Shown: piece after piece, positions 1 through 64,000 of the stretch
Numbering within the stretch: the first letter of the stretch is position 1
Layout of the letters: each line of letters opens with the position of its first letter
Assembly: GCA_017654855.1 (NCBI GenBank)
Contig: CM030336.1
Location: 1 to 64,000, forward strand
DNA length: 64,000 bases
Source of the DNA: Podospora anserina
Taxonomy: Eukaryota
Direction of reading: 5' to 3'
The notes under the pieces: generated by a model
Databases searched by the model: none
Told to the model about the DNA's origin: nothing
What the model saw: the letters and a program-made list of their open reading frames with translations, nothing else
Translations under genes and position numbers: made by a program

Positions 1-2340
1 TTTAACATAATCATAGCGGTTAGTCTTATCATATCATTATATATATACAGCCGTTGATATGCTTTTTTCTGTCGGTACTTTTTTTAATATATTTATAGCG
101 GTTAGTTTTAATATATTATTATATATATATAGCGGTTAGTATACTTTTTTCTGTCGGTACTTTTTTTAATATATTTATAGCGGTTAGTCTTAATATATTA
201 TTATATATATATAGCGGTTGGTATGCTTTTTTCTGTCGGTACTTTTTTTAATATATTTATAGCGGTTAGTTTTAACATAATATTATATATATATAGCGTT
301 TAGTATGCTTTTTGCTGTTAGCACTTTTTTTAATATATTTATAGCGCTTAGTCTTAATATATTATTATATATATATAGCAGTTATTATGCTTTTTATTAT
401 TAATAGTTCTTTTAATATATTTATAGCGGTTAGTCTTAATATATTATCATATATATATAGCGGTTAGCATGCTTTTTACTATAAATATAGCGTTTAGTAT
501 TTCTTATACTATATATCTAGCGCTTAGTTTTTATTTATTATATATATATATATTGCATTTAATATTTTTTTTCTTTATATATAGCGGTAAGTATTTCTTT
601 ATATATATATATATCGGTTAATATATCTTTAGATATATATATAGCAGTTGATTTTTATATACTTTTATATATATATATATATAGCGGTTTAATACTTTTT
701 TTACTATATAGATAGCGCTTAGTTTTAACGTATCTTTATATATATTTTTAGCGGTTAGCAATTTTTTCTATATATATATAGCGGTCAGCACTTCTTTCTA
801 TATATATATAGCGGTTAGTACTTCTTTCCATATATTTATAGCGGTTAATCTTAACGGATCTTTCTATATATTTATAATAATTAAAATTTCTTTTTATATA
901 TTTATAGCCGTTAGCATTTTCTTTATATATATATATAAGTTAATATTCCTTTCTATATTTATATAGCGGTTAACACTTTTTCCTTTTTATATATACGGAT
1001 TACTATTCCTTTCTATATTTCTATAGCGGTTAGTTTAACCTACCCTTATATATATATATCGCGGTTAACACTTTTTCTATATATATATACGGGTTACTAT
1101 TCCTTTCTATATTTCTATAGCGGTTAGTTTTAACCTACCCTTATATATATATCGCGGTTAATACTTTTTCTATATATATATACGGGTTACTATCCCTTTT
1201 ATATTTCTATAGCGGTTAGTTTTAACGTATCCTTATATATATATAGCGGTTGGCCCCTTTTTCCATATATATATACTAGTTTATATTCCTTTCTATATTT
1301 ATATAGCGGTTAATTTTAATTAATATATATATATATATATTTTTTACCCTTAATAGTCTTTTTATTTATATATAACAATTAATACTTTTTTTATTTATAT
1401 ATATACCGGTTAATATTCCTTACTATATATAAAGCGGTAAATCTTTATATATATTTATAGCGGTTAATACTATTTACTATATTTATATAGCGGTTAGTAT
1501 TTCTTTCTATATATTTATAGTAATAAGTTTTAATAGATCTTTATATATATATATAGCGGTTAGCGCTTCTTTCCACATATATATACGGGTTACTATTCCT
1601 TTTTATATTTATATAGCGGTTAGTTTTAACGTATTTTTATATATATATATAGCGGTTAGCACTTCTTTTCACATATATATACGGATTACTCTTCCTTTCT
1701 ATATTTTTATAGCGGTTAGTTTTAACGTATCTTTATCTATATATATCGCGGTTAATACTTTTTTCCATATATATATACGGGTTACTATTCCTTTTTATAT
1801 TTCTATAGCGGTTAGTTTTAACGTATCCTTATATATATATAGCGGTTAGTATTTCTTTCTATATATATATACGGGTTATTATTCCTTTCTATATTTATAT
1901 AGCGGTTAGCACTTCTTTCTATATATAAATACGGGTTACTATTCCCTTTTATATCTATATAGCGGTTAGTTTTAACGTATTTTTTTATATATATATATCG
2001 GTTAATACTTCTTTCCATATATATATACGGGTTACTATTCCTTCTTATATTTATATTACAATTAGTTTTAACGTATTCTTATATATATATAGCGGTTAAT
2101 ACTTTTTTTTATATATATATAGCGGTTAGTACTTTTATTACTATATATATAGCGGTTAATACTTTTCCTTACGTATATATAACGTTTAATACTTTTTTCT
2201 ATATATATATACCGGTTAATATTCCTTTCTATATTTATATAGCGGTTAGCACCTTATTTACTATATATATAGCGGTTAATACTTTTTTTTTACGTATATA
2301 TAGCGGGTTTAATACATTTATATTTATATATAGTTATTAG
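1..2340. repeat. RIP-degraded minisatellite built on a TATAGCGGTTAG core, with unit about 82 bp near the start and about 95 bp later
   Basis: GTCGGTACTT recurs at 71, 153 and 235 (82-bp step). ACGG(G/A)TTACT recurs at 1585, 1681 and 1777 (96-bp step). AGCGGTTA recurs every 30-40 bp. Extreme TpA enrichment. Confidence 0.8.
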
Positions 2341-3229
2341 CTTTTATATAGTTTTATATATACGTATAGTAATTCGTGTTCCCTCTTACTAATATATAGT
2401 AGTTAGTCTTTATATATCTTTATATATATATATAGCGGTTCGGGTATTTTCCTATTTATATATAATAATTATATATTCTTTAAATTTTTATATTATAATA
2501 TATAATTTTTTTTCGTTTATATATATTAAATATTAATATTTATATATATATATATATATCAATCTAACTTTATTTATTTAATTTACAAAGAATAATAAAT
2601 TTTATATTTTAAATTTATTTAATTAATAATTTTTTTTTACTATATATTATACCCTTATTTAATTACTTCTTTCTTTCTTTCTTTATTAATTATTTAATTT
2701 CTTTATACTATTTAAAAATATTAATAAAAAATCTTTTTATATTTATTAATTTCTTTTTAATTATAAAATATTATTATTTTTTTCGTAAAATAATATATTT
2801 AAAGTTTTATAAATATATTTATATAAAGTTCGGCTATATTTTTAAAAATATAAATAATAATATAAACTTTTTAAAGAATTCAGGGGTTTATAGGTTATAT
2901 ATATAAATAGTTTATTTTTAATATTTTATTTTAAATACAATATCGACTTTTCTTTTTTTATATTTTATATATTATACGTATATAGGCTATTCTAGCCCTC
3001 TAATCAGGCCGTTCCGGTACTTATTATATAACTTACGAGCCTATAATATCTTTTTTTTTTCCTACGTATAATATAACTTACTAGTAAACTCTTATTATAT
3101 ATATATCTTTATAATATTATAATTAATTTTATATATTCTTTTACTATCATAATATAATATTTTTCTTTATTTTTACTTTTATTTATAAAATATATATATA
3201 TATATATTTTTTTAAAAAAAAAAACCATA

Positions 3230-6200
3230 ATATTACTCTATTAACTTTAGATATCTCGTACGAATTTCTTCCCACACTTTAACCCAAACTAATACTATTA
3301 CAAAACACTTAATATCCAATACTTTTACCCGTACGAGTAACCGACGTATTACCCCTATCTTATTATTTAATATAACTCCGTATTTCTAATAAAGTACCTT
3401 AATATCCTTTTTAAACTAACCTAAACCCCTTTTTTTAGTTATAACTAACTTTATTATTAATTTTATCCCGTATAAATAATCCTTCCTAAATTTATAAAAT
3501 AAATCCTCGTTTTCCTTTAACGGTTCCTACTACCTATAAAACCTTTTTAAAACCCTATACTTATTATACCCCTAGAAACTTCCGTTTAGCTTTCGTACGG
3601 TACTTAAATTTAAACCTTTAACCCTTAAAAGCTAATCGCCTAACTCCACGCTTTTTTTTTAAACCCGTTTATCTTTAAATAAACCCTTTAATATATATAG
3701 CTTTTCTAATTTATTAAGAAGTTTAGTTAATTATAGAGTATTTCGTACGATACCGTAAAATCCGTAGGCCGTTAATTACTGAAATTCGTACCGTACGTAT
3801 TCCTCCCTAGATTCGGTATACTTTAAAAAGTAAATTATATAATTTACTTATAACTATAAAAATACTTTAATTATAACTTTTATATTTTATATAATATTTT
3901 TTTTCTTTTCCCGCTCTTTTATAATAACTTAATATTATTTTTCTTTATTAATAATTATATTAAAAACCTATTTATCTATACCCTCCGGGATTACTATATA
4001 ATAAGACCTATAAACCTCCTCTTCTATTCGGAATAACTCTATACGAACTATATTAGAAAACCGCTTTTTATATAACCTATATAACTCCTCGCCCTCTTTA
4101 TACCCAGCCTTATTTATCCGCCCGTCTATTACTTAGAAAAGAATAATCCTATAATATAAATTACTATCCCGTATAAAATACTTTATTTTTAATAACGCTA
4201 AATCTATAACTCCGGTAATTAATTTTCCGGCTATACGATTTTTTATAAAAAAAATTACCGATTCGGCCTTTACTTTATTTTTCCCGGCTCGTCCGCTTTC
4301 CTAAATAAAGTCCCTTAATATCCTTAGAAGCTCGGTATAAAAAATATATTATATATTTAAAATATCGATACTAGTATTTAAAGTAAACGTTACTATAATA
4401 GTATTACCGCTTTTAATTTACTTTCGTACGATTTTATTCTTTTAAATACTCTTTTCTATATTACTATAGTATACCGGACACTTAAGTAAATATAAAATAA
4501 TTTTAATAAAATCGATTAAAAAGGAATAAATAATAACCTTTATACGAGGATTACGGTTACTAATAAAATTAATTTATTAATAAAGGGCTTAAAAGACGGT
4601 TTTTTAATCCCTATATTTAATTATAGAGTATTTAATATTCGACCGGGATATAATAAACCGTACGATAACTACCTTTTACGAATTAAAATATAAACTTTTA
4701 TAAAACCCTAGTAAATTCCGAAGTAAGAGGGTAGTTATTAGGAAGAGTAATTATATTTCGATTAAAGCTATATATTAGTCGATTTATTAAAAGAGTAATC
4801 GAAATTTATATAACGAATCTAAAATAATATAATATTCGTTAAAAATAATCCGGTTAAATTATTATTATACGTTAAACTTATTAACGAAGGTTTTAAATAT
4901 TTTAGTATTAAAGGCCTCTAGGGTTATAAAAATAATTTAATTAATCGAAACCTCTTTAAAGCTTTAAATCGTATAACTAATCCCTAATTCTTTATAACGC
5001 CGGGCTATATCCTTTTATAATACTATAAAAAGAAAAATAATAATAATAACCCCGTCCTTTATATAATAAGTTAGGAGTAGGAAAATAATATTCTTTTTAC
5101 TATTTATCCCGGTAATATAAAGGATTAGGCTAAACCCTTATACGATAGAAATTAATATCTCGCGTTAATTACTTTTAAAATTAGTATTAAGGTTATTAAA
5201 TATTTAACGGAAATAGCCTTTAATATTAAGGTTAATTAAATACCGGAATCGTTCCTACCGTACGGTATAATATTAATTTTAAAAGAGGTTAGTTTTAATT
5301 TATTAGAAAATTAAAATATCGTCCGAGCCGAAAGTAAATAGTTAATACTATAATTAATTAAGCTTTATAAACTATTATTATCGTACGGTATACCTTAACC
5401 TTCCTTAATTAATATATTTAATATATACTATTTTAATAATCTTTTTTAAGTAACCGGTTTAGGCCGTAATAATAAGATTAAATCCTTTATTTTCGTTATT
5501 CTTATCGCAATTAAAATTAAATCCGTTATAATTATTAAACAATAATACTATTTTATTTTCTAATAAACTTTTTAAAATAAAATAAATAAAAAATTAGCGG
5601 GTAATACTTATAGTAATATAACGTTAAGGCCGAATATTAATTTTAGATCCGAAGTAGCGCTCTATATATAATATAAGGGCCCGGCTAACTTTATTAAACG
5701 ACTATTAATTTTCTAGATTACCGGAAAATATATTTTAACCGGTACCCCTAAACTTAATATTTTTAAATAACTATATAAATTTAAAATCTTAAAAGAATAG
5801 GGTAAGGGTAAAGACTCTATTAAATTAATATTATAAATTAAAGTAAAAGGGGTAAATAAATTAAAAATATTATATAATACTTATATTTAATTCCTTTAGG
5901 AAATAACGATAAATAACTTTTAATTATCCGGTATAGTTTAACCCTTTATTATATTATAGTACGATTACGATTATATTATATTAAATAAATATATTTTTAA
6001 GCCCTTTAACCGGTATATTATAAAACCTTATATTTAAAAGCTTTATTGTACGAAGCGGTAACCTTACTAATAAATAGATAGTAATAAAAAGGAAGGATCG
6101 GAGTTTATTTACCCGGTCTAGGTACGATTAAACTTCGGTCGTATAATAAATATAATTATCGCCCTATTCTTTTAATTAAAATTAAATAAAGGAAAGATTT

Positions 6201-8000
6201 TTGGTAATTCGTTATATAATTTAATTTTAAAACTACCGGAAATATATATTACTAAAATCGGAAAGAAAAGAATACCTAATTTTATTTTAATTTATATTAT
6301 CCTTTAAATTATTTTAAAGAATTTCCGGAATAAAAATACCCGATATTAATAAAAAAGTTAGGTCCTAAACTATATAATTAATTTTATTAATTAAAATATA
6401 TATTATTTTAGTTAGGGCGTTAATAATAATAAAAATATCCTAATATATAATAATAGTATCGTTAAACGTAAACCTATTTTCGGATATTATAAAGTTATTA
6501 ATAATTATACTATACGTACGAACCTTTAAAACTTAGTTTATTAGTATAGGGTAATTACTTTAATAAACTTTAATTATAAACTTCGAAACTTTAGAGCGAA
6601 CGATATTAAAAAAACTAAGTTTTTTACTTACTTCTTTTAGTTAAGTAAACTCGTAAAATAAATATTATATAATAAAGGCTTTACCGAGGGTAACGATAGT
6701 AAAGAAAAGTAATATAAAGTCGGACGGGGTATACTACTTTTTATTATTCTTTAGGGCTATAGTAGTTAGGGTAAAAAAGAAGGTACTTTCGTATAACGAT
6801 TATAGGAAAGAATAATTTAAAAGTTTAATAAAAAAATCGATAAATACTTAATTTAATAACTCTCCTCTAGCCTTATTATTACCGTAATAAAACTCCTATA
6901 TTACTTATATAATAATTTTTAAACTTTTTATTTAATTAGCGTTTAAATCGTACGGTAACCGATTTTATTAATCCTAACTTTATATATAGTAAATATATTT
7001 AAAAATCCTTTTTTAAATAAAAAAATATTTCTATATTATACGAAGGACTAAGTTATTATTATTAAAAGGCTTAAAGGGTTTTTAATTAATTATTTTTTTA
7101 TTAACTTTAAATAAAATTAGGTAACCGATTTTATCGGACGACGACCTTACTATTATATTGGTAGTAATTTAATTAATTTTTTTTTAAATTTTATAGAGAA
7201 CTATAAAGGTAATTAGATTTTTACCGTCTAACTATCCCTCGTTTAAGTTAAAAAAGATTAAACGATATACGGTTTACCGGTCTAAAAACCTAAAGTAATA
7301 TATTTAATTTATCTTATTTAATTAAAGATTTAAAATTAATTATTTTTTATTTACTATAATAATTATTAATATTTATTAAAAGGTTAAATTAATTATATAA
7401 TAAAATACTATAAACTATTTTTTTTATTTTTAAGTTTATTATACGAGGTTAAGATTTTTAATTACTAACTCTGTTAATCGTACTTTAAAATATTTAATAA
7501 TTAACCGGCTTTTAAAAAACCGTTAGTAATATATCCTAATTATTTAAAGTCCCTAATATTATTAGGCTACTTTAATATTTTCCCTTTTTATATTAAAATT
7601 AATTTAATCGTGCCTCGTACAATAGTATTCCTATATCGCTCTCTTAGTCCGTACGATATAAGTATAAGTATTATACTTTAATTTATTAAAAAAAGGTTTC
7701 CCTAGTTCTGGAATTAAGTTAATTATTATAAAAAGAAATATAAAGTTTATTAAATTTTATTATTTTCGAAAGACCGTTAATAAATTATTATACTTTTATA
7801 CGATATTTAGTTTATTTATAGCTATAATATTTTTATAGGACGTACGAAGATAGGTAAGTATTTTATTTATAAAAATAGTTACTTTATATTTCCTATAAAT
7901 AAAAATTTAAAAGCAGGAGATATAAATAAAAAGGTTTATTTTAGTATAGTATTAATAATAATATAATAGTTATATATAATACGAGATATTATTAAATTAA
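3230..8000 (-). pseudogene. RIP-inactivated RecQ-family (telomere-linked-helicase-like) gene with long N-terminal extension, copy A
   Basis: Minus-strand reading with C>T/G>A reverted gives: motif I (ITGINSKKNIIFLLL, ~5090-5120, from GTGSGKS); motif II (LNRIIFNEYY, ~4830-4858, from LDRIVFDECH); motif VI (*ESGRAGKNK, ~4280-4310, from QESGRAGRDG); and a Zn-domain relic near 4070-4160. The 5' boundary is approximate. Confidence 0.8.
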
Positions 8001-8069
8001 AGTTTATTAATAAGTTTTTTTAGAAAAAAATACTTTATTAAAGGTAGAGTGGGTTATATATAAATGGAT

Positions 8070-9240
8070 AAGGGTAGTGGCGTACGGTTACCGGGATCTG
8101 GGTCCCGTACGATAATCAGGGCGTGCCTAGGCAGGAAGGCAGTAAGGTGTAATTACTAGTCTTATACGATAGTCAGGGCGTGCCTGGGCAGGAAGGTAGT
8201 GGCGTGCGGTTGCCGGGGTCTAGGTCTGCAAAAGCAGATCTTTTCCTCCAAAGCAGGCCTTTTCTTTTAAATCCCTCGACAGGCCAGCTATGCAATAGAG
8301 CCTTATTATTCCGATCTAGGCGTCTGGGTCCCGTACGGTAGGTAAGGCTCGCCTGGGCACGAAGACAGTGGCGTACGGCTGCGAGGATCTAGGACCATTT
8401 CTTTTAACTACCTCGACTACCCAGCTGTGTAACAGAGCCTTGTTATTCCGATCCAGGCGTCTGGGTCCCGTACGGTAGGCAAGGCTCGCCTGGGCGCGAA
8501 GGCAGTGGCGTGCGGCTGCGAGGATCTGCGTCCCGTACGGTAGTTAGGGCTCGCCTGGGCACGAAGGCAGTGGCGTGCGGCTGCGAGGATCTGGGACCAT
8601 TTCTTCCAACTACCTCGATTGCCTAGCTGTGTAACAGAGCCTTGTTATTCCGATCCAGGCGTCTGGGTCCCGTACGGTAGGCAAGGCTCGCCTGGGCGCG
8701 AAGGCAGTGGCGTGCGGCTGCGAGGATCTGCGTCCCGTACGGTAGGTAAGGCTCGCCTGGGCGCGAAGGCAGTGGCGTGCGGCTGCGAGGATCTAGGACT
8801 ATTTTTTCTAACTACCTCGACTGCCTAGCTATATAATAAAGCTTTGTTATTCCGATTAAGGCGTCTGGGTGCCGTACGATGGTTAGGGTATGCCTGGGCA
8901 GGAAGGTAGTGGGGTGCGGTTACCGGATCTAGGTCTTTAAAAGCGGACCTTTTCTTTTAAATCCCTCGACAGGCTAGCTTTATAACAGAGCGTTATTATT
9001 CCGATTAAAGCGTCTAGGTGCTATACGATAGTTAAAGCATGCTTCGGCAGGAAGGTAGTAGCGTATAGTTATTAGTCCCGTACGATAGTTAGGGTATGCT
9101 TCGGTAAGAAGGTAGTGGCGTATGGTTGCCGGGGTCTAGGTCTGTAAAGTAGGCCTTTTCTTCTAAATCCCTCGATAGGCCAGCTATATAATATAGCCTT
9201 ATTATTCCGATTAAGCCGTTTAGGTGCCGTACGATAAGGT
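8070..9240. repeat. GC-rich composite tandem repeat (65-bp plus 137-bp modules, 202-bp period) inside element A
   Basis: GGAC(C/T)ATTT anchors at ~8394, 8596 and 8798. CCCGTACGGTAG and GAAGGCAGTGGCGTGCGGCTGCGAGGATCT modules repeat. Confidence 0.85.
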
Positions 9241-9379
9241 TTAATTAAAAGATATAGATATTTAGTTTCCGGACGGTTATATAGTAGGCCTATTATATAA
9301 TAAAATAATATAAATATTATATAATAAAATAATATAAATATTATATAATAGAATATTATATAATAGTAAAAAAGTATTA

Positions 9380-10100
9380 TATAATTTTTATACGGGGTTT
9401 ATAGATTTATTGTTTATTAGTATTGTCGTTTAAGAAGTAATATAAAGATTTTAAGGTATAATAATTAAGCGGTATATACGGTTTTAAAGTTTTTAAAGGT
9501 ATAGGTTTAATTCTAATTAAAGCCCTTTTTTAATAAACTTTTAATTATATAAATTAATTAACTTTTAAATAAATATTTAAAATAACTTTTATCCTTACTA
9601 CCCGTAGTTCGTATAAGATTATCGACATTAGCTAGCTTTATATTAAAAGCCTAATAAATAATTTCTATATTAATATTAATATATATTTTTCCCGTATAAT
9701 AATACTTAAACTAATAAATATATAGGAGATATAATAAGTAATTTCGGCTTTACTATCGGCCGATATCGAATACGTTCCCGGCAAAGTAAAGGGGACTAAA
9801 GTATTAACTTGTCCGAGCTACTTAAATATAGTTTTAATTTAAAACCGTAGTTTAGTAACTACCTTTCCCTATACTACTTATATTAATAAGCTTAATAGAG
9901 GGCCGTTTAAGGATTATTATACGATAAATAGGTATTAGGGTAATACTTATAGTAATTATAAGTAAAGGGATTACGGTAGTAAATATAGCTTCTATACCGC
10001 TAAATAAAGCGGTATTAAAGCCGAGGAAAAAAGCGAGGGAAATAAAGGAGCGGCGGAAAAGAGCTAGGAGCCTATAGTTATTAATAATTCCGATAATTAA
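9380..10100 (+). pseudogene. RIP-degraded second ORF of the helicase element, product unknown
   Basis: Conserved with ~32830-33536. Both copies end in EPIVINNSD(N/D)* (reverts to EPxVIDDSDD*). Start not resolved. Confidence 0.4.
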
Positions 10101-10139
10101 ATAAGTTATATAATAATAAAAATTAATTAATTTTATATT

Positions 10140-13100
10140 TTTTATTTATAATTCTATACCGCTCGTATAATAATATACTTTATATTATTTTATATAGCTC
10201 GTTTAAGCAATTCTAATAATATCTTTATTTTTTATATTAATAAAAAAAATCCTATCGGATCGTATAACTTACCTTTCTATTACCTAACCTTACTTTACTA
10301 TTTATATACATTACTAATATATTTATACCTAACTTTATATTTTTTACTTATAATTCTATACTATTCGTATAATAATATACTTTATACTATTCTATATAGC
10401 TCGTTTAGTTATTTCTAATAATATTTTTACTTTTTATTTTAATAGGAGAAATCCTATCGGATCGTATAACTTATTTTTCTATTACCTAACCTTACTTTAC
10501 TATCTATATATATTATTAATATATTTATACTTAACTTTATATTTATTATTTATAATTCTATACCGCTTATATAATAATATACCCTATACTATTCTATATA
10601 GCTCGTTTAGGTAATTCTAATAATATCTTTACTTTTTATATTAATAAGAAAAATCCTATCGGATCGTATAACTTACCCTTCTATTACCTAACTTCACTTT
10701 ACTATTTACGTATATTACTAATATACTTATACCTAACTTTATATTTTTTATTTATAATTCTATACCGCTCGTATAATAATATACTTTATACTATTCTATA
10801 TAACTCGTTTAATTATTTTTAATAGTATTTTTACTTTTTATTTTAATAAAAGAAATCCTATCGGATTATATAACTTACTTTTCTATTACTTAACCTCACT
10901 TTACTATCTACGTACATTACTAATATACTTATACCTAACTTTATATTTATTATTTATAATTCTATACCGCTCGTATAATAATATACCCTATACTATTCTA
11001 TATAGCTCGTTTAAGTAATTTTAATAGTATCTTTACTTTTTATATTAATAAGAGAAATTTTATCGGATCGTATAACTTACCTTTTTATTACCTAACCTTA
11101 CTTTACTATCTATATATATTACTAATATATTTATACCTAACTTTATATCTTTTACTTATAATTCTATATTATTCGTATAATAATATACCTTATACTATTT
11201 TATATAACTCGTTTAGTTATTTTTAATAGTATTTTTATTTTTTATTTTAATAGAAGAAATCTTATCGGATCATACAACTTACTTTTCTATTACCTAACCT
11301 CACTTTACTATTTACGTATATTACTAATATACTTATACCTAACTTTATATTTACTATTTATAATTCTATACCGCTCGTACAATAATATACCCTATACTAT
11401 TTTATATAGCTCGTTTAGGTAATTCTAATAATATCTTTACTTTTTATATTAATAAGAGAAATCCTATCGGATTATATAATTTACCTTTCTATTATCTAAC
11501 TTTACTTTACTATTTACGTACATTATTAATATATTTATACCTAACTTTATATCTTTTATTTATAATTCTATACCGCTCGTACAATAATATACCTTATACT
11601 ATTTTATATAATTCGTTTAATTATTTTTAATAATATCTTTACTTTTTATTTTAATAGGAGAAATCCTATCGGATCGTATAATTTATTTTTTTATTACCTA
11701 ACCTCACTTTACTATTTACGTACATTACTAATATATTTATACCTAACTTTATATCTATTATTTATAATTCTATACCGCTCGTATAATAATATACCCTATA
11801 CTATTCTATATAACTCATTTAGGTAATTCTAATAATATCTTTACTTTTTATATTAATAAAAAAAATCCTATCGGATCGTATAACTTATTTTTCTATTACC
11901 CAACTTTATTTTACTATTTACGTATATTACTAATATACTTATACCTAACTTTATATCTTTTACTTATAATTCTATACCGCTCGTATAATAATATACTTTA
12001 TACTATTCTATATAATTTATTTAATTATTTCTAATAATATTTTTATTTTTTATTTTAATAAAAAAAATCCTATCGGATCGTATAACTTACTTTTCTATTA
12101 CCTAACCTCACTTTACTATCTATATATATTATTAACACACTTATACCTAACTTTATATTTATTATTTATAATTCTATACCACTCGTATAATAATATACCC
12201 TATATTATTTTATACAGCTCGTTTAAGCAATTCTAATAGTATCTTTACTTTTTATATTAATGGGAGAAATCCTATTAGATTATACAATTTACCCTTCTAT
12301 TACCCAACCTTACTTTACTATCTATATATATTACTAACATACTTATACCTAACTTTATATCTTTTACTTATAATTCTATACCGCTCGTACAATAATATAC
12401 TTTATACTATTCTATATAGCTCGTTCAGTTATTTCTAATAGTATCTTTACTTTTTATTTTAATAGGAGAAATCCTATCGAATCGTATAACTTACTTTTCT
12501 ATTACCTAACCTTACTTTACTATTTACGTATATTACTAACACACTTATACCTAACTTTATATTTACTATTTATAATTCCACACCGCTCGTATAATAATAC
12601 ACCCTATACTATTCTATGCAACTCGTTTAAGCAATTCTAATAATATCTTTACTTTTTATATTAATAAGAGAAATCCTATCGGATCGTATAACTTACCCTT
12701 TTATTACCTAACCTTACTTTACTATTTACGTATATTACTAATATATTTATACCTAACTTCATATTTTTTACTTATAATTCTATACCGCTCGTATAATAAT
12801 GTACCTTATACTATTCTGTGTAGCTCGTTCAGGCAATTCTAATACTATCTTTATTTTTTATTTTAACGGGAGAAATCCTATCGGATTATATAACTTACCT
12901 TTCTATTACCTAACCTCACTTTACTATCCACGTACATTACTAATATACTTATACCCAACTTTATATCTTTTACTTACAATTCCACACCACTCGTACGATA
13001 ATACACCTTATACCATTCTATGCAGCTCGTCCAGGCGATTCTAATGCTATCTTTGCTTTTTATTTTGACGGGAGAAATCCCATCGGATCGTACAACTGAA
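10140..13100. repeat. Subterminal tandem array of about 14.5 x 202 bp with alternating A/B variants
   Basis: CCTATCGGATCGTA-type core at 10251, 10453, 10655 and onward to 12877 and 13079, in exact 202-bp steps. Confidence 0.92.
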
Positions 13101-15064
13101 TTCTTTAACGGATCCTACCCCCTATTTCTAAAGTGGGGCCTTTTTTTTGGTGCGCTTTTCAACGGATTGTACTACAATCCATCGGAGAATAACTGATAGG
13201 ACACCGTTCCGTAGTCTCTTTACGCTTTAGATCCTTCTTTAAGCCTTAATTAGCTTTCCGACCTTTCCTTCGATCCTAATATAGCCGGTCCTTCCTTCCT
13301 AAACCCATAAAGTACCGCCGATAGCATACCTTTTACTTCCTAAAATAATTAAAATATATAGTATTATTTATATATAAGTTTCTCTATATTTTCTAACTTT
13401 ATAGTATAGTATATAATACGTTAATTATTATATTAAAAGTATAAGTTTAATTCCTATTACGGTTCTCGAATTTCTATATTATTATTATTTAACGGTAATC
13501 TAAAGACTTATCTCTTTTATTTAGGTTTTAATCGGTTTAAATATTACCGGTTAAATTTTTTTTATTTATTTAAATAATTAAAATTTATTTTTAATTCCTA
13601 TAAATTATTTATAACCGGATATTTTAATTAATTAATTAAATACTTTAATTAACCTCTATTAAACCGTAAATCTAGTATTTTTTTTATATCGTACTTTTTT
13701 TTTTCGTCCTCCGCCATTACTTATATATTAATTTTACTTACCGGTAATACGGGTTTTAGAAATAAAATATAAAAAGTATATAACTATAAACGTATCGTAG
13801 TAAGTAACTCCAATTCGAATACCGTTTTTAAAATCTTTCTTTTAATTTTAAATAGACCCACTCTCCTATAATTTAGCTTTTTACTAAGTCTTTTAGTACA
13901 TAAATTACGTATAGAAAAGAATATTATATCCCCCCCCTTAAAGTAAAATCCTTTAAGCTTTTTAGTATTATAATATTTTTATATTTTTTTTTTTATAAAT
14001 TTTAATTTTTATTTAAATTTACTATAAAATATATATAATTTATTTACTTTAACCCTAGCCCTAAGTACTTTAACGCTAGGTCCTTACCGTAAGTTTACTT
14101 TATATTTAAAATTTACGAAGAACGGTATAACTTTAATTATTTAAGTTAATAATATATTATATACTAATTATATTATAAATAATAATTTAATTTAATTATT
14201 TTATTCGAAATTAATATAATTTCATAAATATTATTCTATAATTTAATTAAACCGTTCTATTTAATTATTCGTTTAAGGGTAATAAACCGAAAATACTTTA
14301 CTTACTACCTTTAACCTCGTTATTAACGCTCTTTAAAACTTCGATACGAATTTAATATTGCGGTCCGTAATAAACTCTTTTAACTATATATATATTAATA
14401 TAATATACTATAATACTATATCCGTTAATTACTTTACTAACTAAATTTTTTTATAAAGTAAAAAGTATATTTATTTAATAAATTTATTAATTACTATTAA
14501 TATATTATTATATTTAATACCGGTTACTATATTTTTAAATTTTAATAATTTAATAATAAAATTCGTTATAATTAAATTTTATAATCATTTTATTATTAAT
14601 AATAATTTTAAAAATCTATAAAGCTTATACTTTATAATCCTTGTTTTTTTATATATATAATATAATTATATAGCTTCCTTAATATCGTTTTTAATCTTTA
14701 ATTAATTAAAGTATTATTTAATTTTTTTTATAATCTTTATAATACTTATATATCCTCCGAACTTCGATCTATAAATTTTTATTATTAATATCGTTCTATT
14801 ACTTAGTATTACGTACGCTCGATTTTTATACTATAGTTTTCCTTAACTATTTTTTTACATACCTTATAGCTTTAGCTTTTCCTACTAATATTACTCCGTA
14901 ATATCGTTATTTAACTTCCTTTAATATTTACTGGAAGTAGCTTTTTTATAATATATTATATAATACTTTATTTATAACTATAGTAAATACTTAAAATACC
15001 GTTTAACGTCTCTTTAAGTAATAGTAGTAACTACTTAGGTATATCTTTATAATAGTCGGCCCGC

Positions 15065-15558
15065 TATAACGAACCCCTATATAGAACCTCTAAAAAGGAT
15101 ACTAGTTAAAGGTAATTTCTAATAATTGATTCGGTATAGCTAAATAGTATATAGTAAAATATTTTAATATAAATACTAATTACCGTAAATATAAGTTTAA
15201 ATTATATATTACGGAACTATTTATCTATACTAGCTAGTTCCTCCGTATATATAAACTTTAGAGCCGTAAGGTACTCGCCCTACTATAGGCCCGATTACTC
15301 CTAGTATATTATATCCTGTATTATGCTCGTCGTACTATACCTTTAATTACTCCTAGTATATTATATTTATATTATACTCGTCGTACTATACTTTTAATTA
15401 TCTCTAATATTTTATATCCTATAGATTACTCGTAAACTTTAGCGCTATAATACTTTTATTTAACCCTAATCGGCTTATTCCTTAACTTTTTAAATAATTA
15501 GTTAGGAGCGATTTACGCCCTATATATAGCGCGATTTACCGTTAAATTAACTATAATA
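15065..15558 (-). repeat. 3' LTR of element Y
   Basis: Direct repeat of 22053-22546. TG...CA ends converted by RIP to TA...TA. Confidence 0.88.
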
Positions 15559-18500
15559 TAATACCTCTTTTTTTAAGTTAACGCCCCAATAATTATATTC
15601 CTAAAATAATTATCGATTTCCCTTTCTTTTATATTTGTATTATAAATTCCTTTCCTTTTTTATTTTAATTATTATATTTAATTATATAAAGAAATCGATT
15701 CGTACGAATATCGATTATCGTTATAATTAAATATATTTTTTTAAAAAGTTTAGTTTTAGTATACTTAAATATATTTATTATAAAAAAAATAATTTTTAAT
15801 ATATAATTTCCTTTCAATACGACCGGTACTTCTTATATATTAATTCGAATCGTTTTTATTATAATATTTATAATATAAATCGTAAATTTCTTTTTTAACT
15901 TTCCCTTTTCTTTTTTAATTATTTTTATAATCCGTTTTTTAATTAAAAAGAAAAAATACTTAAATACCAAAAAATAAATTACTTTAAATAAACTTTTTTA
16001 TTTCGAAATATAATTATATATCTTTAAGGCTCGAGCCTTTACTACTTTCCGTCGCGAATCTCGGCTCTTTAAGGAAAAAGAGAGAGAGTCTTTCGCGCGG
16101 CCTACTACCCTACATAGCCCGCCGACGGCGGATATTTCCGTTACTCTTTCCGATCTTTCCTTTTTAAATCCTTCCTTAAGCTTCGACTAACCGCCTAACT
16201 TTTCTTTAAACCCGGGCGTAGCCGGTCTTTCCTTCCTAACCTCCCAAAATACCGCCGCTAATACGCCTTCTATTTCCTAAAATAATTAAAGCGCGTAATA
16301 CTATTTATATTTAATCCCCTTTATATTTTTTAATTTTATAGTATAATATATAGTACGTCGATTATTATATTAAAGGCGTAGGTTCGATTTTTATTAAAGT
16401 TCTTTAGTTTCTATATTATTATTATTTAATAGTAATTTAGGGACTTATTTCTTTTATTTAGGTTTTAATCGGTTTAAATATTATTAATAGAATTCTTTTT
16501 ATTTATTTAAGTAATTAAAGTATATTTATAGTTTTTATAAATTATTTATAACCGGATATTTTAATTAATTAATTAAATATTTTAATTAACTTTTATTAAA
16601 TTATAAATTTAATATTTTTTTTATATCGTACTTTTTTTTTTTTATTTTCCGCCATTACCTATATATTAACCTTACTTACCGGTAATATAAGTTTTAAAAG
16701 TAAAATATAAAAAGTATATAATCGTAAATATATTATATTAAATAACTTTAATTCGAATATCGTTTTTAAGATTTTCCTTTTAACTTTAAATAAACTTACT
16801 CTCCTATAGTCTAGCTTCTTACTAAGTCTTTTAATATATAAATTATATATAAAAAGAAATACTATATCCCTCCCTTTAAAGTAAAGTCCTTTAAGCTTTT
16901 TAATATTATAGTATTTTTATATTTTTTCCTTTATAAACTTTAATTTTTATTTAAATTTACCGTAAAATATATATAATTTATTTACTTTAACCTTAGCCCT
17001 AAATACTTTAACGTTAAGTCCTTACTATAGGTCTATTTTATATTTAAAATTTATAAAAAATAATATAACTTTAATTATTTTAATTAATAATATATTATAT
17101 ATTAATTATAATATAAATAATAATTTAATTTAATTATTTTACTCGAAATTAATATAATTCTATAAATATTATTTTATAATTTAATTAAACCGTTCCGTTT
17201 AACTATCCGTTTAAAGATAGTAAGCCGAAAACACTTTATTTATTATTTTTAGCCTTATTATTAACGTTTTTTAAAATTTCGATATAAATTTAATATCGCG
17301 GTTTATAATAAACTTTTTTAATTATATATATATTAATATAATATACTATAATACTATATCCGCTAATTACTTTATTAATTAAATCTCTTTATAAAATAAA
17401 AAATATATTTATTTAATAAGCTTATCGATTACCGTTAATATATTATTATATTTAATACCGATTATTATATTTTTAAACTTTAGTAATTTAATAATAAAGT
17501 TTATTATAACTAAATTCTATACTAAGTTTTACTATTAATAATAGTTTTAAAAATCTATAAAGCTTATACCTCGTAACCTTTATTTTTTTATACGTATAAT
17601 ATAATTAAATAATTTCCTTAATATCGTTTTTAATTTTTAATTAATTAAAGTATTACTTAATTTTTTTTCTAGTCTTTACAATACCTATATATCCTCCGAA
17701 CTTCGATCTGTAAATCTCTATTATTAATATTATTTTATTATTTAATATTATATACATTTAATTTTTATATTATAGTTTTCTTTAATTATTTTTTTAAATA
17801 CTTTATAGCTTTAGCTTTTCTTACTAATATTACTCTATAATATTATTACTTAACTTCTTTTAATATTTATTAAAAATAATTTTTTTATAATATATTACGT
17901 AATACTTTATTTACAACTATAATAAATATTTAAAAATACCGTTTAACGTCTCCTTAAATAATAATAATAATTCCTTAGGTATATCCTTATAGTAATCGGC
18001 TCGCCGGCTAAATACGTTTACTTTAATATTTTCCGAACCCTTTTTATAATTAATTTAAAAATTAAATTCTAAAAAGTTTTTTAATTATTATATTTATTAT
18101 ATATTAAGGACCTTCGTAATAATAAAGTATTATAAATTTTTATAATCTATATAAACCTATATTTTATATTTAATATTATTAAAATATAACTTTTATTCCT
18201 TAAATATTTTAATAATAATAAGTAGCTTCTTATTATAAATTAAATAATTTTAACGTACCCCTTCGAGCTTTTTCGAAAAGAAGGTTACCGGGTATAGCTT
18301 ATCGTCGTTATTTTACTACCTTAATTATTTACTAATCGTATAGTTTAATATATTTACTTCGACTTTAAATAATTAATTAAGGTTTAATAATTTAAATACC
18401 GGGTCCTTTAAAATAACTTTTTTTAACTCCTAAAAAGTTTATTCCTTTTCTTACTCCTACCGGAATTCTACGTTCTTTTTAATTAAATAATTAAATAATT

Positions 18501-21500
18501 ATATAATATTTACGTATTTATAAATAAATATTTAATAAAAATTTATAAACCTTAAAAATCTTTTAATATATATTTATAATTATAATATAAATTAATCTTT
18601 AATTACTATAATTTTTTTAAATTCTATAAGAACTTTATTTAATAATATTAAATATTTTAAATATATTATTTTTTATATATAAAACTCGCTTTTCTCTTTA
18701 TTAATTAAGAGTCCGGCTCCGTATAGCGCGTCGAATATCTTTCGTATATATCGCTTATACTCCTTTAAAGTACGTAAATAAATAAAAACGTTATCGAGAT
18801 AGTATATTATTATTTTATCGAGGTACTTCCGGATCGTATAATTAATAAAAAATTAAAATATTATAAGTATATTAATTAGCTTAAATAATATTATAAAATA
18901 TTTAAAATAATTATAAAATATACGAATCGCTATTTTTTATTTATTTATTTTTTTTAATCTATATATAAGCGTATCCGATAAATATATTTAAACGTATAAA
19001 GTATTATACCCCTACTAATTAACTCCGTAACTTAAATATTAATAGTAGCGAATAATTATTTTTTACCGTCTCGTTATTTAATTAACGGTAGTTTATATAT
19101 AATCGTAAATTACTATTTTTTTTCGGTATAAAAAATATAGAGTATCCTATTAGCGATATAAATTTTTTAATATATTTCTTTTTTAAATTTTTATTTAAAT
19201 ACTTCCGTAATTCTTTATTTTATTTATCGTTAGTATAATAAACTTTAAATAACCGTAATTTAATTCCTTTTTTTAATTTAATTTTATAGTCCCACGGTCC
19301 TTACTTTAAAAATCCTTTTAAATATTTAACTATAAAAGTTAAGTATCCTCGATATTCTATTAGTACCGTTTTTTTCTCGTTTTTTTCTATATAATTATAA
19401 TAAATATATTTATTAACCTCCGATATCTTTACTAACGTTATTAACCCTATTTCTTCGATCTTACCGTTTATATCGATAGAGTATATTATTACTTTTTAAG
19501 TTCCTTACGGTAATACCGTAGAGGGTATTTATCCTATACTTTACTCTATATATACGCCTAATCTCCTATTATTAATTAAATACTTTTAAAGTTCTTTTAA
19601 TCGTAAGTAATTACTATCCCTTTAATCGATATTTAGGTTATAATTTTTATATTATAATTGCCCTAGGATTATATCCTTCGAGGGTCTTATATTTATAATA
19701 TCGAATATAATTAAAATTATTTTTTTTTAATTATAATATCTAAAAATAATATTTTTTTATAAACCTTTTAAGTCGGAAATAATCCTTATATAATAATTTA
19801 TTCCTTTTTTTTCTTCTATAGTATTTTAGTTTAATATATAAATTATAACGAAATTAAATTCGTTTTTATATTTCCGTTTACTAATATTATTACTTAAATA
19901 TCTTTTTAATATATTATAATTTAAAAATATTTATTTTTCTTACTTCTTCCCTATATAGTAGTAACTTCGCTAACGAGTACCGGATTATTATCCTATATTT
20001 TTACTTTATACCGATACTTCTAAAAATACCGTTCGTAATCCGTTAAAAATTACCGGCCCCCGTAAAAGGCCGTAAATTATTTTTTAAATAATTATATTAT
20101 TTTAAAACGTCCTTTTACTCCGAGTTATTTAATAATATAAAGTTTTTTAATTATATTTACTTAACTTCCTCCTATTTTCTATTTTTTATATACCTAATAT
20201 TTTTTTATATATATATCCGATAACGGTTTTTTTATTTAATTATTTATTTAAATATTTTTATTTAATAATATTATTTATCCTTCTTTTATAAATATAATAC
20301 GTAATTTAGGTTTAAATATTAATTTAATATTATTTTTTCCTAAAAATATATATTATTATTTATATCCTAACCGTTCGCGTATTCGATATAGTATTTTATA
20401 TACTTTAATATAAATAATTAATAATTATATAATAATTTACTTTAATAGTATTTTATAAATCTGTATATAATATACTAAAACTAAAATACTTTCCGATACT
20501 CCGGATATTTAAAATAAAGTTATATCGTATCTCCTTTATAAAGTATATACTATATAAATATAAATATATTTTTTAATAATTTCGCGATCCCGATACTAAC
20601 GACTTTTTTACTTTTCTAATATTTTTCCCGACTTTTATATATAAACTTTATAAATAATAATATTTTTTATAAAATAATAATTTTATATTTACTATATTAC
20701 TTTTTTAATATCGTTTACTTAATAAATCCTTTTTACTATATAACATTATTATCCTTAACGACCTCCGTAATAATTTTTATAATAATTTATATTAATCGAT
20801 TTTAAAATATTAATATTTAAAGGTCTCCTTCTTTATACTCTACTTTTAGCCTTTCTATTATTTCCCGTAACCTTTAGAACTTTACTTCCTTTTATTTAAC
20901 ATATTAATTAAAGTTTTTTTTAAAGCTTATTACTTTATTTTATTAATATCTAATAATTATAACCTTTATAATCCTCGGTCCCCTTAATATAATAATTATT
21001 ATAGTAACTTCCTTTTTCTATTTAAATTATTTAAATACCTAATAATCCTTTTTAAAATATCTTACCTTACTATAATTAAAATACTTATAATTATTTTTAT
21101 TTTAGCCTTAGCTTTACGGCCTTTATTATTATATAACGTCGATATTTATAAATCCTAAATATATAATACTAAAGTAATTAATAATTAAATATTACCGTTT
21201 ACGTTTATTATTAAAATAGTAATTTCCGTAATAACCCTGATTATTATAATTTTTTTTTTCCGTATAACGTTAAAATTATTTATTATCGATCCGTATAATT
21301 ATAACAATATATTTATCAATAGTATTAAACCTCTCTTCCTTATATAACTTATTTTTTATTTTTTCTTTAAAATTATTATAAAAAATTTATATTAATTCTT
21401 TATTATTAATTTCGTTATATAAATTATCGATTTTAAATTAAATAATATATTCTATTATTAAACGTATTTATTATAGATTTACGAGCCTCTCCTACGCGTA

Positions 21501-22052
21501 TTTACCCTTATTATATTTCCTAAATACTTCCTTAAACTTTACCTCGAAAGCTCGGTAACTCCGAAAATATTAAATAGTAATTTCTTTTTAATTTTCCGCT
21601 ATTATTTTATAATAATTATTAAAAATAAATTCGAATTAAATAAAAGTTTTATTTTTAAGCCGGGTAATTATATATATTACTTTCGACTCTTCCGTATTAA
21701 ACTATTCCGGGTAATAACGAAAATAAATTTTAAATTAAATTAAAAAACTTTTAAACTTTACCTTTCCGCCTTTATAGTACTTTAGTGCCGGGAACTTAGT
21801 TACGTATATAAGCCTAACCGCCGAGAGAGTAAGAACCTACTCCTTAGTCTATTAGGCTTCGGCCTTAAGCTCTTTAATATAATTAATAAGCTATTAAACT
21901 ATAATAACTTTAGACTTAGCGTTTACCGTAAAAGGTCCTTCGATAGTTAGGCTAAGCGAGACGCTTCCTATCTAAACGTTTTTAGGTTAAGCTATAGTAA
22001 TAAAAAAACGTTTTTAATTTATTTATAATGGAATTAAAGTAAATATATAACG

Positions 22053-22546
22053 TATAATAAACCTTTATATAAAACCTTTAAAAGGGATACTAGTTAAAAG
22101 TAATTTTTAATAATTAATTCGGTATAGCTAAATAGTATATAATAAAATATTTTAATATAAATATTAATTACTGTAAATATAAGTTTAAATTATATACTAC
22201 GGAACTATTTATTTATACTAACTAGTTCCTTTATATATATCGACTTTAGAGCCGTAAGGTGCTCGCCCTACTATAGGCCCGATTACTTCTAGTATATTAC
22301 ATCTTACATTATGCTCGTCGTACTATACCTCTAATCACTCCTAGCACATTATATTTGTATTATGCTCGTCGTGCTATGCCTCTGATTATCCCTAGTATCT
22401 TACATCCTACAGACTGCTCGTGAGCCTTGGCGCTATAGCACTTTTGCCTAGCCCTGATCGGCTTATTCCTTAACTTCCTAAATGATTAGCTAGGGGCGAC
22501 CTGCGCCCCACATGTGGCGCGACCTGCCGTTGGGTTAACTGTGATA
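22053..22546 (-). repeat. 5' LTR of element Y
   Basis: Direct repeat of 15065-15558, followed by TSD CCCGC. Confidence 0.88.
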
Positions 22547-25500
22547 CCCGCTAGCTAAATACGTTTACCCTAACGTTCTCCGAAACTTTTTTATAATTAA
22601 TTTAAAAATTAAATTCTGAAAGAAACTTTAATTATTATATTTACCGTATATTAAGGACCTTCGTAATAGTAAAGTACTATAGATTTTTATAATTTATATA
22701 GATTTATATTTCGTATTTAATACTATTAAAATATAGCCTCTATTCCTCGAACGCTTCGATAATAATAAGTAGCTCTTTATTGTAGATTAGGTAATTTTAA
22801 CGTACCCCTTCGAGCTTCTTTAAAAAGAAAGGTACCGGGTATAGTTTACCGTTATCGTTTCGCTATCCTAATTATTTATTAATTATATAATTTAATATAT
22901 CCGCCTCGACTTTAAATAGTCGATTAGGGTCTAGTAATTTAAATATTAAGTCCTTTAAAATAGCTTCTTTTAACTCTTAAAAGGCCTATTCCTTTTCCTG
23001 CCCCTACCGGAACTCTACGTCCTTTTTAGTTAAGTAGTTAAATAGCCGCGTAATACCTATATACCCTCGAATAAATATCCGGTAAAAGTTTATAAGTTTT
23101 AAAAATTCTTTAATATATATTTATAATTACGGCGTAGGCTAGTCTTTAATTACTATAATTTTTTTAAGTTCTATATAAACCTCTTTTAATAATATTAAAT
23201 ATCTTAAATATATTATTTTCTATACATAAAACTCGTTCTTTTTTTTATTAATTAAAAGTCCGGTTTTATATAGCGCGTCGAATATCTTTCGTACGTATCG
23301 CTTATATTCCTTTAAAGTATATAAATAAATAAAAATATTATTAAAATAATATATTATTATTTTATTAAAATATTTCTAAATTATATAATGAACGAAAGAT
23401 TAAAACGTTGCGAATATATTAATTAACCTAAATAGTATTATAAAATATTCTAAATAACTATAAAGTATATAAAATATTATTTTTTATTTATCCCCTTCTT
23501 TAATCTATATATAGGCGTACCCGATAAGTATATTTAAATATATAAAGTATCGTACCCTTATTAATTAACTCCGTAATTTAAATATTAATAGTAATAAATA
23601 ATTATTTTTTACCATTTCGTTATTTAATTAATAATAGTCTATATATAATCGTAAATTATTATCCTTTTTTAGTATAAAGAATATAGGGTATCCTATTAAC
23701 GATATAGATTCCTTAATATATTCTTTTTTTAAATTTTTATTTAAATATTTCTATAGTTCTTTACTTTACTTATTATTAATATAATAAACTTTAAATAACC
23801 GTAATTTAGTTCTTTCTTTTAATTTAATTTTATAGTCTTACAGTTTTCGCTTTAAAAGTCCCTCTAAATATTTAGCCGTAAAGGTTAAGTACTCTCGATA
23901 TTTTACCGGTACCGTTTTTTTCTTACCCTTTTCTATATTATTATAGTAAGTATATTTATTAATCTTTAATATCTTTACTAACGTCGTTAACCTTATTTCT
24001 TCGATCTTACCGCTTATATTAATAAAATATACTATTATTTTTTAAACTCCTTACGGTAATACCGTAAAGGATATTTATTTTATACTTTACTTTATATATA
24101 CGCTTAATTTCCTATCGTTAATTAAATACTTTAAAAGTTCTTTTAATTATAAATAGTTACTATCCTTTTAATTAATATTTAAATTATAGTTTTTATATTA
24201 TAATTACTTTAAAATTATATTTTTCAAGGGTCTTATATTTATAATATTAAATATAATTAAAATTATTTTCCTTTCGACTATAATATTTAAAAGTATTATT
24301 TTTTTATAAACCTTTTACGTTAAAAATAGTCCTTATATAATAATTTATTCCTTTTTTTTCTTTTATAGTATTTTAACCTAATATATAAAGTATAGTAAAA
24401 TTAGATTCGTTTTTATACCTCCGTTTACTAATATTACCGCTTAAATATCTTTTTAATATACTATAACCTAAAGGCATTTATTTTTTTTACTTTTTCCCTA
24501 TATAGTAACGACCTCGTTATCGAATACCGGATTGTTATCCTATACCTTTATTTTATATTAATATTTACGAAAATACTATTCGTAGTCCGTTAAAGGTTAT
24601 CGGTTCCCGTAAAAAACTATAAATTATTTTTTAAATAATTATATCGTTTAAAAGTATCTTCCTACTCCGGGTTATTTAATAATATAAAGTTTTTTAACTA
24701 TACCCGTTTAGTTTCTTTTTATTTTCCGTCTTTTACGTACTTAATATTTTTATATATATATATTTAATAATAATTCTTTACTTTACTTTATTAATACTTA
24801 ATAATTATAATTTTTATAATTTTCGGTTCCTTTAATATAGTAATTACTATAATCTTTTTTTTCTATCCGAATCGCTTAAATATTTTACAATCCTTCTTAA
24901 AATATTCTACCTTACTATAATTAAAATACTTAAAATTATCTCTATTTTAACTTTACAGCTTTTATTATTAAATAATATTAACTTTTATAGGCTTTATATA
25001 TATAGTTCCCGAAACGTAAGTCCCGTATAGCTGTCTTTTCCTTTTATTATTAAAGTAATAAGGTTTTTATATATATATACCTTTACGCTTTTTACGGTAT
25101 TAATATTATTAATCGTTAATATAAATTATTATTATAATATATTTATCGATAATCTCCGGTCGCTCTATTTAATATAGTTTATTTTTAACTTCTTCTTTAA
25201 GCTTATTATAAAATAACTATATTAACCCTTTATTATTAATTATACTATAAACTATATTTATTTTAAATACTATAACGTAATCGGTAATAAATCGAGTTTA
25301 TTTAAAGTTAGTTAATTACTTTTAAGTACGCTTACCCTCGTCGTACTTTCTAAATACCTTTTTAATCTTCTCTTTAAAGCCTTTATACGACTTAAAATAT
25401 TTCTTTATAATATCCTCTTTCTCGTTATACTTATTATTAAAGTAATCTCCTAAAATCGGCTCGAACTAAATAAATATTTTATCCTTAAGCCTAAACGCGG

Positions 25501-25858
25501 CGTATACTACTTTAGATTTTTCGTTTAGGAAACGAAAAAGGTAATACCGAAAGTAAGTTTTAAATTAAATTAGGAACCCTTTTAGCTTTCCCTTTACGCC
25601 TCTATAGTAATCGGGTACCTCGAGCTTAGTACGCTTTCCCTCCTTACGTAAAGTACTAATCTCTTAATAAAGTATAACGTTTTTTTACGTAAATATATTG
25701 TAGGAAAGGCGTAATTTATCTTTAAGCTTTAAAATACGAGCGAAAAGTTAATTAATAATAGGTTAAGTCGAAATTCTTTAAATATTAACGTTTCTAGCTA
25801 TAGCGTTATTTTAATACCTTTAATTTATCTATAATAAAGTTAAAGTAAATATATAACG

Positions 25859-26255
25859 TATAACGAATTTCTATATAGAACCTCTAAAAGGGATACTAGT
25901 TAAAGGTAATTTCTAATAATTAATTCGGTATAGTTAAATAGTGTATAATAAAATATCTTAATATAAATACTAAATACCGTAAATATAAATTAAATTACAT
26001 ATTACGAAATTATTTATTTATACCGGCCAGTTTCTCCGTATATATAGACTTTAGGACCGTAGACCGTTAACTTATAGACGGTCCTTGGTCCTTTCCTAAT
26101 TGGCCGATACTGGACCGTGGACCGTAAGCTCCGCCGCGATCCCCGGTCCCTATCTAATTGGTTCGTTTACCTACCTGGACCGTAAGCCCCGCTCGATTGC
26201 GCGGTCTAGTCCTAATTAGTCCGTCGTGGCCCCACTGTTTTTTAGAACCGTAATA
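25859..26255 (-). repeat. 5' LTR of element X
   Basis: First ~190 bp match the Y LTRs. The remainder differs and carries GGACCGT repeats. Right end inferred from CCGTAATA (reverts to CCGTGACA). Confidence 0.7.
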
Positions 26256-26749
26256 ATTTTCTATATATAATATTTATATTTTTTTTAGTATATATATAGC
26301 GAATCGGCTACTATTTTATATATATATAATATTTCTTATTTCTTTTAATTCTATATAATAATTCGGACTTTTTTTTTTGTTTTTATAGTATTTATTATTT
26401 TATTTAAAATATATATAGCGGTTCGCGTACCTTTTTACTTTTATATAATAATAATATATTATTTATACTTTTATATATTAATCCGTAGTTCTTTTAATAT
26501 ATATTATAGTTATTAACCTCTATTTACCTTTTATATAATTTAAAAAACCTTTATATATATATATATATATATCTCCATTATTATTTTTACTTTTTATTTC
26601 TTTTTTTTTAAATATATAAAACTTAATGTTTAATTTAAAATTAAATATTAAAGTAAATTATTAATATATATTACTCCTAACCCTTTAAATTCTCTAAAAA
26701 TATTATATTTTTACTTATACCCTTAAACTTATAGCCGCACTCCAAACTA

Positions 26750-29700
26750 TTACTCTATTAACTTTAAATATCTCGTACAAAGTTCTTTCCACGCCCTAAC
26801 CCAAACCAATACTATTACAAAATACTTAACATCCAATACCTTTACCCATATAAATAACCGACGTACTACCGCCATTTCCTTATTTAATATAATTCTATAT
26901 TTCTAATAAAGTACTTTAATATTCTCCTCGAACTAACCTAACCCTCTTTTTTTAATTATAATTAACCCTATTATTAATTTTATTTTATACAAATAATCCT
27001 TTCTAAACTTATAAAACATACCTTTATCTTCCCTTAATAGCTTCTACCGTCCGTAAAACCTCTTAAGAACCCTACACTTATTATACCCCTAAAAACCCCC
27101 TTTTAACTTTCGTACGGTACTTATATTTAAACCCTTAACCCTTAAAAACTAATTACTTAATTCCAGGCTTTTTTTTTAAACCCGTTTATCCTTAAGTAAA
27201 CCCTTTAATATATATAGTTTTTTTAATTTACTAAGAAGTTTCGTTAATTATAAAGTATTTTATATAACCCCGTAGAATCTATAAGCCGGCGATTATTAAA
27301 ATTCGTACTATATATATTCCTTTCTAAACTCGGTACACTCTAAAAAGTAAACTATATAGTATACCCGTAATTATAAAAATATTTAAATCATAACCTCCAC
27401 GTCTCGTATAATATCCTTCTTCCTTTCCCGTTTTTTTATAATAACCTACTATTATTTTTCTTTATTAATAGCTATATCGAAAGCCCATTTATCTATAGCC
27501 TCTAAGGTTACCGTATAATAAAACCTATAACCCTCCTCCTTTACCCGGTAAAATTCCGTAAGAACTATATTAGAAAACCGCTCTTTATATAACCCACATA
27601 ACTCCTTACCCTCTTTATATTCGGCCCTATCTATCCGCCCGTCTAATACCCGGGAAAAAATAATCCTATAATATAAATTACTATTCCGTACGAAATACTT
27701 TATTTTTAATAATATTAAATCTATAGCTCCGGTAATTAACTTTCTAACCGTACGATTTTTTATAAAAAAAATTACCGATTCGGCCTTTACTCCATTTCTC
27801 CCGGCGTATCTATTTTCCTAAATAAAGTTCCTTAATATCCTTAAAAGCCCGGTATAGAAAATATATTATACGTTTAAAATATTAATACTAATACTTAAGG
27901 TAAACGTTATTATAATAATATTATCGCTTTTAATTTACCCTCGTATAATTTTACTTTTTTAAATATTATTATTTAAATTACTATAGTATACCGGATATTT
28001 AAATAAATATAAAATAACTTTCGTAAAATTGATTAAAAAGTAATAAATAATAACCTTTATATAAGGATTACGGTTACCGATAAACTTAATTTACTAGCTA
28101 AAGGTTTAAAGGACGGCTTTTTAATCCCTGTATTTAATTATAAAATATTTAATATTCGACCGGGATATAATAAACTATATAATAATTACCTTTTATAAAT
28201 TAAAATATAAATTCGTATAAAATCCTAATAAGTTCCGAGGTAGGAGGGTAGTTATTAGGAAAAGTAATTATATTCCGATTAAAGCTATATATTAGTCGAT
28301 TTACCGGAGGAGTAATCGAAATTCGTATAACGAATTTAAAATAGTATAATACTTATTAAAAATAACCCGGTTAAATTATTATTATATATTAAGCTTATTA
28401 ATAAACGTTTTAAACGTTTAAGTATTAAAGGCTTTTAGGATTATAAAAATAATTTAATTAATAAAAACCTTTTTAAAGCTCTAAATTATATAATTAATTC
28501 TTATTTCTTTATAACGCCGGACTATATTTTTTGTAGTATTATAAAAAGGGAAATAATAATAATAATTTTATCTTACGTATAATAGGCTAAAAATAAAAAA
28601 GTAATATTCTTTTTACTCCCTATTCTAATAATATAAAGGATTAGGTTAAACTTTTGTATAATAGAAAATTAATATTTCGCGCTAATTACTTTTAAAATTA
28701 ATATTAAGGTTATTAAGTATTTAATAGAAATAGCCTTTAATATTAAGGTTAACTAAATACCGGAATCGTTTTTATTATACGGTATAATATTAGTTTTAAA
28801 AAAGATTAATTTTAGTTTATTAAAAGGTTAAAGTATTATTCGAGCCGAAAGTAAATAATTAATATTATAATTAATTAAATTTTATAAACCGTTATTATTA
28901 TATGGTATACCCTAACCTTCCTTAATTAATATACTTAATATATACTACTCTAGTAACCCTTTCTAAGTAACCGGTTTAAGCCGTAATTATAAGATTAAAG
29001 CCCTTATTTTTATTATTTTCGTCGTAATTAAAATTAAACCTATTATAATTAATGGACGACGGTACGATTTTATTTTTTAATAAATTCTTTAAAATAAAAT
29101 AAGTAAGAAATTAATAAGTAATGCTTATAATAATATAATACTAGGGCTAAATATTAATTTTAAATCCGAGGTAACGCTCTATATATAATAAAAGGGCCCG
29201 GCTAATTTTATTAAACGATTATTAGTTTCCTAGATTACCGGAAAATATATTTAGGCCGATACCCCTAAACTCGATATCTTTAAATAGCTATATAAATTTA
29301 GAATCCTAGAAGAATAGTATAGGAGTAAAAGTTCCGTTAAACTAATATTATAAATTAAAGTAAAAGGGGTAAATAAGTTAGAGGTATCGTACGATATTTA
29401 TAGTTAATTCCCTTAAAAGATAGCGGTAAATAATTTTTAATTATTTAATATAGGTTATTCCTTTATAATACTATAATATAATTATAATTATATTATACTA
29501 AATAAATATATTTTTTAGCCCCTTAACCGGTATATTATAGAACCTTATACTTAAAAACTTTATTATACGAAATAGTAACTTTAATAATAAATAAATAATA
29601 ATAAAAAAGAGGGATCGGAGCTTATTTACCCGGTCTAGTTATAATTAAGCTTCGGTCGTATAATAAATATAATTATCGCCCTCTTTTTTTAATTAAAGTT

Positions 29701-31950
29701 AAGTAATGGAAGGATTTTCGGTAATTTATTATACAATTTAATTTTAAGGCCGCCGGAAATATATATTATTAAGATCGGAAAAAAAGTAATACCTAATTTT
29801 ATTCTAGCTTATATTATTCTTTAAATTATTTTAAGGGATTTCCGGAATAGAAACGTCCGATATTAATAAAAATGTTAGGTTCTAGATTATATAATTAATT
29901 TTATTAATTAAAATATATATTATTTCGGTTAGGGCGTTAATAATAATAGAAATATTTTAATATATAATCATAGTACCGTTAAACGTAAATCTACCTTCGG
30001 ATACTATAAAGCTATTAATAATTATGTTATATATATAAGCCTTTAAAACTTAGTTTATCGGTATAGGGTAATTACTTTAATAAACTCTAGTTATAAACGT
30101 CGAGATTTTAAAGCGGACAATATTAAAGAAATTAAATTATTTATTTACCTCTTTTAACTAAATAAATTCGTAAAGTAAATATCGTACGATAAAGGTTTTA
30201 TTAAAGGTAATAATAATAAAGAAGAGTAATATAAAATCGGACGGGGTATACTACCTTTTATTATTCTTTAGGGCTATAATAGTTAGGGCAGAGAGGAAGG
30301 TACTTTTATACGACGACCGTAGGAAAGAATAGTCTAAAAGTCTAATAAAAAATCGATAAATATTTAATCTAGTAATTTTCGTCCGGCTTTATTATTATTA
30401 TAATAAAACTTCTATACTACTTATATAATAGTCTTTAAACTTCTAATCTAATTAACGTTTAAATTGTACGGTAACCGATCCTATTAATCCTAACTCTATA
30501 TACGGTAAATATACTTAAAAAACTTTTTTTAAATAAAAAAATATTTTTATATTATATAAAGAATTAAGCGATTACTATTAAAAAACTTAAAAGGTTTTTA
30601 ATTAATCGTTTTTTTATTAACTTTAAATAAAACCGGGTAACCGACCTTATCGGATAACGACCTTACTATTATATCGACAGTAATCTAATTAATCCTCTCC
30701 TAGATTTTTTTAAAGAACCGTAAAGGTAACTAGATTTTTACCGTTTAACTATCCCTCGTTTAAATTAAAAAAGGTTATACGATATAAAGCTTATTAGTTT
30801 AATAATTTGAAGTAATATACTTAACTTATCCTTTCTAATTAAGGATTTAAAACTAATTATTTTTTATTTATTATAATAATTATTAATATTTATTAAAAAA
30901 TTAAATTAATTATATAATAAAATACTATAAATTACTTTTTTCGTTTTTAAGTTTATTATATAAAATTAGGATTTCCGGCTACCGGCTCGATTAATTATAC
31001 TTTAAAGTATCCGGTAATAAACCGGCTTTTAAAAAACTATTAATAATATATTTTAATTATTTAAAATCCTTAATATTATTAAACTATTTTAATATTTCCC
31101 CCTTTTATATTAAAATTAATTTAATCATACTTCGTACAGTAGTACTCCTATATTGCCCTCTTAATCCGTACGATATAAATATAAATATCGCACTTTAATT
31201 AATTAAAAAAAAGTTTCTTTAATTCTAAAATTAAATTAATTACCGTAGGAAAAAGTATAAAGTTTATTAAATCTTATTATTTTTAAAAGACCGTTAGTAA
31301 ATTATTATACTATCGTATAATATCCGGTTTATCTATAACTATAATATTTTTATAAAATATATAAAAGTAAGTAATTACTTTATTTATAAAAATAATTATT
31401 TTATATATCCTATTGGTTTGGGGTGCGGCTATAGGCCTGAGAGTATGAGTAAGGAAGCGGGGCTCTCAGAGGACTCAGGGGTTTAAGGGTCATGTATATA
31501 AGCGGTCTGCTTCGGACATTCTATTTTAGACAGGACATCGACTTTTATTCTTTTCTTCGTATTTTGTGCCTTGCACGCGTGCAGGCAATTCTGGCCCTCT
31601 AATTAGGCTAATCCGGTGCTTATTATGTGGCCTGCGAGCCCATAGTGTCTTTTCTTTGTCCTACGTGAAGTGCGGCCTGCGAGCGAGTCACTGTCACGCA
31701 GGTATGTTCATTCTGAGACCTGTTAAGGGTATATTTGTGGTGTTGTGGTTGTTTTGTGTGTTTTCTCACTATTTCACTATAAATAAAATTTAAAAGTAGG
31801 AGATATAAATAAAAGGTTTTATTTTAAAATAATATTAATAGTAATATAATAATTATATATAATATAAAATATTATTAAATTAAAGTTTATTATTAAATCT
31901 TTTTAGTAAAGGATACTCTATAGAAAGTAAAGTGGGTTACGTATAAGTAA
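26750..31950 (-). pseudogene. RIP-inactivated RecQ-family helicase gene, copy B, interrupted by a 363-bp insertion
   Basis: Aligns by eye with 3230-8000. The A*TGYLERVTRVVY relic at ~28940-28985 reverts to AQTGHSERVARVVY. Confidence 0.78.
31414..31776. mobile_element. Solo-LTR-like insertion (363 bp, TG...CA) with 4-bp TSD CTAT
   Basis: Absent at the equivalent site of copy A (TCCTATAAAT at ~7891). CTAT at 31410-31413 and 31777-31780. Near-identical to 36499-36859. Confidence 0.85.
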
Positions 31951-32690
31951 ATAAGGGTAATAGTATACGGTTACCGGGGTTTAAGTTCTGTACGATAGTT
32001 AGGGTATACTTAGGTACGAAGGTAATAGCGTACGGTTAGGTCTTCTAAAGTAAGCCTTTTTTTCCAAATCCTTTAATAAGCTAGTTATATAATAGAGCTT
32101 TATTATTCCTATTTAGGAATCTGGGTCCCGTACGGTAGTTAAGGCTCGCCTAGGCACGAAGGTAGTAGCGTATAGCTGCGAGGATCTAGGACTATTTTTT
32201 CTAACTACCTTAATTAGCTAGCTGTATAATAGAGCCTTATTATTTCGATCCAGGCGTCTGGGTCCCGTATAGTAGTTAAGGCTCGCTTAAGTACGAAGGT
32301 AGTAGCGTGCGGCTATGAGTATTTGCGTCCCGTATAGTAGTTAGGGCGCGCCTAAGCACGAAGGCAGTAGCGTGCGGCTGCGAGGATCTAGGACTATTTC
32401 TTCTAACTACCTTAACTAGCTAGCTGTATAATAGAGCGTTATTATTCCGATTAAAGCGTTTAAGTGCCGTATAATAGTTAGGGCATACCTCGGCAAGAAG
32501 GTAGTAGCGTATAATTACTAGTCCTGTATAATAGTTAGGGTATACCTCGGTAAAAAAGTAGTAGCGTATAGTTACCGGGGTCTAGTTTTTTTAAAGTAGG
32601 CCTTTTCTTTTAAATCCTTCGATAGGCTAGTTATATAATAGAGTTTTATTATTCCGATTAAAGCGTTTGGGTGCCGTACGGTAAGGTTTA
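31950..32690. repeat. GC-rich composite repeat of copy B (202-bp period)
   Basis: GGACTATTT anchors at ~32191 and ~32393. Homologous to 8070-9240. Confidence 0.8.
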
Positions 32691-34179
32691 ATTAAAAAAT
32701 ATAAATATTTAATTTCCGAACGGTTATATAATAAACTTATTATATAATAAAATAATATAAATATTATATAGTAAAATAATATAAATATTATATAATAAAT
32801 TAATATCAATATTATATAATAATAATTATACGGGGTTTATAAAGCTATCGTTTATAAGTATTATCGCCTAAAAAGTAATAAAATCTCGAAGTATAATAAT
32901 TAAGCGGTATATACAGCTTTAAAGTTTTTAGAGGTATAAATTTAATTCTAATTAAAGTCTTTTTTTAATAAACTTTTAATTGTATAAACTAATCGACTTT
33001 TAAATAAATATTTAAAATAACTCTCGTGATTATTACCCGTAATTCGCATGAGGTTATTGATACCAACTAGCCCTATATTGAGAGGCTAATAAATAGCTTT
33101 TATATTAATATTAATATATATTTTATTTATACGATAATACTTTTTTTAATAAATATATAGGAGATATAATAAGTAATTTCGGTTTTATTATCGGCCAATA
33201 TCGAATGCGTTTCCGGTAAAGTAAAGGAGATTAAAGTATAAACTCGTCCGAACTACTTAAATATAGTTTTAATTTAGAGCCGTAGTTTAGAAGCTACTTT
33301 TCTTTATACTACCTATACTAGTAAGCCTAATAGGGGGCCCTTTAAGGATTATCGTACGACGGATAAGTACTAGAGTAGTATTTATAATAACTATAAGTAG
33401 AGGGATTATAGGAATAAATATAGTTTTTATACCGTTAAATAAAGCAGTATTAAAGTTAAGGAGGAGAGTAAGGAAAATAAAGAAGTTACGGGAGTAATTA
33501 AAGAGCCTATAGTTATTAATAATTCCGACGATTAAATACGTTATATAATAATAAAAGTTTAATATATATTTTTTATTTTTATTTTTATTTTTATTTTTTA
33601 AAATTAATTATATAAATAACTTTTAATATCGGCTTTAATACTTCTTATATACTAATAACTTTAATAAAATAAATTTATAATATAATATTATAATTTATAT
33701 TATATTATATAGCGTAATAAAGTAATTTTAATAATATTTCTTTATTTAAAAAATACTTTATTAAATTATATTAAAATAATAAAGAAATATATAAAATAAT
33801 GATAATACTATAAAAATACTTTTAATAGGGTTTTAAATAAAGATATTTATATAATAATAGTTTACTTTTAGGTTAGGTTTTAAATAAAATAAGTACCGGA
33901 TTAAATTAATTAAAGGATTAAAATTATAAATATATCTTTTAAACTATTTAATTCTCCGAAAGCTTTATTTATTTATTAATATCTATAGGCCTATAACCGT
34001 ACCCTAAATTAATATAATATATTATTTTATAAATAAACTATATTTAATTATTTATATATATTATTAATATATTTTTATTTAATTTTATATTTATTATATA
34101 TTATTGTATATTAGTATATATTATAATATATTATTAAATATTATTTATATATTATTTATATTATAATATATTCTATATT

Positions 34180-35940
34180 CTTTTATATAACTCGTATAAG
34201 TAATTTTAATAATATTTTTATTTTTTATTTTAATAAAAGAAATTTTATCGGATCGTATAATATACTATTTTATTATTTAATCTTACGTTACTATCTATAT
34301 ACATTACTAATACACTTATATTTAACTTTATATCTACTATTTATAATTCTATACCGCTCGTACGATAATACACTTATTAATGTGTGGGTACTACTAAGTG
34401 CCCTACTTACTGCCCTACAGATTAATATTACAGTGGGCAGTACTGCTATAAGCAATAATGGAACTTCCCGGCTTGGATCCCTTTAGAATATTCTTTACAA
34501 GGGACCCTTAAAGGCTTACAGGGCTACTGTGGCCTAAGGCTTAGTCAATGGATACTAAAACCTTCCAAAGTGGCTACAGGCTTACGTAGTAAGTTGCCAC
34601 AATAGTGTGATTTACAGGGCACCTCTGCTGCCGAAAGTTCTATGGATTTCCGTAAGTCTACACTAGACCCACCTAAGCCTACCAAATACCCTAAAGTGGT
34701 ATAGGGGCTTCCAGGGCCTACAGGACCCACAGTAGGCCTACGAAGGCCTATATATAGACCTCTCCTCTCTCCTGTAGAATAGTTATCTTCTTTCTTTCCT
34801 TAAGGGCAAAAGCTTAAGGCTAAGGCCAAAGGCCAAGGCTAAAGGTAATAAAGGCAATTCTTATTCTTTATACCTCACTGTATTACAGTGCTTTACCTTC
34901 CTTCGGCACTGCCGTCGTATCCTCCCGCTTCCGCTTGCGCACTGCTGTATTTTACAGCAACCCTGTATAGGTTCTATATTATAGGCCTATCAGGGCTTAC
35001 TAGCTAATAACACTCTATACTATTCTATATAGCTTATATAAGTAATTTTAATAATATTTTTATTTTTTACTTTAATAAAAGAAATCCTATCGGATCGTAT
35101 AACTAACTTACTATTCTACTACTTAACTTAATTATACTTTTTACGTATATTACTAACCTACGTATACCTAACTTTACACCTAACTTTACATTTATTATTT
35201 ATAATTCTACACTACTCATACGACAGTACACCCTATACTATTCTATGCAGCTCGTTTAAACAATTCTAATAATATCTTTCTTTTTTATTTTAGTAAGGAA
35301 AATCTTATCGGATCGTATAACTAAATTCTTAACGGATCGTACTTACCCTACTATTTACGTATATTACTAATACACTTATATCTAACTTTATATTTATTAT
35401 TTATTATTCTATACCGCTCGTACGACAATACATCCTATACTATTTTATACAGCTCGTTTAAACGATTCCAATAATATACTCTTTTTTTATTTTAATTAAA
35501 AAAGTTTTATCGGATCGTATAAATAAATTCTTAACGGATCTTACTTACTATACTATTTACGTACATTATTAATATACTTATACCTAACTTTATATTTATT
35601 ATTTATTATTCTACACCGCTCGTACAATAATATATCCTATACTATTTTATACAGCTCGTTTAAACGATTTTAATAATATACTTTTTTTTTATTTTAGTAA
35701 AGAAAATTTTATCGGATCGTATAACTAAATTCTTAACGGATCGTACTTACTTTACTATTTACGTATATTACTAATATACTTATACTTAAGTTCACATTTA
35801 CTATTTATTATTCCACACCGCTCGTACGACAATACATCCTATACTATTTTATGCAGCTCGTTCAGACGATTCCAATAATGTCTTTCTTTTTTATTTTGGT
35901 AAGAAAGATCTTATCGGATCGTACAACTAAATTCTCAACG
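34180..35940. repeat. Subterminal 202-bp array of copy B, interrupted by a solo LTR
   Basis: ATCGGATCGT at 35307, 35509, 35711 and 35913 (202-bp steps), plus ~34247 and ~35089. Confidence 0.88.
34375..35009. mobile_element. Solo LTR (635 bp) with 5-bp TSD ACACT
   Basis: ACACT at 34370-34374 and 35010-35014. Ends TATT...AATA are consistent with RIP-converted TGTT...AACA. The array unit resumes in register afterwards. Confidence 0.75.
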
Positions 35941-36028
35941 GATCCTACCCCCTGTTTCTAAAGTGGGGCGTTTTTTTTGGTGCGTTTCTTAACGGATTGT
36001 ACTACAATCCATCGAAGAATAACTGATA

Positions 36029-36498
36029 CGCTTATAATTTCGTTAAACGTTAATTAAAACTTCGAATACATTTTACGTATAAATATAATTATTAAAGGGC
36101 TAAATATAAAAATCTAAAGATTATTAATAATTAATTTACTTTTATATAGAATATTAAAGTAAAGTATAATATTATAAATAATAATATTTATAACTTTAAT
36201 AAAATTAAGTTTATAATAAATATTATTATTATTATTATAATTATTATAATTTTTAATAGCCGTAGTAAAGTTAAATAAGTTTAATTTAATAATCGTAAGA
36301 AAGCTACGGTTATTTAAAACGTAAATATTTTAAAATAAATTATTTTATTATTTATTATTTTAATTAAATAATATTATTTTATTAATTAATATTAAAAATA
36401 TAGTTTTCCGGTTATTTAATATATTATAATAATTAATAATAATTAAATTATTAATAAAGAAAATATAAATTAAATTCGGTACTTCGATTTTTATATAG
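36029..36498 (+). mobile_element. Internal fragment of a RIP-degraded Fot1/pogo transposase
   Basis: Homologous to ~58096-58562 (shared AAATATAATTATTAAAGGGCTAAATATAA). Confidence 0.8.
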
Positions 36499-36859
36499 TG
36501 GTTTGGGGTGCGGCCACAGGCCTGAGAGTATGAGTGAGGAAGCGGGGCTCTCAGAGGACTCAGGGGTTCAGGGGTCATGTATATAAGCGGTCTGCTTCGG
36601 ACATTCTATTTTAGACAAGACATCGACTTTTATTTTTCTTCGTATTTTGTGCCTTGCACGCGTGCAGGCAATTCTGGCCCTCTGATCAGGCCAATCCGGT
36701 GCTTATTATGTGGCCTGCGAGCCCATAGTGTCTTTTCTTTGTCCTACATGAAGTGCGGCCTGCGAGCGAGCCACTGTCACGCAGGTGTGTTCATTCTGAG
36801 ACCTGTTGAGGGTATATTTGTGGTGTTGTGGTTGTTTTGTTTGTTTTCTCACCATTTCA
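36499..36859. mobile_element. Solo-LTR-like element at the AT/GC boundary, without a matching TSD
   Basis: Near-identical to 31414-31776. Flanks ATAG and CTAG differ. Confidence 0.82.
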
Positions 36860-37123
36860 CTAGTATCCCCTTCAGAGGTTCTGGATAGGGGTTTGTGACA
36901 ATATTACATGAAAACTAGTCGCTTTCTTTTCCATTCCTCTATCTCTCTATGCTTAGGTTACTCTATTGTATCGTCAGGACGCAGCTTTGTAATATTCGAA
37001 CGCCGCGGAGCTAAGCCGGCCGCCGCGGCGCTTGTCTCCACAGCATTCCGTCATAAATATGCGCGCAGAGATGCTAGACATTTACTTCCTTCATCAAACC
37101 TTCCATCTCAAATTCCCAACATA

Positions 37124-38047
37124 ATGGCGCCTACTTACTTAATCGTTGGTGCGACTGGCAACACCGGCCAAAGTGTTGTGGAAACCTTGTCCAAGCTTTC
37201 AACATGCGCTGTCATCGCCTTGACACGATCGCTGCACAGTCCGGTCGCAAAACATCTCGCGACTCTCCCAAATGTCCAAGTCCTCGAAAAGAACTGGATG
37301 GACATCACGGCACAGTGGCTACGTGAGCACGAGATAGAAAGGGCCTTTGTCGCAACTCCTAGCCAGCCAAGTCAGTTTGCCGAAGAAACCACATTCCACG
37401 TTGCCGCTCTCAAAGCCGGCGTCAAATACGTAGTGCGCATTTCAACAACGGCAGCCAACGTCAGACCTGACTGCGAAGCCTATTATCCGCGCATCCATTG
37501 GGCAATCGAGGCTTTGCTTAGCACACCAGAGTTTAAGCCGCTGCAATGGACGTCTCTCCAGGCCAACAACTTCTCCAGTTTCTGGTTAGCTACCGCAGCC
37601 GAGTTCATCAAGCAATATCGCAAGACCGGTAAACAAGACACACTTCGGTTGGTGGCATCAGAGTATGCACCTGTTGGGACTGTCGACGCCAACGACGTGG
37701 GAGTTTTGGCGGCGCATCTGTTGTTGCAAGAGGACATCTCACCGCATAACAACGCCAAATATGTTGTTAATGGACCTGAGGACATTACGGGAAGACAGAT
37801 CGTTGAGTTGGTTGAGAGGTACATCGGCACCAGCGTGGACAACGTTATCTTCAAAGATATGTCGTTTCTTGATTATATGATTGGTGTGACTCAAGGGTCC
37901 CAAAGTGTTTTGATGTCTATGAAGCATGGCCCAGAGACAGCGTGGAATGGGGAGTGCACAGCGTCTGCCACAAGTGAGGCAGTTTTGAAGCTAGCTGCGC
38001 CTACTCGGACACCAGCCGACACTTTGAAGGCAATGCTGCAGGAATGA
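37124..38047 (+). CDS. NmrA-like / atypical SDR NAD(P)-binding protein
   Basis: Rossmann motif YLIVGATGNTG directly after the ATG at 37124 (preferred to the ORF-track start at 36908). Also DANDVG and VNGPEDITG, typical of NmrA family. Single exon, 307 aa. Confidence 0.85.
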   Translation: MAPTYLIVGATGNTGQSVVETLSKLSTCAVIALTRSLHSPVAKHLATLPNVQVLEKNWMDITAQWLREHEIERAFVATPSQPSQFAEETTFHVAALKAGVKYVVRISTTAANVRPDCEAYYPRIHWAIEALLSTPEFKPLQWTSLQANNFSSFWLATAAEFIKQYRKTGKQDTLRLVASEYAPVGTVDANDVGVLAAHLLLQEDISPHNNAKYVVNGPEDITGRQIVELVERYIGTSVDNVIFKDMSFLDYMIGVTQGSQSVLMSMKHGPETAWNGECTASATSEAVLKLAAPTRTPADTLKAMLQE

Positions 38048-38281
38048 TGCCGTGGATAGTTAGCTAGGCAGGATAGTGCGACATACTCCTAGCATTTACA
38101 AACCATACCATGGTTAAAGTTCCTCTCGACCTTTGAGTATCAAATTTCTATCTAATAGAACAAACTCCACTATGTCTTGTTGAAGAAAACCGCAGACAGT
38201 GATGCTACCTATCCAACTGATTGCTTTCAAATGACGTGAAATGTCAGCTTACCATAATTTCGTCCTGCGGACTTCGTGATT

Positions 38282-39597
38282 CTATGCCTGCCTGAGATGT
38301 GGATTCCCTGGAAGTGTTTGAAGCCCTGGCGGTATTAGTACAACCTGGAGAATTCTCATGACACGCATAAACTTACATTCACCGCCTCTTCCAACAATCT
38401 CCCCTTCAACCTGTGTTGGTTTCGCGCAAGCCACGCCTTCTGCAGGAGACTGGAACTCCAACGCATGACACCGATCGTTGACGCAATCATCCCCCAGCAC
38501 AGCATCCATCCCCCGCTGAAGAGCATCTCCCTTCCAGCCAAAGATATAGTCGCCGTGCTGTCCATACCCTATGCTATCAATTGACATATTAGGCAAGCTC
38601 ACACTTTCAAGACATTGGCCACTTACCCGTCACCAAAGCTGTACACAAACGGCTGCCTCTTCGCTGTCTCATCAAAATAAGCCGGGGCATTGAACTGTGA
38701 TGTATCCCACAGCATTTCATACATCAACTGTGGGATTCGCACCGGGTGTGTCTCTGGGCAGGCCTGGCCGGCCAGTTTCCCTCCTCCGACAGGGCTGTAT
38801 GCAACATGTGAACTGTGGTCGGGAGAATCCAAGTTTTTACCGTCCCAACAAGATGGGAATATCACAGAGCCCCTAATACCACCAGGGCACACTTTCGTCG
38901 GCAGCTCAGAGCTATCAGCAGAGTCGCACGGGGTGAATCCTGTCGTGTTGCCATTGCAGCGGTGGCAGATGCCGGGGAAGGTACGGTCTTTTGACGTGAT
39001 GTCTGGCGAGCCGGCGAGCATTCTGAAGCCCTGAGACACCGGTCAGGCTGGAAGATTTCAACCTCAAGATCTTGAAGGGGAAACTCACTGGGGGAAATGC
39101 TGTCACTTTTCCGTTACCAGATGTACTGCCAAAAACGGATGTCATGTAATAGACCGTGATCCCTCCTCCTACTGGATGACGGACTCCATCCATTCCCACA
39201 AAGTTTGGACGTTGAGGAACAAGCTTGAAAGAGCCATTTTCTGGAGAGCGAAAATAGAGAGAGGCAGTCCAGTAGTTGGAGAAGTCTTCAGAATACGTGC
39301 AAGTGGTGCAAGTGGATGCCCGAGAGGGTTCCATCTCGGAAGGATTCATCTGAACTTGTCAGCACCATGTGCTGCCATCAAAAGCAAGGGCCATCCTACT
39401 GTCACGTTGAATGAGTTTCCACCCACGATCTGGTGTGTATGTGGTGAAGGGCTCAAGCCGGGATTGACCAATGGATCCGTCCTCTCGATGACAAGCTGAG
39501 AGCACGCGAAGCGCAGGAGCTTGCCAACAATGACATTTTGAGAGGTGACAGTAACAACCTGAAGGAGTAGGCCCGCAAAAATGAATGTGAAAACCAT
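38282..39597 (-). CDS. Secreted DUF1996-family protein, 5 exons
   Basis: Signal peptide, then ERTDPLVNPG..HTHQIVGGNSF, CTTC...DFSNYWT, FPSCWDGKNLDSPDH, CPETHPVRIPQ and GYGQHGDYIFGW. GT-AG introns 39350-39399, 39031-39088, 38574-38626 and 38326-38376 restore the frame. Confidence 0.9.
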
Positions 39598-40175
39598 GAT
39601 TAGACGGGAATTGCTTGATCAGAAACTATCAGCAACAAGCATATTGGGACTGAACTGGGGGTCTGCCGGTTATAAGTAGACTGTGACAGGTTGCCGCTCA
39701 ATAAATGAAGACACCACCCTCCTCCAGCGTTTCAATGAGGGGCCAATTGGAACTTGGAAGCAATTAAGTTTCGGGGGATATATCCGAGAGGCTTTCGAAA
39801 CCCTCGGCATAGTAGAGCTGGAGTTGTGAGGAGAGAGCATACACAACTTACTTGATATACCTTACGTCCCAGTTGGCATACAATGTTTCCTGTCGACCCA
39901 AGCTGGAAGCTTAGCACACTCTCTTGGACAGGTCGGTCACCTGTCCGATTGGAACACCTTTCCCAGAAAATAAATTGTTTGTTTTCTCTCCGGAATACCT
40001 TGCTATTACAAAGTACTCTATACCTGGTAGGTATCGAGATATATGCATAAATGTCAAAAGTAGTGCACCCCTAAACCGGGATGGAACCACCGGCAGTCCT
40101 GGCAGCACCCTCTGATGCAGACAGAAAAAAACATAATCTTCATTTCGGAATGATAGTTAAAGGGGTCATATCCTA

Positions 40176-40991
40176 CTACTTCCACGCCAAAAGCTCTCCA
40201 TTCATAACCCCAAACCACGATCCCTTCTTCTCCTTCCATTCATGACAAGCTTTGACAAAGTCATCAACTTCCTTGGGTGTTGCATGGCCTCCTCCGATAG
40301 TCCTTTCCCGAAGCTGGCTTCCCTCCCTGAATCTTTCCGCACAACTGTCGCCAAAGAATTGGACTTCCTCCTCGTCCGAGAAGCACCATGAACTTGCCGT
40401 GCTCTTCACCTTATGCTGTTCAAACCCAGCTTCCAGTGCAGCGTTCTTCAAGCCCATCCCCATGTCCGGACTGCCTCCGGTCTCGAGAATCGTGCCCGTG
40501 ATCGCCTTCTCCCACACGTCGAGTCTCTTATCCACCTGAAACCACCTGGTTGTGCTCATGATCATCTCCTTGCATCCAACGACGCCTCCTGGCTTGAGCA
40601 CTCTTCGGACCTCTTTCAGTGCAACAGTGGCGTCGCAAGGCAGATGCATAATGACCATGTGTAAATGTACGACATCGAAACTATCGTCCTCAAACGGTAG
40701 GCGAGAGGTCACATCTCCGACCACAAAGTCGCCATTGCCAAGGGAGCGAGAAGTAAATGTGCTGCGTGCTGCATTGAGAGCTGACTCGGTGATTTCGACG
40801 CATGTCACCCTCCCTTGAGGCACGAGAGCAGCCAAGTCGGCAGATATGGTTCCTGGTCCGCACCCAATGTCGAGAATGTCGAAGTGGGACTTGATGTGAG
40901 GAATGAGATACGCTGCATCCCGCTGGGCGGTGCGCCGAGAGTGAGCGGTGAGAACGGCGGCTGAGTGGCCGTGAATGTATTTGTCTGCCAT
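40176..40991 (-). CDS. Class I SAM-dependent methyltransferase (UbiE/Methyltransf_11/31-like)
   Basis: ILDIGCGPG, LPFEDDSFDVV and RVLKPGG motifs. ATG at 40991. Confidence 0.92.
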   Translation of the reverse strand: MADKYIHGHSAAVLTAHSRRTAQRDAAYLIPHIKSHFDILDIGCGPGTISADLAALVPQGRVTCVEITESALNAARSTFTSRSLGNGDFVVGDVTSRLPFEDDSFDVVHLHMVIMHLPCDATVALKEVRRVLKPGGVVGCKEMIMSTTRWFQVDKRLDVWEKAITGTILETGGSPDMGMGLKNAALEAGFEQHKVKSTASSWCFSDEEEVQFFGDSCAERFREGSQLRERTIGGGHATPKEVDDFVKACHEWKEKKGSWFGVMNGELLAWK

Positions 40992-41137
40992 TTTGGATGG
41001 TTGATGGGAAGAATCGCCTGAATTCAAGCCGCGGCCGGCATGGAGATGGAGATCCGAAGAGGCCTACCCCACCCGGCGTCTAACTTTGCAAGTTTCTGAG
41101 TCAGCAAGGATGCTGAGTTGTTTCTACACTATTTCCA

Positions 41138-42415
41138 CTACAACGTCTTAAGCCACGTCATGATCGCCCTTGTCATGACCCCATCCTGATATCCCAAAGC
41201 AGCATCGAGCACCGCTTGGACGTGCGCTTCACCTTCACACTCAACCATGATCCTCTCCCAACTCCCCAGTTCCTCCGTCCAGTCTTTACTCTTTTCCTGT
41301 TTCGCAATCACGGTCTGGGTATTGGCGTAGGACTCCCCGCCAAAGAATCTACAGTCGTCCAAAAACACTTCTGCTGTCCCAACCGTGATGAACAGCTTCT
41401 TCACCAACCTGACCCCACCTTTTCCTTGAAACACAGCCTGCCACACCTTGTCTGCTCCCTCAACTCCGCACAGATTTGCCCAAACCTCCTTCTCATCCCC
41501 TTTCCAAGCCTCTCCAAACTCATCCACCTGTATTCTGGTCAGGTAATCTCGCTTTTCATTCATTTTGTAGCTTCCCATTGGGGAGTCCATCGACTCCTTA
41601 TGCAGTCTGACAAACGGACTAATCATCACCGCGGCCTGGAACTCTTCACCACTTTTCATCTGGAGCATTGGGGCATAAGGGCTGGGGTTCTGGATGTGGG
41701 ACAATACTGATCCAACCAGCGTACCACCTGCACTGTCGCCCGCTAAGATAATGTCCTCGGCAGAGATGCCGAGACCAGAGGAGGTGCACATAAGATAGGA
41801 AAGGGACGCCACGCATTGGATGAGCTGTGCTGGGTATGGGTGTTCCGGGGCTAGGCTGTATTCGAGAATGATGATTTGCTTTGCTCGAACTGAATGGCCA
41901 CATGCGAGGATAAAGGGCATGTGAGGGGATCGCAATGGATTCACGAAACCACCGCCGTGAAAGTAAAGAAGCGTCGGGGCTTTCCCAGACCTGGATTTGG
42001 CTTCAACATTGCCCAGTGTCAAAATATGCAACACTGCTGGCGGCAAAAGAGCAGGATGAAGCTCGGTCGATGAAGCTGGTAAAGTGACGATCTGGTGTGC
42101 GATCTTGTGCTTGCTGCAGTAGTCCTTGATTGTGGACCCCGTGGAAACACGACGGACCAGCCATCTGAGCAGAGGGGTGGGAAATATGCTTCTTTGCGTG
42201 CGCAGAAATGTCAGGGCGCAGTTTTGGCGCCAGTGAAGAGATTTCTGGTTAGAAAACAAGAATGCCAGCGACCATTTTGTTACTGCTGATGATTAGCTGC
42301 TGTCAACCCGCTACAACGCGAAAAACATACAGAAGAGGGGAAACAAGGCAACCAAGGAGATCCAGTCAAGGACCTCCGGACTGGCGTCTGGGCGCAACTT
42401 TTGTGTTGATGTCAT
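41138..42415 (-). CDS. Alpha/beta hydrolase, HSL/Say1-like esterase or deacetylase, 2 exons
   Basis: HGGG oxyanion motif, YSLAPEHPYPAQ, GDSAG nucleophile, E(V)FLDD and a C-terminal His. Intron 42283-42330 (GTATGT...GCTAAT...CAG) joins the ATG at 42415 in frame. Confidence 0.88.
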
Positions 42416-44091
42416 CTTTGACAAAATCACGAGAAATCGAGCCCCGAGGTGCCTAAAAACTATTATGCATCATTGGGCTTTATTAACTGTTGTCATTCAA
42501 CAGTTGAATGGGTTGAGGTCCGAAGGAACCGAACAAAGTCAGGCCTCGGCAACGGCGGAAGCCGCCTACCTATTTTTAGCTTAGCCTCGGATGACAATGG
42601 ACGCTAGCTCTGAACCCCTGAACCCTTTTTCCAACGTCTCAGACGGTGAGGATACCCGCATCAACACCCTTTAACTAGAACTACAAGTCTCCCCAGATCA
42701 TATTTCCAAAAGGTTGAAAACATACCATGAAAAGGGGACCATTTCATCTGGCATAGCTCACAATGCTGTGCAGCAGACCCACAAAATCGAGCCCAGAATC
42801 TCTTCAACAATGTCCCTCAGCTCCTTGACGTTGAACAGCTGGGCAATCCTCCCGGCACGATAACTAAAGAAAAGGAGGAAACCTACACGCGAACCATCCA
42901 AAATGCCTACTCGCTATACTCGCCTCAAAGCAAAGAAAGTATGAATGGTAAGAGCGTGTCCTCCTAAGGGTACCGATGTCCAGGGACCTATTTGCGAGAT
43001 ATACCGCAGCGACATTATTCGGGCTCGCCGAAATGGTTACACGGCTCTTCCTTTTCCGGCACTCAACCAATCAAGATCGTTTTCCAAGACAAATATTGCC
43101 TCCGATCCCATATTTAAACAAGCCCTGCATTGAACTTTGTGGCATTCAAGGTCACCAAAACTCTCCAAGAAGCTCTGAGAACACTTCATCAGTCAAGCTT
43201 TGACGGTCATCTATGGGTAGACATGTTCGTATCAATCGTTGAGCATTGTTACCAGGCTAGGTACTTTGACGCAGAGCATACCTATAAGGAGCCTCGTCAG
43301 TAGAGGTATGGCTTGAAAGTAATTCGAGACACAGTTGCAATATTTTGTTGCAGGACGACAACGTTTTAACCGATCAGCTTGTAGCCAATCTCGACCCAGA
43401 AACAAATTTCCTTAAACTAAAGAGTGAGAGTATAACCACATCGAGAAGACCAGAGCATCAGTGCTTTGTCACATTGCTTAGCGTATTGACGGTAATAAGC
43501 TGGCAGAGTTTGTCGCGAAGGTATCATGCGATCCGGTATACTGTCCGCTGGTATTGAACAGCGAAGGCCGAGAACAAGAGAACATATCTTACAATGCTCT
43601 GACAGGACAAGATTAGCCACGTTTTGGCACCATCATGCTTGACCTCGGATACTTGTTGCAGCAAAGCTTTGCTGCCAATACCGAACTGAAACCTACTGTC
43701 TCTGCGCTCCTACATCGGTGTGAAAGGTTGAGCAACATCGACTGGTTCCGACGGTTGGGTTAGTGTTTGGGAAACTGGATGGTGCCGACAATCAGCTTTT
43801 AGGAAACAGGTCATTACAGTTGTGAGATGGGCACGGTTATCTAATCCCCCGAGCCCCTGAGACCATAAGGTGTAGGCCAGCAACCCAGAAATTCGATATA
43901 TACCTAAGGTCTTGATCAATGAAACGAGTTTAGGTTTCTAGATTTCTATCAAATTCGACTACCATATTCCCTGTCCAATCAGTGTTACTTTCCAATCAAA
44001 ATGCCGGTAACTTGGTTGTCGTTGGGAATGAAGTCAAGAGTAGAAATGAGCTGGCCATTGGAGAACCACGCCATCTGTCAATTCTCTCCCA

Positions 44092-45645
44092 TTAGGGTGA
44101 AAGACGGGCAGCATCACGAGGAAATAACACCGTCTCGCGAATGTCTTCCAAGCCCAAGAAACCCTGTACAAGACGGTTGATGCCCACTGCAGATAAGTCA
44201 GCACGATTCCCATGTCACAAGGATCAACAAAAAACACTTACACCCGAAGCCTCCCCAAGGAGGCATGCCAATTTCGTGGGCCGTCATGTACGGCCTCCAT
44301 TCCGGCGTTTCCGGGTCAATCGGATGAGGTCGGTTGGCAAATGCGGCTGCTAGGTCTTCAGCGCTGTGGAGTAGTCGGCATCCAGTAACACATTCCTGTC
44401 CTCTGAGAATGACATCGAAAGATTGGGTTGTGTCATCCTGTTCATCAGAGGGATAGATATTGCAGGACCTCAAATGTTTCGGGAAGTGAGTGATGAAGAA
44501 AACATCGGTTGGAGGGCTGACGTGGGATTCTTCGCTGGCGAGGAATCTGCCGAGTGCTGCTTCTTCGCTCCTAGTGAAGTCTTTGTCATCGTCGGACTCG
44601 ATACCTATAAAGTCTCTCAGAATGGTTTTGGCTTCATTGAAACGGATGCGTGGGAGCTTTCCGCTCTTTCCAAGACCTAGCTTGAAAGTGCCAGCTAGGG
44701 GGTAGAGTCGTTTTGCGGTGTTGGTCAGCGTAGTGTATTTGTCCTGACTCTGCAAAGAGTGTAGAAGTGATACCAGTAGACTATCAGCAAAATCGAGGAT
44801 CTCTATCCAGCTATGCTGAAGATTGAATACAAGTTCCAGCATGGTGAACTGTGACCAAATCAGCATTTTTCAAACTAAGAAAAAGGGGGATTCTCTACCT
44901 CGGTGAGATGTCTGCCATCAGAAACAGGCTCCCTCCGAAAAACTGTGTGAAAGTCGTAGACGCGCTCCAGGTCGGCTGAAAGTGCCATTCCAAGGTGTAT
45001 CTCTCCTGTTGGCGCCAATCTGGCTGTCCTGCCGAAGTATGGAACTGTAAACAAGTCGTCCTCCTCTCCTGGGAATTCGTAGCCAACAAGTGCAGGGGTT
45101 GGGACGTGGTAAAAGTCATGGAGCTTGAGGTATTCTACCGCCAGCTCATGGACCCCCGAGAAAAGCTTGAAGATTGCTGCTGTTGCAGGAACACGAGCAT
45201 CCAGGAGTCTGTTGTCGAGTCTCTCTTCGATCAACTTCGTAGGAGATTGGATCGAAGCTAGAACCTCCCCTGAAGCTCCATGAAGGACATTGCTATGAGC
45301 ACCTGGAGTCTTGGCGGCCGACAGGTTGTGGATATCGCAGAGCTCGATTGGAGTGATGTCAGAGTCAGTGTCATGAGCCACCGATCGAGCGGTAACCCGA
45401 ACAAGTGACTCTGGCGTTAGAAAGCTGACGGTATCGAAGACATCATTGTCAAGGCCATTTTTTGATTCCACTGTAGCTTGAAGAAAATGCCCATTGACGC
45501 ATCTGAACAACACCGCAACTGAATTGCTGTCATCGGATAGAACTGGGCTGTTGTGAACGCGAACATCCAAAGACTTGATGTCGGTATCGCCGTTCGACAG
45601 GTGAGATGGGCCGGGTTGGGATGAAATCTGCCTAGCATTAAGCAT
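44092..45645 (-). CDS. Divergent class IIb aspartyl-tRNA-synthetase paralog, 3 exons, about 482 aa
   Basis: RLDNRLLDAR, motif 1 (FYHVPTPAL), motif 2 (FRREPVSDGRHLTEF) and motif 3 (GMPPWGGFGLGINRL...LFPRDAARLSP*). Introns 44849-44898 and 44187-44241 give a continuous frame. The start codon is the least certain part. Confidence 0.9.
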
Positions 45646-45997
45646 CGTGCACTGTTGTACGGTATTGAACAAGATTACTTTCCCTTGAGATCAGGTTGGG
45701 GGGTAATTTCAAGAGCAAATGCCATGTGTCACTAGATAATGAAGGAATTTATGGCAATAGCGGCGGGATGAACATGTCGGTCAAGAGGTTTGGCCAAGCA
45801 TGTTGAATCGGACTTGTGCACTGATGGTAGCACGAAGCTGAGCAAGACAGGTAGCGCTTGGTAAGAGTTTGCGGGGATTAGTCGTTCTGCGTGGATGCAA
45901 TCCTGCCTCATGGCACCCCAACCAGGTATAACACCCCAGAATGGTTGTCGATGAATGACCTTGCGTGCCTTGGGTTGTCCTCGCTTCATAATTTTCT

Positions 45998-46857
45998 ATG
46001 ACTTTCAAAATGGCCATTGATACACCCACTTCCTCAACCAAGACCCTCGAGCTTGAGGTTGTTAGATACGAGCAGCTCAGGAGCAACGACAACGCCGAGG
46101 TGAGGAAGCTAGCCCAGGCCTTGTCTGACCAGGGAATGCTGTTCTTGGACCTCCAGGGATCCACGGCAAAGCAACTCCTGAAAGACCTGCAAACCGTGAT
46201 ACAGCATCAGCGAGCCTTTTTTGAACAGCCGCAGGAGGAGAAGTCCAAATATCACACGGGCATTCGATACAACGGGTGGGTACAGGTCGAAATTCTTCTT
46301 TTCTACTCATCGCTAATCCAGGCCCTTTTCTCAGATTTTACACTTCCCCCATTGGTGTCGAAAAGATTCACCTTGGTCGCAAGGAGCAAATGGCAGGGGA
46401 CCGGTCTCAACTTCCCGAAGCACTTCAGCTGGTGGCAGACAAGGTCGAAAATGTCTCTTCGTTCATCGACAAGATACTCCGCGAGATTGGCATGACGTTG
46501 GCAAGCTCGATGGATGAACGATTCCCGGCCAGTTTGCAGGACGCCACCAGACCCGGCCAAAGTCATCTAACATTGGGTATCTCAAAGGCACGTGCCGGGA
46601 CACCTCTAATGGACGGCCACACCGATGACGGTTTCCTCACTCTCACGTTCTATGACGAGCCCTTTCTCGAAGTCTTGGATAGGTCTACAAACGAGTGGAA
46701 TTTGGTTGAGGTGAATCGCAACATGCCAATCCTGAATGTAGCTGCCCAGTCGGCAAAGAACTCGGGAGGTCGGCTGTACAACCCCTGGCATAGGGTGAAG
46801 ATGGGGGAGAACGAGATAAACTTGGTCATGTTTGATCTGTTTGAAGATTCGAATTAG
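45998..46857 (+). CDS. Fe(II)/2-oxoglutarate-oxygenase-fold protein (DIOX_N/IPNS-like), 2 exons
   Basis: DIOX_N-like N-terminus (FFEQPQEEKSKY), HTDDGFLTL and a distal WHRV. Intron 46276-46334 joins the two ORF-track frames. Confidence 0.85.
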
Positions 46858-47037
46858 TAGACTGCTAAGCTTGAGACGTTTCGTTTTTTGTCGTTGGACG
46901 GGATGGCAATGGGTTAGTAGCAATACATATCATACCTAGGTATCAAACACAAAAGCCACCTCATGTTTTTTGCGACAAAACTTTTACAACTATCGTTTAG
47001 GTACCCAGATACACCCAAAATTTCCATCTGCTTCTTT

Positions 47038-49218
47038 TCAACCCAAGACCAACAGTCGGTGGATTTCTGCCCGTCCAAGATCATACCCAGTGACAAACTC
47101 ACAGCATCGGAGCCCATCCCTCTTCAGCTCCGCCCAACATGTCTCAAAGCCAGTGGCCTTCCGTTGGATCATTTCTGACAGACAAAGCCTCTCCCTTCTT
47201 CCCAGCAACTCTCCATTGTCAGCCACCCATTGCTCCAAGTCAAGAAAAGCACGCGCCAGACCAAGCAAAAAGACGCTGTTGATCATCGGGTGCTGAGCCC
47301 ACCCTAAAAGGTCATGGGAAAACCTGCCGGAGTCATTGAGGTTCTCATCTTCTGGACGGCCAATTATGTCTCCTAAACAGGTCGGCTGTGGCAAACCCCT
47401 ATTCTTCATCATTTCGAGACCCAGGGCCACCAGGTCGGGGCTGTAGCCAGGCCAATGCTGCTCATCCATGCAGGCAATACCTGTGCCCACCGGCTTGTAG
47501 CCCTTTTCTGCTCGCAATATTTGCAAACAGTTGGACACCAGGGGTGTGATTGTCTGGTGAGGGGAGCTGATGATATTTTCCAGGAGTCCTGCGTGGGCAA
47601 ACCACAGTGGTAGTAGGGCGTCTATTTCAACTGCCGACTTGTGTATCTGGATTGGTGACTTTGGCTCAAAATCGTTCATCTCGCACAGCGACCAGGTCCT
47701 CGTGGCGGGAAAAGTCGGATGGCTGACCGCAGCATCATGACGCGAGGGGTCAAAGGTCTTTTCCAGGCTCTGATAGCCACCAACACGCCCCCAATAAGCC
47801 TCGCCCATATCCTTGCCATGTGGTCTGAGGGAGTCAATCCAGTTCCGAAGCAGTTCAGTCTCGACGTGAGTGAAAGCACCAAACATCCTCCCTTTCCAGC
47901 CCAGCTCCCGCATCAAAAGGCTCTTGCTGCTGTCACCTCTGCATACCCATGGCTTGGAGTCTGCCAAGGCGTCAAGGAACTCATCCTTCCAACCGTCATC
48001 ATCCTTGGGGCTCGAAGGAGGAGCAGAAAACCAAGATGACAATTTTCTCTTTCCAATCCGGGCGCGACTCGTACAATGAATCTTGGTGGCAATGGTGGCT
48101 TTCTTGCAGATGATGTCAACCAGCTTGTCCTCGTAATCATCCACGGTATCCCTGTCATCGAGACTCTGCCCGAGGCAATAGCCAGCCTGCACACGCCTCC
48201 ACGCTGTCTGCTGGTCCATGATGCCCGTGTTCTGAACAATCTCCATAAAGTGTGCAATGTTGCCAATCGCCATCGCGCAGTGACCCGAGTGCGCGTTGTC
48301 GATCGATATGTGCAAAGCATAGTAGTAGGGCGAGATCCCAAACTCGGGCAGCTCCTTGTTGGCTTTCAAGACCCCAATGGCAGGCTGCTCGTAGTGGAGA
48401 TTAAACCCCAGAATCTCAGGTAAAAACTCGTTAGGAAAGACGGAAATGAGGAGTTGTCCAATGGCATATCTCCAAATCGTCTCATCCTCCATGCCATGGC
48501 GTGGGTGTATGAAATCGAGCGAGTCGCCGTTGGGCAGGTCCACACCCACGCTCTGGAGAAGCTCCTTGTAGAGCAATATGTGGTTCTTTCCCAGATCCCC
48601 ATCACCAAGCTCTTCTGAAAAGATTTGCCAAGCATCCTTTGTCACGCCCCGAAAGGCGAAGGGGGTTGTGACCTGATGAATCCGTGCGAGCCATGCGCCA
48701 TCGGTGTAGTTCCACGGTGCGCTGTTCTTGAGAAACATGCAGGCTTCTTCGAAGCTTTTGAACAGCTCAGGTCCACCACCAAGCTCCCTTCGACGCATGT
48801 AGGCTTCGAATTCCAGACCCACATCGAGCTGGATGTCTTGGATGAAGCTTTGGAGACGGGAGGCATCAAAGGTCGCGATGTTGAGAATGCTGCGAGATCG
48901 GTCCTTGTACTTGGCCATCCGGAGTCCTTGTTCGAGTAACGAAAGCAACGTTTCTCGAACTTGGGGCAGGATTTCTGGGAACCGCTCCAGATTTTGAACT
49001 TTGTGGTAAAGATCTTTGAAGTGACGCATTCGTTGCTGCCGCTTCCTTTCTAGGCGTGGTGACTTGGGCTTTTCGTCGGTCAAGATCGCTATGTGGCCTG
49101 TTGTGGAAGCATTGGACCAAGTTGGGAACGAGAGTCGTGGTTTTCGCCATGGGAACGAGATGTAAAGAAAACAGCTAAGAGGGACAATTATCAAGAGTAA
49201 AGATTCCAAGTTGAACAT
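47038..49218 (-). CDS. Heme-oxygenase-like diiron oxidase (HDO, iron-containing redox enzyme family), 726 aa, with hydrophobic N-terminus
   Basis: DGAWL, EELGDGDLGKNH, LPEILGFNLHYE and HISIDNAHSGH give the E-H-E-H-D-H ligand pattern of HDOs. GRMFGAFT..E..LLRNWI segment follows. Single exon. Confidence 0.82.
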   Translation of the reverse strand: MFNLESLLLIIVPLSCFLYISFPWRKPRLSFPTWSNASTTGHIAILTDEKPKSPRLERKRQQRMRHFKDLYHKVQNLERFPEILPQVRETLLSLLEQGLRMAKYKDRSRSILNIATFDASRLQSFIQDIQLDVGLEFEAYMRRRELGGGPELFKSFEEACMFLKNSAPWNYTDGAWLARIHQVTTPFAFRGVTKDAWQIFSEELGDGDLGKNHILLYKELLQSVGVDLPNGDSLDFIHPRHGMEDETIWRYAIGQLLISVFPNEFLPEILGFNLHYEQPAIGVLKANKELPEFGISPYYYALHISIDNAHSGHCAMAIGNIAHFMEIVQNTGIMDQQTAWRRVQAGYCLGQSLDDRDTVDDYEDKLVDIICKKATIATKIHCTSRARIGKRKLSSWFSAPPSSPKDDDGWKDEFLDALADSKPWVCRGDSSKSLLMRELGWKGRMFGAFTHVETELLRNWIDSLRPHGKDMGEAYWGRVGGYQSLEKTFDPSRHDAAVSHPTFPATRTWSLCEMNDFEPKSPIQIHKSAVEIDALLPLWFAHAGLLENIISSPHQTITPLVSNCLQILRAEKGYKPVGTGIACMDEQHWPGYSPDLVALGLEMMKNRGLPQPTCLGDIIGRPEDENLNDSGRFSHDLLGWAQHPMINSVFLLGLARAFLDLEQWVADNGELLGRRERLCLSEMIQRKATGFETCWAELKRDGLRCCEFVTGYDLGRAEIHRLLVLG

Positions 49219-49580
49219 GATGGAGCAATTTTCTTGTGACTGAAAGCGAAGAGGTGTGTGCTTCCATTACGAAAAAGGAGATCGGTCTCTGTGGGCATTC
49301 TATATCTAGTATTCAGGGCTTCATAAGCTCCTGTCTTTCATCCCGCGTCCCGCACTGAGTCATGTCAGCAAATCTTGTTGGGAGAGTGATGGATATGACC
49401 CTACAACGTATGGAATCATGGGTCATGGTCGGGTTCCGCAGTAAACAAGGTGCAAGTAAATGGAGACTGTTGATCCGAGAATGAAAACTGCTAAGGTCGA
49501 TTAGCTGCCATACAAAGCGATCACGAAATAGGTAGCACGGACCGTCAATACGACTCAAGGTTTCTTGGTAATCATTTCAA

Positions 49581-52150
49581 TTATTGAGCCTCCCTACTGT
49601 GATCAGATCTAGCCAAAGCCTGGTCCAAACTCTCCAACAGACTGGGTACAATGCTGTCCCCGAACAAATGGGGATGTACGTCCATAAGAGACCTCAACGC
49701 TTCTAACAGTCCTAGCAGCTGTCGAGAGTGGAATGTGATGTCTTGATCGAACTTTGACGCCACCCCTGGTCCACGTCTTTGAATCCACATTGTGCTGTCC
49801 AAAAGACTACTGAGAGCAAGACTATCCCAAAATATACCCCCTTCCATGATACCCTGAACAGGGGAATAAACGGTGTAAACTATTCTCGAAGCAGGGGGTA
49901 TGATGAGTATATCGTCCTGCTCCAAAATAAAAGCCCTTTGTGCATCACTTCTCTCAAGACTCTTCAGCGCAGGGTCCGTATCAGTGTCAGAAAGAGAGGC
50001 AAAGATGCAGATTTTGAGACCCTCAAGATTACGCAACCAAACCCCACTCATGGTGGCAAAGGATGGCCCAAAGCAGAGATGGGGAAGGGTGACGGCGTTG
50101 AAGTCAGTTCTGATCTCAGGCAAAACCTCGGGGCTTCCTAGTTGTTGGCATGCACTGGCACTCCTGCTAGTGCGTAGTCTGAGTCGCTCTACCAGACAGT
50201 CTAGTAGACGGAAACGTGGAAGCATGGTCAACAAAGGTCGATGCGAGTGGGTCATGTTCCTGAGATTGGAAGTGCCTCGATCGTGAACAGAGTTGGCAAG
50301 TTCATCCTCCAATAAACACAAAGAATCAAGCATGGCGTGCATACCAGAATCTAGAAAGGTTTCCTTGATGATCACTGGCTTTTCGAACACTTGGTGTGCT
50401 TTAGCGGCCTGGATAGCTTCGTCGGAGGTGAGATAGAGCACATCAGCATCCATGGGAGATGCAGCACGACCGGGCAGGACCGCATTACCTTGCGTCCACA
50501 TCGAGGCCCATTTTGTTGCTGCCTTCAGCGGTGGTGCCTGGTCTTGGTGGGTTTCAAGGGGGTCTTGCCGGGCCTCCTTTGCAAGCATGCCGTCGATATA
50601 AGGCATAATTGTAGGGTAATATTGGTTATGAAGCGTTTCCTCCAGGCTGGCCAAGCCTTTTCCTGTGATTGGAGCCGTTCCAAGATATAGAGCTGCTGAG
50701 GTGAACAGGTCGGCTTCCAACTCGCTGGATTGTGGTGAGGTTGGGCTAGGTTCCGAATGGAGTCGAGATGGGCCTGAAAAGCTGGGGGTTGTGGGTTCTG
50801 ATGTTATGGTCGAAGGTTGAGGTTGCCCAAAGGAGTTCATGGCTGAGGGCGAAAAGAACAAGGCTGAAGATTGCCAGCACATGGGATTGTGCATATCGAT
50901 GCTGTAGGACAGGTCTGCGCTGTTCCAGTCCCACATCGAGTCAAAGAGTGGCATCGCTTCCGAGGGCGCAGAGGACATCTCCTGGAAGTTCTCTAGCTGA
51001 TTCAGCGACACGTCTAAGCTGGGCTGTGTGTCCCGAAGTTGGTCCTGTGCAGGTGCTATCTGAGCATCTCCCGGGCCATCATCATCGCCTGTACTCACTT
51101 CCGCAGGCGAGGTTTTCAGCGGCATGGTATGCTGGTGTCTTGGCGAAGATGGCAGGCAAGCTTCGCCCCGAGCAGCGAGGACGCCGAATCGGTCCCTTCG
51201 CAAAAGATGGGCCGCAAAGTGACCGGGTCTGATGTCACGCAAGAAGACTGTCGCCTGTGCGTCCACGGCGACACGGCCATCCTGACTGGCGACCCACAGC
51301 TCCTCCATTTTGCCATCAACTGTCGTCAAAGCCAATGTAACCAGATCAAAGTCGCGATGGGGCTGCAGAGGAGCCTCGTTCAACGTCTTTAACCGGCCAC
51401 CAAGAAGCGCCTGTCGATGTCGGTGTAATAACACAGCATTGAGGCGCGGCAGAAATTCGTTGAAGAAGTCGGGGTAGCTTGTTGCACACGCTCGGAGCAT
51501 GTTCATTTGTACCTGACTAGCACAATTCCAAGCATAGTGAAACACCACGTCGGGAGACCAGAGCGCAACAATAAATGCGAGGTTTCGTAGACGGTTGTTT
51601 TCATTGTATGCCCGTTTTCGCTTCTTTTTGGTAGCCTCTTCACGCTTGTTTCTGTCTGCCAGGTGGGATAAAGCCAGCAGCTCTTTCCACTCTGGTTCTC
51701 TATTTGCCTGTGATCGACGCGAAGAAACGATCCTGGCCACAGAGCAAAACGTGGAGATGCGTGTGTCGAGGTGGTCACACTGGTCAACAAGGCCGTCGCG
51801 AATGCTTGAGAATGTCGAGATGGGCGCGTTGCTAGCCCATGCTTGATACAGCTCCTCGAGCCACGCTCGAGTCTCCTGATCAAACCCAAGGCTGGTGTCA
51901 TGACCAGGCTGAAGCTCCCAACCCCTATTCAACCCCTGTCAGCGTTTTTGTGAGCACGGGCCGTGGCCGCAGCAACTGGAACTTACTTTGACGGTGGGCC
52001 GTGCACCATCCCCTTGATAGGTATGAATTTCGATGAGATTTTGCGGCGTTGCTGTAGGGCTGGGCATAAAGGCGTACGGGAAGCCCTTGGAGGAAGCTGA
52101 GAGCCTGTTGAGGGTATGGGTGTAGCCCTTGGAGGAAGGAGGTCCGACAT
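49581..52150 (-). CDS. Large protein with basic NLS-like patch, S/P-rich linker and degenerate JmjC/cupin-like C-terminus (possible regulator), 2 exons
   Basis: The 783-codon open frame is extended by intron 51925-51986 (GTAAGT...GCTGAC...TAG) to an ATG at 52150. KKKRKR patch. C-terminal ILEQDDILIIPP..VYTVYSP..IMEGGIFWD resembles JmjC beta-strands. The CDS is secure; the function is tentative. Confidence 0.65.
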
Positions 52151-53314
52151 CTCAAGCAGAAGAAGGGTGGGTGACAATTGTTCATGTATGCCTCGATGTA
52201 ACTTGGCGTACTTTTTGCCTCAAGTCCTCCACTTCGGACAATCCCTCCCTCCCTGTTATTATGGCGTCATGTTGATGTTCTGTTTGGTGTGTTCTGGCAA
52301 TGGGAATCCTTCACATTGCTGTCAACAAGAAGGCAACATTGTGAGAGTACATGTCAAACAGCATAACCCACGCTCCCATCTGACCAGTAAGGAAGCAGAG
52401 GGACAAAATATGAGGTAATGAAAACTGATGCATGTAAGCCGGATACACGGAGCCCATCATGCAGAGGCCTTGATGGAGGTACTTTCAAGGCTGAAGCCTG
52501 CCAAAATGCCAGGACAAATTGTACTATACGCTGCTGTGTAACTCATGGTACGGATGATCCGCGAAAGACATGGGGTAGGCCCATGCATCATTGAGACGCT
52601 GAGCGTGGTGCCTGTGAAGATGCCAAGAGCTAGATGCGGTTTATTAGGTGGGTTTGGGGGCTGTGGGGCGGGCCGTCTGAGGCGCGTGGCTGCTGAACCG
52701 TTGGTGTCTCTGTTTCCCACCTCCAACCACTCACATCCGAGACGGACTCACATGTTCGCAGTTGGGCCTCACCAACGGCTTCGAATTCAGCGGGCCCCGG
52801 AGTTGAAAACCCTATGGGGCTCTCGGCGCTGTCCCGTGTTTCGGTCTGCGTGTCTTCCTTGGTTCTTTGAGCTCCGCGCCGCAACGGTGAATGAGAAATG
52901 GGGCAAACATTCCCTACAGTACACCGACTCGATCCTGCCTCGTGGCACCTGCCTCTAAGGTAGAAACATCCGCTCTACTATGCCTCCAAGGGATATGACT
53001 AGCTCCAACGCGACTGCTGACTGGAAGCTGGAACGAGATCCGGGCCCCGATTTGCCCGATGACACACCAAAGCTGAAAGGGGCATCGGTTTAAAATGGAC
53101 CTGTTCTTTGACGAACCTGTCGTGCTGGATGGCGAAATTGAATGCAAATGCACCTGCATCTCCTATTCTCCAACCTGCGCTGCAACACAACCGCATCTTG
53201 CCATCAAATCGACCTCACTCCCTCACCGCCGGCTGATTGACGACAACCAGCATCTAGAGATATGCAGCCTTGAGAAGCCAGCGACCACTCACGTCCTTGC
53301 CCGCATCGCACAAC

Positions 53315-55062
53315 ATGGCGACCAAAACGACCACCGTGACCGAGTTGCACACCATCTCGTTCGACCCCTCCACCACAAACTCGGGCGCGACTTCACGGAA
53401 AAGCCAGAGCCGCGATGCAACAGTCGTGGCTTCTGATTCAGAACCAGAGGCGTCTCCCATCTCGGCCAAGTCAAGGCCGGCTCTGCTGCCCAAAGGCCGC
53501 GCCATCATCGTGACCACCCAGCTTTGTGGCCTGCTGTTCTTCAGCAGCTTCTGCAATGGCATCATCGTCATCGCTCTACCTGCCATGCACTCGGAGCTGG
53601 GTCTACAGGAGAGCCTCCTGGTTTGGCCCACCTCGAGTTACTATCTCACGGCCGGTTCCTGTTTGTTGCTGGCCGGCTCCATCGCCGATGTTGTCGGTGT
53701 GAAAAAGGTCAACCTCGTTGGCTCTTTCCTCAGTTCCATCTTTGCTCTGGCCTGCGGTCTGGCACAAACTGAAGGTCAAATAATAGCATTCCGGGCCCTT
53801 CAGGGCATCACAAACGCCATCATTGCCCCCTCAGCGATATCCATCATCTCCAATAGCGTGGCCGAGGGCCGGCCGCGGAACATGGGGTTTGCATGCCTCG
53901 GATTCAGCCAGCCGCTCGGGTTCAGTCTTGGCTTGGTGCTCACGGGGGTCATGACAGACACGGTGGGGTGGCGGCCAGCCTTCTACCTTGTAGCCGCCTG
54001 CAGCATAGTTTTGTTTACCATTGGGATATGGTCACTTCCGCAAGACATTCACTCATCGGGTAGCCAATCCGTTCTGAGGCGGCTCGGAGGTGAGATCGAC
54101 TGGATCGGAGTAGGCTTGGCCAGCATGGGGCTGGCCCTGTTTTCATACGTTTTAGCGTAAGCATCAACACCTGTGAAACATTCGGCGGGCCTGCATAAGC
54201 TAATTGAGTGATGCTTCTAGATCCCTGTCGGCCAACATCCAGGACATTCGTCAGGCTGGCACCATCGTTTTGCTCGTAATTTCTGTCTTTTCTGTTCCAT
54301 CCTTTGTGGGGTGGATGCACTACCAGACCAAGAAGAACCGCACAGCACTGATCCCGAACTCTCTCTGGCGAAGCGGTGTGTTTACGAGCGCCTGCGTCAT
54401 GGTTATGCTGACCAACGCTTTGATCAACTGCATGGAGTTGTATAGCAGTCTATTGTAAGCCTGTTTCCGAAGCTTCAAGGTCCATGTCTAACGCGTTGTC
54501 TCCTTAACTTAGCTTCCAAACTATTCAGGGACAGTCTGCTCTGACGGCGTCCCTTCAAGTGCTTCCCTCTTTGGTAGCCGGGATTATCACCAGCATTCTC
54601 ACGGGCATATTTGTCAACCGCATGCCTGTATTCTGGACCGTCCTCATCACTACAATCGTCAGCACTGTCTCGGCCTTGTTGATGGCCCTGGTCCGTACCG
54701 ACCAAGTATATTGGGAGAACGCCTTTGTTGCGCAGATCCTCTCACCCATCAGCTGTGACCTTCTCTTTACAGTTGGCCTCCTGATCATTTCGGATGTTTT
54801 CCCGAAGCACATGCAGGCTTTAGGCGGCGCAGTGTTCAACACGTGTGCTCAGCTTGGGGTCGCCATTGGGCTAAGTGTGACGCAGGTCGTTGCCTCATCG
54901 GTCACAAACAACTCGCAATATGACAACAAATCATCCCCCGAAGCCCTTATGGAGGGATATAGGTTAGCTTTTTGGATCATGTTTGGTTGGATGGTGTTTG
55001 TTTGTGGGGTATGCGCTGTTGGATTGAGACGAGTGGGTGCAATTGGTGTCAAGCGTGACTGA
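53315..55062 (+). CDS. MFS drug:H+ antiporter-like transporter (DHA2 type), 3 exons
   Basis: GSIADVVGVKK (motif A), FRALQG and IDWIG, with many hydrophobic helices. Introns 54157-54220 and 54455-54512. Confidence 0.92.
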
Positions 55063-55471
55063 TGCAGTGTTGGGTTGTCCGATGATTGGTGTTCAAGCTT
55101 GTTCAATGGGTAGACTGATAGATTGGTAGACGGACGGGCCTATAGATACAGCATTCTTCGGTTGGAATTTAGGCACAATAGATAGGTACATACTTTGCAG
55201 AATCGAGTCTAACGCAGACGTATGTGCCCGTGAAAGAGAGTTGGGTTGTAGCTGTATCAACCGGACTCGCCCTCGGATTTGAGCCAACTTTGCATATATA
55301 TATGCCGACCAAGGGACATCCCGCGGCGATTTCCCACTCGGGAATTTCCCCTACCTGGAATGATATGCATGACGGATGTCATGCAGACTGGATGCATCCA
55401 TGATTCTCCCCGATTGGAAGAATGCGACGGGCGAGTAGGAACAGTGCCGCTTGATGACTTCGGCACAACTA

Positions 55472-56765
55472 CTGTGGTTACGTACAAAAGTTTTGCCCCC
55501 TTGTCAAGTACCGCCCAGGGCCTTGTTTTTTTGGCTAGGCCAACTTCGGCCAAAATTCTACCGCAATTTCCTCCAGACCAGTATTTTCCACCTTTCAACA
55601 CCACTTAGCCAGCCAGCCAGCACCACAATGGCTCCCAATCGCCACCTTACTACTGAAGAGCGTCAACGAATTCGTACCCTTTATTTCGACGGCCACCTTA
55701 GCCAACCCCGAATTCAAGAAACCACTGGTTATACGAAATACTAAATCCGCTATACGATACGAGCCCCGGCGGCCGAGGTCGCCCCACGATCTGGCCGACC
55801 ACGCGTTATTACGGCCGATCAAGAGCTCGAGCTTATTCGGTATGTGTGTGAATCAAAGGCATACCGTCGGATGAGCTTCCTGGAGCTTTCTATTACCCTT
55901 TTCAACTCCCTTCTTAACTGGATTACGATTCGCAACGCCCTTTACCGCCACGGATTTCGCCGTCGAGTTGCTCGGAAGAAGCCTCCTATTTCAGAAGCCA
56001 ACCAGCAAAAGCGACTGGCCTAGGCTATAGAATATAAAGACTAAACTCTCGAATAATAGCGTATAATCCTTTAGAGTAACGAAACCTAAGTAGTTAGTGG
56101 TCCTCACCGTAAGTAGTATATTACACGCCGAATCGACGAGGAATAGGACCCTACTTATATCGTTAAAAAGCACTAGAGAAAAGGAGGGTGGATATTCTGG
56201 AGCTACTTTTACGGCTTAACTAAAGGCCCTAGTATCTTCTAGGAAAAGGAATGGGGATCGATTAATAAGTATTCTTATCGAAAGAATATCCTTCCTAACG
56301 TCTACGAATTTATTAACGATACCTTCGAGCAACACCATTTACAGTTTTCTTTTATGTAGGACGGCGTACCTAGCTATCGAGCGGCCGGTACGAAGAAGGA
56401 TCTTAAGAATAGGAAGATTAGAGTAGTTGATTAGCTTCCTTTTTCCCCAGATTTAAACCCTATTGAATCCTGTTGGAATTGGATGAAGGATTATATTGAG
56501 GATAAATACGGCCTTGAGGAGAAGCCGTCGTACGCGAAGTTGAAGAGGTACGTGGAGGAGGCCTGGCAAGAGCTTCCGGAATCTTACTTTCAAACGCTGT
56601 TGGATTCGATGCCCAGTCGGTGTGAGGCAGTAATTGCAGCGAATGGTATGCATACAAAATACTAGCTATAGATATGGTGATTATTTTGTAGAATACAATC
56701 GTCAGGGTGGACCTTGACTAGCGCGAGTACTTGACAAGAAGGCAAAACTTACCCCTGCACCACAG
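55472..56765 (+). mobile_element. Tc1/mariner (impala-sized, 1294 bp) DNA transposon with RIP-broken transposase at 55628-56665
   Basis: TA TSDs. Imperfect ~40-bp TIRs CTGTGGT...AAGTTTTGCC..CTTGTCAAGTAC. HTH region with RSGRPR, ARKKP and SPDLNPIE. Premature TAA/TAG codons. Confidence 0.92.
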
Positions 56766-57678
56766 TAGCCTCCGACTATGCAATATATGTACTGCTAAGA
56801 GGCTCAGATGGTCTACCTGGTATGCAGTGACTTTTTGCTCTTCTTATTAGCCACATGGGTAGGAATTCATGCCGGGTGGGGCGGGGGTCGCTCTCCTCCC
56901 TACTTTTACGTTCATCTCGTATCCGTAAACAACACTTGAACCAAATCACTTGCAGGTCGATCAGCTCGACTCATCAGTTGTGCAGCGAAGGGCAGATTGT
57001 ATATGCATTGGTTCCATACCTGGTATGGAGGGGTAACCTCGTCGAATGTCTATTGCTTTCCAGTACACTCGTCTCCATGCCAGGATTGGTATTTCCCACC
57101 CGTAGAGATAGCAAATGCTTCGGACTTTGAAACATTTGAACGACGTACCATTTTCGTTGTGTCGATAACTTGGTAGATACTATCACTTCTGTGTCTGCGA
57201 GTTGACAGAAAATCGCATTGACAACGTGGAACTTTCTTGATCCTCCGCTGTGCAGTATCGTGCTCACAACATTCCAACTAAATCGAAATCAATGTCACAC
57301 AGCTTACTGTTCCTAAGAATAGTCCTGGTCGACAGTACGATGCTATCAGTGACCCAGGGCAACTATAAATCAGCATCCGATAGAGCTGAAAGGTTGATGC
57401 GGGTTTTTGCTGATACTTTGTCCCAACCGTAACAAAAAAGTAATCTGTGTCGGGGTATTTAAGAGACTGGATGATTGATGCGGCATCAGCTTCTATTGGA
57501 CTGAGTGGAAGTCTGGCTTTTGATGCCAGGTCGGCCGTGGTGTTCTATCATTCTACCATCAGCCCGCCCGACTCCCGGTGTTTCAGAGGATGAAGCGGTG
57601 GGTGGTAGATTCCCATGTGTGGACTTTTGGTTCTGGCTGGGTTGTTTTGAAGTTAGAGTCTCACCGTTGATGCATGTA

Positions 57679-59541
57679 ACGTGCGTGATAAGCGAGCCGA
57701 ACAGACAAGCGAGCCGAACACTTTCTAACGCAGCGTAACCCTCCGACTTCTTTTACCAACTTTACTACTAATTCGCTATGAATTCACTTCCAACCGAATC
57801 TCGAATTATTTTAGCCCTCGAAGCTATCAAAAACGACCCAAATCTTAATCTTCGACGCGCAGCTAAGCTTTATAACGTACTAATTATAACTCTTTATAAC
57901 CGACGCGCTGGCCGGCTTATACGACGCGATATACTAACTAACTTACGTAAGCTTACCGCTTTAGAAAAGAAAATAATTATTTAATATATTATTAAGCTAT
58001 ATATATATATATTTTATCTTCGGCTTTTATATATAAAAAATATAATTAATTGATTATTATATGAACGCGACGTACCTCCTATTAGTATATAATAGACTTA
58101 TAATTTTATTAAATATTAATTAGAATTTCAGACGCGTTTTATGTGTAAATATAATTATTAAAGGGCTAAATATAAGGATTTAAAGGTTATTAATAAGTAA
58201 TTTATTTTTATACAGAATATTAAAATTAAATATAATATTATAAATAATAATATTTATAATTTTAATAAAATTAAATTTATAATAAATATTATCTTTATGA
58301 ATATAATAATTATAATTTTTAATAATTATAATAAAATAAAATTAATTTAATTTAATAACCGTAAATAAATAATAGTAATTTACAAAATTAATATTTTCGG
58401 TTAATTTATTTTTTATTATTATTTAAATTATATAATATTATTTAATTAATTAATATATTAAATATAATTTATTATTTACTTAATATATTATAATTATTAA
58501 TAATAATTAAATTATTAATATAATAAATTTAAATTAAATTAAGTATTTTAATTATTATATAGCGTCCTATATAAAAAATAAATATCGATTATTAATCTTT
58601 AACGGTTATAAAAGTTATTACTTAATTAAATTTAAACATTATTATTAATAAAATAATATTATTACGCTTTATATACTTTTATATTCCTTTTACTTCCTTT
58701 AATTATTTAATATTAATAATTACTTTAAATTATTAAAATAAATATATAATCGTTAAATTAAAAACTTAATAAATATATATATTAATTATATAAATAAATT
58801 TAAATTCCTTTATACTTTCTATAAAGCTTTTTTCGCTTTTATAATAAAAAAAATATATAAAGTAGTTTTATAGATATTAATTTTATACTATACGATTTAA
58901 AAAAGAAAAATTTTTAAATTAAATATAAAGCTTCGTACGTTAATACTTTTAAACTTACGGCCCGGCATTATATAATTTTAAGTCTCCTAAATACTATATA
59001 ACCTTTAAAAAACTAATTTATAATTAATATTTATTAAAATTTATATTATTAACTATTAAAATAGCTTTTTAACTTTAATATTAATTACTATAAATTAACT
59101 TACTAAAAGTATAATAACTATAATATACTAAATAGTTTTCCTTCGTATAAAGAATATTATATTCTATAAAGCTAACGAGGTACTAAGTAGGCGCCGGAAA
59201 ACTAAAAAAATACGTATGTAGCTTGGAGGGTCACTTACTGTACAAGAGGCACAGGATCTACTAGATCAGAAGGCTATAGGCAAGTAAGTAATTTAGGAAG
59301 ATCGATAAAGTGGTGGTGGTGCAAGGGGGTCTCGTCCGAAGATTCAGTGCTGTAGCGTGTGCGGTAAGCCAGACTATAATACACGCACCTGTAAGGAGGC
59401 TGCAGAATCATCTGATTCATCTATTTCTGGTTTAATTATTGTGGTTTCCTAGTATTGTGGTTATGTAATTGAAGATAGTTGTAGTGGGGTGGTGGAAAGT
59501 GTTCGGCTCGCTTGTCTATTCGGCTCGCTTATCATGCACGT
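57679..59541 (+). mobile_element. Fot1/pogo-family DNA transposon (1863 bp), heavily RIP-degraded
   Basis: TA TSDs. ~45-bp TIRs ACGTGCGTGATAAGCGAGCCGAACAGACAAGCGAGCCGAACACTTTC. HTH start at 57778 (LRRAAKLYNV) and a C-terminal CxxCG zinc-knuckle relic at ~59350. Confidence 0.93.
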
Positions 59542-60001
59542 TAGGTAGTTCAGCTCTTGTTGGGCAATCTTCAAGCTATTACTTAAGTTCAGATTGTGTT
59601 AGATGATGACGTTGCCATGGTATCCTTTTTGAGAGAATGGACTTGCGGTTGCTTTGGAGTGGCCATGAGTGAAACGCCTGTTTAGGTACCCCTGAGTTGG
59701 TTATATGCGATGTGCAGGCTTAGGTTGGCTGAAGAGTGTGTATGCGATGCAGGGCTCGTGGTGCCTTTGCAATCATAGAGGTCAAGGTAATGGCTTCCAT
59801 CTTTAAAGATCGAGGTGAAAATTCCCAGCAATGAACGCTACACAAGTTTCCATTCCTTATGACCCATGGTATATAACAAGACAAATTCCCAGTCCAGTGA
59901 CTTGCGCCAGTATGTCCGTCTCATAACCCAGCTTCTATCCCTACCAGTAACAGAATAAACAAAAAGAGTGTACATGTACCATCCAATACCTATACCGTCT
60001 G

Positions 60002-61603
60002 TTACAACCTGCCGACCATGAACTGATCCAAAAACAGCAAGCTCTGGTCCATATCCTCCTTGAGCAGCGACTTGCCCGCTGTCATGGGCAATCTCTCGGG
60101 TGCGGGCTGTGTGAGATACACCTTGGCTCTGGTACGGTGCGCAGATCGAAAGACCTATCTTCTGTTAGTAAACAAATCAACATAGGTACCAGGTATGTAT
60201 CAGTATCAGAAGCTTTACCCTCAGCCTTTTGACAATATCCTCGAACTCCTTCTTGATCTTTCCATCAAGCCCCTCATCCGCCAACTGGCCCCTAAAGGCA
60301 TGCTTCTTGACCACTTTGCAGAATCTTCTCTGCAAGAGAGGGACATTTCTTTCCTGGATCAGCCTGGGCAGGTACGCCTCCAATCCCAAAAACGCATCCA
60401 GGGCTTGGAACAGCAAGACCTGATTTCCACTCAGCCCATCAAACTTCTCCCACTCTCCATTGGTGATATTCTGGTGTCCCATGCCCCAGGCATAAAACCC
60501 TTGAACGCGGCTCAGCCACACTGATCTCGCAATCTTGGCGTCGTGAACTCGGTCGTAATAGCTGCTTAGCAAAGGGCGTAGCTGGCCTTTGATGTCACGG
60601 ACATGTTCGAGACAAGACTCCTTGTCACCCCGGGCGTATGCCAGGATACTTTCGACAATGGAGCAGTAGATTGGTACACCTAGCACTTCGACCTCCTGAA
60701 AGATGCGGGCGAATTCCTCCTCTGAGGACTGAATAAGAGTCGAGAGGCCGGTATTGATCTTGAGGGCGTAGCCTCCAGCTGGGTTGAAGTTGAGAACCAG
60801 GTTAGACATGTTGTTTCCGGATTCGGAATCGAGACCAAAGTGTGACTGCATGGAGTTCCAGGGCATGACGAGTTCCATGGGGAGGGCAATGGACTTTTCA
60901 AGTTGGGCGAGGCGGACTACTGGGATGCTTGCCCATCTGATTTTGTTAGCCACATGGATATTTTTGTGAACCCAGTCCAGACATGGACGACATAGGACGC
61001 TTACCTATAAGCATGTCTACACCAAGCCACACAGCAGTAGAACCCATTGTAAGCATCCCTGGGGAAGACATCCCATCTTCCAGCATCGGCCGCGTGCAGC
61101 AGTCTCTGAACTTCAGCCAGGTCAACCTTTTGACTCAAAAGCTGAACGAAGCGTGTCCTGAACTCGAATATGCGCCTTTCGTTGATGTTGTCGTCAAGAG
61201 ATGCATTCTCCGCTGGTAGGAGGGGAGCCATCTCATGGTAGATGTCTTTGTATGCCTGGAGGCATGCGGGCCATGTCTTTTCATTGTGATTGGATCTCGG
61301 AGGCCAGCAACCAGCTCCATCCTGCTGAACAAGGGTGGAGAATGATGAGGCGACCTCGTGGCAGTCAGACAGGTCGTGGATGATGTCGAGCTTCTGTTTA
61401 TTGAAGGCGCATGTTGAATTGTGGGTGTTCGTCGAATCTGAAAAGACTATGCCGGATCGAGTGAATCCTTTGAAAAGATTGAAGGACGGAATGGTGTACT
61501 GAGACAGGCGCTTCATGAGCCATGGCCTCCATGGCGTAGACACTATGAGCGTAAAGATGCTCCCAAGAACGGAGAGGAAGATGAACTCTGAGAGAGGAGT
61601 CAT
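60002..61603 (-). CDS. Indoleamine-2,3-dioxygenase/PrnB-fold heme protein with N-terminal hydrophobic segment, 3 exons
   Basis: GLSGNQVLLFQALDAFLG and FRSAH (proximal His) resemble IDO motifs. Introns 60937-61004 and 60155-60218 restore the frame. Stop TAA at 60002-60004. Confidence 0.75.
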
Positions 61604-64000
61604 GGCCAACTCCAGAGTCCTTAAACGGTCGATAGGACTTGCAGGGTAGAAGGTGGTAGAGTCTGTGTAACTGGTCTAGTTACCAAGTAATTCGAAATAG
61701 ATAAAGAGGTAGATGCGGAGGTAGACGATCAGCATCAACAGCAGTCGAGGGATTTTATATACAACAACCGACAACAGTCCTAAGGATACCAATACCCCCT
61801 CCCGGGTTCGGAACGGGCGTAAACTGCAGAAAGCCAGGGCTGAACGAATCACCTACAGGCCACTTACAGAGTGCCACTTTTCAGGCCTTGAACAATACCT
61901 TGATTACGCTTGTTTGTTCCTCGAGCGCTTGGATACCGCCAGTACCGGTGACATGGTTGGTGTGGGCACCATCGTCACTATGGATCAGGGCTTACCGAGC
62001 ATATAGTATGTCTCTTCAGGGTATTCCGGATCCCGGATACCTTGCCTGACCTTTAGAACATGGTCCGCAACCTCACCCATGCCCACCCATGAGTCCCGGC
62101 AGCTTGGGTGGATATCTCACCAAAATCAAACCACACCCTCCCACGCCAACACACCGGGACGCCCATGTCGGTAAGTCGCCGACCTTGGGCTCCCACTTGG
62201 AAACATCAAGGGGTCCTGGGCAGGTGGAGAGGACGGCTCTTGTGACACTCGGGAAGGATGCTCAGTCCATTTCGACCCAATGATAGGAGTGACAAGACCA
62301 CTTTCCCCTCCCAGCCGAGTGGTCAACCGTCTTTCCTCCTTGGGATGTTCCCATGTGAATTCCCGTGACCTGAATTTGGGCTTCTACTGGAGTGGAGTGG
62401 AGTGGTAGCCGAGACGAAAGAGGGCCCCCCGTTGACGACTGGAGACGCTAGGAAGGGGAATAAAAAGGCGCTTCTTGATGCCTAACAGCTCAACGGTGCC
62501 GGTCACCGAGTAGACAGCATACCCTGGCCACAACGTTGAGGATTTCCGCGTTCTTGGGTCTTCCAGGGTGGCTTGCTTGCTTTGTCTGGGTGGTGGCTGT
62601 TTCTACCGATTCCGACTTTTGCCCGTGCAGATTCCGCTAGACTGAGTGAGGCCCCAGCGTCAGTAATCGTACACGTGTTGCCCACATCTCGACTCCCTGA
62701 CAGCTTGTACCGTGGACTCGCACAGACCAATCGGCCAGCTTGAAAGGCAGGAATTGGTCTGTGAGACCCCCAAATCCAAGCCGGCACGTCCCACGGTTCA
62801 CGGTGCGTGCCGCGGAAACTGCCAGTCGGGGCATTGTAGGTACCCTCTTGGATCAAGACACATCAATATTAAGGCACGTTGCCATGTCTCGATTCAAGAC
62901 CCAGCGGTGGAAACAACGCACAGCGGTGGCTTGCTCGCCCATTTCGAGCTAGAAATTGCCAATGGCTTCAGAACATTCTGCGCTCAGCCCTTTTTCGCTG
63001 CCTTGCCTGCTGTCTGTTCCTGCTAGCATGACATGTGCTGCAGGAACCAAACAACGAGCGCTGTCCATGCTCAACCGTGCAGGCATCCATCAGAAGCTAT
63101 CCCTGCGGTACTGAAGAGTTTTCAGCCACAATGCCCTACTGAGAGCAAGCTGACGTCGGTCAGGGACGTCTGAGTTGGCCGGGCCCAGCCTACATGCACA
63201 TACTATGTCATCCTCCAACAGTGGGAATGCCAACCGGCATCGAACATGGCACGATTTGTGCAAGATCCAGAGATGTGCGAGACTCGAACCCGACTTTACT
63301 GACTGAGGGTTGAGATGACTGGCTGTCATGCTCTTGCCGAATCACCGTCACACAACTTGAAAACAGCTTGACAGGTGAATCGAGTGATTCTTAAAGAAGA
63401 CCTGATGTTTAAGGGGAAAACAATCGCAGCATAAATCTGTCCATCGCCATAAAACAATTGTTCAGCCATAGACACTTATCCAGATGGGGATACGATCTGC
63501 TTCAGCAGAAAAATGGAAGCGAGACACGACCCCTGAAGAAAACACCAAAGCTGAATTTCCATGCCAAGACACGGCACGCGATCCTTGGCTTCCCGACCCC
63601 AACCAAGAACAACGCCAATCGGCACTGCTCTTAACGCGGTGCTACACGCGGGAAAGAATAAAAAACCACCCCCCATGTACCAGCGCGGCGAGCAATCGAT
63701 CAGTGACATTGTCGCTGGGCCAATGTCTCGGCGGGACTGCCAGAAAGCCCAGTCAGAGAAGAGCAAGCGAGGGCTAGTGGCGAATGATGCTGCAGACACC
63801 AAGGGGCTACTCGGCCATCTGGGAGCGACCACATGCAAGTGCTGTCCAGTCAAAATCCTCAGCACAAAGCGGGCCTCTGGGGGCCATTCACAGGATGCGG
63901 GAGATCGCCCAAGACCATTGGTACCATTGGTTCAGTCTCTGACAGATCTAAATCGTGCTGTTGGGCGGCACGCTCTCGTCCCCCTAAACCGATTCGAACA

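Follow-up and report, generated by a model that had tools for sequence, protein, structure and literature searches.

A precise, palindrome-bearing terminus joined to AGG suggests that telomere-linked helicase units of Podospora anserina are one-ended mobile elements

Most chromosome ends of Podospora anserina carry a telomere-linked helicase (TLH) unit that stops on its centromere side at one exact base and is joined there, through a short core that is usually AGG, to unrelated targets whose distal parts are gone. We consider it likely that this unit is a one-ended, recombinase-driven element that replaces chromosome ends and works like the telomeric transposons of bacteria. Beyond this, we lean toward the view that TLH units form an unrecognized class of eukaryotic DNA transposon, a "mobile telomere," in which a fusion of recombinase and RecQ helicase would join a single hairpin-marked terminus, conserved with Magnaporthe, to an AGG near the chromosome tip, replace the tip, delete the genes beyond it, and could also heal the loss of a telomere.

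We scanned an assembly of 9 contigs and 36 Mb with TTAGGG telomeres and mapped the modules of the unit at both ends of contigs C1 to C8 (20 to 62 kb each), at the start of C9, and at two internal sites. The window, i.e., the whole 64,000-nucleotide stretch analyzed, lies at the very start of the 4.93-Mb contig C6; its first 37 kb are AT-rich repeats carrying the RIP mutation pattern, which marks it as an ascomycete chromosome end. Two units, A and B, were delimited with their targets as listed below, where a slash marks the position of a join.

1 to 3224, plus strand: distal satellite and spacer reaching the chromosome end; at other ends, the telomere repeat is attached just beyond the place of position 1
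3225 to 7940, minus strand: RIP-killed telomere-linked helicase gene of unit A (about 1,570 codons, 119 stops, start approximate), pointing to the telomere, in the order OrsD/zinc finger, recombinase, RecQ
4260 to 5190, minus strand: RecQ-type DEAD and Helicase_C region (Helicase_C with an E value of 1e-6 in the least mutated copy; both domains present in intact relatives)
5335 to 7207, minus strand: predicted tyrosine-recombinase region, with the R, K, R, H, and Y codons near 6052, 5947, 5623, 5452, and 5425 (placed by motif, approximate)
8250 to 9240, plus strand: GC-rich 202/137/65-bp tandem array, upstream of the helicase gene
9600 to 10110, plus strand: tentative second gene wreck, divergent from the helicase gene (frame visible, limits approximate)
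10128 to 13097, plus strand: AT-rich 202-bp tandem array of 14.7 copies, whose units repeat AACGGAT/ATCGGA words (here the slash separates two words) that are also found in the terminus
13098 to 13200, plus strand: inner terminus of unit A, which belongs to subtype A and has CCTATCAGTTATT as its first bases when the gene strand is read; 29 copies in the genome, with conservation ending after GG
13164 to 13180, no strand: subterminal palindrome of unit A, 8+1+8 bp
13198 to 13200, plus strand: AGG core common to the element end and the target, with the join inside the core; uninterrupted retrotransposon copies read CCA/GG or TTA/GG
13199 to 15064, minus strand: target of unit A, part of a gypsy-type retrotransposon (its 3' region), with the continuation at 22554 to 26061; the left part and second LTR are absent
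26062 to 26254, plus strand: LTR-like repeat bounding unit B on the telomere side; elsewhere it has TGT...ACA-type ends and occurs without the unit
26255 to 36028, plus strand: older unit B, subtype B, with its gene at 26742 to 31413 (minus strand); bounded on the telomere side by an LTR and not by a terminus
35930 to 36030, plus strand: inner terminus of unit B, with its palindrome at 35994 to 36010; the junction reads CG where target copies have GG
36029 to 36498, plus strand: target of unit B, a pogo/Fot1-type element without its first approximately 418 bp; a whole copy lies at 57677 to 59543

The two targets are unrelated. Unit A runs into an LTR retrotransposon at a point just behind the retrotransposon's Tf2-type SH3 domain and chromodomain-like end (PF24626, E value of 2e-6, a match below the curated cut-off), while the pogo target of unit B is a 1.87-kb TIR element whose less mutated relatives carry HTH_psq and DDE_1. 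The initial annotation, which had unit A run into the 3' region of a gypsy element and unit B into the middle of a pogo transposase, was correct on both counts, the second join lying 418 bp from the end of the pogo element.

The inner terminus is defined by a palindrome and by an edge. The palindrome, GGATTGTA-C-TACAATCC, lies at 13164 to 13180 and 35994 to 36010, i.e., 18 bp before 13198 and 36028, as first annotated; these are its only two sites in the window even when two mismatches are allowed, against 0.01 expected. The termini of units A and B are 92% identical, and the likeness first noticed over some 95 terminal bp in fact extends across the whole unit of approximately 10 kb, at 77 to 83%. 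With the terminal ~100 bp (a 103-bp query) we found 29 places in the genome, all 29 candidates being scored, and all 29 termini stop at the same base and then run into differing DNA; neither ragged ends nor shared flanks, either of which would have spoken for segmental duplication, appeared among them. The edge is thus as exact as had been proposed, but it lies two bases beyond the ACTGATA at which homology was first said to stop, the conserved end being ...ACTGATAGG. The last three positions of ...ACTGATA are conserved in at least 28 of the 29 termini; GG follows in 24 (G at +1 in 24, at +2 in 27, and at +3 in 16), and from +4 onward no base occurs in more than 14. The same edge was seen in raw reads of another sample, where 665 reads have loose ends behind the GG and depth drops approximately 40-fold, so that it is not an assembly artefact. 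In that sample, depth over the terminus is about 40 times that of unique flank, which is above the 29 assembly copies, and the sample may hold more copies.

The terminus also stands out by its composition, as RIP is much lighter there (13098 to 13200) and in the GC-rich array (8100 to 9240) than in the neighboring gene and AT array; the CpA index is 0.89 for the terminus, compared with 0.05 to 0.21 for the gene and AT array beside it. Its tendency to fold into a hairpin is modest, with a z score of about -2 for the last 51 nucleotides and 8 to 14 of 200 shuffles equally good. In the palindrome of unit A, the stem can reach 11 bp on the minus strand if G-T pairs are included and folds 7 bp on the plus strand, and a diverged copy at C6:3551281 keeps the palindrome with a different center (z of -3.9). 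A metagenome scan with the palindrome gave four matches that had nothing else in common with the unit, and one with the TLH protein alignment confirmed 0 of 586 stretches.

What the termini are joined to was read from uninterrupted copies of each flank. After setting aside 7 of the 29 junctions without a second copy, 3 with self-matches only (C4R 6255 and the two interstitial relics described below), and one of two that share a single site, 18 independent junctions could be evaluated. Uninterrupted target copies have GG at +1/+2 in 15 of these 18, usually as AGG, and in the other three all target copies are purine-purine, as RIP of GG would give. At other positions of the same alignments, the same rule holds for 6% (P = 3e-16, or 2e-12 at the highest control rate of 11%). 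The majority base at -1 is A in 17 of the 18 junctions; however, less mutated copies have G at this position for three targets, and because G may be converted to A by RIP, the first base of AGG is less certain than the other two. As judged from these alignments, the core is R-GG, usually AGG; the target has it, and the element ends with the same three bases. At the two focal junctions, two of three gypsy copies have GG (the copies reading CCA/GG or TTA/GG), as do 7 of 12 uninterrupted pogo copies (ATA/GG or TTA/GG), the CG at the junction of unit B itself being the exception. Two junctions are odd, one reading ATA/TGATAG and the other GATT/AGG, and the C4R junction shares 8 bp.

These junctions bear directly on the usual published explanation for the spread of TLH units, which is homologous recombination (invoked in the accessible text of PMC5576322, 10.1101/2022.03.07.483234, and 10.1101/721753). 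Ordinary subtelomeric exchange, or segmental duplication of one ancestral end, would make the inner boundary an old rearrangement breakpoint, and the distal 3 kb, which are 95 to 97% identical among most ends, are what such exchange produces, showing that it acts there too. However, a crossover needs sequence shared on its centromere side, whereas the flanks here are unrelated and have only AGG in common, and it could not join a terminus into the middle of the unit's own gene at several AGG sites. Homologous recombination is thus refuted for the junctions and remains true for the distal 3 kb; as the origin of the boundary, we give it a very slim chance.

The position of the units is as regular as their edge. 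Twelve of the 16 examined ends of C1 to C8 carry the unit and a 13th has terminus remnants, the order from the end being satellite, outward-pointing helicase gene, GC-rich array, spacer, AT-rich 202-bp array, and terminus; the right contig end of C3 starts inside the helicase gene. All but two of the 29 termini lie within 43 kb of a contig end, and 26 of these 27 face the centromere (P = 4e-7). From there the unit spans 10 to 13 kb to the telomere, and each target has lost its distal half. A search of the window for the lost parts of both focal targets (418 bp from the left of the pogo element, and the gypsy end) found neither of them beside the units, which means that the targets are truncated and that there is no target duplication to find. 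At the outer side, telomere and satellite are joined at one shared point in three ends, whatever their inner target, and at nearly the same point in a fourth; two further ends have the telomere at points of truncation. The initial annotation proposed looking to the left of the window for the rest of the gypsy element, the other end, and any target-site duplication; the window starts at the contig end, the rest of the gypsy element is not there, and the far boundary of the unit is the telomere.

Single-endedness is also apparent from the inner copies. All of them are incomplete toward the telomere, where they are bounded either by another terminus, belonging to a copy farther out, or by an LTR element. 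Five joins of one unit into another were recorded, located in the gene, GC array, or spacer, and each receiving copy lacks its distal part. The genome has no helicase gene copy away from chromosome ends, and there was no second terminus or target-site duplication and no target that resumes on the far side. Mobility as originally proposed is therefore supported in so far as the end is precise and the target core short, but not as ordinary two-ended insertion, since targets are truncated rather than interrupted. The empty site that was to be looked for did not turn up: for the one locus searched, the unique junction on C3, 4 runs from a list of 24 were used; the junction lies within all three contig sets and is covered by raw reads, and it is thus fixed in those samples.

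Could the unit nevertheless be a two-ended tyrosine-recombinase transposon of the Crypton or Starship kind that prefers subtelomeres and has lost its second end and distal flank by terminal truncation? Such truncation is common in fungi (according to the available part of PMC1635262), the predicted recombinase fold described below would suit it, and interstitial and inverted terminus relics do exist. It should, however, have left inner copies with a second defined end, and every one is bounded by another terminus or an LTR element instead; likewise, the lack of resumed targets and of interstitial gene copies, the single orientation in 26 of 27 cases, and a telomere junction that is identical in three ends and nearly so in a fourth all argue against it. 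We regard this explanation as largely refuted and highly unlikely.

One-ended replacement of chromosome ends, the reading we prefer, does not predict everything either, as two interstitial relics on C6 and an inverted copy at C3:5188994 would need later rearrangement. A reciprocal crossover product was looked for in vain among the copies, and the dead local genes, the failure to find an empty site, the two odd junctions, the position of the join outside the palindrome, and the mostly replaced first His of H-x-x-R (see below) also speak against it. The relics, at C6:3193757-3193857 and C6:3551281-3551357, are diverged termini without a helicase gene, and both end in A/GGG. The former sits between host genes and contains the word GTTCAACGGAATCTAC three times, while the latter is the copy that retains a strong palindrome (z of -3.9); they are possibly marks of old chromosome ends. 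The terminus at C3:5188994-5189094, the sole subterminal one that faces the telomere, is a 220-bp fragment behind an LTR in a transposon cluster. At the right end of C4, the telomere sits directly on a truncated LTR retrotransposon and only B-type terminus remnants remain, which indicates that this end broke and was then healed without a unit.

The copies further record when and how often joining took place. The termini comprise 15 of subtype A, 12 of subtype B, and the two diverged relics, and subtype A is distal to subtype B on all eight ends that have both. Newer copies truncate older ones, and there were two waves. Nine colinear full A genes differ from each other, per pair over 4,676 bp, by 0 to 3 transversions and by 531 to 736 transitions, yet have different junctions, a pattern that points to one burst followed by separate RIP mutation. 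Near-identical copies arrived at many ends, with a distinct junction at each, and mutated separately afterwards. One AGG in the gene, at positions 7380 to 7382 of the window, was hit in two copies, of which the one on C3 is A-type and the one on C1 is B-like. Since these two lineages differ by 11 transversions, the first of them 122 bp from the join, this AGG was probably used twice.

We then turned to the protein that may be responsible. Read through with X, the gene forms one 1,558-codon frame, but all 10 full-length local TLH genes are dead, with 87 to 130 stops each, and the genome holds no intact copy. Pfam found nothing in 15 read-through frames of the window's own copies, and only the two least mutated copies match Helicase_C. 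Intact relatives were more informative: there were 327 matches, the closest with E values down to 2e-129 and with PF12013, PF00270, PF00271, and a conserved middle domain. The 18 that we scanned consist of OrsD, an unannotated middle part, DEAD, and Helicase_C, the helicase being of the SF2/RecQ type; none of these 18 matched the DUF3435 or DUF3504 profiles (at E values up to 1), HUH Rep or Pif1 domains, or the DDE transposase TnsB, TnsC, and bacterial telomere proteins. Across 69 aligned sequences, R383, K418, and Y567 are present in all 69, H558 in 68, and R512 in 67, while the first His of H-x-x-R is present in 3 and mostly replaced by Ala or Ser. In the local genes, the codon corresponding to H encodes Y in unit A and H in the C3 copy.

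A structure was modeled from an intact relative (residues 1 to 600, pLDDT of 90) and not from the dead local gene. Foldseek matched this model weakly to XerH and Cre (best E value of 0.026). In structural alignments, the top 24 entries were recombinases with Z scores of 9.2 to 12.4, the next unrelated entry scoring 4.7, and among 48,161 chains searched the top 28 were tyrosine recombinases, topoisomerase IB, or their kin. The best match was XerA (Z of 12.4, rmsd of 3.5, 175 residues aligned), and protelomerases scored below simple recombinases (TelK, 5.0; TelA, 4.8). The ends of the aligned ranges place H558/Y567 on Cre 315/324, XerH 335/344, and IntI 293/302, which we take to be the catalytic residues of these enzymes. 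The middle domain of TLH proteins is thus predicted, in the intact relatives, to fold as a tyrosine recombinase with a conserved R-K-R-H-Y set.

Such a protein would most likely move the unit as follows. The TLH protein, with its zinc fingers, tyrosine recombinase, and RecQ helicase, would bind the terminus, where the palindrome may serve as a mark, cut within the terminal AGG, and connect the cut end with another AGG, or at minimum an R-GG, close to a chromosome end. Completion could then follow either by helicase-assisted copying of the approximately 13 kb to the donor telomere or by a completed chromatid crossover, and the target chromosome would lose everything distal and gain the element with its telomere. 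Survival would be limited to joins that lie close to an end and face the telomere, and the rules of orientation and position would follow from this. In classic recombinase sites the cut point is not outside the palindrome, unlike the join observed here, which lies 18 to 20 bp outside.

Alternatively, the joins may be the work of host repair, with a free linear copy or a fragile palindrome site providing the fixed end, microhomology joining or break-induced replication attaching it at AGG, and TLH being a passenger or only the maker of the end. Sharing of 2 to 3 bp is typical of microhomology repair, and the core is of this length, with 8 bp shared at the C4R junction. In addition, the core, CCT(A), is telomere-like, the units of Fusarium oxysporum have telomeric repeats on both sides (10.1101/2024.02.27.582403, accessible text), and TLH genes are induced in telomere crisis (as summarized in PMC1635262, available part). 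Random breaks annealing to a 13-kb template should, however, enter it raggedly and not at one base in 29 copies; the join lies 18 to 20 bp from the palindrome; and the catalytic residues are conserved in 67 to 69 of 69 relatives, which implies a function that is needed. Moreover, a free fixed end would itself require a site-specific cutter. We judge host repair to be unlikely.

The unit belongs to the known TLH subtelomere units. It has a RecQ-type helicase gene beside the telomere, at many ends and in the same orientation; an N-terminal C2H2/OrsD region, a conserved TLH domain, and RecQ motifs (in the closest intact relatives); and helicase-associated tandem repeats with a discrete inner boundary (compare the accessible part of PMC1635262). 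Similar units are described, in the available text of the respective reports, as TLH region I in Magnaporthe oryzae (PMC1635262), TLHcr in F. oxysporum (10.1101/2024.02.27.582403), DHX_G198 in Colletotrichum higginsianum (PMC5576322), and BcTLH in Botrytis (10.1101/2022.03.07.483234). Like the P. anserina unit, these are telomere adjacent and fixed in orientation, with the gene toward the telomere, flanking tandem arrays, OrsD/DUF3505 plus DEAD and Helicase_C, and a sharp inner boundary. The accessible portions of these reports describe no recombinase, target core, or self-mobilization and give the TLH domain no function, whereas the P. anserina unit has in addition a target core, nesting with distal target loss, and a burst. 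The present analysis tested the target core, the orientation and nesting of units across the genome, and the burst. For F. oxysporum, units are reported to form arrays and to be flanked on each side by telomeric repeats, and their function is left open; the word "recombinase" is absent from the available text (10.1101/2024.02.27.582403). The accessible parts of PMC4522978, PMC8381367, and 10.1101/2025.11.13.688278 added nothing on TLH mobility, and our search, in which subscription journals and Repbase were poorly covered, found no paper on a recombinase in TLH proteins or on movement by a single end in fungi.

The boundary in M. oryzae deserves a closer comparison. There, the TLH ends begin to differ at either the first C or the second C of CCTAACCAGTAATA, and a 23-bp palindrome lies in the next repeat (PMC1635262, accessible part); the boundary starts with CCTA and has a palindrome 17 bp inside. 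The P. anserina unit, read on the corresponding strand with respect to the gene, starts with CCTATCAGTTATT. The chance of such a match is 0.2 to 0.8% (37 of 19,984 host positions and 205 of 26,368 unit positions), and the likeness is suggestive only.

In its mode of working, the unit comes closest to the one-ended telomeric transposons of bacteria (PAST, Streptomyces Tn7-like elements, and TnsBC and I-E CAST), for which the telomere is the second boundary and movement is by DDE enzymes (10.1101/2024.11.13.623437, available text). Both have one specific end and a fixed orientation, and both replace native telomeres. The bacterial elements, as described there, use DDE proteins (TnsB/C), bridge two ends, and carry their own telomere proteins, whereas the P. 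anserina unit has a candidate tyrosine recombinase-RecQ fusion and telomerase-type TTAGGG ends. By analogy, the unit would work like these transposons but is not a member of them. With Xer/Cre-type enzymes, IntI, and the Tn1549 integrase, the TLH model has the fold (Z of 8 to 12) and R-K-R-H-Y in common; it differs from these enzymes in its fusion to zinc fingers and a helicase, in the first His of H-x-x-R, which is mostly absent, and in a join outside the palindrome. Two models for the mechanism come from this group: IntI acts on a hairpin site by a single exchange that is resolved by replication, and enzymes of the Tn916 family use short homology. Cryptons and Starships are fungal mobile DNA with a tyrosine recombinase, a short target motif, and two ends, and they do not delete the flank; the unit lacks two defined ends with target on both sides as well as the DUF3504/DUF3435 profile. 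Helitrons resemble the unit in having a subterminal hairpin near a precise end (18 bp from it in the unit), no target duplication, and a helicase, but the unit has no HUH Rep or Pif1, it carries the hairpin end on the upstream side of its gene, it lacks a second end, and its targets are truncated.

TLH genes have been known since 1998 to 2002 without a function. If TLH units mobilize themselves, there would be one answer for the job of the TLH domain, for the sharp inner boundary, and for differences between strains of one species that range from nearly all ends to none. The units would then be a DNA-based eukaryotic counterpart of both bacterial telomeric transposons and the telomeric retroelements of Drosophila, and they would directly cause genes to be lost from the chromosome ends of fungi. 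As substrate (the 100-bp terminus), target (AGG), and predicted catalytic tyrosine are all specified, a cleavage assay would be straightforward.

Several further features of the window and of related loci were recorded. The small gene wreck at 9600 to 10110 is present in all full units; its Cys pattern is presumably of the DUF3716 type, and Pfam gave no match in six frames from two copies. The repeat at 26062 to 26254 was considered as the left end of unit B and ruled out, being LTR-like and occurring without the unit. Between 13199 and 26061, two related gypsy-type retrotransposons are present, one (15065 to 22553) nested in the other. Within a few bases of the same spot of the terminus (just before CCCTG), the same solo LTR of approximately 230 bp occurs in opposite orientations at C4:4121321-4121630 and C6:3551281-3551357. 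Later LTR insertions in unit B lie at 31411 to 31779 and 34376 to 35010; the first of these, within the unit B gene, and a repeat at 36496 to 36862 that ends the pogo fragment are 369-bp LTR-like repeats, 95% identical, of a family that recurs at many chromosome ends.

What the first reader, a model, noticed from the sequence alone, without database searches (positions are those of the whole stretch)
40176..55062. Candidate core-less biosynthetic cluster: AspRS paralog, HDO diiron enzyme, Fe oxygenase, methyltransferase, hydrolase and exporter
Seen: seven intact genes in 15 kb, several closely spaced (hydrolase stop to methyltransferase ATG ~147 bp; AspRS-like and oxygenase divergent across ~350 bp; oxygenase and HDO convergent 180 bp apart). 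No PKS, NRPS or terpene synthase is in the window, and the block sits beside a RIP-degraded region and between transposons. Known: HDOs (SznF, BesC, FlcD/E, VlmB) oxidise amino acids to N-hydroxy, oxime, alkene or azoxy products. In bacteria aaRS paralogs act in such pathways (SerRS VlmL with HDO VlmB in valanimycin; MetRS-like hydrazine synthetases). Inference: a fungal pathway to a small modified amino acid or pseudo-dipeptide, possibly N-oxidised or N-N bonded, which core-enzyme-based cluster finders would miss. I do not recognise it as a described cluster.
Basis: partly seen in the sequence, partly recalled or inferred. Interest (0 to 1): 0.9.

Follow-up and report, generated by a model that had tools for sequence, protein, structure and literature searches.

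The report
Conserved fungal AspRS-paralog/diiron-oxygenase gene cluster
A Podospora-like fungus carries a small gene cluster, conserved across three classes of ascomycetes, that joins a remodelled aspartyl-tRNA-synthetase copy to two iron oxygenases and a transporter; it probably makes an unknown oxidised amino-acid-derived compound.

Summary
The seven genes are real, intact and spaced as described. The AspRS-like, oxygenase, JmjC-like and MFS genes show spliced transcripts. Only part of the block is a conserved unit. In 56 metagenomic fungal loci carrying a homolog of the 726-aa heme-oxygenase-like diiron protein (HDO), an AspRS-like gene lies beside it in 8 and the matching 2OG oxygenase in 8. 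These represent about 5 lineages with two gene orders. An MFS gene of one of two subfamilies usually follows. All linked HDOs fall in one of two major clades (SH-aLRT 99). The methyltransferase and hydrolase were found in 0 of 56 loci. The unnamed 783-aa gene is a degenerate JmjC-like protein that neighbours the HDO in some named genomes. The HDO N-domain matches the N-oxygenases RohS, SznF and HrmI (Z 16-18) and keeps a diiron-type ligand set. The AspRS paralog keeps the OB fold and ATP motifs, but its aspartate-binding residues are replaced (QSPQ..K to PTGE..L, R485 to L). The pocket varies across the paralog family, and lichen-type members keep it. I read this as a core-less cluster built on an aaRS-derived amino-acid-activating enzyme. 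Product and tRNA dependence are unknown. A sister-clade HDO/2OG pair (SsOxy1/2) was knocked out in Sclerotinia in 2026, also without a product.

The parts
44092..45645 (-). AspRS-derived paralog (482 aa). Exons 45645-44899, 44848-44242 and 44186-44092. N-terminal OB fold plus class II catalytic core. ATP motifs kept, aspartate pocket replaced.
   Evidence: Pfam tRNA-synt_2 on both large exons and on the 94%-identical P0121 (E 2.1e-42). Third exon seen. Spliced joints 44186/44242 and 44848/44899 in runs X1 and X2. Alignment to yeast AspRS. Pocket table. Model aligns to AspRS over residues 3-480, Z about 20.
45998..46857 (+). Fe(II)/2OG-type oxygenase (266 aa, intron 46275-46333), divergent from the AspRS-like gene.
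   Evidence: Pfam DIOX_N E 4.4e-7 and 2OG-FeII_Oxy E 1.8e-3. HxD...H conserved in 6 aligned copies. Joint 46274/46334 with GT..AG in X1, X2 and X3. Co-located with the HDO in 8 of 56 loci.
47038..49218 (-). Membrane-anchored two-domain heme-oxygenase-like protein (726 aa). Predicted N-terminal helix 2-21, HDO domain about 55-357 with diiron-type ligands, and a second HO-like helical domain about 513-726.
   Evidence: PF14518 E 2.8e-28. E202/E203, H213, E268, E277, H303, D307 and H313 invariant in 26 sequences. Model pLDDT 84. RohS Z 17.7, SznF 16.2, HrmI 16.2, FlcD 13.2 over residues 55-357; PfHO Z 8.9 and PqqC 8.2 over 513-726.
49581..52185 (-). JmjC-like protein without the metal-binding triad (783-aa main exon, plus an upstream exon after intron 51924-51985; the 5' end is approximate). 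Accessory member, possibly regulatory.
   Evidence: No Pfam hit even at E 5. 26 homologs, some named 'JmjC domain-containing protein', with locus tags adjacent to the HDO in Apiosordaria backusii and Pestalotiopsis fici. The window copy has S-F-A and Y where some relatives have H-L-D and H. Covered by contigs of all 4 runs; intron joint in X3 and X6. Found in 0 of 56 metagenome loci.
53315..55062 (+). MFS transporter (541 aa, introns 54157-54220 and 54455-54512), divergent from the HDO/JmjC-like side.
   Evidence: Pfam MFS_1 on both parts. Both joints in all 4 runs. Orthologs beside the HDO in L010 and L002. A different MFS subfamily takes the same place in L002, L046/L011, L050 and L052/53/56.
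40176..40991 (-). Class I SAM methyltransferase (271 aa). A neighbour; membership of the cluster is not shown.
   Evidence: Pfam Methyltransf_25 E 2.4e-24. Unspliced RNA-like contigs in 4 runs. No hit in 56 loci.
41138..42483 (-). Alpha/beta hydrolase (Abhydrolase_3, also Say1_Mug180-like) with a 5' intron at 42283-42330. A neighbour; membership of the cluster is not shown.
   Evidence: Pfam E 3.7e-23 and 9.4e-14. Joint 42282/42331 in all 4 runs. No hit in 56 loci.

Best explanation
The core of the finding is a conserved, core-less metabolic gene cluster of Pezizomycotina. Its fixed members are (1) an enzyme derived from eukaryote-type AspRS, (2) an Fe(II)/2OG-type oxygenase and (3) a membrane-anchored heme-oxygenase-like diiron oxidase (HDO). 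An MFS transporter almost always lies beside them. Accessory genes vary by lineage: a degenerate JmjC-like protein here, and a P450 or a GGACT-like gene elsewhere. Proposed mechanism, all inferred. The aaRS-derived enzyme still binds ATP and forms an acyl-adenylate, but of an amino acid other than aspartate in this lineage. It then passes the acyl group either to a tRNA or directly to an amine. The HDO oxidises an amino group or side chain, most likely by N-oxygenation as in its nearest structural relatives. The 2OG-type oxygenase adds a second oxidation. The MFS exports the small product. Shown here: the gene identities, the co-location across lineages and two gene orders, retention of the ATP motifs and OB fold, replacement of the aspartate-binding residues, the diiron ligand pattern, and transcription and splicing of four members. 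Not shown: the substrate, the product, use of tRNA, co-regulation, and membership of the methyltransferase and hydrolase.
For: Co-location. tblastn of the window's proteins against 56 HDO-bearing metagenome loci found the AspRS-like gene in 8 and the matching oxygenase in 8. A ninth locus, L011, has an AspRS fragment at its contig end. These loci represent about 5 lineages (L001/L010; L002; L046/L011; L050; L052/53/56). Two gene orders occur: 2OG and HDO are convergent in the window and L010, but on the same strand in L046 and L052. Of the 14 loci with 10 kb on both sides, 4 have the trio and 10 do not. On an HDO tree of 55 rows, all 5 labelled trio rows lie in one clade of 32 and all 6 partner-free rows in the other clade of 23 (split SH-aLRT 99; 1 change; 2 and 0 of 500 shuffles as low). 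In named genomes the HDO, AspRS-like and JmjC-like proteins share contig lengths, and some have adjacent locus tags: Apiosordaria 377674/377675, P. fici PFICI_10847/10848, P. pseudoanserina QC764_503100/503120. HDO. Fold and ligand evidence is. aaRS paralog. Motif 2 (FRRE..RHLTEF), D471, E478 and the motif 3 Arg are kept. QSPQ..K306 is replaced by PTGE..L and Q484-R485 by R-L, invariantly across 20 paralogs. Of 151 rows (query plus the 150 best representatives), 101 of the 142 that cover the site have QSPQxxK. Thirteen of the 123 that cover motif 3 have the paralog signature NR in place of (E/D)R, and these show at least 8 different pocket versions. Copies linked to the cluster in L046/L050/L052 keep QS(T/S)Q..K and QR, yet they are only distant relatives of yeast AspRS (100 bits over 236 aa). 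The model has an OB fold at residues 24-109 and aligns with AspRS over both domains. Expression. Spliced contigs are described. A sister-clade HDO/2OG pair gives shared knockout phenotypes in S. sclerotiorum (PMC13608281, passages read).
Against: No product, substrate or enzyme activity is known for any member. The trio is absent from most HDO loci (10 of the 14 with full flanks), so the HDO family does not need the aaRS paralog. The RNA-like contigs barely cover the HDO gene, and they cannot rank expression, so co-expression is not shown. The runs are only guessed to be RNA; the spliced joints are what argues for RNA. The MFS beside the HDO belongs to two different subfamilies. The JmjC-like gene is missing from all 56 metagenome loci. 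In the window's clade the oxygenase lacks a basic residue at the place where the L046/L052 copies have KRV(R/K), so its use of 2OG is uncertain. The aaRS model is of modest confidence (pLDDT 66.7).
Confidence: 0.6

Rival explanations
1. Self-resistance. The cluster, or an unlinked pathway, makes an AspRS inhibitor, and the paralog is a drug-insensitive spare AspRS that keeps translation going.
For: aaRS copies inside clusters often serve as resistance genes (established knowledge, recalled). The paralog keeps the OB fold, motifs 2 and 3 and the C-terminal FPRD..RL tail.
Against: In the window's clade the residues that hold aspartate in yeast AspRS are replaced: Q303 to E, K306 to L and R485 to L, invariantly in 20 sequences. 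The pocket differs among family members. A spare AspRS would have to keep it.
Confidence: 0.05
2. Catabolic or detoxifying cluster. The MFS imports an external amino-acid-like compound, the two oxygenases degrade it, and the aaRS-like enzyme activates or conjugates it.
For: Fungal catabolic clusters also join a transporter to oxygenases (established knowledge, recalled). The direction of MFS transport cannot be read from sequence. The HDO/2OG pair in Sclerotinia affects stress tolerance and purine and glutathione pools.
Against: I know of no catabolic pathway that uses an aaRS paralog. A varying specificity pocket together with varying accessory genes (P450, GGACT-like, JmjC-like) is the usual pattern of biosynthetic cluster families. 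The nearest structural relatives of the HDO are all biosynthetic N-oxygenases.
Confidence: 0.12
3. Macromolecule modification. The paralog aminoacylates a protein or an RNA, as the LysRS paralog EpmA does with EF-P or GluQRS does with tRNA-Asp, and the oxygenases hydroxylate the adduct.
For: EpmA with the EpmC hydroxylase is a precedent for a class IIb paralog working with an oxygenase (recalled). JmjC and 2OG enzymes modify translation factors and tRNA (recalled). The paralog keeps an OB fold that could bind RNA.
Against: A transporter gene lies beside the unit in every lineage with enough flank. The distribution is patchy and clade-limited. The pocket varies. All three points fit a secreted small molecule better than a conserved cellular target.
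Confidence: 0.08
4. The whole 15-kb block, including the methyltransferase and the hydrolase, is a single seven-gene pathway.
For: The methyltransferase and hydrolase are 147 bp apart and lie 1.6 kb from the AspRS-like gene's 3' end. One contig of run X6 spans both genes. Tailoring genes differ between related clusters.
Against: Neither gene gave a hit in any of the 56 related loci. That includes L010 with 6.7 kb and L002 with 6 kb beyond the AspRS-like gene.
Confidence: 0.15
5. The genes are chance neighbours in a gene island between repeats, with no functional link.
For: The island is small and is flanked by RIP-degraded DNA. Most HDO homologs have other neighbours.
Against: The same three families are adjacent in about 5 lineages of at least two classes, in two gene orders, and only within one HDO clade.
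Confidence: 0.03

Closest known systems
SsOxy1/SsOxy2 of Sclerotinia sclerotiorum (SS1G_07964 2OG oxygenase + SS1G_07963 PF14518 protein; J Fungi 2026, PMC13608281; passages read)
   Same: An adjacent 2OG oxygenase and a long PF14518 protein, flanked by a transporter. SS1G_07963 (P0081) is 41% identical to the window's HDO. The authors also suspect a cluster with an unknown product.
   Different: SsOxy2 sits in the other major HDO clade. The passages I read mention no tRNA synthetase ('tRNA' occurs 0 times); they name a flavoprotein as the neighbour. Its 2OG partner was not compared here.
Bacterial HDO N-oxygenases: RohS (azomycin), SznF (streptozotocin), HrmI/BelK (nitro-cyclopropyl amino acids)
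   Same: Same fold (Z 16-18 over about 250 residues) and the same E..G.G....H helix motif. HrmI/BelK work with a 2OG oxygenase (HrmJ/BelL; recalled).
   Different: Sequence identity is 11-15%. The fungal protein is twice as long, with a membrane anchor and a second HO-like domain. It has no fused cupin like SznF, and its substrate is unknown.
aaRS paralogs in bacterial N-N/N-O pathways (SerRS VlmL with HDO VlmB in valanimycin; MetRS-like hydrazine synthetases)
   Same: An aaRS-derived enzyme sits beside an HDO or other N-oxygenating enzymes in a small-molecule pathway (recalled; the MetRS-like FuzG cassette was seen in PMC13149037).
   Different: A different aaRS class and family (class IIb AspRS). 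No aminoacyl-tRNA transferase such as VlmA is encoded nearby. The amino-acid pocket of the fungal paralog is itself remodelled.
ErdS, the fungal AspRS paralog fused to DUF2156 (ergosteryl-aspartate synthase; PMC8913301, passages read)
   Same: A duplicated eukaryote-type AspRS recruited to non-translational chemistry in higher fungi.
   Different: ErdS is a fusion of about 1000 aa that still makes Asp-tRNA-Asp. The window's protein stands alone (482 aa), has no DUF2156 and lacks the aspartate-binding residues.
Fungal arginine-containing cyclodipeptide synthases (RCDPS, AnkA/AvaA; highlight PMC11610942 read in full; the original paper is not held)
   Same: Core-less 'unknown-unknown' fungal clusters that draw on the aminoacyl-tRNA pool.
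   Different: RCDPS are described as having no conserved domain, with key residues C193, DDXXE, Y392 and Y515. By eye I saw no DDxxE in the 726-aa or the 783-aa protein, and the former is a clear PF14518 member. No sequence comparison was possible because no RCDPS sequence was at hand.
Asparagine synthetase A and EpmA (tRNA-independent class IIb derivatives)
   Same: The catalytic core (model residues 144-473) aligns with archaeal AsnA at Z 13.9. These enzymes show that the fold can ligate an adenylate to an amine without tRNA.
   Different: AsnA and EpmA lack the N-terminal OB domain, which the fungal paralog keeps.

Membership tests
Canonical aspartyl-tRNA synthetase (eukaryote/archaeal type) | Class II catalytic core with motif 2 (fRxE...RH..EF) and the motif 3 arginine | tested here: met
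   FRRE..GRHLTEF and G(I/L)NR align to yeast R325/E327/R333/H334/E337/F338 and R531. These positions are invariant in 20 paralogs. Motif 3 reads NR where canonical enzymes read ER (13 versus 106 of the 123 rows that cover it).
Canonical aspartyl-tRNA synthetase (eukaryote/archaeal type) | Aspartate-binding residues: the QSPQ loop, K306 and R485 (yeast numbering; their roles are recalled from the yeast structure papers) | tested here: not met
   The window and P0121 have PTGE..L and C-R-L at these places. 101 of 142 representative rows have QSPQxxK. Cluster-linked copies in L046/L050/L052 keep QS(T/S)Q..K and QR.
Canonical aspartyl-tRNA synthetase (eukaryote/archaeal type) | N-terminal OB-fold anticodon-binding domain | tested here: inconclusive
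   The model shows five strands and a helix at residues 24-109 (pLDDT about 80), and AspRS structures align from residue 3 onward. Pfam does not detect tRNA_anti-codon even at E 5. Anticodon contacts were not assessed.
Heme-oxygenase-like diiron oxidases/oxygenases (HDO, PF14518) | Seven-helix HO-like fold | tested here: met
   PF14518 E 2.8e-28, above the cut-off. RohS Z 17.7 (rmsd 3.2, 248 aligned), SznF Z 16.2, HrmI Z 16.2.
Heme-oxygenase-like diiron oxidases/oxygenases (HDO, PF14518) | Three His plus three carboxylate ligands on the core helices (E-x9-H; E; H-x3-D...H) | tested here: met
   E203-x9-H213, E268/E277 and H303-x3-D307-x5-H313 are invariant in 26 sequences. The EELGDGD..NH stretch aligns to EFGSGN..SH of RohS. 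Which residue binds which iron was not checked in 3D. The spacing comparison with SznF is recalled.
Heme-oxygenase-like diiron oxidases/oxygenases (HDO, PF14518) | Iron binding and O2-dependent substrate oxidation | not testable with these tools
   Needs purified protein.
Fe(II)/2-oxoglutarate oxygenase | HxD...H facial triad | tested here: met
   H132-x-D134 and the distal HRV histidine are present in the 5 of the 6 aligned copies that reach it. Pfam DIOX_N passes its cut-off; 2OG-FeII_Oxy is below it (19 versus 23 bits).
Fe(II)/2-oxoglutarate oxygenase | Basic residue (RxS) that binds the 2OG C5 carboxylate | tested here: inconclusive
   The window, L001 and L010 read GE(N/K)EI(N/D)L at the place where L046 and L052 read KRV(R/K)N. 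The exact register is uncertain.
JmjC-domain oxygenase (the 783-aa gene) | HxD/E...H iron-binding triad in the cupin | tested here: not met
   The window copy and P0141 have S-F-A and Y where P0146 and P0160 have H-L-D and most relatives have H. No Pfam JmjC hit at E 5. The 'JmjC' name comes from UniRef labels of two homologs.
Fungal secondary-metabolite gene cluster | Co-location conserved beyond shared ancestry of gene order | tested here: met
   Trio found in about 5 lineages with two gene orders, confined to one HDO clade.
Fungal secondary-metabolite gene cluster | Co-regulation of the members | tested here: inconclusive
   Spliced contigs of the AspRS-like gene and the oxygenase occur in the same runs (X1, X2). 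Contig depth cannot rank genes, and the HDO is hardly covered.
Fungal secondary-metabolite gene cluster | A metabolite that depends on the genes | not testable with these tools
   Needs deletion or heterologous expression with LC-MS.
RCDPS (arginine-containing cyclodipeptide synthase) | Family sequence with C193, DDXXE, Y392 and Y515 (AvaA numbering) | not tested
   No RCDPS sequence was available (paper not held). I only inspected the two long proteins by eye for DDxxE.
ErdS (AspRS-DUF2156 fusion) | C-terminal DUF2156 aminoacyl-tRNA transferase domain | tested here: not met
   P0121 has only tRNA-synt_2. The gene ends at 44092 with the AspRS C-terminal tail.

The most novel reading that the evidence does not exclude
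The AspRS-derived paralogs are the specificity-determining 'core' enzymes of an unrecognised class of fungal clusters. Their amino-acid pocket has diversified in the way an NRPS adenylation code does: at least 8 versions, from an aspartate-type pocket in lichen fungi to a hydrophobic or acidic one here. They would feed an activated, perhaps tRNA-bound, amino acid to a membrane-bound HDO N-oxygenase and a 2OG-type oxygenase, giving N-oxygenated or N-N-bonded amino-acid metabolites. Genome-mining tools that look for core enzymes cannot see such clusters.
Probability: 0.3. Interest if true: 0.85.

Novelty: new variant of a known kind. Interest (0 to 1): 0.7.

Why it matters
Cluster finders key on PKS, NRPS, terpene and a few other core enzymes, so this unit is invisible to them. 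Yet it recurs in Sordariomycetes and lichen-forming Lecanoromycetes, and by protein names also in Dothideomycetes, Trichoderma and Colletotrichum. It would add an aaRS-derived activating enzyme with a variable pocket to the fungal biosynthetic toolkit. It would also give the first substrate context for the large family of about 720-aa fungal HDO proteins, of which 538 homologs were scored and all 120 listed are either unnamed or generically labelled (hypothetical, 'heme oxygenase-like', 'iron-containing redox enzyme'). Deleting a sister-clade pair strongly lowers virulence in Sclerotinia, so the products may matter biologically. Podospora is a tractable, harmless model in which the question can be tested directly.

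Tried and rejected
RCDPS identity of the 726-aa or 783-aa protein: considered because RCDPS are tRNA-dependent 'hypothetical proteins'. I could not test it by sequence, since the original paper is not held and the highlight gives only motif names. I dropped it because the 726-aa protein is a clear PF14518 member.

Gene order in named genomes therefore could not be read directly.

Earlier findings of this scan: nothing by place, sequence or words.

Protein Atlas for the HDO: only unnamed PF14518 clusters.

A sequence profile of the HDO against PDB gave only a 30-residue match to RohS at E 0.65. Foldseek E-values were all above 0.001. The fold assignment rests on VIA-align Z scores.

RNA evidence: no listed holder is on record as RNA. 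The four runs laid are RNA only by guess plus their spliced joints. The HDO gene (47.3-49.3 kb) had next to no contig cover in the four runs. I take this as no evidence either way.

JmjC-like homologs were sought in the 56 loci with 26 query proteins and none was found.

Literature searches that found nothing on this cluster: (only ErdS). Supplementary tables of the Sclerotinia paper (metabolite lists) are closed and might bear on the product.

No complex prediction was run, because I make no binding claim.

Full report
**What is there.** The window is fungal. The best hits of its proteins are Podospora pseudoanserina (94-96%) and Apiosordaria backusii (53-78%). Positions 1-36.5 kb have about 20% GC and hold no real ORF, as expected of RIP-degraded DNA. 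A gene island follows at 37-58 kb. Pfam scans and ORF maps give these genes:
- NmrA-like, 36.9-38.0 kb
- DUF1996, 38.3-39.4 kb
- SAM methyltransferase, 40176-40991(-)
- Abhydrolase_3 hydrolase, 41138-42483(-)
- class II AspRS-like gene, 44092-45645(-)
- DIOX_N/2OG-FeII_Oxy oxygenase, 45998-46857(+)
- PF14518 protein of 726 aa, 47038-49218(-)
- a 783-aa ORF with no Pfam hit, 49581-51932(-)
- MFS transporter, 53315-55062(+)

Contigs of four public runs were laid on 38.0-57.9 kb. The runs are labelled RNA only by guess. The contigs skip GT..AG-bounded introns exactly where the reading frames break: 44187-44241 and 44849-44898 (AspRS-like; X1, X2), 46275-46333 (oxygenase; X1-X3), 51924-51985 (783-aa gene; X3, X6), and 54157-54220 and 54455-54512 (MFS; all four). 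These genes are therefore intact, transcribed and spliced. The HDO gene was hardly covered, which says nothing either way.

**Is the block a unit?** An alignment of 26 HDO homologs was used to fetch 56 HDO-bearing loci from metagenome contigs, with up to 10 kb of flank. I ran tblastn with 14 window protein pieces against them.
- The AspRS-like gene was found in 8 loci: L001, L002, L010, L046, L050, L052, L053, L056.
- The matching oxygenase was found in 8: L001, L002, L010, L011, L046, L052, L053, L056.
- L011 ends inside an AspRS fragment.
- The window-type MFS was found in 2 loci (L002, L010).
- The methyltransferase, hydrolase, 783-aa protein, NmrA, DUF1996 and the IDO-like gene were found in none.

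After merging near-identical contigs the trio is present in about five lineages. By best hits these are relatives of Cladonia (L046 80%; L050 and L052 55-63%), Diploschistes/Dothidotthia (L002), and an unplaced lineage whose AspRS-like gene is closest to that of Periconia, 70% (L001/L010).

Gene order differs between lineages. In the window and L010 the oxygenase and HDO are convergent. In L046 and L052 they lie on one strand. A second MFS subfamily follows the HDO in L002, L046/L011, L050 and L052/53/56.

Of the 14 loci with 10 kb on both sides, 4 carry the trio and 10 do not. I built an HDO tree of 55 rows: the window, 28 named proteins, and 26 of the 56 loci that I chose as full-length and non-duplicate. 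L050 and L052/53/56 were left out because their HDO frames are split. The tree divides into two clades at SH-aLRT 99. All 5 trio-labelled rows are in one clade and all 6 partner-free rows in the other (one change each; 2 and 0 of 500 shuffles as low). In the other clade the usual neighbour is an MTS-type methyltransferase (7 loci).

The trio, usually with a transporter, is thus a conserved unit of one HDO clade. The methyltransferase and hydrolase are not shown to belong.

**The seventh gene.** The 783-aa protein has 26 homologs.
- Apiosordaria backusii (377674/377675)
- Pestalotiopsis fici (PFICI_10848/10847)
- Podospora pseudoanserina (503100, two tags from the AspRS-like 503120)
- Coniella, Periconia, Lasiosphaeris and Astrocystis

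Two homologs are labelled JmjC-domain proteins. The conserved C-terminal third looks like a cupin. Where some relatives have H-L-D and most have a later H, the window copy has S-F-A and Y. It is therefore not an iron enzyme here. It has a basic KKKRKRAYNENNRLRN stretch and may be regulatory (inference). It is an accessory member, absent from all 56 metagenome loci.

**The HDO.** The model (pLDDT 84) has an N-terminal helix (residues 2-21, probably a membrane anchor) and a domain at 55-357. That domain aligns with the N-oxygenases RohS (Z 17.7), SznF (16.2) and HrmI (16.2), and with FlcD (13.2), well above the other helical proteins listed. A second HO-like domain spans 513-726 (PfHO Z 8.9, PqqC 8.2; weak). 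E203-x9-H213, E268/E277 and H303-x3-D307-x5-H313 are invariant in 26 sequences, and the first motif aligns with that of RohS. This is the ligand pattern of HDOs. The residue-by-residue comparison with SznF is from memory.

**The aaRS paralog.** P0121, the 94%-identical Podospora protein, aligns with yeast cytosolic AspRS at E 2e-47.
- Kept: motif 2 (R325, E327, R333, H334, E337, F338), D471, E478, the motif 3 arginine and the C-terminal FPRD..RL.
- Replaced: Q300-S-P-Q303 to P-T-G-E, K306 to L, E344 to V, and Q484-R485 to R-L.

The roles of K306 and R485 in holding the aspartate side chain are recalled from the yeast structure work. These replacements are invariant in 20 paralogs and are present in the window itself.

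A library-wide search returned 150 representatives, which I analysed together with the query as 151 rows. Of the 142 rows covering the site, 101 have QSPQxxK. Of the 131 covering the second site, 106 have QR. Of the 123 covering motif 3, 13 read NR (the paralog signature) and 106 read (E/D)R. The NR group shows many pocket versions, including APTGE.HL, TQTGE.HL, AQTCEYHH, AQTAELHQ, SQTVELHH and AQSTQHHK.

The copies linked to the cluster in L046, L050 and L052 keep QS(T/S)Q..K and QR. They are nevertheless far from housekeeping AspRS (100 bits over 236 aa to yeast).

The simplest reading is that a duplicated AspRS was first recruited as an aspartate-activating enzyme and that its pocket was later rebuilt in several lineages. 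The model (pLDDT 66.7) keeps an OB fold at residues 24-109 and aligns with AspRS over both domains (Z about 20). AsnA matches only the core (Z 13.9). Retention of the OB domain leans towards continued use of tRNA, but this is not shown.

**The oxygenase.** The HxD...H triad is conserved. The closest solved relative by sequence is a plant 2OG dioxygenase (E 6e-5). In the window's clade I could not find the basic residue of the usual 2OG-binding RxS, whereas L046 and L052 have KRV(R/K) there.

**Mechanism proposed.** All of this paragraph is inferred. The paralog adenylates an amino acid that is no longer aspartate in this lineage, and passes it to tRNA or to an amine. The HDO N-oxygenates or otherwise oxidises it at the membrane. 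The second oxygenase adds a further oxidation. The MFS exports the product.

I put 0.6 on 'conserved biosynthetic cluster for a small oxidised amino-acid derivative built on the aaRS paralog', and about 0.3 on N-O or N-N chemistry specifically. Use of tRNA versus direct ligation is about even.

The rivals, listed with their evidence, are a resistance copy, a catabolic cluster, macromolecule modification, the full seven-gene pathway, and chance.

**What is known.** A September 2026 paper (PMC13608281; passages read) deleted SS1G_07964 (2OG oxygenase) and SS1G_07963 (PF14518 protein, P0081, 41% identical to the window's HDO) in Sclerotinia sclerotiorum. Both mutants lost infection cushions and much of their virulence. 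The authors propose an unknown cluster flanked by a transporter and a flavoprotein. No product was found, and 'tRNA' occurs nowhere in the text. That protein lies in the other HDO clade.

ErdS is a known fungal AspRS paralog, but it is a DUF2156 fusion that still uses aspartate (PMC8913301, passages). RCDPS clusters are the known tRNA-dependent core-less fungal clusters (PMC11610942, read in full). The original paper is not held, and no sequence test was possible. I found nothing in print on an AspRS-like/HDO/2OG cluster. The library lacks most subscription journals, and supplements were closed.

**Verdict.** The finding is a new variant of a known kind: an aaRS paralog working with N-oxygenase-type iron enzymes, so far described only in bacteria. 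Its remodelled and variable aaRS pocket makes it a good and directly testable target.

Noticed in passing
window 55467-56767: Very deep RNA-like contigs in all four runs match here but differ at 42-43 places. Every difference has A or T in the window where the contig has G or C. The window copy looks like a RIP-mutated duplicate of a highly expressed gene located elsewhere. Two ORFs here gave no Pfam hit.
   Followed up: partly
window 8100-8900: A GC-rich (53%) island inside the 20%-GC region is a tandem array of a unit roughly 200 bp long (the repeated peptide-like frame ILAAARHCLRAQASL.YRTG... recurs). It has no Rfam hit and no long ORF.
   Followed up: partly
window 60177-61675 (-): A two-exon gene with weak similarity to indoleamine 2,3-dioxygenase (PF01231 E 1.5e-4, below the cut-off) lies beyond an AT-rich spacer at 58-59 kb. 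It gave no hit in any of the 56 loci.
   Followed up: partly
L008, L012, L017, L019, L028, L032, L049 (about 1-2 kb upstream of the HDO): In the other HDO clade the conserved divergent neighbour is an MTS-type SAM methyltransferase of about 290 aa. This recalls the N-methyltransferase plus HDO logic of streptozotocin (recalled). It is unrelated to the window's methyltransferase.
   Followed up: partly
window 46780-46857; L046:8073-8624; L052:8904-9473: After the distal His, the window-clade oxygenase reads GE(N/K)EI(N/D)L where the lichen-type copies read KRV(R/K)N. It may have lost the usual 2OG carboxylate-binding arginine.
   Followed up: partly
window 40116-42483: The methyltransferase and hydrolase have much deeper contigs than the trio, and one 2278-nt contig of X6 spans both. 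The hydrolase also hits the steryl acetyl hydrolase family Say1_Mug180 (E 9.4e-14).
   Followed up: no
L046:12538-13674 (-); L010:2369-3805 (-) and L002:708-1637 (+): Accessory genes beside the trio differ by lineage. L046/L011 has a weak GGACT (gamma-glutamyl cyclotransferase-like) hit between the HDO and the MFS. L010 and L002 share a P450.
   Followed up: no
P0175 (914 aa): A protein with a canonical-pocket AspRS core at its C-terminus (residues 593-912) and about 590 unexplained N-terminal residues. This is a different fusion from ErdS.
   Followed up: no
window 38112-39404 (-): The DUF1996 gene is split by several short introns (38325-38375, 38574-38626, 39030-39087, 39350-39399), seen as CT..AC joints in X1 and X2.
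   Followed up: no

Follow-up and report, generated by a model that had tools for sequence, protein, structure and literature searches.

A single-exon gene in the window (the whole stretch of DNA analysed here, the first 64,000 nucleotides of Podospora anserina contig CM030336.1) encodes a protein of the heme-oxygenase-like diiron oxygenase (HDO) superfamily. We think it probable that this protein is a membrane-anchored, non-heme diiron oxygenase, most plausibly an N-oxygenase, that acts in a four-gene small-molecule pathway (Table 1). The HDO superfamily has so far been studied only in bacteria, and the window gene is an intact member from a large, conserved eukaryotic branch. A 2026 mini-review speaks of more than 10,000 HDO members "in a myriad of bacterial species", and the words fungal, eukaryot- and membrane occur zero times in the portion of its text that was available (PMC13108848). 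Among the features not described for solved HDOs are the predicted membrane anchor, a degenerate second HO-like domain and a conserved linkage to both an aaRS paralogue and a 2OG-oxygenase-like protein that appears to have lost its co-substrate site.

Table 1. The HDO gene, its parts and its conserved neighbours, with positions in the window
Feature	Position	Strand	Structure and basis
HDO gene, single-exon CDS	47038..49218	-	726 aa + stop; ORF list, translation, homologue alignment
Hydrophobic helix, residues 3-21, read as a putative signal-anchor	49156..49212	-	AF2 helix, Kyte-Doolittle; topology inferred
Intact HDO domain, residues 52-358	48145..49065	-	PF14518, VIA fold search, invariant columns
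Conserved middle region, residues 359-512	47683..48144	-	Invariant residues; homology to the inter-domain region of bacterial tandem HDOs
Second HO-like bundle without diiron ligand motifs, residues 513-726	47041..47682	-	Model, VIA wide search
2OG-Fe(II)-oxygenase-like gene	45998..46857	+	Exons 45998-46274, 46334-46857; intron 46275-46333; convergent with HDO gene
Divergent AspRS paralogue (class II aaRS-like)	44092..45645	-	Exons 45645-44899, 44848-44242, 44186-44092; transcribed divergently from 2OG-like gene
Intergenic region shared by AspRS-like and 2OG-like genes, 352 bp	45646..45997	.	Putative bidirectional promoter
MFS transporter	53258..55062	+	Introns 54157-54220, 54455-54512; Pfam MFS_1, spliced contigs; start codon approximate

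A sequence-only reading of this DNA had proposed one large intronless gene, and its boundaries are exact: a single uninterrupted ORF on the minus strand, opening with ATG, encodes the protein that we refer to as P0001. No intron is needed, because P0001 can be aligned over its whole length with complete homologues, one of them a 724-aa protein with 78% identity at 100% coverage. A search of the protein against NCBIfam returned no family, and a phmmer search of the whole protein against the PDB returned no match at E <= 10. In four runs that we guess to be RNA, contig depth was at most 2.7 over 47292-48259 and nil over 48260-49227, which is no evidence on expression of the HDO gene.

Family membership is borne out by HMMER: residues 161-347 match nearly the whole PF14518 profile, positions 2-177 of 177, with E = 2.8e-28 and a score of 99.3 bits (gathering score 28.9). 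The AF2 model of the whole protein (pLDDT 85.9; pTM 0.87) has the HDO fold that had been claimed, and its residues ~55-358 lie closest, among solved structures, to RohS (VIA Z 19.6; 250 aa, 2.9 A), SznF (Z 19.4) and HrmI (Z 19.1); these alignments span 245-266 residues at 2.9-3.8 A, and sequence identity is only 12-16%. Entries for these three proteins alone fill ranks 1-10 of the fold search (Z 17.2-19.6), and FlcD (Z 15.4), CADD (12.6), PolF (11.5) and UndA (10.8) score lower. Foldseek matches to HDOs were weak (best E 0.067), and a profile search of the PDB with alignment A1 returned RohS alone, at E = 1, with the first ligand helix aligned. The bacterial N-oxygenases SznF (in its central domain), RohS and HrmI/BelK have in common with the window HDO the PF14518 domain, a seven-helix bundle and extra N-terminal helices. 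They differ from it in that SznF, RohS and HrmI are bacterial, whereas the window protein is eukaryotic and adds the anchor, a middle region of ~150 aa and a second HO-like domain without ligands.

The full diiron ligand set that had been placed within residues ~170-320 is present and conserved. Its six positions run from E203 to H310 (E203-x9-H213, E277 and H303-x3-D307-x2-H310), and H313 is a further putative ligand. The ligand columns are invariant in 37 aligned homologues except at position 310, and H313 is invariant as well; the HxxxDNxxxGH motif of the third helix, found family-wide (112 of 120 members have the His at +10 and the Asp at +7), sets the fungal protein apart from SznF, RohS and HrmI/BelK. 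Ligand spacing is the same as in SznF (E215, H225, E281, H311, D315, H318) and RohS (E124, H134, E190, H218, D222, H225), as given in the available text of PMC13133933. Residues ~52-358 would form the catalytic seven-helix bundle, which would activate O2 at two Fe ions bound by E203, H213, E277, H303, D307 and H313, with H310 as a further ligand.

Auxiliary helix alpha-2 of SznF and RohS supplies a seventh ligand, a carboxylate that lies 26 residues ahead of the first Glu and is typical of substrate-independent N-oxygenases of the SznF/RohS type (3H/4C) (PMC13133933, partial text). The corresponding position in the window HDO is L177, the nearest invariant acid being D173 of a DGAW motif four residues earlier, and the Glu of SznF and RohS is not conserved here; placement in the SznF/RohS subgroup is therefore a candidate assignment only. 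The most likely reaction would be N-oxygenation of an amino group. Since HDOs with identical ligands catalyse very different reactions, structural nearness does not fix chemistry (PMC13108848, partial text), and we consider it fairly unlikely, on balance, that the enzyme is active on some other reaction, such as C-C cleavage, desaturation/decarboxylation or another rearrangement of an amino acid or a lipid-like compound close to the membrane, in the manner of UndA, BesC, FlcD, AetD, PolF or MboA. Such chemistry would be in keeping with a six-ligand set that is common to all HDO subtypes (PMC13108848 and PMC13133933, both in part), with the fold matches to FlcD, PolF and UndA and with the unconserved seventh-ligand Glu, a hallmark of the substrate-triggered subgroup. 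A hydrophobic substrate would also fit with a membrane anchor. The three top structural matches, however, are all N-oxygenases, standing about 4 Z above the next family and having the extra N-terminal helices in common with the window HDO, and the partner enzyme discussed below is one that activates amino acids, not lipids.

The hydrophobic N-terminus, noted earlier as a possible membrane anchor, is also upheld. Residues 1-19 have a 19-aa Kyte-Doolittle mean of 1.82, and in the AF2 model the helix of residues 3-21 is followed by basic residues and then by a linker (residues 23-48) with pLDDT <50. A stretch with a mean of at least 1.6 is kept in 94 of the 113 full-length homologues. This single helix would tether the HDO to a membrane, probably that of the ER, and the enzyme would face the cytosol. 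A secreted protein with a signal peptide was thought less likely, because the n-region is devoid of positive charges and the hydrophobic stretch is long, with basic residues behind it.

Behind the HDO domain the sequence-only reading had suspected ~400 further residues, perhaps a second, ligand-poor bundle; we find ~370 residues that are conserved across the family, of which residues ~513-726 are HO-like in fold. The middle region that joins the two domains contains the motifs KIHCTSRARIG, SKPWV and GRMFGAFT..E..WIDSL, and residues K373, H381, W396, W424, G443, M445, G447, F449, T450 and W460 are invariant. The model of residues 361-726 has a pLDDT of 83. In the VIA wide search the second bundle matched HrmI at Z 13.8 (187 aa, 3.2 A), HamA at 12.0 and CADD at 11.9, and the top 34 rows were all HO-like folds; the bundle has neither an E-x9-H nor an HxxxDxxH motif. 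Comparison of the N-domain with residues 361-726, 361-520 and 520-726 by hhalign gave no similarity (probability 0.2-0.3), so the second domain is named HO-like on fold and collinearity only. Residues 520-726 alone gave no hhalign match to the bacterial tandem profile (probability 0.4), and residues 360-726 had no usable match in the ESM Atlas. The middle region and the ligand-less bundle would complete the protein as an internal pseudo-dimer, derived from a tandem HDO architecture held in common with bacteria, and the built-in degenerate domain points to a catalytic unit that depends on a partner bundle.

The nearest non-fungal relatives are bacterial tandem HDOs of ~750 aa, in which a degenerate copy comes first and an intact copy second, the reverse of the order in the window HDO. 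Residues 60-464 and 56-347 of P0001 align by BLASTP to the two halves of one such protein, the 758-aa P0240 (E 8e-30 and 7e-28), and fungal and bacterial tandem profiles match in hhalign at E 8e-49, 3.7e-33 and 2.5e-18, the last of these, with a probability of 99, covering the middle region, whose homology to the bacterial inter-domain region is also found by BLASTP. A scan of genome contigs yielded 227 bacterial relatives of the P0240 type. These proteins, from Pseudomonas, Burkholderia, Streptomyces, Micromonospora and others, have the same layout of HDO, middle region and HDO at 27-31% identity, and have the motifs G(R/P)MF..FT..E..W..SL and HxxxDNxxxGH in common with the window HDO. Unlike the fungal protein, P0240 shows no N-terminal hydrophobic stretch in its BLASTP alignment. 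The partner also differs: beside the bacterial tandem HDO lies a NodU/CmcH-type carbamoyltransferase (70 of 80 loci) rather than an aaRS-like or 2OG-like gene, the bacterial flanks having been compared by tblastn, with Pfam applied to 27 ORFs from 4 loci. The available text of the mangotoxin paper does not describe this HDO/carbamoyltransferase pair (PMC13725569). Searching bacterial and archaeal genomes with the fungal motif patterns gave 50 matches, none of them a relative.

The HDO gene had further been described as lying inside a cluster, which holds for some of its neighbours and fails for others. Between the window and loci L001, L002 and L005, only the 2OG-like, AspRS-like and MFS genes are kept beside the HDO gene; conservation does not extend to the methyltransferase, hydrolase, NmrA, DUF1996 and IDO-like genes. 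A 2OG-like neighbour occurs at 17 of 57 HDO loci and an AspRS-like one at 10 of 57, the genes being arranged in either of two orders, and within the nine-row subclade of the window both are found at all six loci that have flanks. An MFS transporter is often linked to the HDO gene in this subclade, its counterpart being 70-78% identical in L005 and 47% in L002. The divergent pairing of AspRS-like and 2OG-like genes recurs at L036, L049, L050 and L055. Since many HDO loci have no AspRS-like neighbour (L015, L022, L030 and L034, among others, even with 10-kb flanks), the HDO-AspRS partnership is clade-specific. The underlying HDO tree comes from a quick search with SH-aLRT values only and leaves out 12 of the 57 loci, in which no HDO ORF reaches 450 aa. 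In the four RNA-like runs the three partner genes are transcribed and spliced as modelled.

The 2OG-like gene, represented by spliced contigs in all four runs, encodes Pfam domains DIOX_N and 2OG-FeII_Oxy, and the nearest solved relative of its product is rice DAO (E 6.3e-5). The HxD...H triad (HTD, HRV) is present in 16 of 17 aligned 2OG-like neighbours, the ORF at L002 ending before the distal His. In 2OG oxygenases the Arg of the RxS motif binds the C5 carboxylate of 2OG. This canonical Arg is missing in the window, L001 and L005, which have Ile at the position; 10 of the 17 rows do have the Arg, L049, L050 and L055 have Lys instead, and the short L002 row has no residue there.

The AspRS-like gene belongs to Pfam tRNA-synt_2, and its best PDB match is yeast AspRS (1eov; E 1.1e-16 / 1.4e-13, phmmer). 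Its introns, 44849-44898 and 44187-44241, were read from the DNA and confirmed by spliced contigs in four runs. Aligned to 1eov, the paralogue keeps the class II core, with FRxE in motif 2, the Arg of motif 3 and a C-terminal FPRD, the last two lying in its third exon. The sequence QSPQ..K is what we take to be the Asp-binding loop of canonical AspRS; at that position the window, L001 and L005 have PTGEI(H/Y)L, without Gln or Lys, and the paralogues of L036, L041 and L049 keep QS(T/S)QHHKQ. In our preferred reading, the HDO would work in a conserved four-gene unit with the 2OG-like Fe protein, a neofunctionalised AspRS paralogue that is ATP-dependent and adenylate-forming, and an MFS exporter, and the unit would synthesise and export a small oxidised metabolite, either an amine or a derivative of an amino acid.

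By analogy with bacterial systems, the HDO, the AspRS paralogue and the 2OG-like protein could even be a convergently evolved fungal machine for an N-N (or N-O-acyl) bond, an idea that we regard as improbable. In this scheme the HDO, at the membrane, would turn an amine into a hydroxylamine. The AspRS paralogue, having lost the Lys of its Asp-binding loop, would activate an amino acid as the adenylate, with no tRNA involved, and transfer it as an ester to the hydroxylamine oxygen; the beta-helix Fe protein, its 2OG-binding Arg lost, would catalyse a rearrangement. Available text of PMC11705231 describes hydrazine-forming systems composed of an N-hydroxylase, a MetRS-like adenylating enzyme and a cupin, such as Afn18/Afn8/Afn9, and a valanimycin route that passes through an aminoacyl ester of a hydroxylamine and includes the diiron protein VlmB. 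The logic would be the same, namely an N-oxygenase, an ATP-dependent activator derived from an aaRS and a double-stranded beta-helix metal protein; it is analogous only, there being no homology between the hydrazine systems and the window in any of the three proteins. The N-oxygenase is a flavin monooxygenase in the hydrazine systems and an HDO in the window, and the activator is class I and MetRS-like in the former and class II and AspRS-like in the latter. The third protein is a cupin, which binds zinc, as against a 2OG-oxygenase-type HxD...H site. We know of no N-N product from these fungi. If the idea is true, fungi would have their first described pathway dedicated to forming N-N bonds, and it would mirror the hydrazine synthetases built from flavin N-hydroxylase, MetRS-like enzyme and cupin through three unrelated protein families; the bacterial tandem HDO with its adenylate-forming carbamoyltransferase would then be a third version of 'oxygenate, then O-activate'. 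The HDO reaction could reveal new N-oxidation, possibly N-N bond, chemistry in fungi.

The AspRS-like gene might alternatively be a self-resistance copy of the target, with the HDO and 2OG-like proteins producing, for export by the MFS protein, an analogue of aspartate or an inhibitor of AspRS; we judge this decidedly improbable. Resistance copies of aaRS genes inside biosynthetic clusters have precedent, an aaRS paralogue is here linked to tailoring oxygenases and an exporter, and in the L036/L041/L049 clade it keeps the canonical Asp-binding loop and a GSQR motif. The window paralogue, however, has moved far from housekeeping AspRS in sequence (best E 1e-16 over 185 residues), and its PTGEI(H/Y)L loop, as in L001 and L005, argues against a working AspRS because it lacks the Gln and Lys of the canonical motif.

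On sequence evidence, the window HDO is no one-off: its family is large, uncharacterised, old and widespread in filamentous ascomycetes. Among the 120 homologues listed, every named source is a Pezizomycotina fungus, and a search for shorter, single-domain relatives gave 36 matches, all of them fungal fragments or truncated models. A literature search for a characterised fungal HDO, or for an AspRS paralogue in a fungal cluster, found only a knock-out study in Sclerotinia sclerotiorum (PMC13608281). The HDO of that fungus (P0081) is 41% identical to P0001, with 92% of P0001 covered. In the available text of the study, SsOxy2 and SsOxy1 (SS1G_07963 and SS1G_07964) are an adjacent HDO/2OG pair that has already been knocked out; the HDO adjoins a PF03171 oxygenase and a transporter, and a flavoprotein neighbour is named too (PMC13608281). 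The knock-outs have convergent phenotypes, and full virulence and oxidative-stress tolerance need the pair; that text reports only phenotypes and untargeted metabolomics, with no enzyme activity (PMC13608281). Because a homologous HDO/2OG pair is needed for virulence and stress tolerance of a crop pathogen, naming the reaction would explain a real phenotype. That the neighbours are incidental and the HDO works alone, as a membrane enzyme in general fungal metabolism, which the breadth of the family (538 matches scored) and the short-branched clades that have no 2OG or AspRS neighbours and adjoin a methyltransferase (14 of 57 loci) might suggest, is highly improbable, given that in the window's subclade both genes stay linked despite rearranged order and an HDO identity of only 37-39%, and that the S. 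sclerotiorum HDO and 2OG knock-outs have phenotypes in common (PMC13608281, partial text). The available text of that paper names no aaRS-like gene, whereas the window locus has an AspRS-like one, and it calls the SsOxy2/SsOxy1 locus lineage-specific, in contrast to the broad family recovered by our homologue search (PMC13608281).

The fungal HDO, P0001, is encoded by a single ATG-to-stop frame of 726 aa, and public protein records already include an identical sequence. As a 724-aa Apiosordaria backusii protein matched it over its full length (78% identity, 100% of length) and a Podospora australis protein almost so (66% identity, 98% of length), the gene requires no intron, and the sequence-only reading was right to call this large ORF intronless. 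Such matches also make the Sordariales the most likely order of the source genome. The proposed family assignment also held, residues 161-347 matching Pfam PF14518 with 99.3 bits against a cut-off of 28.9 (E 2.8e-28). Columns that do not vary across 37 aligned homologues include E202, E203, D206, H213, E277, H303, D307, N308 and H313. The full diiron ligand set anticipated at about residues 170-320 was recovered as E203-x9-H213 ... E277 ... H303-x3-D307-x2-H310, with the spacing given for SznF (E215, H225, E281, H311, D315, H318) and RohS (E124, H134, E190, H218, D222, H225) in the available text of PMC13133933. The third-helix motif HxxxDNxxxGH, with its invariant His at +10, is common to the fungal family and to bacterial tandem HDOs. 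At position +7, 112 of 120 fungal family proteins and all other members of P0001's subclade have Asp, and only 6 of the 120, P0001 among them, have His. This residue, His310 (codon at window 48289-48291), restores the canonical bacterial-HDO HxxxDxxH, on top of the family's own His at +10. By all testable criteria, P0001 is an HDO.

The AlphaFold2 model, built from the 37-sequence alignment, had a mean pLDDT of 85.9 and a pTM of 0.87. Foldseek returned no PDB match at E <= 0.001, and its first nine rows were the bacterial N-oxygenases RohS, SznF and HrmI (best E 0.067, probability 1.00). When the candidates were re-aligned with VIA-align, all alignments spanned model residues ~52-358, and the same three enzymes scored highest: RohS (Z 19.6; 250 aligned residues, 2.9 Å), SznF (Z 19.4; 249, 3.0 Å) and HrmI (Z 19.1; 256, 3.3 Å), followed by FlcD (15.4), CADD (12.6), HamA (11.6), PolF (11.5), PqqC (11.4), UndA (10.8) and heme oxygenase (7.2). 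The HDO fold is therefore predicted as expected, and the closest solved structures to the model are those of the N-oxygenase subgroup, extra N-terminal helices included. Sequence identity to them is just 12-16%, and a sequence profile search of the PDB gave RohS as its sole match (E = 1), aligned at the first ligand helix.

Outside the catalytic bundle, the reading had pointed to a hydrophobic N-terminus and to a second, ligand-poor helical bundle, and both were borne out. The N-terminus (19-residue Kyte-Doolittle mean 1.82) forms a helix at residues 3-21 of the model, followed by basic residues and then a disordered linker; 94 of 113 full-length homologues have a similar hydrophobic stretch. 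We count this helix, a putative membrane anchor, among the distinguishing traits of P0001. Profile-profile comparison detected no similarity between the N-domain and the C-terminal part. Residues 361-726 were folded alone (pLDDT 83) and searched, without Foldseek, against ~48,000 PDB representatives. Residues ~513-726 matched HrmI at Z 13.8 (187 aa, 3.2 Å), helical bundles being able to reach Z ~13 through arrangement alone; HamA (12.0), CADD (11.9), FlcD (10.5), SznF (10.3), RohS (10.2) and UndA (10.2) also matched, and all of the top 34 rows were HDO, TenA, PqqC or heme-oxygenase folds. Because the list of matches is uniform and the whole domain is covered, the models argue for a second heme-oxygenase-like bundle. 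The diiron ligand motifs were absent from it in the 37-sequence alignment, and its conserved residues are H542, E547, R569, D585, E586, R686 and Y712. Residues 359-512, between the bundles, are strongly conserved, with K373, H381, W396, W424, G443, M445, G447, F449, T450 and W460 invariant.

A word-indexed protein search (E <= 0.001) scored 538 proteins among 8000 candidates. The 120 relatives listed of these are 505-833 aa long and all carry PF14518; shorter matches to the family are fragments. Every named source among the 120 is a filamentous ascomycete, which we take to represent Sordariomycetes, Dothideomycetes, Eurotiomycetes, Leotiomycetes and lichen-forming classes. The listed homologues are annotated as "hypothetical protein" or by a domain-level name, apart from one evidently unrelated ABC-transporter label. 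Two of the best-conserved family motifs were looked for in the genomes of 185,579 prokaryotic species, and no relative carrying them was found. With residues 50-360 as the query, exhaustive HMMER searching recovered 838 cluster representatives at E <= 1e-3, of which 145 passed E <= 1e-30; the representatives included ~750-aa proteins with a C-terminal PF14518 domain. In BLASTP, residues 60-464 of P0001 aligned with residues 30-420 of one such bacterial protein, P0240 (27% identity, E 8e-30), a match that takes in the middle-region motif and in which the bacterial half has lost several ligand positions, while residues 56-347 aligned with P0240 460-741 (31% identity, E 7e-28), a half that retains every ligand. 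Both matches were supported by hhalign (E 3.7e-33 and 8e-49), which also aligned fungal residues 361-726 collinearly with the bacterial middle region and the start of the HDO copy that follows it (probability 99, E 2.5e-18), the alignment being confident in the middle region. An HDO-middle region-HDO layout is therefore common to both lineages, with the first copy degenerate in the bacterial protein and the second in the fungal one.

A prokaryotic genome scan found 227 relatives, in Pseudomonas, Burkholderia, Paraburkholderia, Methylococcaceae, Streptomyces, Micromonospora, Actinomadura and others. As the protein is broadly distributed in bacteria and apparently limited to Pezizomycotina in fungi, these data suggest a possible ancient bacterium-to-fungus transfer. 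In 70 of 80 bacterial loci, the gene for the ~750-aa protein, with its degenerate first and intact second copy, lies immediately before one for a NodU/CmcH-type carbamoyltransferase. The pair looks like a conserved two-gene module; our literature search found no paper describing it. The pairing spans Proteobacteria and Actinobacteria (L057-L136, e.g. L060:7656-11819).

In the window, the HDO gene lies in a gene-bearing island at ~36-58 kb (about 41-55% G+C) between long stretches of ~20-29% G+C. Pfam was run on the long ORFs of this island.

Features in and near the gene island
Feature	Coordinates	Strand	Basis
NmrA-like	36899-38047	+	Pfam
DUF1996	38623-39358	-	Pfam
Methyltransferase	40176-41063	-	Pfam
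Abhydrolase_3	41138-42292	-	Pfam
Class II aaRS-like	44198-45690	-	Pfam on long ORF
DIOX_N / 2OG-FeII_Oxy	45992-46857	+	Pfam on long ORF
HDO ORF	47038..49218	-	Single ATG-to-stop frame, 726 aa
785-codon ORF	49581-51938	-	No Pfam family even at E <= 10
MFS transporter	53258-55062	+	Pfam
Weak IDO-like ORF	60177-61004	-	Pfam; past AT-rich spacer

We clustered all ORFs of >= 100 aa from 57 loci, comprising the window and 56 metagenome loci encoding relatives. The HDO had a 2OG-oxygenase-like neighbour in 17, an MTS-type methyltransferase unrelated to the window's own in 14, an MFS transporter (two clustered families) in 11 and an AspRS-like neighbour in 10, all of which are lower bounds because many contigs are only 2-4 kb. 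The window's MFS gene has counterparts in L005 and L002. In a quick maximum-likelihood tree of the HDOs (45 rows; 12 loci with an HDO ORF < 450 aa left out), 2OG-like neighbours were confined to one 23-row clade (support 99). The window's subclade has 9 rows (support 99), and wherever the flanks were usable, in 6 of 6 loci (window, L001, L002, L005, L006 and L036), both the 2OG-like and AspRS-like genes were present, the remaining three contigs being 2.0-2.6 kb. The gene order is HDO > < 2OG < > AspRS in the window, L001, L002 and L005, and < AspRS 2OG > HDO > in L036, L049, L050 and L055; the divergent AspRS-like/2OG-like pairing is kept in both. When all window ORFs of >= 40 aa were compared with L001, L002 and L005 by tblastn, only the HDO, the 2OG-like gene, the MFS transporter and the AspRS-like gene, in each of its three exons, proved to be conserved. 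The HDO thus does sit inside a cluster, as had been proposed, but the functional unit is these four genes and not a wider island.

The methyltransferase-adjoining HDOs fall in short-branched clades of the tree, which suggests another, perhaps more basic, role for them. Beside these slowly evolving HDOs, an MTS/N6-Mtase-type gene replaces the 2OG/AspRS pair (L007, L010, L012, L013, L015, L016, L020, L024, L026, L029, L030, L037, L038 and L039).

All three partner genes are transcribed and spliced. Spliced contigs in four RNA-like runs from four studies confirmed the 2OG-like intron (46275-46333) and showed exactly the predicted AspRS-like exon joints; two introns were seen in the MFS gene in four such runs. 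The AspRS-like introns, both GT-AG, had been read from the DNA (44849-44898 and 44187-44241), and the motif 3 arginine and an FPRD ending lie in the third exon. The gene is an AspRS paralogue of the eukaryote/archaeal type: yeast AspRS 1eov was the best PDB match (E 1.1e-16 for exon 1, 1.4e-13 for exon 2), reaching into the N-terminal anticodon-binding-type domain, and both motif 2 (FRRE..RHLTE) and the arginine within the G-x-R-x-x-H stretch are retained. The AspRS loop QS(P)Q..K, which we presume to bind aspartate, reads PTGEI(H/Y)L in the window as well as in L001 and L005; QS(T/S)QHHKQ is retained in the paralogues of L036, L041 and L049, which are more distant. In the 2OG-like protein, whose nearest solved relative is rice DAO (E just 6.3e-5), the HxD...H iron triad is kept in 16 of 17 aligned neighbours, i.e. 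all covering those columns, the L002 ORF being truncated before the distal His. Its RxS arginine is Ile in the window, L001 and L005, Arg in 10 of 17 rows and Lys in three L049-type rows. In the window's subclade, both partners thus appear to have lost a canonical substrate-binding residue, which suggests that their chemistry is derived and that they are neither a housekeeping AspRS nor a standard 2OG hydroxylase. One 2OG-like transcript contig continues past 46857 as far as 47303, ~265 bases into the HDO 3' coding end, so overlapping antisense transcripts from the two convergent genes are possible.

Together, the gene is intact, and its product combines an HDO fold and full ligand set with an N-terminal helix, the middle region and a ligand-less second bundle, alongside three conserved partners. 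We consider it very likely that P0001 is catalytically active as a diiron HDO and belongs to a conserved pathway of four genes. That its reaction is specifically N-oxygenation is somewhat favored, because N-oxygenases are structurally nearest by a clear margin and one partner is an amino-acid-activating enzyme. The HDO would bind two Fe(II) ions, make a peroxo-diiron intermediate like SznF and RohS, and oxidize an amine or a substrate derived from an amino acid, with nitrogen as the likeliest position. More speculatively, the second bundle may stand in for a partner subunit; as the reciprocal copy has degenerated in bacteria, a single active site per tandem seems to suffice. A bolder and much less likely reading is that an N-N or N-O-acyl compound is made by a route of "oxygenate, then O-activate, then rearrange". 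The case for it is circumstantial and one of analogy: the route would resemble the bacterial N-hydroxylase/MetRS-like/cupin hydrazine synthetases and valanimycin, in which an aminoacyl ester of a hydroxylamine is an intermediate and the diiron oxygenase VlmB acts later (both from the accessible part of PMC11705231). The adenylate-forming carbamoyltransferase beside the bacterial sister family would, also circumstantially, match that logic.

Independent support for the HDO/2OG partnership, genetic and not biochemical, comes from Sclerotinia sclerotiorum knock-outs of SS1G_07963 (PF14518) and the adjacent 2OG oxygenase SS1G_07964, reported in September 2026 (PMC13608281, consulted in part). The SS1G_07963 product (P0081, SsOxy2) is 41% identical to P0001. 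According to that text, both mutants lost infection cushions and virulence, were hypersensitive to oxidative stress and had 63 altered metabolites in common; its authors propose one common secondary metabolite and name a transporter and a flavoprotein as locus neighbors. The same text terms SsOxy1/SsOxy2 lineage-specific acquisitions, which is at odds with how broadly the family occurs. The SsOxy2 family is spread over the named filamentous ascomycetes listed, including Stromatinia cepivora, a fellow member of the Sclerotiniaceae.

In the portions available, a 2026 HDO mini-review (PMC13108848) places >10,000 members in bacteria and mentions neither fungi, eukaryotes nor membranes, and a 2024 review of N-N-forming enzymes has fungi only as an azoxy-compound source and an engineered production host. 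Our literature search found no biochemically characterized fungal HDO, tandem architecture or HDO-linked AspRS paralogue. What appears new relative to the HDOs described in the literature searched is the eukaryotic distribution, the putative membrane anchor, the tandem pseudo-dimeric architecture and the partner set. Fungal HDOs are not a new enzyme class; they are a well-defined, widespread and biochemically untouched branch, tied to a virulence phenotype in one species, and a plausible way into new N-oxidation chemistry.

Several minor observations concern the rest of the window. The flanks (1-36000 and 58000-60000) consist of long 19-29% G+C blocks with strongly negative GC skew, with one 40% G+C block at 8001-10000; the AT-rich blocks look like RIP-degraded repeat isochores. 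The 785-codon ORF lies directly upstream of the HDO, with RNA-like contigs over 49561-51270, and has no counterpart beside the HDO in L001, L002 or L005. The Abhydrolase_3 gene (41138-42483) has a 48-nt intron at 42283-42330, so its coding region reaches upstream of the long ORF, and its contigs have the region's highest word depth in run X19. At 54522, the window has T and the contigs of all four RNA-like runs have C, which could be a strain difference or editing.
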